From Ruditapes philippinarum (taxonomy: Eukaryota): a DNA stretch of 64,000 nucleotides. Positions 1 to 64,000 of this stretch are shown here, piece after piece (positions within the stretch are counted from its first letter, which is position 1; every line of letters starts with the position of its first letter). Location: assembly GCF_026571515.1 (NCBI RefSeq), contig NW_026857505.1, positions 1-64,000 of the forward strand, in the 5' to 3' direction. A program made the translations under genes and the position numbers. The notes under the pieces were generated by a model. The model did not search any database, was not told the origin of the DNA, and saw only the letters and a list, made by a program, of their open reading frames with translations.

Positions 1-310
1 AAATGTTCTTATACAGAAAAAAATATTCAAAAGTTCAGTTCATTGTCGTCAGTGATGATAAAGCATGGTGTAAAATGCATATAAAGAAGGAGCTAATATA
101 AGTACTTTTACTGACCCTGGTGAAGACCTAGCTTTAATGACTTTATGTGATGATTTTGTAATAACCACAGGAACGTTTGGCTGGTGGGGTGCGTGGCTTT
201 CAGGAGGAACAACAGTATATTACAATAAACACCCAAGGCCGGGAAGTGCATTAGCTTCTAGAATGACAAAAGAGGACTTTTATCCACCAAACTGGATAGG
301 TTTATCATAG
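1..310 (+). pseudogene. alpha-1,2-fucosyltransferase (GT11) paralogue A, 3' end, frameshifted
   Basis: Near-identical to 9513-9820 (FIVVSDDKAWC, DLALMTLCDDFVITTGTFGWWGAWL, FYPPNWIGLS*). A 2-bp insertion near 84-89 (catataaagaaggagct vs catataaaaggagct) gives TAA at 99-101 in the upstream frame. The 5' part lies outside the window. Confidence 0.85.
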
Positions 311-2440
311 TAGAATGTTTTCTAAGAAATACGATCCATTATATGTTGTTTGAAAAACATCTGCATAAATTTTCTTGAACATTTAAAAAAAAGTTCTTTA
401 AACAGATATGAAATGCTATTAGATTAACCTACTTTTTTCCTACAGCTTACAGTAATAATGTTTTGGATCGATTTTTATATTCTCTTCCCAATTTCGCTCT
501 TTTTTTTCTCTTATCGATTTCAGATATAAAAGCCTCTTTATTTTGTGCTTATTGATGATTTAACAATAACCGTGATAAATATTCTATCTGGTCTTTCGAA
601 AAAATAAATTATCTCAATTTAAGGATTTTGGGGATGTTATTATGAATTCTAAGCTGGAGAGCTTGACTTGTATGTTTTAAAGGCAAACTTCATAAGCACC
701 TTTAACAAATATGGTTTTTGTGTTCCATTTCATCTACTGTTTATACATTTCTATACGTTCGCTTTTGCCAATTTTGTTTAAATGATTTAACATGTTCTCG
801 AGAGAAAGAAAAAAGTTCATCTATAAAATGTTAATAAAAATCAAGGAAGAACTCGGCTTGAAAGTATATGCTTTTGCATAATCTATGCTATAATGACTCC
901 CTTGCTTTAAATCAATGCTGCTTTTTAAAGGATTAATCAACTGTAACTCTATATATGTTCTAACTGTGTGTTTTAACACAGGTGGCAGTATCAGTGTTTG
1001 GACATCCCACCACACCCTACCGCTGGACCCCTGCTACAACCCCGAAAAATCACTTCTATGGCTTACTATAAGATACTAAATACAAAAGTGTGTTTTTGCA
1101 GAAAAATGCTATTTAAAAATAATCTACATGCTGCATACATCGCTTCAGCTATTTGATTACTTGAGTTCAGATAGTCATTGCCGCCGTTCCTGGACAGCGA
1201 CATGTACAGGTAACAAGATATCGACCATTTCTACCAGTACACCGCCTGTCCTAACCCAATCAGAGTGGATAATTAATACCACGTGATAACAAAATGGATG
1301 ACAAAAGACCAGAAAGAGGGAACCTACGTCATCCGTCATGTTTTATTTTTGTCGAGTTACCTATTATTATATAATTGAAATACTGTCTTCATGTACGAAC
1401 TTCGAAACAAGTGTATAGGCTCCTGTGGTGTAAAACATATAACATTAGCTCTGTTGTTCAGAAATTTAAGGAGTCTATTTCACAATAAAAGATAACTGGC
1501 GACACTTAACTGTCGCCTATATTTTGCAAGGGAAAAGAAGAAATTTACCAACATTAGTTGATAGGTTTATAAATTAGTTAAACATTTTTCAAAGCGAATA
1601 TGATTTTCTAATCATATTTTATATATTATTTTGAAGCGCACACTTATCCTTTGAGGACATAAAATGTCAATTTGAGGATAAAAGTTCTCGAAAGAAAAGA
1701 TCTCTTAAGAACTATGGAAACAAACGGGAACCATTGCATGGGGACCATACGTTGTTTAGAGCTAAAACCACAGAAATTATGATTTTAAAAAAGAGTCAGA
1801 GATAAAGTTTACAGACAATATCTGAAATATTAATTTTCTGAAGTCTTAAAATAATTAAAAGTCCTGAAATTTTATCAAATAGATATTTTGCCTTTTGCAA
1901 TGATACAGGTTTATTCAACACTCAACAGCCTGCAGGTATCAACTATTCAGAAGAAGGTCTCGTATGACCGTTCTTGCTTCATTATTGTGGACAAACCGAC
2001 ATAGCGATGGTTACTAGTCCGACGCATTACCCACTCTATCGTGCCACCATGCACTATTGTGTTTATAGAAATATTTATGGAAAAATAAAACATAAAATGA
2101 ACTTCTTCTACATAAAAATAGATTATTTATTACTGACATTGGTAGATAGATAGATTCTTTTATTTGCTCAAGTTATGAATATTAGAGTAAGTAAAGTAAA
2201 TTAATAGACACACAAAGTCACGCTCATTGGTATGTTTTGCTCCTAATTGGGCACACTATTACAAAATTAAAAATAACATGAACATAATGGAATCCTACCG
2301 TAATTCTGACTTCTTTATGCAAAAGCTAAAGGCATGATCAACAACTTCAAAACAAAGCTTCAAGTATATACATGTACTAGTATTATATTGTTCTTTCTTT
2401 TGACAGGGTTTGAACGAACCACAGATGATAGATTATGTAA
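1..2440 (+). repeat. Segmental duplication copy A (FUT 3' end plus downstream flank)
   Basis: Colinear with 9513-17900 once three insertions in copy B (10656-11021, 11906-16897, 17477-17850) are removed. Confidence 0.9.
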
Positions 2441-2869
2441 TTGGTATTTATACATACATTGCTCTATTTATTTTATTGATTTGTCTTGTCCTGTTACTGC
2501 ATGTAATTAAAAAGGATTTTCGTTGCTCCTTTCGCATTAACATCTTTTCTGTAACAAGAAAAACAGTACAAATGATAGTTTAACGCCTCATAAAGGTACG
2601 ATACGAGTAAAAATAATAAAAGAGCGAGCCTGATTTTCTTTTAGAATGTAAGCCGTTTTCAAAGCATTTTTCCGTCATCATAGGCAACCTCGAAAATACA
2701 TTTTACCTATAGCATGATTTATAGATATTCTTTATAAAACATTTTTTTACATAATTTTGTCACATTTTTATCTGAATGTTGACTTAGTATAATAAAATCA
2801 GCTCTACAAAGGATTCCGAAGTGTCTATTTCATCTGTTTAAAGTCTGTTCCGATAATATAAGTAGCTAT

Positions 2870-3597
2870 TAACTATAAAAAGATAAACTCGAAAACATAC
2901 AGCATGAGGCTGCAAGAATTGTAATAGAATGCACACAACTTGTTTCCATATCGAAGCTCTATCACGAAATATGTTGGGAAAATCTGGCTGAGCGACGTCG
3001 TAAACATAAATAAATCCTATTCTATAAGATGGTAAATGGGATCTTTCCTGTATATCTTTGTTATATTGTTCCTAATACAGTAGGTGAAACAAGTCAGTAT
3101 AATCTTCGTAATTCAAATTATGCGTACAAGAACCTCTCTCTGCGCTACCTCTTTTGTTCCTTCAACATTATAAAAGAATGGAATGTATTACCACTCAATG
3201 TAAGAAATACAGACTCATTAACCAGCTTTAAGTCTCTTCTATATCAGGAAAGTTACAAAAGCAAATCTTAATTCTATTACGGTGACAGGAAATATCAAGA
3301 ACTTCACACGCAACTCCGAAGAAATTGCAGCTCTCTCAACATTTATTCCAAAAGAATATTGTCCATTGTTCTTTGTCAGTGTGGTAAAATTGAGACCAGC
3401 TATCACTATTTTTATGAATATCAAAGGTTTAATAACATATGACACAAAGTCATTCTGTTAAATACAATTTCAAACACCATTGCTCCTTCGTTAGAAGTCA
3501 TCTTGTTCGGAACGGAATCAAAGTCAATTGAAGCAAATGAGATAATATTTTCAGCAGTTCATTAATATATCAAACTAAGTAAGAGGTTTCAAACATA
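2870..3597 (+). mobile_element. Degenerate L2/CR1-group LINE, 3' end of ORF2
   Basis: Fragments YNLRNS..KEWNVLPLNVRNTDSLTSFKSLL, YYGDRKYQELHTQLR, CQCGKIETSYHYF, ILFG..EANEIIFSAVH.YIKLSKRF are typical of L2-type ORF2 C-termini. Multiple frameshifts. Confidence 0.75.
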
Positions 3598-3929
3598 ATT
3601 TATTGAACCGCTGAACCTTTCTTACTTATGTGTGCTTATACAAAATTGTTTGTAGAAAATATGTGTGTGCAGTTGCAATATATTTCTTTATAAGAAACGG
3701 TGAAGTATTGCAATTAAACATAAAATTAATGGTGTCAGTAGTTTTTCTTCACCTGGCAGGCACTTCCATTAGTTTCAGTCGCATCCGGTGTCTACTTTCA
3801 GCACGCAGCTCTGAAACTTCTTTCTTTTAAATTTTGACGTTCTAGGCATACTACTCTTCCTTTTATGGTGAAGCCATTTTGCATAACAATTGAATCATCG
3901 AATCATAGTATCTCTAATATTTCTTAAAA

Positions 3930-4430
3930 AATGAGTAAATTCCTCGTTTAAAAAAACAGGTATCAAATCGGAGCAATTTAAAACAAAAATAGTACATTGT
4001 CCAACCGTTTCATTACGATTGTCACGCACAGGAGACGTATTATCAACCAAATGTTTGAAATTAGGTCTTTAATTGGGTCAGCATATAAATATGACATTAT
4101 CCCGTTAATCCCGGCAAGTTACCAAATTACCAGGTACTTTGACTTACCAAATATTGTGCAACTAGATTCAAATAATCTTTAAATGTTTTGAAATACATGG
4201 AACAGACACTTATGGGCATCTCCAATCATGGGACAATTTATACGAGGCGTGTGACCTCATAAAAAAACTGTTTTCACTTTCAGCAGGAATATTCAGTAGG
4301 AGCAAATAAATTCTTATCTTTAATGTCACTGGAAATAATACAAACGTGTATGTATTCATGTCCGGCGTGAGGATTTAACCAGCGAATGAAACCAGAATAA
4401 AGGTTATGTTATTGCCGGTCTCAGTTTTTT
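3930..4430 (+). pseudogene. GT11 fucosyltransferase paralogue fragment (middle region)
   Basis: ORF 3997-4182 contains degenerate motif I (RRIINQMFEIRSLIGSA, cf. GRLGNQMF) and IPASYQITRYFDLPNIVQ, matching 9128-9180. Downstream remnants YGHLQSW and CIHVRRED. Stops and deletions present. Confidence 0.8.
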
Positions 4431-4484
4431 CTCTACAATTTTTGGGGCATTTTTCTCTTACGCACTTTATATAAGGCGACACCA

Positions 4485-4501
4485 TGTGTGTGTGTGTGTG
4501 T
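4485..4501. repeat. (TG)n microsatellite
   Basis: Direct observation. Confidence 0.8.
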
Positions 4502-5534
4502 CACATATTCGCGGAGTTGGAGATATGGTTATTTTTCTGTATATCAATAATTCAAAGGGTTTTGTTGTTAATGACCTAACACATTGTTTCTAAAGTATCG
4601 TCTGTTTTACATAAAACCATTTTGAAAACATCTTGAAGGCTATGTTTTATGTCTAAATTAACATGTTTCTTCCATTACCTTTGTATTCATTGTGTCCCGT
4701 TCGAGTATTTCAAACAATTGAAATACCGGTGTGACGTGAATTTTGTCAGACGACCCGTGAAAGATGTAAGATTTTCTTGTAGAGTTGTGTGTAAACCTCG
4801 TTTAGAAACTCATTAATTAATCCAAGCTTAAGTTCTTCCTTTTATTCATGAGCATAGAGCCATTTTCTACGATATCTTCTTTTATTTATCTGTGACAACG
4901 TATCGTGTGGATGAAATATTGTCCAAATCATTGACAGTCTTTCAACATTGTTCGTTCCCGATCATGGCCGATGTCAAGTTGATGGAAATTCCTGGAAAAT
5001 CGAAGAGCTTTGATCAAGGTTAGCTTGTTTTGATATTTTATATTAGAATCTGGTAGTCCCAAGCATCGTTGAAAGTATGTTAGTTTTTATTAATGCTAAC
5101 AGGTACTGACCATGTGACTGTCAGTCTGTTTTAAGAAATGGGCGGTACATGTATGTAGCTCTTTACTTTAGCCGACCAGCCAGTCGACAAGTGTAGACCT
5201 AGGGGTATGGCCCAATTTAGTTTACTGATATATTGTCTATTTATATGTATTTAAATTGAATTAGTGTCAGCTCGGCCCTAACATACTCGGCCCCCGAGTC
5301 AGCTCGGCCCTATTCGAACTCGGCACGGGTCAACTCGACCCAATTTATCAATATATTGGTTTGTTTTATCACTCTCTTTTGTTGGAACCACTTTATTGAT
5401 ATATGGACTTATTCACAAACGTGGAAAGACGTTTTCTTAATTTATTATTACCGGTATACGATGCGTACAGGCGCTTCACAGAAATAAAAATTGTTAATAA
5501 TATGGTAATGTCAAAGTACCCAGTTAAGAATGCA

Positions 5535-5850
5535 TCATGACAATAATCAATAGTTATACATGCTGAAATTATATATCTTGTAACTGGCGAATTGTCTTAG
5601 CTACGAACCATGGAGACAATAAAATTATTTTATACTTTTACGAAATTTAACTTTGATATTAAAAGCATGCCAAAATCTTTAGGGTGTCTATTTTTCACGA
5701 TTTGTGTCATTTACGGATTTTTCAAGCAAAATATTCTGTACAAAATTTGAACGCTGTATGATGATCGCTATGAATTCATATACCGTAAGTGTTTATAAAA
5801 ATAACTGTTATGATAAGATTGGTAATAAATGTTGTTTTTTTTCATCAAAG
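5535..5850 (+). pseudogene. GT11 fucosyltransferase paralogue fragment (5' flank, TM anchor and stem)
   Basis: Aligns with 8700-9035, e.g. tgtctatttttcacgatttgtgtcatttacggattttt and VYKNNCYDKIGNKCCFFSSK vs IYKNICYDKIVKKCFYLSSK. Ends where the mariner remnant begins. Confidence 0.75.
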
Positions 5851-5864
5851 ACCTTGATTGGTAA

Positions 5865-6588
5865 AGAGAATTATATACATGATCTTTTTGACGCTCATGG
5901 TGCGTTTTGCTTTGCAAGGTCTTTGATAACATTTGGTTGCCCATATTTTGTTAGGGCTCATAAAGGGAACCCACGTCTCATCGCCAGTGACGATATTTGT
6001 ATTTAGGGAACTGTTTCAACAATTGTTTGGAGATTCTTACCAGAGCAAGTTTTTGCTCTTTTGTAAGGAGATGGGGTATCCATCTGGCACTTATCCTTCT
6101 AATTTATAAATCACGTCTGAGAATTGTATGAGCGGCTCCTACAGAGATACCAACGCATTTAGCTATATACTTAGTTGTAAATTTTGCATCAGTGGCAATC
6201 AAATCCTTTAATTTTTCAACCATTTTTGGCGGAGTTGCAGTTTTCGGACGGCGTGCTTGAGATGCATCTTTAACTGTGTCCACGCCACTTTTAAATTTCT
6301 TACATGTGAGAGATGAAAATAAAAGTTCATTTTTCCCATAAACACGACATATTTCATTAAATATGTCTTTCGCCTGTGGTCAGTGAAGGGAGATCTTTTC
6401 CCAACCATTTTAGCTTTAGTATACACGAGTAGATAGCGTTAATCGAGTTATTGTCAAAGCTAGACTGAACTGATTTACACAAGTTTTGTATCAATTGAGA
6501 GCTTACGCGATACATGCACATAGTTCGTGCATAATGTGGTTAAAGGCGAGAAATTGGCCTTGTTGAATTCATATTTGAACACCCCTCG
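5865..6588 (-). mobile_element. mariner (Tc1/mariner) transposon remnant: 5' TIR and N-terminal half of transposase
   Basis: Minus-strand translation gives AKDIFNEICRVYG..KKFKSGVDTVKD..RPKTAT..ISARWIPHLLTKEQK and IVTGDETWV. TIR TA|CGAGGGGTGTTCAAATATGAAT starts at 6590. Stops and frameshifts; 3' half missing. Confidence 0.85.
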
Positions 6589-8763
6589 TACCTAACTTTT
6601 AGGGAGAGATATCAATAGACTTGGGTTTTTTGAGTTACTTGTCTCATAACCAATTTAATATATCGTGAAATGATTTAGTTTAGTTTCAATTGTTCATTTG
6701 TGACAAAACTATCAATACCTTCAATGACACCCCCTAAAAATTCAATAAACAAACGTGCATTTATTGCATGACTGTTTTAGCCAATGAGACAATATACAGT
6801 TCATCAAGATACAGCGCGTTTATGTTTATTACTGTGTTGCTGTCATAATTATAATAAATTATTACAATTTTGATAATTCAATGTAATTAAATTTCTCAAT
6901 TTACAAGTTTGTTTCTTTCATTTAAAACCTTCAGTACAATTACAAAATAGTTATTGCAATCATAGCAATATTACATATGAATGTATGTTACATGTATATT
7001 TTTCTTGTTATTTTAAAGACTTTACATATTGCTTTTAAAATATCGTTTCACAAAAAGCCATGTTGAAAAAAAAAACAAAACAAACAACAAACAAACCAAC
7101 AAAAACTTGACATCTGTTATAAGGGCCCATGTAATTTGTTGGAGATTAACAAGCAGATAAAGTTTATTTATACTGGCCGCTTGTATTAACCATATGGGAC
7201 AGATTATCTACGCACTTGCTGGTCCGATCATAGAGTCCACATCAGCAGCAACTTTTCATGCAGAATCTTCCTTGACCTGTTCTTCGCCCTGTGATGGTTA
7301 AAGGAGACTTTCCAAGACATTACTTTTCAATCGGCATCATCGAACAATAACGGCTGTTGCTAGCGACACCAGGACAGGTTACCAATCATCTCTTGTACTA
7401 GTACTTTCAGAGACGGCTTGACCTTGACCTGCCGGTGTGCCTTCTTCGTGACTCGTGACTTCGTGCCTCGGGAGGGATTTGGAGAAAAGAGATTAACAAA
7501 TTTCTTCCATTACCTTTTTATTTATTGTGTCCCGTTCGAGTGTTTCAATCAATTGAACCATTTGATGCGCGCAGTTGCTTCATTAAAACACAAACTGTAA
7601 ATCAATAAATAAATACTCGGCTTCGATTCCTTACTCTTCCAATGAATTTAATCAAATTCTTTAGTTATAACAATATTTTATATATAAACATTTCATTTAC
7701 ATGATAATTTATCAGTCTGTAATTAACAAATATTAAATTGCACGGATTGAGTAGGAAGCTTGATTTTTTCTTTAGAAACTCTCACCGTAAGCACTATCTC
7801 AAAGAGTATGTATAAAATGGTAACAATGATATATGCATATTTGTGTTAGATATACATAACATTTTCACTATAATCTTGCTTCTTTACATGCATAATAAAG
7901 TCAGCAACTTGCACTCAGGTTGTCCTAATCGAAACGATCTTAATAATGAAGTAAAGACTCAGATTCTTTCGAATGTGACCGTCGTCCCATGTGTTTACTC
8001 CGGACACACAAAGAACCAAGTTTGCTTCTAGAACTGACTAGTATTTATGCATTTTCCTCCGGTTTGTAAATAATTTATTATTAATATACATCTACATGCT
8101 TCGACCAGATGGGCAACAATAAATAAATACACATAAGATTATTCACCATTAGGTTAATCATCATGATGCGGGCAAGTCTAGTGCAAATGTATACGGTGCC
8201 ACAATTTTCGGAGCGGACCCATATGATACGGTACCAAGAACTCGGTCAGTTGTCACGCTTTTATGACTTTTTAAAGAAATTAAACAGCTTAAATTTGTGT
8301 GCAATATTTTTGTATACATATCTTTGATGCTTACAGTTATATCATATAAATATTTTGATTGACAACATGATTTTCTCCTTTTAAAAGTTTTCCAAATGCT
8401 CATTTTCCCCAAGCCAGCTCTAGCTGTTTTCATTAAAACAAAGAAATCGTACAAGTCTTTGATAAAAACTAGGTAAAGAAATAAGCTTCAATGATCATAA
8501 TATTCCGTAGACACACTTTTATGAATAAACTTACTTCAAAAGTGTGACTTTCAGGTCGTTTTCCATCATGCATGTTGTGTTTAAGTGTTTGTTTTGTCTA
8601 AAATGATACGGTGCTGCGCGCAGGATGATAAATTATCGACGGTACGCGGAAAAATTATGCGTATACCCTTGACACCGTGATACCATGGTAGTAAAGATAT
8701 CATGAAATCAATAGTAATTTACATGCTGAAACTATTTAACCTGCTACCAGCTTTTTATTCGCG

Positions 8764-9820
8764 ATGTATCATGAAATGATTACTTTTATGAAAGGTAACT
8801 TTCATAGGGAAAGCGTAGTTAAACTTTTAGCATGTCTATTTTTCTCGATTAGTTTCATTTACGGATTTTTTCATTTCCAGGCAAATAATTCGTTGAATAA
8901 ATTGAACGCTACATTGAGATCGCCACGTATGTCTGATAATGTGGATTTAAATAGTGAAAATGTAAGTACTGTATGTATTTATAAGAATATCTGTTATGAT
9001 AAGATTGTTAAAAAGTGTTTTTATCTTTCATCAAAGAATTACGGAAGGACTACTATATCTAAACTAGTGCATGAGTTAACGTTAAATAAAAATAAAACAG
9101 ATATCAAAACAGACGACTATTCAACCAATCCCGGCAAGTTACCCAATTACCAGGTACTTTGACTTGCCAAATATAGTGCAATCAAGGTCAAATAAGCTTT
9201 CAAATGTAGTGAAATGTTACGCGCCAAAATCTGCAGTGTATTACAACTTCACACAAGAAATGAACACAGGAAGCAATGTATCACTGCATGGATACCTTCA
9301 ATCATGGAAATATTTCTACGAGGCGTATGACGTCATCAAAACTGTTTTCAAATTTAAACAAAAATATTTGGACAAAGCACGAAACTTTTTATCTCGTGTG
9401 TCACTAAATGGCTACAAACGTGTTTGTATTCATGTTCGACGTGGAGACACTACCATCACAGCAAAACAAAAAGAAGGTTATGTTAATGTCGGAATAGATT
9501 TCATTGAAAAAGCAATGTTCTTCTACAGAAAAAAATATTCAAAAGTTCAGTTCATTGTCGTCAGTGATGATAAAGCATGGTGTAGAATGCATATAAAAGG
9601 AGCTAATATAAGTACTTTTACTGACCCTGGTGAAGACTTAGCTTTAATGACTTTATGTGAGGACTTTGTAATAACAACAGGAACGTTTGGCTGGTGGGGT
9701 GCGTGGCTTTCAGGAGGAACAACAGTATATTACAATAAACACCCAAGGCCGGGAAGTGCGTTAGCTTCTAGAATGACAAAAGAGGACTTTTATCCACCAA
9801 ACTGGATAGGTTTATCATAG
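8764..9820 (+). pseudogene. alpha-1,2-fucosyltransferase (GT11, FUT1/FUT2-like) paralogue B with internal deletion and frameshift
   Basis: ORF 8764-9162 is a type II TM anchor plus stem. ORF 9164-9820 has HGYLQSWKYF, CIHVRRGD, FIVVSDD and GTFGWWGAWL. The two ORFs are in different frames, and motif I (present in the 3997 paralogue) is missing at the ~9126 junction. Confidence 0.85.
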
Positions 9821-10655
9821 TAGAAGGTTTTCTATGCAACACGATCCATTATATGTTATTTATCTTTGAAATACATTTGCTTATATTTTCTTTAACATTT
9901 CAAAAAAGTACTTTAAACAGATATGAAATGCTATTACATTAATCTTTTTTCCTACAGCTTATAGTAATAAAGTTTTGGATCGATGTACTTATTTTCTTCT
10001 CAATTTCGCTCATTTTTCTCTTATAGATTTCATATATGAAAGGCTCTTTATATTGTACTCCTTAAATGACTTATCAATATCCGTCATAAATATTCTATCT
10101 GGTCTTTCGAAAAAAAACCCATCTCAATTTAGGGATTTTAGGGAATCTATTATGAATTCTAAGCTGGAGAGCTTGATTTATATGTTTGCAAAGGCATACT
10201 CCATAAACACCTCCAACAAACATAGTTTTTGTGTTCCATTTCATCTAATCTTTAACCAGTTCTATACGTTCGCTTTTGCCAATTTTGTTGAAATGATTTA
10301 CATGTAACATGTTCTCAATGGAAAGAAAAAACATCCAAGTTCAGCTATAAAATACATGTATTAGTAAAAATCAGGGAAGAAGTTTTGGCTAGAAAGTATA
10401 TGCTTTGGCATAATCTCTGCTATAATGACTCTATTGTTTTAATTCAATGCTGCTTTTAAAGGATTAATCAACTGTAACTCTATATATTTTCTTAATGTGT
10501 GTTTTTGCACAGGTGGTAGTACCAGTGTTTGGACAAGCCACCACACCCTACCGCTAGACCCCTGCTACAAGACTGAAAAAATTCATTACTTAGGCTTACT
10601 TTAAGATACTAAATAAGTGTGTTTTGCAGAAAAATGTTATTTAAAAATAAGCTAC

Positions 10656-11021
10656 GTAATAGAAAGAGCATAGAAACACGAAGCTATCTGATTTGTACGA
10701 GGGGGCTTCCCCGAGTATAAATCAGATTGCCGAGTGTTTTGATGTTCTTTCTCTTTTGTATCATAGTCAAAAATAAAAACACGTTCCCTGATGATACAAT
10801 ATGAAACCCCAGAAAACATGAACCAATGAACGAGCATCTGAATATGATATTTCTATCGCTTTCCCTTTCCCCGTCGTCACAATATGTAAACCCCAGACAA
10901 AATGAACCAATCAATGGGCATGCTCTGCAGTGCGGGTAACTAATACCTGCACTCCAGTTAACGCACTGTACATGTAACTCTGACACATTTCATCAGAAAG
11001 GTCCCCCAAACTATGATACAA
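10656..11021 (-). mobile_element. ~370-bp non-autonomous element, no TSD, with subterminal inverted repeat and 3' hairpin (Helentron/HINE- or Crypton-like)
   Basis: Absent from copy A (empty site ctac|atgctgc near 1127). Reverse-complement homologue of 17477-17850. Confidence 0.8.
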
Positions 11022-12902
11022 ATGTTGCATACATCGCTTCAGCTTTTTGGTTACTTGCAAGATATCGACTTTTTCTACCAGTACACCGCCTGTCCTAAGC
11101 CAATTAGAGTGGATAATTAATACTGCATGATAACAAAATGGACGACAAAAGACCTGAAAAAGGGGTCATGTTTTTTTTTTGTCGCGTTACCTATATATAA
11201 TTGAAATACTGTCTTCGTGTAAGAACTTCGAAACAAGTGTACAGGCTCCTGTGGGGCAAAAAATATTCGGAATAGATGAAACATTAGCTCTGTTGTTTAG
11301 GAAAGAGTCTAATCCACAATAAAAGATAACTGGCTGAGGCAATTCCCAGCATTTTTTGGAAATGATAATACACAAATAATGAAAATACACTAAACTGTAG
11401 CCTATATTTTGCAATGAAAAAGAGGTCATTTACCAACAATAGTGGAAAGGTTTATAAATTAGTTGAACATTTTTCAAAGCGGATTTGATTTTCTATATAA
11501 TATTTTATGTATTACTTTGAGGCGCACTACTGTCCCTTGAGAATATAAAAATGTCAATTACAGGATAAAAGTTTCTCGAAAGAAAACATCTCTTAAGAAC
11601 TATAGAAACAAACACAAATATTAAGCACACTTAAAGTATTAAAATCAATAATCTTGAAAGACCAGAAAATAACACATCTTTCAAAATTCCATTTTATTTA
11701 GTTCCGCCAATTGTTTTATCGTTTAGGGCACACGCAATTTTTTAATTGGGAACAATACGTTGTTCAAATCAGATTTAAGTAGCTTAATATTTCCATGGTT
11801 AAAGACAACCAACGAAATTATTATTTCAAAAAGAGTCAGAAATAAATTTTACAGACAATATCTGAAATATTACTTTTCTGAAGTCTTTGGAAATTTGATC
11901 ATATACTATAGTCTGTCCCATCAAATTTGAACATTCCATTTTTTATTTAATATAATAGTAAAATCATTTAAATTAATGTCATGTTAACCCTGACATCAAT
12001 ATCTCTAGGCATGTTTTTCATTTTTTTCATAAAGTCAGTAATATGGTCAAAATGTTAAAATTATATTTTTTCCCGTTGACTTACGTTGTAACCTGACGTG
12101 ACGTCCATTTCAAAATGGCGGCGCCCATATAGACGTCATTTAGGGTTCGTCTCACAATTAGCGTGAAATGTACTCGGTAATTATAAAAAAATATTATTCT
12201 TATTTACTTACTGATCAATAGCTAAATGTTATCATTAAAATGAAAAATGACAACAAAGTTGGTGTCAAAAAGGCAATTTTACTAGCACACCATTATTTAA
12301 AATAATCAAAATCATTTGAAGAGAAATTATCAGGAAGCTTTATAAATTCAAACACACAAGCTTTAATTAATTACCATGATATACTGTCGTATTTTATATT
12401 TTTAAGTGAAAAAGAACAATGAAGTGATTTGATTAGATAGCTTTTTAATCAAGCGCGTATCTTGAATACCACAACGCGTCGTAGGGGAGCGAAAACACTA
12501 GCTATAGAAGACTATAAAAATGGTTCTTCGCTAATTAATGTTTAATTTACATAATTCTGTAGTTGTCTGAATTCTGTCCATAAGTGTGTATCACGTCTAT
12601 TCAAAAATAAATAAATTGACCAGGTTCGATGGGATACATAAATATGTTACCCTTCATATTTCGGGGAGCGATGTCACGAATGCGCTAAAACTTTCCGTAG
12701 GGTTTCAACTTTCACAAGAAATCGCCAACAAATACTACATTATCATGCAAATCTTTCAAAAAATATAAAGAAAGGAAAACTGATTCACTATACGTTCAGC
12801 ATTGATTCGCTTGTTACCACAGTGTCTACGTTAACTAACTCCCTCGCTAACGAGAGAACACAGACTCGCGTTCGAGGAAAATGTAAATTATAAGAATATA
12901 AT

Positions 12903-12952
12903 ATCATGCTTTCTAGTTTAAGCAATGATCATGCTTTCTAGTTTAAGCAATC
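12903..12952. repeat. 25-bp tandem duplication
   Basis: atcatgctttctagtttaagcaat occurs twice. Confidence 0.8.
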
Positions 12953-15099
12953 AAACGTAGGCCTATACACTTTAAGCTCGTAAATACAGAATAAACTTTC
13001 CGTCTCACAATTCAACAAAATGTCAAGAAATACCGGCAGTGATTTGATATTATTAAGAGTAAAGTTCAATAAGACTAGTGACAATAAGTGTTTTTTGTAG
13101 ACTCAAAGTGTTACATATAATTATTTTGTTAATATGAAGGGTAGATCCAGTCAAAGAGAAACACCGAGTGACGTTCTCAATAATTTTAGCCTTCCTAAAA
13201 TTTGAAAATATTCAGTGAAAAAACAATAGATCTAGCATATTTTTCGCGGGAGAAAAAATACCGCGTATTGTATATTTTGTAGCTAAAAGAGTAGGATTTA
13301 CATAACGAATAACGAGATAATATGTAGGGAAATTATTCCTGAGAAATATATAAAATAGTTTAAAAACATAAAATCAAAACGAATGTTATATGTAATTATG
13401 GAAGAAGTATTGTACTGTTGTAGATTCATGTCATTAAGACTAGTGTGTTTAAAATTATTTTTAGATCTAAATGTTATCAAAAGTTTTATATTATTAACAA
13501 TTTATATGAATTGAAGGTATACGTTTTACAGTTTCAAAATCTGGGTATACAAGAATTATTTTAAATGCCATCAAGATAAATTTATCTCAACGCTTAAAAT
13601 TATCTTTTTGAGGTTACATATGCCTAACCGCCCTCTGTCAATGCCGCAACTGGAATCATCCATTAAAAGCGCGAGACATTTTTGTTACGTCATATATTTC
13701 GTAAATTGTTGTTGACGTAATAAAGTTGTTTTTTTTTTCGTCAGGAATCCATAAGCATTGTGATGTTGACAACTAAAATTGATGGGCCGTTCTTGAATTA
13801 TGGATTTGGAACATGCTGAATTATGATGTGTTTCATTTACATATTTCATTTGCTAACCCAGATAACTCCACAAATTGAACAATGTTTTAATAATGAGACG
13901 GATTACCAGTTTAAAAAATCTGGATCATCAAAAGTGTAGGAGTCATGTCATTCAGGATTTTTGAAGTAAAAACTTGGAATCTACGGAACTGGATAGAAAC
14001 CGGCAATAAAGGAATCTTCAGAATGTGAATTTGTCGTGACGTTTATAAAGTTCATAGGGATTCTATTCAGCTTAAAAGTAAGTGCAATTTCTAGATCTAC
14101 TCCAAGTGACTCGGTGTTCTTGTTGCTTATTTTTAATTTTTTAAAGTTTTCCATCATGCATTGCAACTAAACTGTTACATCGTGTAGATCCAGCTTTGTA
14201 AAATAATCATGAAACGACCCCGAGAACCTCATGTATATTTTAGAAACATGACACGTGCTTTCTCCCGTTCATCTTCAAATGAAGAGTACTTCGGCAATGG
14301 CTACGGAAAATAAACAACAGAGATTTACCATAGAGAAATCAAAATTTGCTTTCACAAGAAAAGTAACGTAAAGTGCCTTAAAGTCGTCATGATCCAATTG
14401 TCGTCAGTTTTTTGTATTCTCGTTTACTCTCGCTCGTGTTATCTGAAAGTACCAAAGGCGGCTTATTTTGAAAGGTGAATATATTTTCTATTTCATTGAT
14501 CTGTTCTACGTTGTATATGCAAATAACCACTCCTAAAATACGACGAAAAAAGCATATATGTGTTTGATAGAGAAAGTAAGAGTTGTCGACGATCCAATGT
14601 CTTCAGCAGCCACAATGGGCGAATTAAGATTGTAAACACGTGGCCATTTGTAAACAGTGGGAAGTAACTCTGTTCAATAGATCATATTTTCTGGTTTTGT
14701 ATTTGTAGCTTTCTTCTAAGCAGACACTACCTAGTCTATTAAAAGTAACCTTTAAATTTAATGACGACTTAAGTACCAGTTGACGAGATTTGGGCATACC
14801 TTTTGAAAACTGTCCTCACAACTTAAAGTTATTAATAATTGTTGATAAAGCATATAAAAAGGATGCTGAAATAACATGTAAATTAGGTTCTGTTTATGTA
14901 AAGCGTACATATATAAGTTTAAGATCAAATGATATTTTGTATAATTTGTAACGTATAAAAATATAAATGTGAATTAATGAAAATCAAACTAAACTTTAAG
15001 TACATTATGCTAACCATTGCTAATCATGGAGCGGTATGGCTGAATTACAATGTAATCACATGATTGTTAGATAAGGCGCGAGTTAGTTTGAAGTCAGTC

Positions 15100-15397
15100 C
15101 TACCAGTCCGCATAGCTCAACCGGTTAGAGCGCGAGACCTGTAATCTCGACATAGTGGGTTCGATTCCGGGCTGGCAAACTAAAATTACTAATCAGTCTT
15201 TCGGATGAGACTTCAATCGAGGTCCTGTGTATGAGTGCTTAAACACTTGGCACATTAAAGAACCAGGGGAAGCTTCTGGAATAGGGACATCTTTCTGTAT
15301 CTGACTCTTGCACTATCCTCCAAAAAATAAAAATAACTAATACTCTTCTGGAGGACTCGCCCATATGGGCAACCGGTGGCGAGTATAAATAAACTCA
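15100..15397 (+). mobile_element. tRNA-derived Deu/Nin-domain SINE
   Basis: tRNA-like head with A box TAGCTCAACCGG, B box GGTTCGATTCC and a TGT anticodon-like loop. Central GTCTTTCGGATGAGAC..CGAGGTCC motif. 10-bp TSD GAAGTCAGTC at 15090-15099 and 15398-15407. Confidence 0.85.
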
Positions 15398-15917
15398 GAA
15401 GTCAGTCAGCTGTCGTCATTTATTCAAGAAACATTGCATGGTACTGAATGGTGATTGGCCCCGACAAAATTAAACTTAACTAGTAAAAGCAGGACTTATC
15501 CCAGATGATTTTGTTAATGTGCTGGTTGCGCCACCACCACCTTCTTCCTTCTTCGTCTAAAGGTAAAAAGAAGAAGCCAGGGAAGGCAAGAGTCTTTACA
15601 AGTACAGATGTACAGTAATAAATTGAAGCATAGGAAAAGAAGAAACAACATGATATAAAATTAAAGGAAGAAAGAAAACAGCAACGATTAACCAAGATGA
15701 TAATGAAAGAAAAGGAATTATTTAGAAAGAAAGAGGAAATGAAGAAGAAAAAAGAACTGAGAAAAAACAAAGAGAAGAAAAACTTAAAATTCAAATGGAA
15801 AAAAAACTAAAGTTACGTAGGAAAGATGAAGCCCAGCACTTATAGACACACAAGACACAATATCAAAAAGATTATTTTTGAAAAAATTACACTGATTTTA
15901 TTTTCTCTTCAGGTATA

Positions 15918-16160
15918 ATGAAGAAATTTGTCCTAAGAAACATTCAAGTAGTTGGAATGCACCATTACGGTCGCCGGGAGTTAGATCGACTGGGGTCATA
16001 CATAGTTGATATCGAGGCTAACAACTCGACGTGGCAGTATATGATGGCTATTGTTTTTAAAATACTTAAAACAGATATTGAGTGTATAACACAAATGTTA
16101 AATAAGCACAGCATATTATACGCAAAAGTAATGAAATTGCCTTCAAAACGTTCAACTTGA
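15918..16160 (+). pseudogene. HIRAN-like domain remnant inside the pogo-like element
   Basis: IQVVGMHHYGRREL..GSYIVDIEANN, then VAVYDG at 16031-16048 after a frameshift, fits the HIRAN pattern VVG..YY..L..G..V.L..E..N..D..AVAV. Preceded by an acceptor-like ttttctcttcag. Confidence 0.5.
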
Positions 16161-17476
16161 AATGTCAAGGTCATGGGTTACTGAGGCTCTTCGTGTTCAT
16201 GCTAATTTTTCGTTACATGTAAATTTGTTCTATAAAAGCATTTTATATTATTTGTGTTCACTATATTTTGCTGGCTGCATAACATTTGAATATATATAAC
16301 AACATTTCAATAGTATATGTTTTTGTCAAATGTTATATCAAACTAAGCTTTAAATTTCTTTGATATTATTTGTCTGAGTAATTTGCAATAAATGTCATTT
16401 TTACTGATTTTAGATTCAATAACATTTTAAGATTTATAACAGTTCTATATGTTTGCAAGATTGTTTTTAAAAAAACAGAAAATTTGACGACTTTAGGTCC
16501 CCATTGACGACATTTTGCTTCATGTGTTGACGACTTAAGGGTTCATTTGTCCTATGGTCGTCAGTGAGAAACCTGTCTGGTTTCCCGTCTTGTATCGTAA
16601 ATGTTATTTATACAGCATGCGTTAATTTTATATCAAAATGGCGAGAAAAGATGCAAGTTTGATTTGATGACAACAGGGAACCAGTGCATTAATATATTTC
16701 GTTGTGGCGGCGCGTAAAGTATTCAAAGTTGACGAGTATAGGGCACTTTACGTTAGACACTTAAGAGTAAAATCATGAAAAATCTCGAGGGTGACTTTTT
16801 TTTAGTTTACAAAAAAGTTTTATTTTTTATTCAACGTCGTTTTTTTAATTCATACCAGGCAAAAGTTCATTTCCATTTTTAATGGGACAGACTATAGTAG
16901 ATATTTTGTCTTTTGCAATGACACGGATTTATTCATCACTCAACAGTCTGCATGTATCCACTATTCAAATAAAGGTCTTTTATGACCGTTCTTGCATCAT
17001 TATTTCGAGCACAAACTGACATAACGATTCTTTTATCGTTAGGTTACTAGTACGACGCGTTAATCACTCGTGCCACCATGCACTATTGTGTTTATAGAAA
17101 TATTTATGGAAAAATAAAACATAAAAGAATTTCTTCTATAACCATTAACGCATAAAAATAGAAGTTTATTACTGACTTTGGTAGATAGATTCTTTTATTT
17201 GCACAAGTTATGAATAGAGAATAAGTGAAGAAAATTAATACACACACAATGTCACGCTCATTGGTATGTTTTGCTTCTAATGGTGCACAATATTACAAAA
17301 TTACAACTAACACGAACATAATGGAATGACCGTATTGCAATGTCAACAATAAACCAAATAAATCCTACCGAAATTCTGACTTCTTTATGCAAAAGCTAAA
17401 TAACAAACTGTGCTTTCAACTATTAGCTCTCAAAAAATCAACAACGGCAAAACAAAGCTTCAAATATATACTAGTA

Positions 17477-17850
17477 TTGTATCATAGTTTGGGGACCTTT
17501 CTATTGAAAATGTGAGTTAAATCGTATAATGCACAGTGCGTTAACTGGAGTCAAGTTATAAGTTACCCGCACTCCAGAGCATGCCCATTGATTGGCTTAT
17601 TTTTGCTGGGGGTTTACTTATTGAGACGGAAGAGAAGGAGAAAGCGACAGAAATATCGTATTCAGATGCTCGTTCATTGCTTACTTTTTCCCGGGGTTTC
17701 ATATTGTGACAACAGGGAACGTGTTTTAATGTTTGACTATGATACAAAGGAGAAAGAACATCAAAACACTCGGCAATCTGATTAATACTCGGGGGCTACG
17801 CCCCCTCGTACTAATCAGATAGCCTCGTGTTTCGATGCTCTTTCTATAAT
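17477..17850 (+). mobile_element. Second copy of the ~370-bp TSD-less hairpin element
   Basis: Empty site ctagta|ttatattg in copy A near 2382. 5' TTGTATCATAGT is inverted at 17736-17747. Imperfect ~70-bp hairpin at 17763-17832. Confidence 0.8.
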
Positions 17851-17955
17851 TTATATGGTTCTTTCCCTTGACATGGTTTAAACGGCCCACAGATGATAGA
17901 TTTAGTTTTCAAATTACTTTAATGGTATTGCTTGTGTTTTTTTGGGGCTGCAAAT

Positions 17956-18725
17956 TAGGGATTAAACGATGATCGAGTATAATCGATAATTGATCGTTTA
18001 TAGGACCGATTAGCGATGATCGAATACAAAGTTCAATAATCGATCATCGGTTATTTATCTTCTTGCTGTTACTTAAGTGACTCACTGTATTATAACAACA
18101 CTTTAAATTAAAGCCAGCTTTGGTTTACCCAATAATTTTCATTTTAAAATGAATGAGAAAGCATACTGGTGACCATAAGGTTAATAGTTGACAGTGAGGC
18201 ATTCTAGTTTACAGACATACTATGCTCAAATTTGAAATTAGAAAATTGCTACACAGTCTATTTGTAAATATGAAATAAACATGTTTTGACTTCAAACAAA
18301 GAAGATATGTATAAAATTATTCTACACACTAAACTAAAGATGGTAACAATATAAATATATAGTGTCATTAAAAAAACCTGGCATTTTTGTTAATGATCAA
18401 CTTCTCTTGTTCCCATACATAGCTTATTCATTCCTTTATTGGAATTGAGACATAATAATTGCATAGATATAAAATAAGTTAAAATATTTAACTCAAGGAT
18501 AACATAAGCATAAGTAACTAGTTTATTTCAGTTGATTAAGTGGTAGTTACACAAAATATAGAATATTAATGGAATTCTTATGAATATTAAAGCATGATAT
18601 GTGCATTGTACATATTTACTTTGTTATTGTTAAAGTTTCGATTATATAATCGATGATTGATCGAAAAAGGTTGTTCGATTATTTTCGATGATCGATTATG
18701 ATTTTTGTCCGATTAAGAAACCCTA
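17956..18725. mobile_element. Non-autonomous hAT element
   Basis: TAGGG...CCCTA termini, 8-bp TSD CTGCAAAT (17948-17955 and 18726-18733), subterminal GATCGA repeats. Confidence 0.9.
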
Positions 18726-19057
18726 CTGCAAATACATATTTTCAATGGAGACATAAAAACAGTTAGATGTCTACGTTGTACGATCTAACCACTTCCGATT
18801 ATATCTACAATATACATGAACATAGAGAGCTATAATAGTTGAAAGCACAGTTTGTTATAAAAAGTGACTTTATATGCGACAAGTAACAATAGATAAAGAA
18901 GTATGTTGCAACAAAATCATGATGCTTTACCTGCAAAAGCTATGAGTAGAGTTAACGGACATTTAGAACTTTTTTTAGGGATGTTGCACTTTTTCATTAT
19001 CCCTCATGTGCAGACTCAATCAAACAGAGTCGACAATTTTCATGTAATTTTGCTGTT

Positions 19058-19253
19058 TTTAATGGTTCCGAGGGATCAATTATTTGCTAGGTATTTGAGT
19101 AAAATATTGTTCTATTTGTGTGTACACATACAAATTAAAAATATCTTGCTTTTAATGTGTTTTAATGCTTCCGAGGGATCACTTATTTGCCAGATATTTG
19201 TGTAAAATATTGTTTTATTTGTTTGTACACATACAAATAAAAATATCTTGCTT
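19058..19253. repeat. ~100-bp tandem duplication
   Basis: ttccgagggatca...aaaatatcttgctt occurs twice. Confidence 0.75.
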
Positions 19254-19922
19254 GAGGCTTTTGTTATTAATGTGTATATGCATGTTATTAATGTGTATGT
19301 TTAAACGATATGTCAACAATATATGACCTTGCAAACACCTGAAAGATGTCATTACAGTTAAATTAGTGCTGACTATTGGACACCTGGTCCACACTGGTCT
19401 CTGGTGATCACAAACTGTTGATAACGTCTCCTCAACGCATCTTGGAACCGTATTTCGATGTACTCACCAAATTGTGTCGCAACGTCAGAATTAATGATGA
19501 GCACCAGCTTTGGTTATGCCAACAGCGCCGCATAGACCTGTCAGTTTCCTTCAACTTTGGCATAGCGTATCACAGCATTTTTTTTTAAATATATGATTTT
19601 TTATCACCAAGCTTCAAACATGATTAAACGAAAGCGTGTAAAATTGTGCGCTAAACAGTAAGCAAAAAATAAAAATAAATGAATACATGAAACGTGAAAA
19701 CGAAGACGTTTGTCAAACAGATAAAATACCAGTGTATCTCATGCACTAACCAGTGTAAGCGACCGAGAAGGATGCCCAAGTCTGTGTCAAATGTGTATAT
19801 CCATAAAATGTTTCAAATATTTTTCTAGCCGAAAATACCACGTGGATAATTTCTAACTTCATATAGTTCATGTAGTATTCAGGCCGCAACATCATTCAAT
19901 GATGTTCTAAGCTGAGCTTCTT

Positions 19923-21070
19923 CAGGGTTCCCACGGTCAGGGAAAAGTCAGTGAAAAATGATTTTTTTTCAAGGTCAGGGAAAAGTCAGGGAATTTTAAA
20001 ATTGGTCAGGGAAATTTGAAAAATAGGCAAAAGTCAGGGAGAAGTCAGGGAATTTTGTAGAAAATAATGATTTTGTCAAACAGCAAGAAGCAAATACAGT
20101 AATAGCTAAGGCAGTTTCTTCCATTATTATGGGTATCTTTATTGTTACTTTTGATTATGAGCATCTGTTTTATTTTTATATACTGATTATGCTTCTGTCT
20201 GAAGATTTGGCATTAACAGTAACTATCTTTTAAAGAAGCTAAAAGGAGTTTAAGCATCCCTTGCCTCCTGAGCTATTTATGGTTTGTTCTTGTGAAAGAG
20301 GCTGATAATATGCTCAGGAGGCTGAAAAAAATATGAAAATGAACTTGCTTGTGAAGTCAAATGTCCAGTGCAATGCCTTCAGGGTCAAGGTCAAAGAAAA
20401 GTAATTAAAGAATCCAGTAAAGATATTGAGAAACTTGAGAAAACACTAAGTGGACTTCGATGAAGTACCAATCATTTTAGTGCCATGTTGTGTTTTTGCA
20501 CACATGCATTAAACCATAAATTTGAGATACTATTCACTGCCATAGTTAGTTTTATTAGTAGTATTATTAGCTTTTACTGCATTTTGCTTTTTATGTAGCC
20601 ACTTCATTACCTGGCTTATTGTTTCTTGTTTAACACCAGTTTCTATTGATTAATATCATATAATATTTAATTAAAATGTAGGCCTGTTTTAGTCAATCCT
20701 CCATTGATAACACTGCTTTGTAGTTTTAAGAGAATGAAACATCTTTTAGCATGACATGTATTATCAAATATTTTACATTTTTGATAAATGTACTCGAACT
20801 TGTTGAAAGTAAACAAGACAAGCTGCTTATGACAATTGCTCACTAATATTCATGTATTTTTTATCTTGAATAATTTAAAATAAAGAATTGGATAAAAAAG
20901 GTTGGCTGTTTTGGGAGGAGGAGGACCAAATACATGTATAAAAAAAACATTAAATGCTCTAAGATTGTGCAAACTTGACGCTGTTATTGGTCAGGGAAAA
21001 ATGGTTTTGGTCAGGGAAAAGTCATGGAAAAGTCAGGGAATTTTGATTTCTCTTCTTTGTGGGAACCCTG
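19923..21070 (+). mobile_element. Non-autonomous hAT-like element with 5-bp TSD (hAT5-like)
   Basis: TIR CAGGGTTCCCAC / GTGGGAACCCTG, TTCTT on both flanks, many subterminal GTCAGGGAA repeats. Short transposase-tail-like remnant at ~20295-20385 (EAEKNMKMNLLVKSN). Confidence 0.85.
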
Positions 21071-21593
21071 TTCTTTGTCCGTTTTAGAGATTGTTTTCGC
21101 TTCTTGGTATTACTCTATCATACTCCTTCATGGGGGTACCCTTTTGTAAGTGGTTGATTTGCACTGTTCATTATTTAAAAACACGTGTTTCAAGTTTATT
21201 AACATCAACTTATAGCAATCTGACTCGATTAAGGTCAGAATTCTTATGTTTACTTTTAATACCGTAGCGTTATTTGGCTGATTTTAATCAGATTGAACCC
21301 AAAGCTTTAATAATGTATAATTTACAAATGCTTTTGAATTTCAACAATATATCAGTAAAGATAAAAAAAATCATCTAACATTATATGAGGCCTTCAGAAT
21401 GGCTTAAGAAATGTCTAGTGGTTAAACACATTTAATTACCTGTAACAGGATTTACTCCTTTCAATTTTTGTTCTTTGGGTCTATTTTTACAGAATTAAAG
21501 AGAGTAATTTCCCTTTAGCACTCTTGGATTGTAAACAACAACAACAACAACAACTCGAGAAGCTGCAACCCGATTTACAGTATTTTAAGAAAG

Positions 21594-24500
21594 ATGAGCG
21601 TCAGAAAACACCATCAGTTGCAAAACAGGCTTTATTTGGGTAATATATATAGACTATACACTGGCACCAGATCTTCAAGTTGCTGTCAGTTAATTATTTT
21701 TATGTGAAAGTGTATTTTTTGATGATTTTATTGTTTTGTATCAACAAACTGGAACAATAAATTTATAGAATATAGCATGTCCTGCGGGAGAACACTTCCG
21801 ATTTAGGCATTACCTTCTACATGTAGAATTTTTCTTAAAATACAGGCTCATGAGACTTAGTGCCACTCATGGAGGATAAAACCATTTAAAAGTATGTAAA
21901 ATCCAGTTATTTGCATGTGTGTTCTACTCATAATTTTTTATCTTTTTGTTGATGCGTTTTAAAGTGTAAATACCAGGCTACAATGTACATGTCATGAGGG
22001 TCTCATCTTTCGGGCATGGGTGATTTCTGACTTTCAGGCTTTACTGCGTTAGTTTGACGATATTACCACCCAGTGGAAAATTTTGACACCGATACCCATA
22101 ATTTTCGTACTCGGATGTTGCATACCTTGTCTATAATAATATAACAGTGAAAAAAATGTTTTTTCTTGTTTTGTTCATATGTTGATATTTTATTGCATAA
22201 ATAACAAGGTTAAACAGATTTTAGGTCAAATCAATGCCACTAGCAACTTTGTTTTGCATCAGTGTTACAAGTGGGGGTGGGGGGAAGGATCTGACCCCCA
22301 TGTGTCTGTGATTTTTAGGAGCAGGTTACGTATTATGTGGTAATTAATTTTGCTATTTATTGTATCGTTGTTGTTTTTTTTCCATTGCAGGTGAGCTTGT
22401 AAAATCTTTCCTTGGACCATCAAGAAGGTAAATTGAATAATTCTGTTTTTTTATCAAATGTAGTTCGCAGGCCTCAACAAATGCACTCGCCCACTAGCAT
22501 TTGCTAGTGAAAGTTTGGGTAGGGCGAGAAAAAGTTGATCAAACTTGCCTTGCTGGGCAAGTCAGATTCTCCCATTGCAAATGATGTTTGTCTAAACATT
22601 TATAAATGGAATTATTCGGTAAACAATCAAACTGCAGACCTCTTTTCAATCGTAATACCTGTCAAAAGAAAACTGGAAGTGTTTGGTAAAGTTTTATGCT
22701 TAGCCATAATACTGATTGCTGAGTGCATGAGAATTTAAATGAAATAAGTTGATCTATTTAGGCTGTCGAAGTTTATTTATTAAAAGTATGAAAAGTGTTA
22801 TAAACAAAATGTAATTGAATAAAGCAAGTTATACCGATATAGACTGGTAAATAGTAAATTTTTGTCTTGGATTTTGAAATTGATTTTATTGTGATTTTAT
22901 TTCAGAATAAAGTGTCTTGAAGATGATGGAGGCAACAGATACTTTAGATATGCTTCCCTTTTATTGGAACATCTCGATGTTGAGGTATTGGTAAACTTTA
23001 AAGAAATTCAACCTTTTATAATTTTTATTATTCAAGGGTCTATTTACAATAGATAAATGTTTTGTTATTTTCTTTCTATCTTGTATGTATTCAATTTATG
23101 GTCTAGAAATGAATGTGAAATGTGCCACAAAAAGTTGATACATGTGATAACCTTCTATGGGTCTCTTGAGCTAGTGTGGTCCTGCTGAATCTGTGTAATG
23201 GATATTATAACCTTGCTTTAAAATAATTAATCACTGGTAAAAGTGACATTATGCTCATTTTTTTTTACTGTCAAGTTGAGGTGAAATAGTAATACGGTAT
23301 GCTGGCTATTAAAATGGTGATTTACAAATAATAGATAATGAAAAATATGTATAATACAATATAAAAACTGCCAAAGTTATAAAAAGACTGCCCCACTCTT
23401 TTTAAGAATTAAGCATTACCGATACATTCTAAAGGATATTTATAGAAAATACTGTTGGTTACATTGATCATTGATAAATTTTTCTTAGCAATATATAAAA
23501 TTTAATACAATTATGGCAAAATGTCACATTATTTTTAGTTTTACGTATTTACTGACCACTTACATTTGGATGGGAATAATGTCTTTTTAACTTGGAATAA
23601 GGGGCCTTCATAGCCCAGTGGTTAATCTTTGCTGTCTTTAAATTATTTGACTATCATTTCTGTCTGAACTTTGTTGGCTACTTTGTGGAGTCTTTCACAT
23701 GTGAGAAAGTTATCCAACCAACTCACTGAAGTTTAGTGGTTCTACTCAGGTACCCTCTTGTACTTGAATAAATGCATCAAAAGGCACATTGTCCTGTGGT
23801 TTTCCTCCACCAATAAAGCCAGAAAGTGGCCATATCCTTATAGTAATCATGTGACATAAAGGCCTGTTAAGCCCCCAAAATAATATTACTTTTATTTCTC
23901 AAAAACTATTTCTAGTGTCCTTTTAAGTTTTTCAAAAAGTTACACATTGACAAAATGACAATATAGCTAAACCATGTAACATGATGTTTTGCAATATGGA
24001 ATGTTAAACACTGAAAGTGATTTATTATTATTTTTTTATATAAACACACATTTGCCCTTACTAAGGAAGAAAATACGCCTTTGAACACAAACAAGAAAAT
24101 AACATTAGAGATAGGCTGAAAAGTGATTTGTTATTGTTTCAGCATCCAGTTTACCAGTATATTATCAGTGTATCTCAGGAGTTCAGGAAAAGATTCTGTG
24201 CTGGAGCTGCTGATGACCTTCTGTTCTACATACATTCCTGGTCAAGACTGGCTACACACCTACATGAAATGGTTTGTATTGGTATAACCTTTTTAAGAAA
24301 GAATTCATTGAAAAAAAAAATAAAGAAAATATTGAATAGCGCTATTCATTATTGTTTTGGCAATACATTCAGTTTTACTGCCGTAGTAAATTGTCATTTA
24401 TATTATCTTTTTCTTAAATAAATAAAATTCAATTGCAATGAATACGAAACAATTAAATGCAAGACAATTACTTTTTTTAGTATCAGGTGGTTATGTCAGA

Positions 24501-27500
24501 ATTGTTCCATTTTAGATGTAAGGGAACCTGTAAAGAATTTAAGAACAACATGAAAATATAGAAATAAAAAGATAGATAAATGGTTTATTCTTTTCTTTCA
24601 TCTTTTATACAATTACAAATCATTAAAACCAACTCATACCAAGCTGAAGAAAATGTTTGATAGGTGAAATAAGAAATTGACTGTGTACTTTCTGGTAACA
24701 TATACAGAAAAGTTTTCAATATTGATCAAAACTTTATACACAAATAAAACCTGGCACAGCTTTACATATGAAAGCTGGCACAGCTATACAAATGAAATCT
24801 GGCACGACTGTACTCATGAAAGCTGGCACACTACAAATGAAAGCTGGTACAGCTATACAAATGAAAGCTGGCATGGCTGTACACATGAAAGCTGGCACAC
24901 TACAAATGAAAGCTGGTACAGCTATACAAATGAAAGCTGACAAGGCTGTACACATGAAAGCTGGCACACTACAAATGAAAGCTGGTACAGCTTTACAAAT
25001 GAAAGCTGGCACAGTTATATAAATGAAAGATGACCTGGCAGCAGAAAGGGGCATCTGTTTAACTTGCAATTCTTGTTAGTTTGTTGATTTATCTTTGTTG
25101 ATTAAGTTTTTCATGGTAACCATACCATTTCTGTTTGCAGGGAATTCCATTAGAAGTTGTCACTAGAGATATGAGAGAAACTATAGATGAATGTATTGAA
25201 CACATTGACTATGAAAAGATGAATGTTTCTGAGTGTATAGAACAGTTTCAATTTCATCATCACAAGTTATCCTCTTGCAGTTACACTGACATGAGGGAAG
25301 ATGTTAACAACGATAGCATTTTGAATGACAATGAAGAAATTGATCAAAATATAAAAGAAATATGTATCACAGCTTGTAAGGATGATGTTAATTTTGGGAA
25401 TAAAGCTGAGATAGTAGATGAAAATCATTTGGAAATTGCTGTAGAAATTGAATCAAGTCACCACCAACACATACAATATGTGGTTAATGACAATCTCGCA
25501 TGTGATATTGTCAGCAAAATTAAAACTTCTTCTAAGAATGAAGAACCAATTAATGTAAATAAAGATGGTATAGAGTTTATTCATTTAGAGATGAAAAACA
25601 TGGTACAAGATGAAGATTGTGATGACACATCTTGGTTTTTTGATGGCATTGAAGATGATGAGGAGAAAGGCAATGGAAAGGTTGATAGTGTGATTGCTGA
25701 TCCATGTGAAGGTTGTGTAGATCATGGCAAAAAAACAGGTGATACTTACAACAAGAAATATATATCAGATGGTGAGGAGAATTCTGATGACTCAGGGGCA
25801 ATTATAACTGACATCGAGAATTTAAAGAGAGACATAGAAAATGATATTGAAAGATTGACGAAAAGTAAACAGACATTTTTAAAAGAAAAAGTGTGTGTAG
25901 CCGCTTTTAATATGAATGATGATCAGACTGACAATAATGAATTTGATAGTTGTTTTGATGAATCTGATTCTGAGTTTGAAGTTTGCTTTGAAAATAATCA
26001 AGATTCAGGTAATAGAAGAACTAACATGGATGCTAATAAGTATTCTAAAACCACAACTGATTTTGAAGAGGAGAATGAATTTCAAACTGTAGCATTTGAG
26101 TTTACTGACATAAAATTGAAGGAAAATTTGATAAAAGAAGAAAAAGATGATTTGTCTAAAAATTTTGTCTATAGTAAGCCTGAAGAAAATTGTTCAAAAG
26201 TTAATGAAAAGAAAGCATCAACATGTTCTTTTGACATTGAATTACAAACTTGTAGTAAGGAATATAGTAGGATTAAAGAGATATTAGAACAAAGTTGTAT
26301 AAATCATGATATGGTAAGAGAGAAAGAAAAATCAGTTGAACCTCAACTTTCAAGCAGTGGTACAAAGGAGTTTGTGGAATCTAAAGATGTACCACAAAAT
26401 GATGATAAAAAAGTTGTCAGTAAGAGTAGTTTTGAAAAATTGAATAAGTCAGTACTTAATTCTTCCCATTCAAATGATTTTCACCAGAAGAAACAGGACG
26501 AGAATTCATTTCAAAAAGATGAAATGCGGAAGATAAATTCTTTACTTGGTTCACTTGGAAGAGAAAATAAGAAGGATTCTTATAAACTAAATGTTTCTTC
26601 GTTGAAATTTCATAGTAGACATTTCCAGGAAGAAGAAATTGAAGAATTAAACGAAATGGAAAATTATAAGGTAGAGAGAAATACAGGACAGTTAGATAGT
26701 GTTGGAAACAACAAGAATATGGGCTTACCAGGTGGTGGAACCAATTTATCCAGGAATGAAAACACTGTACCAATGAAGCAAAATTATGATTCTAGTTCTG
26801 ATAAGTTGTGTTCTGATCATAAACCAGCATCACTGCCTGATGAAGATATAGTTGCTAATATGAAACAAACTCCAGGAAAATTAGATCTTGAACGTGTTAA
26901 CAGTATGTTAAGAGAAATAAACAATATATCAAAACAAAATAAAACTTGCGATGATCAAAGTATTGAAACAAAAGTTTGTCCGTTTAAAAGTGGAAATGAT
27001 TTAGATATTTCACATTTTTCAAATTCTAGTGCAAGCCATGAATACGAATCAAATGATGACTATCGAACAATGCATAGTATCAAGCCGAAATTGGATGTTT
27101 CAAGTGTAGGAAAGGATTTAGCATTGAAGGAGTGTAAGACAAGGAGTATTAGTAAGCCTAATGTTTTCTTAAGAAGTAGACATATGAATATGGAAAGTGA
27201 GATAAGTGGGACTAGCAATGTTTTAGATACATGTGAAGTTAATCAAAATGAACCAAAGACTAACCGTATGGAAGCAAAACAGATTCCTGACTTTGATAAT
27301 AGTGCTATAGGGCAGTTAATACATAGTCATAGTGAAGAAGCTGAAGAATTGGAAGTAGAAGTGAGAAGCTTGGTTTGTGGTGTGAATCATGATGGAGATG
27401 AAAATATTAACAAAGCTGTATGTGATGTCATTTTGAAGCAGAGCAAGGAAGGGAAACTCAGGTTTTGTTTCTTTCTATTCTAAAGCAAACAATCTAAAGT

Positions 27501-30500
27501 AAAAGAACTTTTCATTATTGTTATAAGTAACAAGATTTCTCATAGAATAATTGCCTGCAATTGCTTTAGGTGTTATTGAATCCAAATAGTCTCTTTTTTC
27601 CAAGTTGGGAATATCTTTTACTTTATCATTTGCATACTGCACTGATACTGATTATAGGTTGAATGAATCTAAATATTCTCTTTTTTCCAAGTTGGCAGAT
27701 TATAGGTTGAATAAATCTAAATATTCTTTTTTTTCCAAGATGGGAGATTATAGATTGAGTGATGATTTTGAAAATTTGGTGCAGTATGCAAATGATAAAG
27801 TTAAAGATATTTAAGTTTCATTATATCAGGTTACACTGCTGTCAGTATCTTATTATGAAACATTTACTTTGATAACATGTGAATACTGCTTAAAAGTAGA
27901 AGTAAACCAAAAGAAACAGTGTACAAATAATATTCTTGTTCTACAACTGATGATTTATAATCCATTGTTCTTTTAGGAGACTGTCAAGCTTTCTTATTAG
28001 ATTGTTGATATAATAAAGAATCTTGGGGAAAGATTCTATAATGCAATTGAACTTGTTTGAGAAATCCAGAACCATTAGCTCATTATCATACCAAGTGATT
28101 TATAGGAACTATTACTGTCATAACTGACAAGATTTTTAAGCTTTTAACCCCTTTAAGTTACTAAAGATTGGTGACAGATTGTTCAATTATATTCATTAAT
28201 GACTAAATTCATGCTCAGAACATTATTTTGTTTGCAGATTGAACATAGACTTTGTAGATTGTCATTCAAACATTGGGGTAGGTAGAGGCTCACCTGAGGT
28301 TATTGATGGCGTTCTTGTACAAACATCTGTAGATAATATGATGATGTTGCAGAAATTTCCTGAAAGACAGTATAGAGCATTGGTAGTGTATTAATTCCTT
28401 TTGGTAAATTTGGGTCTGTCACAGACATATACAGTATAATGTTAGTTTGTTTTATTTGGTTTTACGTCACACCAACACAGTATAGGTCATATGGCGACAT
28501 TCCAGCTTTACTGGTGGAGGAAGACCTCAGGTGCCCTTCCTTGCACTATTTCAAGCACGAACGGATACCTGAGTAGAACCACCGACGTTCCGTAAGCTAG
28601 CTGGATAGCTTCCTCACATGAAAAAATTCAAAGTCCCTTTCGGTATTCGAACCCACAGTGGTGAGGGGCAAGTGGTTTTAAGTCAACAACCTTAACCACT
28701 CAGCCACGGACGCCCCAATATTATAATGTTCTGTGAAAATATTATTGAATAAAATGATATTTTCCTCACTCTATTTTTCATGATAACGGTCTTGCAGTCA
28801 CTTTATAAATCTTATATAATTCTGTTGATAAAGGGGAAAAAATGATAAAAGAAAAAATGGTAAACAGAGAATATTGAATTAGTGTAAGTTCAATATTGAA
28901 TTTATTGAACCTGCATGAATATAATATTCTTTTTAGCATGTACCCAAAATAATGGAAAAGAATCATTTTCCATTGACGCACTTATAGTGTAACGCTAACA
29001 TTATGTGCGTCTTTACACTATGTTTGTATAAGGCAAATGACGTCACATCAAAATATATGCACAACCATGCAATACCGTTTCTACGACTCGCAAAATCGGC
29101 ACGGGTATATGATAAATTCTGGTATTACACCAATGACGTCACATTAGATTTTCATAATGAATATTTTATTTCTACAGTTGGTTAATGGAGACCTTACAAT
29201 GACATTCAAGCACAAAGGATACAAACCAATGAAAACAAAGCAATTTACATCAGTAGACAGATTTAAGTATGGTAAAACTGAACTTCAATGTTGGCTTGAG
29301 GATATTATTGATACTTTGAAAGAGGTAGGAATTTATTACATTTAAAGTTTACAATTGCAGTCATTTTATGATCATTTTTAGGTTGTCTGTTTCAAAGGAA
29401 AAGTTGAGCTGTTATAACCCCTGAATCGTCATTGTTGTTGTTCAAAAATTTTAATGTGGCCCATTATTCAAACATTTTAAATGTTATCAACATTAAACTT
29501 GGAATACTTGATTATTTTCACAAGGCACAGTTGTTAGCCAAGGGGTATAATTCTTAAAAAAACATATTTTTGGAATTATGCCCCTTTTTTATCTAACATT
29601 TTTGGTCATAATTGAACAGATGAGCGCTTAAAATACATGTGGTGCTCTTGTATTCATCATCATCTAAATGATTTCTATCACACCCAGTTTTGATATGGGT
29701 ATACAGGTCAATTTAGTTCTCTCAAACTTGGACCTGAATTAATGACAGTCGGCGTCAGTACCAGCTGATGCCAAAAATGATGGCTTTATTACCATACATG
29801 CTCTTCTGTTGCAAGACCCCCCTAACCATCCCACCATATGTTACATTATGATTGTATACTAGAGCTGAAGTGATTAACATGTAATTACAAACATACAACT
29901 TTTTTTTTGGACTGCAAAAAGTAATTACCGGATTTAAATACCAGTGTTTTCATTTATTTTCAGCTCAGCATTAATATGTTACTAGTGAAAGGCAACATAT
30001 CTGAAGATATAATGTGTTTTTGTGAACAACATGATATAGTAACCATGGAAACCGTCAGGTATAAACAACTTATTCAACTCAGTGAAGCAACAGAGACTGA
30101 TATGGTAACATACGTTACCTTAGCAACAGAGGTTAGTTTGGACAATTAACATCCTGTGTTAAATTGCATCAGTTTATTTATAAACAAACACGCCACACAA
30201 ACTTGAACATTCAGTCATTATTAATTGCAGACATTTTGGCTAGAATGCCTTCATAAGTGCAAAACATAATAAAGTTCTGGAAGCGGCGTCATGCAAAACA
30301 TGCGTTAGACGCCCAAAACACACAAATGGTTTAGACGCCCAAAACACATTTTGTGTTTAAGCAGCAAAAATTTGATAATAAGTTTATTTATGATAGTATA
30401 TTTTCAGTATTAATATATAAAAGTACATTTCAATCTTGGTCACTGTTAACAGAACGGAAAATGTTTAATGCATTAAAAACATGTTTATAGATGTGTTCAA

Positions 30501-32725
30501 AGTAAGTGAGAATAAAACTATATGAAAGTTCTTTCAGGTTATTAATTTAAGATAAAAATACATCATTAGTGCATGTGTTCAAATTATTATAATAATTGAA
30601 AACAAAATTATATGATATGAAAGTTCTTTCAAGCTATTTATTTGAGCATAAAAATACATCATAAATACAACGGTTCAAGTCGAGCGACAACAAAATTATA
30701 TGACATATTAATTTAAGCATAAAAGAAACATTATTAATGCATGTAATATGATCTGTCTTAAAGTGATTGATTTTAACAAATTATTTTAATTAGTTAATTG
30801 ATTGATAAATGTATTGATTAATTACACATAAGAATATGTCTTAATGTTTTCCAGGAAAATGTTTGTAAAGGAATTTCTATTGCATCTCTACAAAGTAACT
30901 GGTGTAATGAAATGGCTAGCAGTTGGAGAGACAATGTGGCCGCAGTTATCTCATTGGCTGAAAATAATCCACAGGTGTGTTTTATTTACCATAAACGTGT
31001 ATTTGTAGCATGTATACAGTTATATTATATAAGGTTATTTATATTTATATAGTTACTAACAACTAGACTAAAGTGTTTAAAGCTATATCTCTGCTGCCTG
31101 CAGTTAATTTTGTATAATTTTTAAAATGAAGAATTACAAAAAGCCTGTATGAAAAAAAATTTTGGTATACACTCAGAGGCACTTAAAACCCAACACTTAC
31201 ATTTTTCTGCATGAGGTCACACAAAGTATTAGAACTAGTTAAATGATTCAGAGACTTTTCATTTTGTTACGATATTTACAGCCATTCTGTGATTTTTCAT
31301 TTTGCAGTAGCATATTTGTTTTGTTATTTTCTCTATTTTCTTGTCAATGAATTGTAAATAAAATGCTAAGTAGTAAGTATGATATGTTGAATTTTGTATG
31401 GTCCAAAGTTGAACAAAATCTTTTCACAAATAATCAATTTATATCGAAAAATGTAAGTGTTGGGTTTAAGTGCCTCAGAGTGTATTCCCTTGTAAAAAAA
31501 TGATGCAGACACAAAATCATTGCTAAATGGTTAAAAACCTTCACATCTCTCTTAAACCCTTTGAACATTATTCATGAAAAAAGGTCCATTTTTCGTGTCA
31601 TTTAAACTATTTACAATTCCACAATTTAACTTTTTCATAGAGTTGCATATCCTTCACAAATTGTATATGAAATCAAAGTCTGGCACAATAAGTTTTTAAA
31701 AACTTCTATAAATGAAATATTGTTTAAGTTCCCTCAGAAGAATTGTCCATCGCCCAAATATGGGTGTTGCGACCAGCATGGATCCAGACCAGCCTGGGCA
31801 TCCGCGCAGTCTGATCAGGATCCATACTGTTTGCTATCAGTTTCTCTACTTGTAATAGGGTTGGTAAGCAAACAGCATTGATCCTGAACAGACTGCGCGG
31901 ATGCACAGGCTGGTCTGGATCCATGCTGGTCGCAAATGCACTGTTGGTTTTGTCGTGATGTGGCTCAAATGAACTTTAACATGATTGTAATATGTTAAAT
32001 GATCTTACAGACTGTAATATTGCATGGCGTCTCACCAGAGATTGTGGACTTGAAAGAACAAGAGTTGTTGAACTGTCTTCACCATGTTTCCAGTGTGCTG
32101 CATTATGGGAACGTGGTACTAGGTGCAGGACAGTCTGAGGAAAAGTGTAGGGAGTTTCTTAATGAAAGATTAGGTAATTATAAGCTATTGATAGGCTTTT
32201 ATTTTCAAAAATTAGAAATCTGAGAAATAGTAAAATGTTAATTTCTTAAAGCATATAAATATTTATTCTGTACCAAATTATAAAATTAATGAAAGTGGTC
32301 TGTTATTATTTTCCCAAAATAGTAGTTGGAAAAGGCCCTGTAAGTAGTTTTTTTTCACAATGCTTAAATCATAAATAAATTTGACAGTTATTTACTGAAA
32401 CAGAAATTCAGTTTTTTACACTCATACGTTGATGTTGTTTGTTTTTTCCATTTCATTAGAAATGTTGAGGAGAGACGAACATTCAGTGACCAATATTGAC
32501 TTACAGTATATGCAGGTAGTGACAGAGTCTGTGATGTCATCATTCCAAGAATATTCCAGGTTATTCCAAGGTAACTTCTCAGGAAAAGTATGTGCCTTTG
32601 AGGGTTACAAATCTAAGATAGAATCATGGAAACTTGCCCTTGAGACTGTTGCTATTATAACCAACATAGATACGTACATAGAAACGGGTATAACAGACGA
32701 ACAGACAAATATAGGAACATTATAA
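21594..32725 (+). CDS. BBS12: Bardet-Biedl syndrome 12 chaperonin-like protein, 11 coding exons, ~1206 aa
   Basis: GT-AG exons with consistent phases: 21594-21639, 22391-22427, 22906-22984, 24143-24271, 25141-27461, 28238-28382, 29178-29324, 29964-30131, 30855-30974, 32011-32173, 32460-32725 (3621 nt). Motifs match BBS12 as recalled: KSFLGP, LLEHLD, LLFYIHSWS..GIP, HSRHF, LVNGDLT..FKHKGY, INMLLVKGNISE, KIESWKLALE..IDTYIETG. Confidence 0.9.
23601..23885 (+). mobile_element. Diverged tRNA-derived SINE (same family as 28444-28721)
   Basis: Head GGGGCCTTCATAGCCCAGTGGTTAA, core GTGGTTCTACTCAGGTA and TTCCTCCACCAATAAAGC. Confidence 0.7.
24745..25030. repeat. Intronic minisatellite of 21/24-bp units with a 69-bp higher-order period
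   Basis: About 12 ATGAAAGCTGG-anchored units. Source of three spurious ORFs. Confidence 0.9.
25141..27461 (+). CDS. BBS12: BBS12 exon 5 (2321 nt, mostly acidic low-complexity insertion)
   Basis: ORF 25135-27483, acceptor tttgcag, donor CAG|gtttt. Conserved ends GIPLEVV and VCGVNHDGD; internal HSRHF. Confidence 0.85.
27575..27760. repeat. Degenerate ~49-bp tandem repeat
   Basis: ttgaat..atctaaatattctcttttttccaagttgg..gattatagg, about three copies. Confidence 0.65.
28444..28721 (-). mobile_element. tRNA-derived SINE, near full length
   Basis: Minus strand reads GGGGCGTCCGTGGCTGAGTGGTTAAG..GGTTCGAATACC, with an A-rich tail and a probable TSD TATAATGTT (28435-43 and 28722-30). Confidence 0.85.
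29376..29651 (+). mobile_element. Degenerate Helentron-associated (HINE-like) element
   Basis: TTTTAG start, internal aaggggtataattc/gaattatgcccctt palindrome, 3' cagatgagcg..gctcttgt similar to the 46121-47702 termini. Confidence 0.55.
31170..31482. mobile_element. MITE with ~37-bp TIRs and TA TSD
   Basis: CACTCAGAGGCACTTAAAACCCAACACTTACATTTTTC and its inverted copy, with TA on both sides. Confidence 0.85.
31761..31966. mobile_element. Palindromic MITE (Sola2-like), one end truncated
   Basis: Homologous to 33768-34002. Confidence 0.8.
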
Positions 32726-33767
32726 AGTCATATTCATACAATCATGCTATGTGTATTTCAAGTCATGCATATATATATATTTTTCTAGGAGTTGATTCTT
32801 TCTAGGTTACAGGTAAGAATTTACCCAGATTCTATAGAACTTGATAATCATTCTTATAATTTTTCTTTTGCTTAACTATTTTCTGTCAGCAAATTAATGT
32901 GTAACAATTGTAAAATTTGCAACGTTATACATAGATATACTAACTTTTATTTGATGAAATGTCATTGTTGATATTATTTGCTATGATTTTGCTTGTATAC
33001 GAGTATACTTGATTAAAGTCAAAGTGTTTAAGTAGATGCAGTTTAGTTGTTTTTGTGTACTAAACAGTCATTTGTTTGTTTGGAAAATATTTTATACTAT
33101 TGAAAGTCAGTTGTTTTAGTTATATTTTGGATAAACCAGTCCAAACGGGGATTAAAACCAACAAAAAGGGAACTCAGAGAAGGGAAATAACTCTTTTGGC
33201 GTCAGTGTTATCTCCCCTTCAAAGTTGAATATGTGTTAGATTTGCTCAGTTGATAACTTAGCAGTACTTAGAACGAAGACAGCTGGAGTATATTCTTTCT
33301 ATCTGGACATCATCCAAGTTATATATGGCATATTTGTGAACTATTTTCAACATCATTGTTGAAATTAAGTAAATGAAATGAAGAAATAAAAGAATAAGGT
33401 TGTAATTTTAATGTTGTTTATTTATGTCAGAACATTAAAATTCAAGGGCAATTGTTTTAAATGGAGATCAGCGACTTCCATTATTTTTCACTTCAAATGT
33501 TTCTTTTGTCATATATTAAGGTTATGAAAAGTTTGAATATATTAAATCCTATGAAACAGTATTTGTTCAGTCTATATTTCATAGCTAGAAAACGTCTGTA
33601 AGTCATTGCCAACTGATGTATTTTAGTGTAGTAATTGCTTTTAACCTAAAGAAATAAACTATGTAATTCAATTCAACCAATCGATGGAATCGGTATTGAA
33701 ATGATGTCTCAAATTTAATCCAGACAATCGATTTAACAGGTATCCGAAAATAAGTTTGACTTCATTT

Positions 33768-34002
33768 GAGCTGCGTCATGACAAAACCAACATAATGGGT
33801 TTGCGACCAGCATGGATCCAGACCAGCCTGCGCATCCATACAGTCTGATCTGGATCCATGCTGTCCGCTATCAGTTTCTCTACTTGTATTACGGTTTGTA
33901 AGCGAACAGCATGGATCCTGATCAGACTGCGCGGATGCGCAGGCTGGTCTGGATCCATGCTGGTCGCAAACGCACTATGTTGGTTTTGTCATGACGCAGC
34001 TC
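33768..34002. mobile_element. Palindromic MITE (Sola2-like)
   Basis: ~100-bp inverted arms, GAG...CTC termini, 4-bp TSD ATTT on both sides. Confidence 0.85.
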
Positions 34003-34374
34003 ATTTCAATCATTGCAATTAAATATAAATAATGGATAAAACATAGAACAACACTACTGTTTGCAATACCAGAATGTTAGAAGAAACACATTTCAAATTT
34101 TGCCTGATCTTGAAAATAACAACAGCAACGTCTTGATAACACAGAAGCAAGTTGAAAAAAATGTATCCAGAAATAAGAGGAAAAATATATAGGTCATTAG
34201 CCAGCAAAATATTTCTAAAAATCAAAACAAACTAATATACATTGTACATGAAGCATATACAATCAGATATAACACATCGCTTACAGCAACGACATGTAAC
34301 AAGTATACTTAAAGTAACTACCTTATATGCATAGTTTAGGGCAAGGGATGAGCAAAAGTTTCAACCCAATCCAA

Positions 34375-36810
34375 CTAATCACTTATATAGAGCATTTCAT
34401 CAAAGCTTGGTAAACGTAACCTTGGCGTGGATTTTGGTTTTGTTTTTGTTACTGAATCAACTTTATTAGCTTCCGTTTCGAAACAGGCTTCTGTATCAGC
34501 CGAGGCATTGCTAATCAAACTTTGTCCATTTTTATTACTAAGTTCTTTTGTATCATTTCTGTAACGTTTTCGCTTTTCAGCAACTGTAGTAAAAAGCAGT
34601 GGTTGACTGTAAATTTCAGTTTCTATATCCTTGTACTGGTATTTAGAATTGTTTTCAGCACTTTCTAAATCGCCGTCGAAATACCGAATTCCAACTTTCT
34701 CTTCTTCACCAGATTGAAACAAACATTTGCCCGACTTATTTAAAGAGCTTTTGTTATTTCTACAGTCCACTTGAAAGTGTGTCGGACCTGAAAATTTTTC
34801 ATGATGAAAAAGGTTTTGTTCACATGTCTCGTTATTAGGTGTTTTTATATCGTGAAAATCTTTTGTAATATTAGAGCTATTAGCGGTGTCGGATAAATGT
34901 TGATAATGAATATCTCCGTTTTCCGTTTTTGTAGCGTTTTTCAATATGCCTTGAAGCTTCTCTCGTCTTGCATTGGAATTAAATTGACTTCTTCGTGGAC
35001 TAGCACTTCTTGCGCGTCTCTTTTTATCATATCCAGTAACCATTCTGCCTCTCTGTTTCAAATTTGACTCATCCATATCATGTCTTGAGATTATGTCTTT
35101 ATCAATTACATCGTCCAAGAATTTAACGTGTTTTGAATCTAGAAGAGGTCTTCCATTACCATTTAATGACGCCTTACTACAAACATTTCTCCTGCCGGAT
35201 ATGAAATCGTCTCCATGCTCAACTTTTCTCAATGATCTTAAAACGGCAAAAGGATCAGTTTCCTTAAACATGTCCATATCTTTTCCCCTATTATTCTCAT
35301 TGGTATCTGTTTTTCCTGCAGGACTACCATTTCTGTCATCCACCTCAATTGTTGATGGTTGTTTTACATCATTTCTTGTATTGCTTCCGATATCAGTTTG
35401 ATCAATATCGCCGTCTATATGGTCGGGTTTGTCATCTTTAAGTTCCTTCACATTGATTCTACCGAACGTATTTAGACTGTCAATTACATCAGCAAGGTGT
35501 GCATTTGCTTCAATAACTATCCGTTTACGGCATATCTTCCTTCTTTCTTCTAGTACATCTTTCTGCTTTGAGGCAATGTTCATTTTATCTGGGAACGATT
35601 GGGCACTGAAATAAATATAGAAAATTAAACATAGACAATTGGTGGAAAGATATTTTTGTATGTAAACTGTACTTGTAAACAGTGTTTTTGACTAGGTTTA
35701 ATATGCAGTACGTCATGTAATTTACAGATGTTTTTATTTGGAATTCTAGTTTTTAATTCATTTATTTTAATTGAATTAATAGAACAGTCTAGCTACACAA
35801 AGAGAATTAATAATGCTAAAATAAAAGAAAATCAACACTTTACAATCACGTTGTTTACGTATGAGCCGCGTCCCGACAAAACCAACATAGTGCGTTTGCG
35901 ACCAGCATCCGCGCAGTCTGATCAGGATTACAAACCCTATAACAAGTAGAGATACTGATAGCGAACAGCATGTATCCTGATCAGAATGCGCGGATGCGCA
36001 GGCTGGTCTGGATCCATGCTGGTCGCAAACCCATTATGTTGGTTTTGTCGTGACGCGGCTCATATTCTTACGATTAATCCACAGGCAGAATAATTAATGT
36101 ATATATTTATGCCGTGATGTACATGTGAATGAAATCATATACCATTTAAATACTTCTTAAAAACATGAAACCTATTCAAATGCTTAAAATGATAACATTT
36201 TGTTTGTTATAACATAATTTTTATATATGTGTAGAATATTTAAAAAAAAAAAAAGAAACCCCGGTGTATTCAGAGTCATTTTTGCGCAAAAGTATCATTT
36301 TAAATTTCAAGTCAATTCATGTATGCATTAAAATTACTAGATAACACTAGCAGGATGTTCAGCATTCTCTCAGTTACGACAGTTGCAGGCAGTGAATGAT
36401 AAAACACAGCCGCCGTTAAATTATAGCAGACAGATGTAACTTTGGTCGACTGTGTGGAAAATAGGGCAATTATCAAATGATAAGTATATTTATATTGTAT
36501 ATCAAATGTAATGATTCTGAACAAAACGGCATTTATACGAAAATTCATACTACCTTTCAGATAAAAATCGCAAATTTGTAAGCACCTCGTCTATAATTTC
36601 CTTTTCAGAAGAGTACACTTTCTGAAGTTCTGCAAGTGTATGTCTCTCTATTTTCTTCAGATGTAAATCTATTTCTATTCTCACCAAGTCTATATCTCTC
36701 TTCACAAGCCCTTCTGAGAATTTCAAAAGACTTAAACATTCCATAGCTTTTTGTTTTGTACATGATACAAGTCTATTTAGTTTGTCCATATTTCCTCTAT
36801 ACCCATCCAT
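34375..36810 (-). CDS. Uncharacterised protein with N-terminal coiled coil (TRIM/B-box-type coiled-coil-like) and disordered C-terminus
   Basis: Exon 36810-36554 (donor AAG|gtagta, phase 2) joins in frame to exon 35605-34375 (acceptor tttatttcag), ~495 aa. A possible upstream exon at ~38155-38072 has donor gtgagt. Confidence 0.7.
35863..36061. mobile_element. Palindromic MITE (Sola2-like), internally deleted
   Basis: Homologous to 33768-34002, with GAG...CTC termini. Confidence 0.8.
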
Positions 36811-37464
36811 TACGCTGAAGAAATCTGACTAATGTAAAACTATAATAGCATAATTATGAAACGATCTGATTTTTATTTTCTGATAAAACTATTTTTATTA
36901 ATCATCGCAGTGGTGAAATAGTCATTATATTGTGTATACCATGCGTTAATATAACATATCCCATGTATGTTCTATTATATATAAACATTATCATATTTAT
37001 GCAAATATATATACGACAATCGCTTTAATTATAATAAAGACTTCTGAAGGTGTAATGTTTTCGTAAGTGACCTGATCGCTAAGTATAAACTGACCGGTCA
37101 AGGCGTCATAAATTCATTCATTACATTCACTTAATAGGATAAGCAAATGGATAAGTCCTGAAGTCCAATTAAAAGATATATTTCACAAATGTGTGATCAG
37201 AAACGATACAAATGTGACACGGTCGTAATAAGAAAATACTGATTTTTTTAAAAAAAAGAACATATTTTCACATTTCTTATATGTTTTGTATAGTGTGAAT
37301 TAATCATCATTCATAATTTGCTCACTGCATCTTTCATAAATTATGCGGCAATTCAAGTTAAAGTTAGAACATACTAGTACTAAGTAAAATCTTATTAGTT
37401 TATAATTATAGAATTTATTTTAGTTCGATTTTGTAGGAAGCTATAAGCTTATATACGCACTTTC

Positions 37465-37597
37465 GAATCCGTTCGTGGTTTTGAGCAATAAGTGTAAAAT
37501 TTCTTGCTCAAGGAAACAACGACTTGCCCCTGACAGGGTTTGAACTCATGCGTATAGCACTAATTAGAATACTAGTGTTAACCACTCGGCCATGTCG
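37465..37597 (-). mobile_element. CORE-SINE fragment
   Basis: Minus strand has A box TGGCCGAGTGGTTA, B box GAGTTCAAACC and a CORE-like GTTGTTTCCTTGAGCAAGAAATTT. Confidence 0.65.
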
Positions 37598-38575
37598 CCA
37601 CTTAATTAAAATCTTATTAAGGGGAGGTGCTTCGAGTGATAACGAGCGCAATAAAGATTTTGCTTAATATTTTCTAACTGACTTAGAACATAGCCTACAT
37701 TGTCATCCAACGGAATATATAACTGTTAGCATAAAGTAGTTTTCCTTAATACTGTTCTAAAATTCACTATGATAAAGGAGAATATTGAACGCGATTTATT
37801 TCGTGTTTTAATTGTTATATTAGAGCCGTATTTTATTATTGTGGACACAAGCAAAAACTGATAATAAGAATCGAAGCTGTCCAAACTGTATAAACGGTCA
37901 TTTGTATTGAGAAAAAATAAATACACACTTCACAACACAAAACACCATAATAAGAACTTTACTCAGAAGGTTTGAGTTGTGAGAGAGTCCACATATAACA
38001 TACGTGTCAGATTAATGATGCCAAATGCATTTCATTACATTTTTAATTAGAAATGACTCACTTCCTTTCAATCGTCGTTTTATGTCACAATGTGAAGGAA
38101 ATACAGGTACGAAGTTGTCAAGTCTGCACCCTTTTATGCTACGTTTGGCGATCATTAAAATTTTAAAACTCTGTTTAGTTTTAAATGGCCATAAAGGACA
38201 AGGTTAAAGAAACAAAGTATTTCCAATATTTTTGCTGTTTACTAGTACTTGATAAAATACAATATATTGTAGATTATTTTGTGTTTTATAGAATACAGTG
38301 TTTAAGATCTGAACTAAATTTAACACAGTCTAAACTATGGTTATTTTCATTTGTTATTTGAAAGAAAAAATATACAGAAGCTCCAAATATAATAAAATAT
38401 CAACAACAACAACAAAAAACATCAGAAAAAAATCAGATCAGAACAAAAATACAAGAAAAATAAATCTATTATAAAAACTTCACGGAAGCAAAATTAAAAC
38501 ACTAGTTACGGTCAGTAACACAAACTTTTGTTTTAGTACAGTATGTGATATACTAGTATCCTGTTTAATTGTAAA

Positions 38576-41002
38576 TTACTTCCATGGTTTAACATACATC
38601 CATGCAGCATCTATGGCTCCTGAGTTATTTGAGAGATCCGTTTCATGTTTCGGAATGTCGGAGTCGTGGTCCTCGGCACTTGCTATGGCCATTGCCGTCG
38701 CTATTGCATCCCCAGTAAATCCCGCGTGAAAGTTCATCACAGCGTCTCCATGCATACCTTGTGAACTACTAGCTGGCGAGACTTGCTCGTAAGTTTCGGG
38801 AATATTTTCAACGACTTTTGTGGGTCTTTCCCTGTTCATAATTTTTATTTGGCATTTTTTGGGTTTTGGGCGTTTGCGTAAACTTTTTGAAATTATATTT
38901 CCGGGTACGTTTTTTTCGGAGTCATGGGCCTTTTCGAAACCCATTTCGGGGACCATTTTTAAATTTTGGGAGATGTCGTATTTGGGGGTATGGAAACGGG
39001 ACATAGATGAGTTTTTCTTAAAAATTTCGCCCAATTTTTCCATTTGCTTACCCCCTTATTTTTGGGATATTGTAAAAGGGGGTTTGAGTCTCCAAAGGGC
39101 TTTCTGAGCAGGGTTTCTCCCAAAAACCCCCACGCCCGCACAGTTTTGAAACGTAAAAGGGTTTTTTGGTTTTTCCCAAATTGAAAAGCCTTGAAAATTT
39201 AAAAATTTTGTTCTGTCACGAATGTTTTTTCCCCCAAAAGTCACAGGTGTGTGGTTTAACTCCAGTGTGTATTATAACGTGACGTTTGTACATATACAAG
39301 GAATTGGGCGGGAACAGTTTGTCACAGTACTCACACTTCTTTGCCTTTTCTGCATTTACAGTGTCCTTTTCATCTCCTTCAACAAAATGATTACTTTGTA
39401 ATTTATGGTTAGCAAGCGAAGCTTTGTTGGCAAACTTCTTACTGCAAACCTCACATTGATGACGCTTGATATTGAGATGGCTGTCCATGTGCTTCTTCAA
39501 ACTTCCAGACTGATTGAAACCCCAACCGCATATTTCGCAACAAAACTGACGAGTATCTCCATGGATTCGTTTATGCTTTGATAACACATCTTTGGTTTTA
39601 AATGCCTTTTTGCATACATCACATTCAAACTTACGTTCATTCGTATGAGAGTTCATGTGGATTTGAAAGTTACCTTTACTGCTGCAGATCTTTCCACAAA
39701 TACTACACATGAAACTTCTCTCGTTATGCATCAGCTGGTGTTGCTTCAACTTTTGCTCCGAGGGGAATTCCTTCACGCACTCTTCATACGTACTCGAGTA
39801 TTTATTAGAATGAGCATTTTCTTTATGTTTTGACAGAAACTCTTCACTCGAAAAAATTTTCTTACAGTGGTCACACGGGAAAGATATTACTGGACCAGTT
39901 GCTCGTTTGGCAGATATTTTCGTGCTCTCCAAATCAGATTTCGTTTTTAAAGCCTTTGCGGCAGGTTTTACATTGAGAAATTGGAAGCCATCCCGATGCT
40001 TTCATAGGTTGGTTTTTCACATGCGAACGCTGGTGCGAACCAACATTTATGTCTAGATTCGCAAATGTGTTCACATAACTGACATTCAATATTTTGCGCC
40101 ATGGCATTAATATAATATGATGTAAAAGTAATCTTTTCTTCATTAAAATGTTGCCCACATTTAGTACATTTGATGTCCGTCTCCTCCTTCATTTGTTTCT
40201 ACATTCACATAGAAATTCACAACAAAATCCATGAAAATGACACTAAAGTTTTCGAAGGTATGGAGTTCTTCCGTGTACAGACTCTGTGTACCTCAAGAAT
40301 AAATCTTTGTCTGGGGAATTCAAGAACTACATAGCTTACATTTAACATTCCCTTCGGGTTCATCGTAATGCTTTTTAATATAACATGATTTTGAACGAAG
40401 GTGCTTATTATGTGCTACTGTTGATGGAAACGGCTCGTTACATCTGGTACAATTATATGTTCTTGTTACAGTCTGTTGTCGAATCGTTGTCTTACTTTTA
40501 CTATCAGCATCTTTCTTGTCTTTATTGTTATCTTCATCACTTTTTAATTCTATCTTTATTGTATCTTTCGGCCGAACTTTTGTCATTTGCCTTTTAACAG
40601 GCGACTTCTGTTCTTTCTTAATAACTCGTTTTACTTCAGCACTGCCTGACTTAACATCCACTTTTATTTGATATTTTTCGTCTTGTTTTGGTTCAAACCT
40701 GGCCTTGTTTACTTTTATTGTACCTTTTAGTGTTTTCACAACAGTTTTCTTTTCTTCTTTCATAACATTTTGGTCGTTTTTCATTGATCTAGTTTTTATA
40801 CCTTTACCCTTACTTCTTTTGCTGTTTGAACTTACCGAGGCTGTGGGAAAAATTGATCCTTCATCTGTTACTGTCTCATTTATCAATGTATTATCAGTTT
40901 CAGAGTCCTCATCAAGCTCTGTAAGATGACCGTCAAAATCGTCGTCATCGTTTGCAATATCATCGCCCTCTTGTCTCTGTGTACCAGCTATGTCAATGAT
41001 AT
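38576..41002 (-). CDS. Multi-C2H2 zinc-finger protein, large terminal exon (frameshifts probably assembly errors)
   Basis: Acceptor ctttttcag|AT at 41002 (phase 1), an acidic/Lys-rich region, then about 12 fingers across ORFs 40320-41105, 39968-40192 and 39216-39932 (CSICGK..HMNSHTNERKFECDVC..HKRIH, HTGVKP). C-terminus ends at 38576. Confidence 0.85.
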
Positions 41003-41049
41003 CTGAAAAAGAAATCATCAGACAACAGTTCGTAAAATGGTGAAATAGT

Positions 41050-44000
41050 ATATCACAACACTTACAAACAAACGGTTTCCAAAAAATGCATTTACCAAGA
41101 ACCATAATCTTTTAACACCAAAAACCCACATTTTTTGATTTGGGGGTCCCATAGAATCAAAAAACTTTTTTATTGTTAAATCAAAACCATGTAGAATTTT
41201 TAACATGTATAAGTGGGTTAATGCACCCTTTCTTTCTTTAATATCTACAGAAGCACGGCTTCAAAATTTAAGATAAAAAGGGCATGACTCTTATATATTG
41301 CTTTCAGGATAATGCCTCTTGTTTTACAATTGCCCTTTGCCATTATCACCAAGGGTTCCAAGTTTTACGTTGATACTTTTCTTAAATTTTGAAAAACAAA
41401 ACCAACTTTTATATTTTTACGTATGCAAAAGGGGCAAAGTTCTGCATTTCTTTTGACCTCTAATTGGGAAATTTAAAAGAATTTTTTAAAATGGCATTTG
41501 GGAATGTTTTAAATTCTTTTTTTTTGTTCCTTTACAATATTTTAACCCTTTTTTAAAACTTTTTAAAATTTTCATGATAATTTTGCTTTTAATCTGGGAC
41601 GCAAAGCTGCTTTAAAGAGTCAAAATTTTCCTTTTCCCTTTTTCAAAAGGGTTTTTAAGGGGAATTAATTTTTTTTTCCCCCCACGAAATGGCCCCTTTT
41701 TATGATGAGCAAATTAATTTTCCCAAAATTTTAAAATTGAGTTATTTGGGCTACATGATGAAAACGAGGGGGAAAGCAAACGATCAATATTTGCGGTCGT
41801 ATGTTAAAAATACGTAACCCATATAAGCTAATGATTTCCTTAAAATTTAGAAAGGTAAATTTAAAGGGAGATGCTTAAACGAAAAAATGTTGGGCCCCGT
41901 AAAAATCTGCCCTGTAGAAATGCCCCCTTAAGTTTTGAAATAGAAAAAGAATTTTCCCAAATTTTTAAAAAAAGAATATCTTTTGATAGGTTTTTTTCGA
42001 GAATTTTAAAACTTTTAAAAAAATGGTTTTAAACCCGCACAGGAAAAAAAATCAAAAAATCAAAAAAGGGGCATTTTTTACAAAAACCCTAAATTTTAAA
42101 AAATTGGTTATGGGATAACAATTTTTATTTAAAAACATTTTGTTATAAACCAAATCCCAAAGCAAATTTTCCTTTGACAGTTTCTGAGAAAACATTTAAA
42201 TTATTTTTTCAGTAACCGATCTTTGACCTGAAAATGAGTTTTGTGACAGGTAGAACTCATCAAGGGGCCTATCGATGTTTCAATGTAATAGTTTGTGAGG
42301 TTTAAAAGTAAATTACTTAACCAAAAAGTTAAACAAAAGCTGATGTCAGAGTAACGACATTGCCGTGTGGGTTGTGTAGCTTTGGTTTTTAACGGGAAAG
42401 TGGAGCTAAAACTGTTTTTTTATATATTTTGAACACATTGTATGCATCAGTAAAACTATAGCAAAATACCACATAAGATATCTTGACAGTAGCTTTACTG
42501 TTTTACTGGAAAAGCGGATTTTTTGTTATTTTCTTTAACCAAATGTATGAAATAGTTAAAACTATAGCTTAAACAATGCTTACTTAAAACATAAAGGGTT
42601 ATATGAAATTATGAGGTTTCTGTAAATTGTTTGCGTACAATTTCTGAAATTTTTTCGGGGACAAGGGGATAAAGTTTAAAAACCTGGGAGATATGTGCAA
42701 GTCTAATAGAATCAGTACTGTTCTCAACAATGTATAATGACCTCTTTATTTTACACACCACCATTTTGCTTGACATTTTGACTGAACTTTGTGACTCTAA
42801 GTACAATAAGGATTTGATACAGATTTTCACAAATATGAAAATGAGGCTAGATAGAGTAAAAAATACATTTTGGACTCTAAAATTTTTGGGAGATACGATA
42901 AAAAACATCTGATATAGATTTTTTTGGACTCTGGAAATGAAAATTGAGACGTATAAATTGATAAGATCAGTTCCAATATTTGATTTCTACTGGAAACATC
43001 ATGTGGTTGCAAAATGCTGAAAGTTTTATTGGTTATATTTCAATAAAGGTGTAAATACTGCAAAAAATATAAATATCACCTATGGGTCTATACAAGAACA
43101 GGAAAAAACAACAAATTTTAAAAAACATACTGGCATGGAGCAGTTCCCCGTTTCAGAAGCAGTTAACCCCCTATTTTTTCTTTAAAGCCTTTTATTTTTT
43201 TCTTGATTCTTTAAAAAATTTATTTTTAAATCAAAACAGATACATTTAAAAGAGACAAAAAACTAAGTTTTCATTCGGCAATACGCATTAAAAAATTTTC
43301 ATTTTAAATCACTTTTCCCCGGGGGCGTCCCCTCAAAACGTGACCTTGTTTTCTCTGGGGGGTTCCGTCCTTGCGCGATGCGCCAAAAAAATTTACACGT
43401 GGGGGCTTGTTAAAAGGGTTTTTTTCCCCTAAAAACCAACTGTTTTTCAGATAAATAGGGAATGTGATTTAAAAAATTGTTTAATTTTTCCCGAAAATTT
43501 TTACCCAAAATTTCTATTTAAAAAAAATTTTATGGTTTTTGGAAAGCGTAAAAAAATCATGTATACAAGCATGCTATTTCATGTGAATGCGTTGGGGGGA
43601 ACGGTACCGGGAATTTGATACCCCGTTTAGTCTACGGTCCCAAACCCTGAAAATTTCATCTATTTATTTTTGAGATAATTGGCTGTTTTAAAAAATTGTA
43701 AATGAAAAAATAGGGGCCGAAATAAAATTTTATAATTCCCAAAGGGTTTTTGATTTTTTTGTACGGGAAAATACTCCTTCCCTTTATACAAAATAATCAA
43801 AAAATTTTGGTACCCCATTTTGAGGCCTCATAAGTAAGGGGTTTTTCTATGGTTTTTGAACATGATGGAATTTCCCTGATTTGGTTTTTGACGGGACCGA
43901 ATATTGTGGGGTAAAAATTCAAAAATTTTTGGGGAGTAGCGTAATAAAAAAAAAGTTTTTAAATTTAAATAAGATTTTTGGTAAAGGGGGAATGGGTTGC

Positions 44001-44460
44001 CCTTCCATTTTACAATTTTTTAATACCTTTTTTTTTCAAAAACCTTTTCTTTTCAAAAAAAATTTCATCAAAAAAAATAAAAAAAACCTTTATATAAAAA
44101 ACACTAATTTATTTTGGTTTGGAAAAAAACCCAAAATAAAAATTAAATTTTTTATAACAGGCTACATGGTTTTATTCACTAGTAAACTTCCCTTTTTCTT
44201 ATTTTTTAATATACCAGTATATGAAACATCAATTTCATTTGAACCCCTTAAAAAGGGAAAAACCCCTGAAAAGGTTTTTTTTACATGAAAGAATGGAAAT
44301 AAATTCCCCCCCAATTTTTTTACTAAATTTTATGTAGGTTTTGGACCAAATTTTTTTTCTGCATTTTTCAGATATTTTTCACCCTTTTGAAATTTAAATT
44401 TTTTTAAAAGGGCCAAAATGGGCAGAAATTTGAAAAGCCCCTTGGCCCAACGTTTTTTCA
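41050..44460. other. Low-quality, homopolymer-enriched consensus region (also 38810-39240)
   Basis: Abrupt excess of A/T/G/C runs. The same signature garbles zinc-finger codons (HTCDFWGKK). Confidence 0.7.
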
Positions 44461-44613
44461 CATTACTCTCGCTTAAAATTGCACAAATATAGATTTTCAA
44501 ATATATGTCTATATAATCCGTTACAGATTTTTTTCCATTTTAATTTTTTCACTTGATCAATGTAAAAATTTCAAATTTATATTTCTAGGCTTTTAGACCA
44601 CAGTAGAGCTCCT

Positions 44614-44800
44614 TTAACCTGTTTATCTTTAATTTTCTTGTCCAGCTTCCATTTTTTTAACTGCACATCATGAACTTTGGAGATATCAAGATGAAATTTC
44701 GTAGTAGTCGATCAGTCAACAGTGAAGAGGTGCCCAGGCTTGCCGGGATAGAATGATGGCAAAGGCTAATCACTTTCCACTCCAATAGGTTAAAGGTTAA
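44614..44800. mobile_element. Degenerate TTAA-bounded MITE (piggyBac-like termini)
   Basis: ttaacc...aaaggttaa ends. Shares gcaaaggct.atcacttt with 48466-48678. Confidence 0.55.
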
Positions 44801-46120
44801 GTTCAGTATACAAAAATAAGTAAAATTAGCATTTATTATTATAAACGGTATATAGAAATTTCATAATGAAAACAAAAATCTTATAAAGATTTTTCACACT
44901 TTTCAATAATAATTTTAAAAAATTCAGCATAAGAAATACATAATAATGTGAGTATTAACTATTAAAGCTACAGATATATATATTCAAATACCTAGTATAC
45001 TTGCAATATAAACAGAATCTAAAAGCATATTGCATGTTGTACCTTAGAAAAAAGAAAAATATAAAAAACTTTAACATCACTTGGTTCCCTTGAATTAACC
45101 TTTTCGCTCATGCAAGAGAACAATTATTTAAATACCTAGGCAAAAAGAGGTGAGAAAATGTTAAGTGAAACTAGGGATAAATCTATAGCCCATAGTGATA
45201 GCATGCATGAAGTCCTGCAAAGCAAATATAAGGAGCATTTCATGTATTCCTATATCTGGACATGACATTACATTTGTGACATATTGTAGAAAGCATAATT
45301 TTATGTTGAAAACTATAAATTGTACCATTTCGGCTTATAAAATATTGATGATTTTAATTGACATAATCTAAGAAACAAAGAGAGAGATAAACTGTATGAT
45401 CAACAACTCGCCACTCTAAAGAATCACATAAAAGCCTCTTTAAGCCAAAAAGCAAAATATAACAAGAGTTTGTTGGTAGGACAGCATGCTTGACTATTCT
45501 CAGTGCATAATAATAAAACAAGAGGCTGGATAATGTGAATTTTTTTAATCTTAAAAAGGGGCCTTAATTTTGTTAAAATCCATGTTAAGAGTTATGGGCC
45601 TTCAATAGAAACCTCCTATTATGCTCTCAAATACAAGTGTGAAGTTTTGACCAATTACTCTCCATATCAACTTTGTGCACAAAACTTAACCAAAGTGTAA
45701 TGCCAACCGAGTTATGAGTAAAACAGCTCTCTTGATTATTTAAATGATCGAGATATAAACAATGTGTAAAACTTTTAAATCACTAGGCCAATTGTACTTG
45801 TACACATGAAAAGGTACTTAAAGAAGAAATACTGAAATAACAACAGCATATATTCTTAAAAGGTAAACTCAATCATATAAATGTTAAAATATGAAATATA
45901 ATCTTATAAAAAACAAAATATTTATTATCTAATTAATTACTTATAATGAGTTAAAATTAACTAGAAAATTATACCCTTTATGGCAAAAAAAAAAGAGGAA
46001 AACATTTTATTTTTCCTTAAATATGTGAATAGAAAAAACAAAATTTCAAACCAAGATCGATAGTCAATTTTAATTTGTGTCAACTAATAAATGCAAAAAA
46101 AAAATCCAAAGTTTTCATCC

Positions 46121-47702
46121 AAACAAGAGGGCCATGATGGCCCTGAGGTCGCTCACCTGTATATAGGCCCCCCAACCCCCACCCCCCCAACGTTGCAGGG
46201 CCAATTTAACCCAAGGGCTTTTAATTTGCACAAACTCGGTAGGACACCCATAAGAAGATGTTTCATGCTAAACATCTAAGCTCTAGCTCATTGGGCTTTA
46301 TTGAAAGAAGATTTTTTTAAAGTTTTTACTATACACATATAGTTAAAAACAATGACACCCCTGGGGCCGGGCCAGTTTTGACCCCAGGGCTTTTATTTGA
46401 ACAAACTTTGTAGACACTTACTAGAAGATGTTTCATGCTTAATATCTAAACTCTAGCTATTTGGGTTTTTTCAAAGAAGATTTTTTAAGTTTTTGCTATA
46501 CACATATAAGGATAATCAATGACCCCCGGGGCGGTGCCAATTTTGACCCCAGGGCTTTTATTTGAACAAACTTGGTAGACACCTATTAGAACATGTTTGA
46601 TGCTAAATATCTTAGCCATAGCTCTTTGAGTTCTTTCAAAGAAGATTTTTTAAGTTTTTACTATATGCATATAGGGAAAATCAATGACCCCCCGGGGCGG
46701 GCCAATTTTGACCCCAGGGCTTTTATTTGAACAAACTTGGTAGACACCCATTAGAACATGTTTTATGCTAAGATATGTTCTTTAAAAGAAGATTTCTTAA
46801 GTTTTTACTATATGCATATAGGGAAAATCAATGACCCCCCGGGGCGGGGCCAATTTTGACCCCAGGGCTTTTATTTGAACAAACTTGGTAGACACATATT
46901 TAGAACATGTTTCATGCTAAAAATCTTAGCTCTAGCTTTTTTGGTTCTTTAAAAGAAGATTTCTTAAGTTTTTACTATATGCATATAGGGAAAATCAATG
47001 ACCCCCCGGGGCGGGGCCAATTTTGACCCCAGGGCTTTTATTTGAACAAACTTGGTAGACACCTATTAGAAGATGTTTCATGCTAAATATCTTAGCTTAA
47101 ACTCTTTTGGTTCTTTAAAAGAAGATTTTTTAAGTTTTTACTATATGCATATAGGGAAAATCAATGACCCCCCTGGGGCGGGGCCAATTTTTGCCCCAGG
47201 GCTTTTATTTGAACAAACTTGGTAGAGACCTATTAGAACATGTTTGATGCTAAATATCTTAGCCATAGCTCTTTGAGTTCTTTAAAAGAAGATTTTTTAA
47301 GTTTTTACTATATGCATATAGGGAAAATCAATGACCCCCCGGGGCGGGGCCAATTTTCACCCCAGGGCTTTTATTTGAACAAACTTGGTAGACACCCATT
47401 AGAACATGTTTCATGCTAAATATCTTAGCTGTAGCTCTTTTGGTTCTTTAAAAGAAGATATTTAAAGTTTTTTTCTTTCGGTTGCCATGGCAACCAGAGT
47501 TCTGCATGGAATTAAATTCTTTGAACAATTTTTAAAGGTGACCACCAAAGGAACATTCCTGTGAAATTTGGATGAAATTAGCTTAGTGGTTTATGAGGAG
47601 ATGTCATTTAAAGTAAAAGTTTACGGACGGACGACGGACGGACGCCGAATGAAAAGCGATCACAAAAGCTCACCCTGTCACTTTGTGACAGGTGAGCTAA
47701 AA
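46121..47702 (-). mobile_element. Helentron-associated non-autonomous element (HINE/pearl-like) with internal ~166-bp tandem array
   Basis: Minus-strand 5' TTTTAGCTCACCTG subTIR plus palindrome, (CCGT)n microsatellite, about 8 tandem units, 3' CAGGTGAGC subTIR, stem-loop AGGGCCATCATGGCCCT and CTTGTTT end. Confidence 0.9.
46190..47475. repeat. Tandem array of ~166-bp monomers (about 8 copies)
   Basis: ccccagggcttttatttgaacaaactt recurs at ~46209, 46382, 46547, 46712, 46860, 47027, 47194 and 47360. One unit has an ~18-bp deletion. Confidence 0.95.
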
Positions 47703-48179
47703 ATTGGACATTTTTATAAATGATAACACAATGTTAATTTAGAAACATTATCTTACATGCAAAGCTAAAGCGGAAAAATAAATTAGTAGACAAAAAATGT
47801 AGACAATGCAAAAAACATTGAGTAAATATAACTACTTTGCAGAAAATGGTTTAGTTAATACAGAATTTATTTTAGTTTTGAATGTGTAGGAAGCTATGAA
47901 CTTATAGACACACTCTCAAATCCATTCTCAGAATGATCCAGTATGAAGCAATCAGTGTAATATTCCATGCTTAGGCACAAGCTGTGAGCTATAGACACAC
48001 TCTCCATTCTCTGAATGACCTAGTAAGAAACAATGAGTGTGTTTTAACCCATGTGACCTGCAATTCTTAAACTGGCTATACTGACAATGGTTGTTCACTC
48101 TTTGCTCCTATTCAACAAGCTTATACTTCAATTCAATAATCATATGCTTTTTCCTCTATGTACATACATGTAACACATT

Positions 48180-48390
48180 TTTTGTTGTTAATTAAATGCC
48201 AAACTGACACAGTAAAAGGTTATATAGAAACTGTCCAGTTAACTGATGGATAAAGACAGAAGGTGCCCCTTTAGTGCATTATTTGTTGCACTGGTGCACG
48301 CGAGTGTGAAGCTAACTGGACATATTCCGAACACATAAAAAAATTAAAAGTCCCTTACAGGATTCAACCCACAGAGGTAGAGAGACAGTA
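48180..48390 (-). mobile_element. Highly diverged SINE of the 28444 family
   Basis: Residual matches aggtgcccct..gtgcattattt, aagctaactgga, aagtccctt..attcaacccacag. Confidence 0.55.
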
Positions 48391-48465
48391 ACAAGATTTA
48401 AAACCTGTTTAATTGACATATAGTTATTACAAAATAGTGGAAGCTTTGTGATGGAAGTGATTGAA

Positions 48466-48678
48466 CAACCCTAAATCAGCTGAATTTGTAAAATGGTTTA
48501 GCCCTGTTTTAAATTTGGAGCAGTCCATTAGAAAATGAAGGGATTCCATTATCAATATACAAAATTTGAGCTACAAACAATATAGAGCCTGGTAAGACTG
48601 CGTGGATGCGCAGGCTGGCCTGGCTCTATACTGGTAGCAAAGGCTTATCACTTTCAGTTCCAGCAGATTAAAGGTTTA
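48466..48678. mobile_element. MITE related to 44614-44800, sharing the actgcgtggatgcgcaggctgg core with the Sola2-like MITEs
   Basis: aaccct...aaaggttt ends and the shared core motif. Confidence 0.6.
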
Positions 48679-49167
48679 AGAGTATGGAAGTTTTAAGTTG
48701 GTCAATGCAACGGTCATCAGAATTTCTCAATCAACGAAAGGCCTAACAAAATTGCAACTGAAGTAAATATGTTTAACAAAACTCATTATTTCAAAATACA
48801 ATGTAATTGATCTCAAAATTAATAATAATCTTATAAGTTAAGTAAAACCATGAAACTAACTTTGAAATTTTAATAATATTTCAGTAGAAGATACCAGTTT
48901 CTCCCATTCAAACTTGTCAAGCAGCTATACCGTCTGTATATCTTTTTTGTTTGGATTATTACAAAGTAAATAAATAATAACTAGACAATATACCAGTAGG
49001 CGCACGACCCTAAACCAGTGCTTGTGTAATGCAGCCATAACCTGTTTTGCATATAAGTGACACTTGAAAAATATTTCTACACTGTTACATATTAAAAGCA
49101 TCTGTATGCTTACTATCATTTAACATAAATATTGAAATAGCATAATTAAAATTAATGTACATAACAC

Positions 49168-50104
49168 ACAAGAGGTTCATGATGACCCTCAACTGCTCAC
49201 CTGATATGAATTTGCATGGACAAGATTTCATTTTAAGGTCAATATCATCAAATCTGCCATGCAGCTGAGGAGGACATGTCATTCTATTCATACATTTAAG
49301 TCTATTTATTTTAACTGCAAGCAGCCATTTTATTCATACATTTAAGTCTACATTTAACTATAAACAGCAATTTTATTAATCAGATTGAAGTACTTTTAGC
49401 AATTTTTGTTTTTGATTTTTCTAATTGACTTTAAAGGAACTCCACTGAGATTCAAAAGCTTAAAACTTAAAATTTGAATTTATTACATAGATCAACTGGG
49501 GCACTTAAAACAGAAAATTCAAGGATGATTAAGAAATATACTCGGAAATAAATAACAAATTATGTTTTGTGTGCTATTCTTAGCCGGATAAGAGTGAAAA
49601 GCACTGCATTGCTTTTCAATTGTGAGTCATTTTTCACAAATATAATAGTTGTCCTGGAAAAACAGAGTGAGCAAATGGTCTGAAATTTTGCACACAAGTT
49701 ATTAGTTTAGACCTTCAACAAATGGAACATTTATCTTCCAGTCCCCTCATGTTAAAAAATCCTGAGTTAAGTCCCTTTAAGCAAAATATGCCTACAAGTA
49801 AGCTTTTTCAAGTTTATTTCAATATATAATATTCAATTATAGCTCTCGTAGCCATCTTGTTGAGCGGAATGACACAATTTTAGCAAGCATTGCAAAGTGC
49901 AAGCCAAGGGTCATTTTTATACAGTTTCAAAATCTAACAAGCTGTTGAGTAGATATTATTCCTATAGAGTTTCATAACAAAAATCTACCACTCTGAGGCA
50001 AAAGATTTAGGAGATTTTGTTTAAAGTAAATGCTACTGCAGGAAAATGATTGGAGGATGCTGGACACAGGGCAATCGCAATACCTCATCTTAAAGTAAGC
50101 TAAA
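49168..50104 (-). mobile_element. Old HINE-like element remnant
   Basis: caagaggttcatgatgaccctcaactgctcacctg matches 46124-46159; the other end gcaatcgcaatacctca..gtaagctaaa matches 47656-47702. Confidence 0.55.
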
Positions 50105-50993
50105 TTCTTTTGTCTATTTGTAAACAAAATGCAATTGATTAAAAATTCATAAAAAAAACAACAACCTCACAATACTTAAAAAAAACAAAGTCAGTAACAA
50201 AATGTAGCTTAAAATTAAATTAAATATATAACCATACTTGTATATGAAAGCTAACTATTTCATACAATCAATCTACAAATATACAAAAGAAAAATAAAAC
50301 TTATCTCAAACAGACAATCTATGAGTGTTAAGCCTACAAGCATCATTCATAACAATCAAATCTACAATCCTTTTATTTTGTGAGAAAAAAAAAAATTCTG
50401 CCTAGTTTCACAACATTTGGCCCTAACCTAGGAACTTATAACAGATGCTCGGTTTTACCCTGGCTTGTGACAATGACATTGAAAAAGAATGGATAACATT
50501 CTATTTTTTGAGAATTGCCTGCAGTATAAATCTATATTATTTCAAGAAAATGATAATTTTATAATAAATGAAAATTTTGTGTTGTTAATTAAGCCAGCAA
50601 GCCTATAAGTACAAGAAAACCTACTGTTTACTATGAATTATATTTTATCAATATTAAAAAAACAGATCTATAAAATTTGCATGTCTTACTTGATGACAAA
50701 TACCATGATTCATATTGCATCAGCTAAGAACAAAAACAACCATCTGCCCAAAATAAGTACATGTACAAACCTTTGATATATAAAAAAACTTTTAAATTGA
50801 ACTTATACAAAACAACTTCCTTTCTCACAACTTTTTATGCTTTAAAATAACAGACAATGCCCATCCTTTGTTGCGATAATTATTAATTAAAACAAAAAAA
50901 AAAAAACACAAAAAAAAAACTTTTGGACTGGTTTTAACAAAGCTACTAGTATATAGAATTAGTCAAAACAAATCAGCAGTAATAAATAAATGG

Positions 50994-53900
50994 TTATGAT
51001 GAGTCTATAGAGCTGTTAGATAGATTGTTTGAAATATGCATATCTTTACTGGATGACCCTGAACCAGGTATTGAATTTTGGTCATCGGATTTCTTTTTCT
51101 CCGGTGGCGTTGGATATCTCCGTGCATACTCCTGAAATATCTTTCTATAAATGTGTTTTGACACAGGTTTTTTGTCTTCGTTTCCGCACATGAATATATA
51201 TTCATCATACCACTTTACTGCATGTATACTCTTTGGTAAAGGACTTTGTACCGAATATTCCGCAAGGTACGAGGCTAAATGTTTATGTACGGTGTCAATT
51301 TGCTCCTCTGATGTTTTGTTCACTGGAGCGTGCTTTCCTCTTCCATCTTGAACAAACAAATCACGAGCCTTCTGCTCAAATGCTTTGTATATGTAACTAT
51401 CACCAATGCCCAGTGTTTTAGAAAAGAACGGCTTACACACAGATTCATATTTACCATTGATCTCAAATGAGAAAAGCCTATGTACATGTCTTCTCTTACT
51501 AGTTTTTGTTGCGACCTGGGTAACGCGTGAAACAACAAACTCTTTCTGAGCTGTGTAAGATCCCAACTTCCAAAACCATTCGAATATTTTCTTTCTTGTT
51601 TCTTCTGAGATTTTCTCAGTACATCTTTGCTTACACTTAGTACAATCAACTTTCCTCATTTTCTTTGCAGGAACTAGTTTACCTTTTGCATTAACATAAG
51701 CCTTTCCCTCTGTCTTTAATTTTTTCTTCACATTTCTCTGCCATGTTTCTGGCCTTCGTTCCCTTTTCCTCTTCAGAGCATCTTTATCTTTGTCAATCTT
51801 TTCCTTAGTTTTTACTTTTTCCTTATTCGGCTTTCCTGAGGAATGTAACACTTCTTGAACTGGGGTACTGTTTAGCATTTCTTTTATAAGATCTGCCTCA
51901 CTTTGTGAGATACCATTGCTTTTGTCATGTGATACCTCAGAGGGTGACACAGTCATGTTAGTTTGCGGAACAGATATCATAGGATTATTCATATTAGCTG
52001 TAGCATCAACACTTTGCATAAAATTCGGTTGCGGGAAATTTTCAGTACCAGGCAGTCCTTGAGTAAATCCACCCTGAAAGAACGAGCCAGTATGAAATGG
52101 TCGGGTATCATACTGGCTAAAATTCCCATGGAGGAATGTATTTGGTTGGTATGATTTGTTTTGGTTTCCACCCTGAGACAATATACCTTGCACAAATGAG
52201 TTATCTTGAGCTGTCCCTCTTTCACTAGCTCCAGTTTGTGCAGGGAAATAACTCCCTCTTTCATGTGAAAAATCTAAAGGGTAATCTCCCTTCTCATTGA
52301 AAACGCCTTTGTTCTGATTGGCTCGACCAATTTCGAGGAATCTTTTTTGTGCACCAAGTAAAGTCCACACATCATGATCTGAAAACAGAAACAATAGATA
52401 GCTCATTTTCTCAATTATCATAAAAGCATTATTACTGTTTAAAAATTTAAAATTAACCTAAAACTGATCCTACATATTATGCTAGAAAAATACAGTGTAA
52501 AATTTACTATGTAGAAATACATTTTTCTGAAATTCTAGTTTAGAAATCATAATAAAAAGGAACAACCTGAGAAGATGAGCCCTATCATTTCTGATTCAGA
52601 AAATTTGAGGGTTGACAGGAAAACTGTTGTAAACCCTCCTTGATTTCATATAAGTTACTACAGTTTTGCCGTCAACCCTTGAAATATAAAAAACTGGCCG
52701 CTTTATTCTTACACAGTTTCCGCTTATATGAGATAAATGATTTAAATACAAGGCAAGATGTGTAATAAATACATAATTATCTAAAGAGGTATCCATAGGA
52801 CAAGTGCACCCCAATATGACTGCTTTGTCAGTTTACTGACTATCAGCAAGATAATAGAACAGCATGATGAACAACAAGGGCAAACCTATATGCCACCAAC
52901 CCTTCCACACACCAGTGAAGGTATAAAAATACTGTTATTTTAAACGAATTACCTCATTTTATTCCTTGAACTTAAGTTTCAATAGAGGGCACAGTGGGTT
53001 GGTTGGGATATGAAATAATCCTTATTTTGTTGACATAATAGTGATACACACATGTGTGCAAGTTAAAAATATAAGAAAACCTGAAAACCATGAATTTAGT
53101 ATCATTTCAACTGGGTTTATAAGGAAAAAAGAGCTTTCAAGAGTAGAAAAAATCTGAACTTCAGGCTAATGCCTGAAACTTGTACCCATTCACACAGCTG
53201 AATTTTACTGAAAAGTAAAGTTTCTATCATGAGATTAAAAAGTTTGCAGAATGAAATATCAAAATTAAATTTCACCATATAACAAGGGCCTTATAGAGAC
53301 CTCACAATTTCAATATTGCCCCTTCACAATCCCATTTGGGCAATCAATATTTCTTTTGACTGCTACCACAAAACAATATTACAACAAAATTTCGAGCTAT
53401 AACCCTCATCTCTTATATATTCCAAGCCATTTACAAGTAAATGAATCCTTTGTCATTTAAACAGTTAATGTTGAAATATCTCACGTGAATGTTCATTTTA
53501 ATTAAATACAGGAAAATTAATATTTGTAATTTTTTTTCACAAATTTAGACATTATCAAACTGCTTCTCTCACAAATTTAAGGAAAATAAAGCTAAAATTT
53601 CACAATTTCGAAAAGATAAATCTTGTTTTTTTTTTACAAATCAAAAAAGCATGGGCCCTTTTAAAAAGTTGAAAACACTTTCTCTACATAACTTTCATGG
53701 TTTGAAGATGTGTATGATCATATAACTCAAAACAAGTCAAAACAATTCAGTATTTCTCAGAAGTGGAAACAGTTTTTTTTTGTTCGTTTTTTTTTGGGAC
53801 TTTTTTGGCTACTATTTTTGATTGGGAATGGGGCCTTATGATCGGGTGAAAATGCCCTGAATTATAAAATTGACCTGCAAAGAGAAGATAAACTGGTCAC

Positions 53901-55303
53901 ACTGTATTGAAGCGAAAATAGCTGTGGCATTTTACTGTTGATATAGTTTTCATTATTGCTTCTGTCATAGACACGGGATAACAAAATCATAAAGTGCAAA
54001 ACTTTTTTATCCTTATCACACCATTATACCCTATTTCTTTGGAAATTTTGCCTCAAGAGCCTAGTCCATGTCTAAGTTATTACCTACAACTTAAGATCAT
54101 TTACCTGTACACATTTTAGCAAATCTGTCCCCAATATCAGAGTTCTCCTTCAGAAACAATTGTCCCTTCTGTGATCCATGAATACTTATTTCACCAAATG
54201 GACCAACAGTTACTAGCATAGACTGAACACCCCTTGAACTGACCTGTTCAAGCTGAAATAAATAATGGACATTTTAAACACCTTTAAGACTTATATATGA
54301 CCACTCTCTTGTCATTTGCTATATTGCTAATCCTGGTAGCCCTATGTAATATTATCATTTGCAGACATCTAATTTAGCACTGGCCTGGTGGCCCATGGCC
54401 TAGTGAGTGTAAATCAGTTCAGGCCAGTGAAATTTTTAAGAAAATGTAGTTAAATACATAGTAGAATAAATTCAAAACTGGAATTCCGGTCTGGAAGTTC
54501 AAAATCTTAAATTCATTGACTGCATTGGGCACTCAACAGTTTAATAATTTGAATTAAGTAATACAAGTTGCCTTTAAAAAGCATTCCCTAATCCCTATAG
54601 GGCTGTATAGCAACATGCATTGTAAACCCTGCATTCATTTCAAAATAATTAAATAGGATTTTATTTAAGTTATAATTTGGAAGGAAGACCCAATTTTAAT
54701 CTCTGACCACTAAGACTGTGTCTTGCCTACAACATAGTCCCATTATAATGAACAATTTGAGTGAATTAGGTAATTACTCAAAGTTTTCTATAAAAACCAT
54801 CATAGAATATCAAAGAATTAAATGGACTAAACACACAAAAATTATCACTTGTTTTTTTTATTAATTACCTTCTACCAAGAACAGGAACAAAGAACATAAA
54901 ACACCAGTGTCACTGTATACTTTAACCCAACTTACTATCGCTAACAATTTGAAATATAGTTGAACGTAAGTTTTGTCTGCTGAAATAAATTCAGATGTTT
55001 TAAATTTGCAGAAACTTAAAATATTTCCAAGTAAAAAGAATAAACCAATTTCATTTGTCAGCCATTGCAATTTGTAGATAAAGATTTATTCAAGATTTTC
55101 CAACCTGACATATCAGAATGACCTACCATTTCTTGAACTTGGTTTATTGTGGTTTGAGTGTCCTCTGTATCCATTGGTTTCCAGTTATGATTGTCCAAGC
55201 TTGACCCTTGACCAGCATTGGCATGCAAGTTGCCAGTAACCTGGTTGTTGGCCATGTTTGATGATAATCTATTTTTGGTAACATCTGATTCCATGTTTTG
55301 CAT
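50994..55303 (-). CDS. Transposase-derived (Sola1-like N-terminal region) putative DNA-binding protein, ~527 aa
   Basis: Exon 55303-55105 (ATG, donor CAG|gttgga, phase 1) joins exon 52378-50994 (acceptor ttctgttttcag). Contains RPETWQRNVKKKLKTEGKAY..GK..CTKCKQRC..RKKIFEWFWKL..VCKPFFSKTLGI..DGRGKH..NK..VHKHL. No catalytic domain, no TIRs, open frame. Confidence 0.75.
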
Positions 55304-57775
55304 GAATCAATATGTTTTATTTAACCCTTAAAAGACAATGTTTACCTGAAAATAAATGATTAATTATTAATTTTTGTAAATAAAGTTTTAAAAATAACAA
55401 AGGTATCTTTTCATTATAAATTTATGTTGAAATTAAAATGGTATATATTTTATCATTAAATGTTTAAAACAATTTTCCTGCATTGCACATAAGTGCCGAC
55501 TTAGCATGATGTTCACACTTATATAATTACCGTTAATTTGCAGCACGCATATATTGTATCAATTAAAAACAACAGCCTGTCTTTACTTATTTATATTAAT
55601 TAACTTTATATGATTAAAAAATCTCTTACAAAGTTTTGAATTTGAAATACCAATGATTTTTTTTTATTTTGCGAACACAAATTTTGTCCGCATAAAGACA
55701 GACAAAAACATTGCCAGAATGAAATACATATATCCTTAACTACATACAGCTGTTGTCAATTTAGTACCGTCATTGTATTTTTAAAGACAAATTCATTTAA
55801 TCCGTTTGTTACTTATATAAGTTTTCCATATTTAGAAAGTCCAAAAATGTGTCATGAAACGTAATAAAATTCATTGGCATTCAATCATAAATTACTTATT
55901 GGCTAATTAATTATTTTTTTTTTGAATATTAAAGTATAAATCCAATTACACATAATGTTTATAAACTTCACCAATGCCCAAAATAATCATCAATCAGTCT
56001 ACACTATATATCTATATCGTCCGCTTTTTTCCTCTTTGTCCGCTTTAGACGTCCGCGTTTTAGACAGGCCCAAAATAACACATGCATTTTCGACTTCCAA
56101 TGGAAGTTCCATATAATTTTGTAAAGTTTCGTACAGCTAGCCAACGCATTGTGTCCTGGCTAGCCGTACGTGACTCATGTACGGCTAAACTTTTGGCTAG
56201 CCTTTGACTAGTCAACAGTTCAGATTTGACAGAGCTCAAGATTTGCATTGTTCATAATAATTTCCGATTATTTTTATGTCAGTAAAACATTCAACGGGAG
56301 TCACAGTTTAACCACATTCTAAAGCTTCCATAAAACCTTTATCACACAGCAATTAAATAGGGATTTCTTTCTTGTCCTGCAGTTTCTATAATTTCTAAAC
56401 AAATTTCTGGGTCAAGCAAACAACGATTAACATGTCAATATCGTTATATCACCTGTGTTCACAGACTTGTCTTATATTATATATGCATATGTAAATGGAG
56501 GCGTAATGTGCTAATTGTTTCCTTACATTAATAATTCTAACTTTGATGACATGTATACGAAGTGATTGCAATAAAAACTTTAATCGTCTCACCACAATTC
56601 AACCGGAACTACTTTAATCAAGGCCATGGGCCACTATTTTTTTTGCAAATACCACAAAGATATTTTTCAAACAACAAGATTCTTCACGGAAACATACATG
56701 TACATATGATCTGATATATATGATATTCTGTAATCATGCAAAGTTTCTGTGCTAGTTTCCTTTTTTATTCTTTTTTTATCGCCTTTGTAAAAATATGCAA
56801 TACATTACTGTACAGCGGTATGCCTAAAATGAGAAAGTGAGATTTTTGACGAAAGTGAGCGAGAGTGACTTTTAAAATTTGAATTGTACCGTTTTAATAG
56901 AATTTTACGGTGAATTTTCTGTTTGTAGACGTATATTATTAGCAAATAATTTTTTTTTTCAAAAATAATCCCTATGATGATTAATCCCGATGATGATTCA
57001 ATCGCCATTAATTTGCACAATTTCTATACACAAGTTCTGAGATCTTCCCTTCGCCCACTTTCAAAAATACGAAAGAGACATGTAAAATATTAAATATAGA
57101 GTTTAAATTGAAATTTATACTAAAATTGCAGTTTACACTACAGTATTGTACATGCAATACTCCTATAAAGGTATCATATAAGGATATTATATATCCCATC
57201 ATTAACGATCGTTCAACACAACGTTATTGTTCTATGTGGTACGTTTTTTACTTTTGTCATTTTTCTAGTTGGGTGGTTCCAATTTTCCTACTTGAATAAC
57301 GTTGAATCACTTGTAATAGAGGTCAGGTTCTATGAGAATCAATGTTTTACACGGAGACAAAATGATCACAAATTTATAACAAGAGTAAATTCTCAACCTT
57401 AGAAGATTTATATAAGTGTTACTATAACCTCTGATCCCCTTTCAAAATTCCATTTTATTTAGTTCCGCCCATTGTTTTCTCGTTTAAGGCACATACATGT
57501 ACATTCTTTCTCTTGGGTACCATACGCCGCTTTTCATGGAATGACACGAGAGTGCCGTATGAACACATCTGCGGATGGGCTGTTTCTAAATTCCAAATTT
57601 CACCATTACCATGATTAAATGTTGGATTCTGTTTAAGCCGGTGCTAGGACGCGTGGACGGTAACTTGTACTTTCCATTACCTCCATGAACAGGCTTAATA
57701 ACATTTTCAATTTTGTCTTGTTTGGCTTTCTTTAGGGATTCTTTATTTCTCTCTATTTTGTAATTTATAACGGCT

Positions 57776-60089
57776 AAAAGGGACTCAATCACTACATATT
57801 TTCATGAAAGGTGCGGTGGCGGGCCAAAATCAAAAGATTTCTGGCCTACCATCAAGCCCTTCCTATCACAAAAACCAACTAATAAAACAGACAATCCAAT
57901 AATACTGAAGAAGTCAGATGGGGAACTATTGTCTGACCAACCCACAGTCGCCAACACACTTAACTCTTTCTATGTCAACATTGCAAAAAACATTGGTATA
58001 GAAGAAAATGAACAAGACACCTTCACACACCCAAGCATAGATAAAATAAATTATAATTGCCCACAATCACAATTTACATTCAAACTGGTCACTGAACAAG
58101 ATATATCTAAGTCCATAAAAAGGTTAAATCCAAAAAAGGCTACTGGAGTTGATCAAATTCCACCAAATGTCATAATTGCAGGCAAACCCTCCCTGACCCG
58201 TCCCATTAGAGATCTATGTAATACTATGTTAAATCAAGGTCAGTTCCCACAAAATCTAAAACTTGCCCAAGTAACCCCAATTTTTAAAAAAGATGACCCC
58301 TATATAGAAAAAAATTATAGGCCAGTAAGTATTCTACCCACCATGTCCAAATTATATGAAAGGGTTATCCACGACCAACTCTCGGGTTACTTTGAGGAAA
58401 TTTTTCATCCCTATCTGGCAGCCTTCCGTAAATCATATGGCTGTCAGACTACCCTACTAAGGCTAGTGGAAGACTGGAAAAAGGCCCTTGATGAAAACAT
58501 GTTCATCGGAGCAATACTAATAGATTTATCAAAGGCCTTCGACTGTCTTCCACATGATTTAATTATCCTTAAACTTAAGGCTTATGGTCTGTCCGATAAC
58601 GCTTGTAACCTTATGAGCAGTTACCTCCAAAAGTGGAAACAAAGGGTTAAACTAGGGGATTATACCAGCCAGTGGGATAATATTATTAAGGGTGTCCCTC
58701 AAGGATCAATATTAGGGCCCCTGGTATTCAACATCTTCAATAATGATATATTTTACTTAATAGAAAAATCCACCCTTTATAATTATGCTGATGATAACAC
58801 TTTGTCCTTCTGGCATAAAAATGCTTCAGTTGTCAAATCTACCCTTGAGGATGAAAGTAATATCCTCATAAATTGGTTTAAATCTAATCAAATGCAGGCA
58901 AACCCTGAAAAGTCCCAAGCTATTTCATTGGGGTCAAGTCACATACTGAAATTAAGTCATTTGATATAAGCGGCAGCACTATCCCATGTGATGAACAGGT
59001 CAAATTACTAGGAGTAGATATTGACTATCAATTAAATTTTGATGCCCAGGTATCAGCCATTTGCCAAAAAGCTGCAAAACAGTTAAATGTCCAGCAAATA
59101 TTAAGTAAATTCCTTTCTGTATCTACCATGCGTATCATATATAAATCTTTTATCAGGTCAAACTTCAATTACGGTCCCATAGTGTGGCACTTCTGTAGTA
59201 AAGCAAATACAGAAAAACTTGAAAAACTCGAGTACAGGGCCTTACGCATTGTTTTCAATGATTTTACATCATCATACGAAAGTCTCCTTAATAAGGTTAA
59301 ACTACCCACACTCCATTTAAGCAGGTTAAAAACAATTGCAATCGAGACTTTCAATTGCTTACATAATATATCACCAAAATATATTCAAAACTTGGCCAAA
59401 TTTAAGACCTCTGTTTACAATTGCAGGTACGATCATACTCTAGAAGTGCCTACAGTTCGAACCACCAGGTATGGACAGAACTCCTTTCGTTTTGAGGCTG
59501 CCCGGGTGTGGAACAGCCTCCCTAGTGACATCAGAAGAGTAGAAAACTTCAAAGAATTTGGGAGGCTGGTTGGCACCTGGACATGCCCAAAATGTAAGTG
59601 TTCAATGTGTCGCTTGTAGCCTGTGTTTGTATGTGATAAACATGTTTTATATGTGCTTCTATGTATAGTCTTTAGATGTTGCAAAGTTATACCTATAAAT
59701 GCTTAATGTTATTTTTTATTTGCATTATGTGATAGTCCTTGTAATTTCCTTGATTTTTATATATATGTTTTTTATATATACTTATTATATTTCTTTTACA
59801 GGTATGTACATAGGTATATATGTATATCTTATTTCTTGTAACTTTTGCAGATTTTAAACTTATTTTAATTTCTTAATTTCATGCTCTTAGATGTGCTTAT
59901 GCTTATAATTTTTAGTTGTTTTAATATTTTAATTCCATGTACTTAAATGTGCTTATGCTTATATTTTTTTATAGCTGCTTTACTTTTGTTTATTTCATAT
60001 ACTATGTTTGTCTGAAAATAGCTCATGAGCTAATGTTTTATGTTTAAATGTATCCGACGTAAAATAAATTTTCTTGTATCTTGTATCTT
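57776..60089 (+). mobile_element. 5'-truncated CR1/L2-group LINE (reverse transcriptase)
   Basis: RT motifs NYRPVSIL, DLSKAFD, GVPQGSILGP, YADD. Frameshift near 58935; C-terminus ends 59619. 3' UTR ends AATAAA plus (TCTTGTA)n. GGCT duplicated at 57772-5 and 60090-3. Confidence 0.95.
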
Positions 60090-61404
60090 GGCTGCATGGC
60101 CTGCAAGGAATCAATCATCAAGGTCTTTCAAATAGATTTGAACAGTTACATTTTAATATATTTTAGCTATGATTTCGATAGTGATATTATTGCGGCTATA
60201 TAGAGTTACCACAATTTTGTAGCCACTAGCCTTCCTGCCTTCATTAAAACTCCATCAAGGCATTTAGGAAATACAAGTCATATCAGACTACTATAAGTTC
60301 TAGCCCCCATCTCTCGTATCAGACTTTGAAATCAGCTTCCGATTGACACCCTGGTAAAGATACAGTATAAAGTTGCATTGTGTTTTTTACTTTCCTTCAC
60401 TCTTACTATTAAAAACATTTTAACAATGAAGTTTTTTTTAAATCTGTCACTGTCCTGATCATGTTTATTTTGAGGTTCCTTCACATGTTTTACATATTTG
60501 TATGGTTACCTGTTTTGAATGTTTGCATGCTGGTGTTGTCTACCTTAATGTTAATTGTAGATAAAGGTAAGTATTTTGTTAACCCCCCCCCCGCCCTTCT
60601 CCCATTTTTGACCCACACTTATAGCCCTTGTCCCTTTAATTCCCACATGGATCCGTTTTAGTTTTAATTAGTTCACACATGACATGTCCCTCTCCTCTTT
60701 TCGCCGCCCTTATGTCCATTCCCGGTTTTAGTTTGGTGCCTTCTGGGTGCCCTGTTGTGGTGGCTTGGGTGTGTGCTGCGTCCTGTGAACGTTGCCTTTG
60801 CATTGTTGATCTTTATCCTCGCCTTTTATTTTCTCTCATATCATTTACTAATACATCCGATGGGAAGTATTCCTGCCTATAACATTCGCAAGAGGGATTG
60901 GCATTACTCAGAGATAAATAGATTTTGTCACCAGATCTTACCGTAATATGAGATATTATTAAAAAATGAAATCACATATGTGCTAAATGTTAATAGTATT
61001 AATCAATTACATGTAAGTAATTAAAATATCCACATGTATACAATTTTGTGTCAAAAAAATGAAGAAAAAAAATACCCGCCCCTCCCCCACCAAAAAAAAA
61101 AGATAAATAAGATAAAAAAAAATAAAATAAACAAATAAAAAATGAATAAGCTAAAATATTTCATATTTAAGTGAGAAAAATCCACATTTTCAGTTGCGGA
61201 CAGCAACACAGTTTTCTCTATATCACATATTCACTCAAAACAAACAAATATCCTCATGAGATTTTCAATATAAAACAGCGATGGTAGATCATACAGGATT
61301 CTCTCAAGATTTTCTTTACCCCTCTAAATATACATTATTTAAAATCGTGTGATGATCGCCGCTGATACAGTTTGCGCTTAAAAATACGAATTGTCAGCGA
61401 CATT

Positions 61405-62259
61405 CCAGCAGACATTTTCACAAAAAATCTTACGACACTTTTTTGTCGTAAGAGAAATCTTACGATAAATCTCCTTTTCACAAAAAATCTTAAGAAAATC
61501 TTAAGTGCAAAATCTGTCGTAACTTTACGCACGGATTTATATTACATATAAATCCGTGCTTTACGATAGGTCTTCCCCGTTCGTAAGTGTAATTTTTTCT
61601 CTCTTAAGGGTAAAATATCATGTATCTCTTACCTAAAATGAATAAAAACAAACAAAAATTTGGAGGACAAATAAACATTAAGCAAACAGTATGCTATAAA
61701 TAACACAAATTGAGGTATAATTATTTTTCAACATAAACATTTGTGACGTCATGACTTGATGACGTCACGATGGAGAGGGTTATGAATAGTTTAAATGTGA
61801 ACTATACTGTAGTATTATTGAAAACTTATAATTTGTACAATTGGTGAGTTCGATTTCATTGCCAGCATGTACTAGTGGTACCTTTTTATTTATTAATAAC
61901 ATAGTAGACCTTCTTTCTGAATCTTTTAGATATACTATATAATTATCTTCAATCAAGATATAAATTATATCAGTTTGAATCATTTTTTTGTTCTTATTGA
62001 AAATAGATATTTTAAGCTCTTGATTACTTGATTTTAAAACCGGAATCAAATATATAGAGCATGCACATCACTATCAAATGAACGTTGCTAGGGATGTTTT
62101 TGTCGTAAGATTTATCGTAAGTGAATTTTTTATCTTTTAAAGATAAAATTTTAACTTACGAGTGGCTTTGTGAAAATGACTTAAGATTTAACTTACGATT
62201 ATCGTAAGTGAAAAACTTAAGATAAATCGTAAGATTTTTTTTGTGAAAATGTCTGCTGG
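61405..62259. mobile_element. MITE with ~30-bp TIRs and CTTACGA/TCGTAAG subterminal repeats
   Basis: CCAGCAGACATTTTCACAAAAAATCTTACGA and its inverted copy. TSD unclear. Confidence 0.8.
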
Positions 62260-62390
62260 GTGTCCGTAGATAACCCTACAAAATTCAAGTTCAGCTCTTT
62301 TTTTCAAATTTTCAATGTTTTGCGGTCACATTTGAAGACCGTTTATTTTATTAAATAACGAAATGCCTCCCTACTGAAGAATTCTTAAAA

Positions 62391-62551
62391 CCTGCATTAA
62401 AGTGTTACGAACTATTTTAACGTAAGTTAAAGTAAAAACTTACGAACGTTCTGTGAAACATACTTACGATATACGTAAGTTTAAATGTAAGCGTAAAGTT
62501 ACGAAAATACTTACGAAGACCTTACGCAATGTTAGTAAAACGCTGCTCAGG
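62391..62551. mobile_element. Small palindromic MITE-like element rich in TTACG/CGTAA
   Basis: cctg...cagg ends and internal inverted TTACG repeats. Confidence 0.5.
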
Positions 62552-62574
62552 AGACTATTGATACAATAATATAC

Positions 62575-63400
62575 TTATTATTTGCATATTGTAATTATTT
62601 CTTTACAAAACAAAGCAAGTTTTTTTAATGCGATTTGTGAACAATTAAAGAGATAGTGAAATGCCTCACCAAGTTGTTTTGACTTACACAAAATACATAT
62701 ACATGTACGTATGTTTCTCTCTATATTTAGGAGTCTACCTTTCTCAATTGGCATAATTTTTATCATTCATACATATATTTTTTAACAAAGCTTAAGACAG
62801 CTGCCAAGGAAGTATATTAGAATAATCTTCGAATACACACTCTGATATAGATGGTAGTTTAAACATTTGCTTAAAGATTGGGCATCACTGTTCCAACTTT
62901 GGATGAACTGATCTTGAAGTTTGGACTTAACAATACTTTTGAAATTAAGCGGACTAGGTACAGATAGACTCAACCAATAATTTGATAAACCAAGTTTGTC
63001 CAAAGTATCGATATTTATCAAAAGAAATCCACGTTAATTCAGTTCTATATCTAACACATACAGAGTATGCAGTCTTATATTAAATATTACAAAATTTATC
63101 ATCTTTACCATTCAAAGCTTACACCAGTAATTAATAATTCTCATTTTTATTTGCAAAGATATCGGAGTAACATCAAGTTCACCATATAACATACAATTAA
63201 AAGTACTTTGCTTAAGGTTAAGTATAATTTTGCAAAACTTTAAGCTGAAACTGATCAATACAGTTTTAATTTTCTATTCCCCAAACTTCAGAGCCATAAC
63301 AAATAGAATAGGAACAATCATTGTATGAAACAAGTAGTTCTGTAGATCTACAGAAACTAACAATTTTGTAGCCTTTTTGACCAGAGAGAACATAGCTGAT
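62575..63400 (-). mobile_element. Degenerate LINE ORF2 C-terminus (RTE-X-like)
   Basis: YGSEVWG, STFNCMLYGEL, KLQDQFIQSWNS and RTCICILCKSKQLGEAFHYLFNC (CCHC-type motif), with frameshifts. Confidence 0.7.
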
Positions 63401-63551
63401 TAGTGGATTAGTTTATAATATTACTGTATGTATATCTGTCCAGACACATATGGTACTGTAGTGAGGACAATTTAGGAAATTTTGATGCTCACTTCAGGGG
63501 CAAACCAACGCGCTCTTTGAATAGTTTGAAGAAGAACCTATCTTTACTGTG

Positions 63552-63700
63552 TCAAATTTCCGGGTATTGTGAAACCTGTATTGAAAAACCTTCTAAATTG
63601 TCCGGTTGATGGTCCCCGACCAATAGACCAGCATATTTGTATGACATAAAAACTGTTGAGGTTTGCTTTTTGGAGTAAACTTTTCTTTCCTGTATTACAC
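63552..63700 (-). CDS. Possible terminal exon of a gene extending past the window (CUB C-terminus-like)
   Basis: Acceptor tgtccttag then 48 open codons KVYSKKQTSTVFMSY..EGFSIQVSQY. Weak resemblance only. Confidence 0.25.
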
Positions 63701-64000
63701 CTAAGGACACAAACGTCTAAATCACCAAGATTTCATTTTGTTTACACGTCGGAAAAATAATAATTTCTTTCATCATAGAATAACTTTATATTGGTAATAG
63801 AAAATCTAAAAATAATTGTATCTTTAGTTTATATAACCTTAATTTGTAACAGTTTAAAATCAAACACGTACTGTAGCTGTATATCATATGATTTTAATTC
63901 GTACTCAATTTATTTCGTACTTTTTGTAATTTTCAGTCCTTGAAAGTTTAATAGACTGGAGATATTGTTTCTTATTTTATTCTGTATACCCATATCCCAA

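Follow-up and report, generated by a model that had tools for sequence, protein, structure and literature searches.

In-frame splicing of a transposase exon to host exons is described for tetrapod genes such as KRABINER at the ZNF112 locus, SETMAR and PGBD3-CSB, and according to the main text of that study the DNA-binding part of the transposase is favoured over the catalytic part and old fusions have usually lost the parental transcript (10.1101/2020.05.07.082677). Fusions of the KRABINER type lie inside a zinc-finger gene, keep the host isoform and are under purifying selection (10.1101/2020.05.07.082677, main text). As given in part of a second report, TMPO/LAP2alpha and ZNF451 of mammals carry an alternative exon derived from ORF1 of a DIRS1-like retrotransposon, which stands beside an untouched host isoform and is under strong purifying selection (PMC4495291). 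As for Sola1 elements, sections of the respective papers give an AWWT target as their hallmark (PMC3845634), report their occurrence in bivalves (PMC10294476) and place no Sola family in Pfam (PMC5751038).

We analyzed a stretch of 64,000 nucleotides from the clam Ruditapes philippinarum (the window), which contains a gene whose terminal exon derives from a Sola1-type transposase, of which it retains the pre-catalytic half. Like the tetrapod fusions, this gene joins a transposase exon in-frame to host exons and favours the putative DNA-binding part over the catalytic part; as in fusions of the KRABINER type, the exon lies inside a zinc-finger gene, the host isoform is apparently kept and purifying selection is observed; and as in TMPO/LAP2alpha and ZNF451, an element-derived alternative exon stands beside an apparently untouched host isoform. 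However, the host parts of the tetrapod fusions are KRAB, SET and SCAN, whereas that of the clam, a mollusc, is a predicted dimerisation module; the donor was half of a cut-and-paste transposase and not the ORF1 of a DIRS1-like retrotransposon; and, unlike in old tetrapod fusions, both isoforms apparently persist despite saturated synonymous sites. With Sola1 elements, which have short inverted repeats and ATAT flanks, the exon shares protein homology, but it has no inverted repeats, target duplication or catalytic core, and it is single-copy and conserved in place.

We consider it probable that this exon is a conserved, single-copy Sola1-type half fused to host exons, and the likely DNA-binding end of a transcription regulator, whose predicted N-terminal dimerisation module is probably shared with a zinc-finger isoform through alternative splicing. 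The words Sola, mollusc and invertebrate are absent from the main text, as distinct from the supplementary tables, of 10.1101/2020.05.07.082677, and a literature search covering largely the main texts of openly accessible papers returned no report of a domesticated Sola transposase, of a molluscan case or of this locus. The clam gene differs from the known fusions in the superfamily of its donor, in lineage and in host module, and in that both isoforms have apparently survived for long. Transposase capture has been documented mainly in vertebrates, and this gene provides a clean and old case in commercially important molluscs, in which it flags an unannotated, lineage-wide candidate regulator.

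Exon structure, copy number and constraint

The features of the gene are summarized in Table 1. A reading made from the sequence alone had proposed an uninterrupted frame of 461 codons with a good splice acceptor, a Q/G/F/S-rich N-terminal part and a series of motifs including CxxCxxxC. The frame runs from 52378 to 50994 on the minus strand, the count of 461 residues including the codon that is split by the intron; its acceptor is an AG with a pyrimidine-rich tract, and every one of the listed motifs is present in the order claimed. Residues 55–125 are composed of G (14%), Q (14%), F (13%), N (10%) and S (8%), in agreement with the proposed N-terminal part, and lysine makes up 30% of residues 180–245. 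The same reading noted an early stop, which does leave the protein without a catalytic core; the stop does not directly follow the GRGKH motif, the homology continuing for about 80 residues further. No Pfam family matched the exon or the full protein, and no phage match was found. A possible origin of the first 45 residues by duplication of E2 found no support (0/6 comparisons above shuffles).

Table 1. Coordinates in the window of the exons of the clam gene and of the segments of its transposase-derived exon
Feature	Coordinates	Strand	Details
Host exon E1, first coding	55127..55345	(-)	ATG 55303, next in-frame ATG 55294; phase-0 donor; AG/GT ends
Host exon E2, 148 nt	54105..54252	(-)	Phase-1 donor, fits both downstream exons; beta-hairpin and helix 2 of module
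Transposase-derived terminal exon	50994..52378	(-)	461 residues and stop; acceptor 52378, stop end 50994
Residues 1-50, non-repetitive conserved start	52230..52378	(-)	60-92% identity in 12/14 orthologues; the remaining 2/14 stop short of the segment
Residues 51-160, Q/G/F/N/S-rich low-complexity	51900..52229	(-)	Composition; 45-85% identity among orthologues
Captured-domain core, residues 205-360	51300..51767	(-)	Basic helix, C246/C249/C253/C315, GRGKH motif; 88-99% identity, 14/14 orthologues
Predicted three-helix HTH-like subdomain, residues 361-429	51093..51299	(-)	57-87% identity among orthologues over 361-427
Probable 3' UTR of transposase-derived isoform	49755..50993	(-)	Run X1 contigs 49755-50528 and 50926-51260; 3' end approximate
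Alternative terminal exon, C2H2 zinc-finger array	38576..41002	(-)	Acceptor 41002, same phase; Pfam zf-C2H2; frameshifted in assembly

The exon is not free-standing, as had been assumed, but is the third coding exon of a gene in which two upstream exons (E1 and E2, with GT-AG introns) complete a product of 569 amino acids, and this product is letter-for-letter identical to P0026, a R. philippinarum RefSeq protein. The exon recognized by the sequence-only reading was real, while the two host exons and a same-phase C2H2 exon had been missed. A contig of run X1 spans exactly 55127–55345, that is E1, at the 3' end of which helix 1 of the shared module is encoded, and E2 has a single match in the genome. 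Polyadenylation-type hexamers lie 3' of the exon stop, at 50377 and 49818. E2 was also found upstream of the transposase-derived exon at three metagenome loci from two other animals (L049, L050 and L051), with the same phase-1 junction and, at two of the three, an E1-like exon. The three-exon layout and its phase are the same in these two animals, so that a check by synteny, as had been suggested, holds for the order and phase of the gene's own exons, to which the comparison extends, rather than for neighbouring genes.

No transposon-type inverted repeats bracket the exon, only short or A/T-rich pairs being present among the 25 longest of 221, and no 4-bp AWWT target duplication was found around it, as had been stated from the sequence; by contrast, the inverted repeats of related elements are matches of 26–42 bp at 95–100% identity. 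In a DNA search of the genome, which sets a lower bound, the exon had one match, namely itself, which agrees with a single copy, and residues 1–197 likewise had one protein match and no other. The protein search for the exon returned 17 matches, 14 at 63–89% identity and three at 30–33%. The 14 orthologues include Mercenaria (Venerida) as well as Mya and Dreissena (Myida), both orders belonging to Neoheterodontei, and all 14 end shortly past the helix bundle without a catalytic core. Because 7992 candidates were scored, this taxonomic range is a minimum; no named oyster, mussel or scallop orthologue was among them. The split between Venerida and Myida dates back hundreds of millions of years.

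The identity of the orthologues is only 12–79% in the tail, compared with the values for the core given in Table 1. Comparison of the core with the window sequence yielded pS values of 0.73–0.80 and pN values of 0.064–0.082, with synonymous sites saturated, and the one pair with a computable dS gave a dN/dS of 0.033; moreover, two close loci differ at 10 synonymous sites and one non-synonymous site. The proposed dN/dS test thus indicates purifying selection (about 0.03). The single copy, the orthologues, the exon structure and the purifying selection bear out the domestication that had been suspected: the exon is of transposase origin, was truncated and fused to a host gene, and is maintained in single copy under constraint. 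Many broken relatives of the captured domain occur in the genome, as would be expected if the exon were a decaying transposon fragment that is open by chance and was drawn into a gene model. However, this explanation is scarcely credible and already contradicted, given that orthologues occur in two orders, that amino-acid changes are few while synonymous sites are saturated, that the intron phase is conserved and that the exon is single-copy.

Elsewhere in the window, LINE-type reverse transcriptase frames (RVT_1, E 1.2e-28) occupy 57764–59619 (+), upstream of the gene, a tandem array with a unit of 165–167 bp (46198–47472) lies within the intron that separates the terminal exons, and an exon of glycosyltransferase family 11 was detected at 9086–9820 (+) (E 1e-35). 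Two long open frames without a Pfam family, 25120–27483 (+, 787 codons) and 34375–35691 (-, 438 codons), are probably large exons of neighbouring genes.

The zinc-finger exon and the shared N-terminal module

The C2H2 exon, whose array comprises 11 fingers in the Mercenaria orthologue, lies about 10 kb downstream of the transposase-derived exon. Its frameshifts in the assembly (window 38800–44500) are single extra bases that are missing from the reads as well as from contigs of three runs, and the segment is homopolymer-rich and resembles a poor long-read consensus; they are probably sequencing errors. RefSeq models for the gene exist in four species. In Mercenaria, isoforms X1 (zinc finger, P0020) and X2 (transposase-derived exon, P0003) are identical over their first 106 residues, and in a Mactra record the module sits on a zinc-finger protein. 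Among six candidates, a zinc-finger isoform with the module was found in two Venerida only, in a search that did not recover the proteins known from Mya and Dreissena either.

Transcript evidence was taken from run X1, which is RNA by guess. Its contigs of both terminal exons begin at an equal offset, with three fitting and seven loose letters beyond the acceptor, as expected if E2 precedes both terminal exons. An X1 contig lies on 51271–52381, with zero contig depth in three intron bins, whereas an X4 contig extends by 26 bases into the intron between E2 and the zinc-finger exon. Raw RNA reads were few over the exon and no denser there than over introns (X21, 0–1.6; X23, 0–0.1; X24, 0–0.6 per strand).

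These results suggest that alternative last exons likely join one start to either the transposase-derived or the C2H2 exon, and they support the junction between E2 and the zinc-finger exon in R. philippinarum indirectly. It could be argued that the fusion is real but that the zinc-finger exon is part of another gene or is linked to E2 by annotation only, in which case there would be no switch on a shared module; indeed, support for this junction in R. philippinarum is indirect, and no isoform label is attached to the records from Mya and Dreissena. Such an arrangement is nevertheless very improbable, considering that the two terminal exons have same-phase acceptors and that no other long phase-1 candidate lies between 36000 and 54100, that E2 has no second match in the genome, that the module precedes the fingers in the Mercenaria and Mactra records and that the X1 contigs share their offset.

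In Drosophila, mod(mdg4), lola and fruitless combine one N-terminal BTB pairing domain with alternative C-terminal DNA-binding exons. The clam gene differs from them in that its module is small and unrelated to BTB, and in that only two terminal exons were found; it offers a case in which an exchange of DNA-binding domains on a single pairing module by exon choice can be tested. The module, encoded at the E1/E2 junction, is 52–94% identical among seven sequences, and its predicted fold is a helix, a beta-hairpin and a helix (pLDDT 71.7); its resemblance to MADS boxes was noticed ahead of this prediction. Its homodimer prediction scored 0.91, compared with 0.03 for the best of three controls, with 100% contact agreement between runs and pLDDT values of at least 93. 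The mark applied was reached by 21/30 solved pairs and 0/23 single chains from microbes and by 17/29 pairs and 0/30 single chains from eukaryotes, although by only 1/7 eukaryotic pairs without an older solved relative, and the module may have passed because the predictor had learned MADS-box dimers from solved structures.

In the predicted interface, helix 1 and helix 2 each pair with their counterparts in the other chain, and strand 1 does so in antiparallel orientation. MADS dimers have a three-layer layout. The MADS core of SRF, MCM1 and MEF2 and the clam module share the same predicted helix-hairpin-helix order, the antiparallel pairs of helix 1 and strand 1 and the helix 2 layer, and Foldseek ranks 1–10 for the module are all SRF, MCM1 and MEF2 chains. 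However, these matches are not significant (E 0.34–1.3), no match to Pfam SRF-TF was found, and helix 1 is devoid of the basic residues that contact DNA, which makes DNA binding by the module itself improbable. By VIA, the comparison with SEPALLATA3 gave a Z of 2.6 at rank 21, and hhalign of the module against MADS gave a probability of 0.2% with the register as expected. When compared with MADS rows from the genome, the module scored above shuffles with an SRF-like exon (3/500), but not with the other three of the four. A profile search of 1.84 billion representatives returned four real relatives, all of them apparent orthologue pieces; three further matches were repeat-rich and were rejected as chance. 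PDB sequence searches with both alignments yielded nothing below E 0.6, and the ESM Atlas gave no usable feature match for the module. We do not assign the module to the MADS family, for want of a profile match and of the basic N-terminal half, and the structure predictions point to a dimerisation unit that would work like a MADS core while standing outside the family.

Rows 7 and 8 of the ESM Atlas result are mollusc C2H2 clusters (isoforms X14 and X18) with a TM of 0.39 to the module, below the bar, which hints at a wider family of multi-isoform loci. Besides MEF2-like and SRF-like exons, the genome contains two near-identical, divergent MADS-box-like frames (L041 and L043), one of them with a stop.

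Sola1-type relatives and the captured domain

Residues ~205–428 of the exon are homologous to the pre-catalytic half of Sola1-type transposases, and the homology ends at about residue 428, immediately ahead of the CxxC found upstream of the catalytic core. Three acidic motifs of the relative P0017 (503, 581 and 627), which we take to be the catalytic triad, are missing from P0026; the claim that the catalytic core had been lost is supported. In the genome, at least 146 sequences match the captured C-terminal domain; one is the domain itself, and the remaining 145 are 26–44% identical to it. This number is a lower bound in that 150 of 295 candidates were scored. The long frames of several relatives run on into the CxxC motif and three acidic motifs. 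An inverted-repeat pair, enclosing 3.0–7.3 kb, was present in 8 of the 14 stretches fetched around relatives. Five of these eight have ATAT on both sides and start with CG, and the flanks of others are ATAT/TTAT (L028), TTAT/TTAT (L023) or without duplication (L035); ATAT is palindromic, and the flanks represent putative target duplications.

The nearest relative in the genome, L003/L037 (G000:C6581, ~79990–84300), is an internally deleted element of 4.3 kb with perfect inverted repeats, ATAT flanks and a CG start. It is sister to the host clade (support 96/92), and the host rows form one clade, starred in the tree, with support 99/98. A DUF7869 match was obtained from Pfam for the ORFs of 3/7 genomic relatives, and in the ESM Atlas the captured domain led to arthropod clusters without a name, in one of which 80% of the members carry DUF7869. 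The sequence-only reading had recognized the N-terminal half of a Sola1 transposase, of which the transposase origin and the pre-catalytic half stand as proposed; the Sola1-type label of the donor is well-grounded because the relatives have inverted repeats and AWWT-type flanks, and it is not a direct protein match.

We compared the captured domain with 12 transposases at their conserved columns. A total of 33/59 such columns are kept in at least 9/10 host rows, comprising 25/30 up to H367 (the four cysteines and the GRG motif included) and 8/29 beyond it, whereas the SHYCR motif is among the 26/59 columns not kept at that level. The four cysteines are present in 12/12 transposases and 10/10 host rows, and C246, C249, C253 and C315 may form a zinc site. 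In the host rows, the last helix is also changed at several conserved positions; given these changes and that of SHYCR, the ancestral binding mode may be altered.

A confident AlphaFold model of the captured domain (pLDDT 86.6, pTM 0.57) shows a basic helix, a mixed alpha/beta subdomain in which the cysteines lie, and a bundle of three helices. The best structural match of the bundle was Tn7 TnsB (Z 7.4, rmsd 9.6, 120 aligned residues), followed by RFX5 (Z 6.5, rmsd 4.4, 68 aligned) and a second TnsB (Z 6.1, rmsd 6.2, 76 aligned), with P-element transposase and CENP-B ranking lower, all at Z values within the range reached by common helical arrangements. Foldseek with the captured domain returned nothing at E <= 0.001, and no fold match was found for the four-cysteine subdomain, which was searched within the whole domain. 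The matches, which include DNA-binding domains of transposases and of RFX, fit a helix-turn-helix without proving it; the captured half may bind DNA. Pfam contains no family for the Sola proteins, and the searches made matched them to no solved structure; this soluble-looking, stable domain of 230 residues offers a route to how Sola1 proteins bind DNA.

In the explanation that we favour, an element would have inserted in the last intron of a C2H2 gene before the Venerida/Myida split would have been spliced in via a phase-1 acceptor, and would have lost its inverted repeats together with the whole part that begins at the pre-catalytic CxxC. The helix-hairpin-helix module would pair two chains, substituting for the pairing once given by the lost core; the parts reading DNA would be the basic helix, the subdomain with the four cysteines and the bundle of three helices; and the Q/G/F-rich segment (residues 51–160), a candidate activation or condensate region, may recruit cofactors. 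Exon choice would then yield transposase-end homodimers, zinc-finger homodimers or mixed dimers. More tentatively, the gene could be a two-way transcription-factor switch of heterodont clams, built from a transposon, in which a non-DNA-binding, MADS-derived module is joined to a C2H2 array or a Sola1 half in three dimer types, the captured half having become the more conserved and possibly an essential arm. If this were true, it would represent the first domesticated Sola transposase and a reagent for Sola DNA recognition.

The altered SHYCR motif and last-helix positions, the unspecific fold matches and the predicted pairing of the shared module would also suit a captured domain that acts as a protein-interaction or chromatin tether without specific DNA binding, its isoform titrating the zinc-finger isoform via the module. 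However, the basic residues, the four cysteines and GRGKH are kept, and the core is 88–99% identical while the zinc-finger proteins are merely 45–59% identical to each other, a constraint exceeding the needs of a decoy, which makes such a role improbable.

The sequence-only reading had also offered a repressor of related elements. As a dedicated brake on Sola1 elements, the protein would act on their termini or poison transposase complexes and would have no host target genes. Related elements occur in large numbers and include young ones, with copies 96–99% alike, and KRAB-transposase fusions repress via cognate inverted repeats according to the main text of 10.1101/2020.05.07.082677. However, the living genomic transposases are only 27–44% identical to the captured domain, and the termini of four relative families agree at only 10–14 of 26 positions, so that one frozen domain is unlikely to read all of them; the near-invariance of the domain would suit a fixed host target more than an arms race. 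Together with the far stronger conservation of the core than of the zinc-finger proteins, this divergence favours a host target over the policing of elements, and a brake appears unlikely, being the less likely of the options first offered.

Among the relatives, three loci with Sola1-type frames have peptidase or OTU-like sequences (L005:1063-3087 (-), L006:2-3052 (-) and L007:706-1326 (+)). An N-terminal cysteine peptidase of the herpes tegument type (PF04843) is in-frame with Sola1-type transposases, with matches above the cut-off (E 1.6e-7 and 2e-13), and an OTU-like frame lies beside the domain in another, with a match below it (E 5.5e-4). Peptidase cargo may be undescribed for the Sola1 superfamily. 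A further protein, P0016 from Logan (352 aa), consists of a Sola1-type N-terminal half that stops near the same point as the clam exon and a Q/M-rich tail. Its grouping with the clam genes was rejected (p-AU 0.017), and it groups with a firefly transposase, possibly representing an independent domestication.
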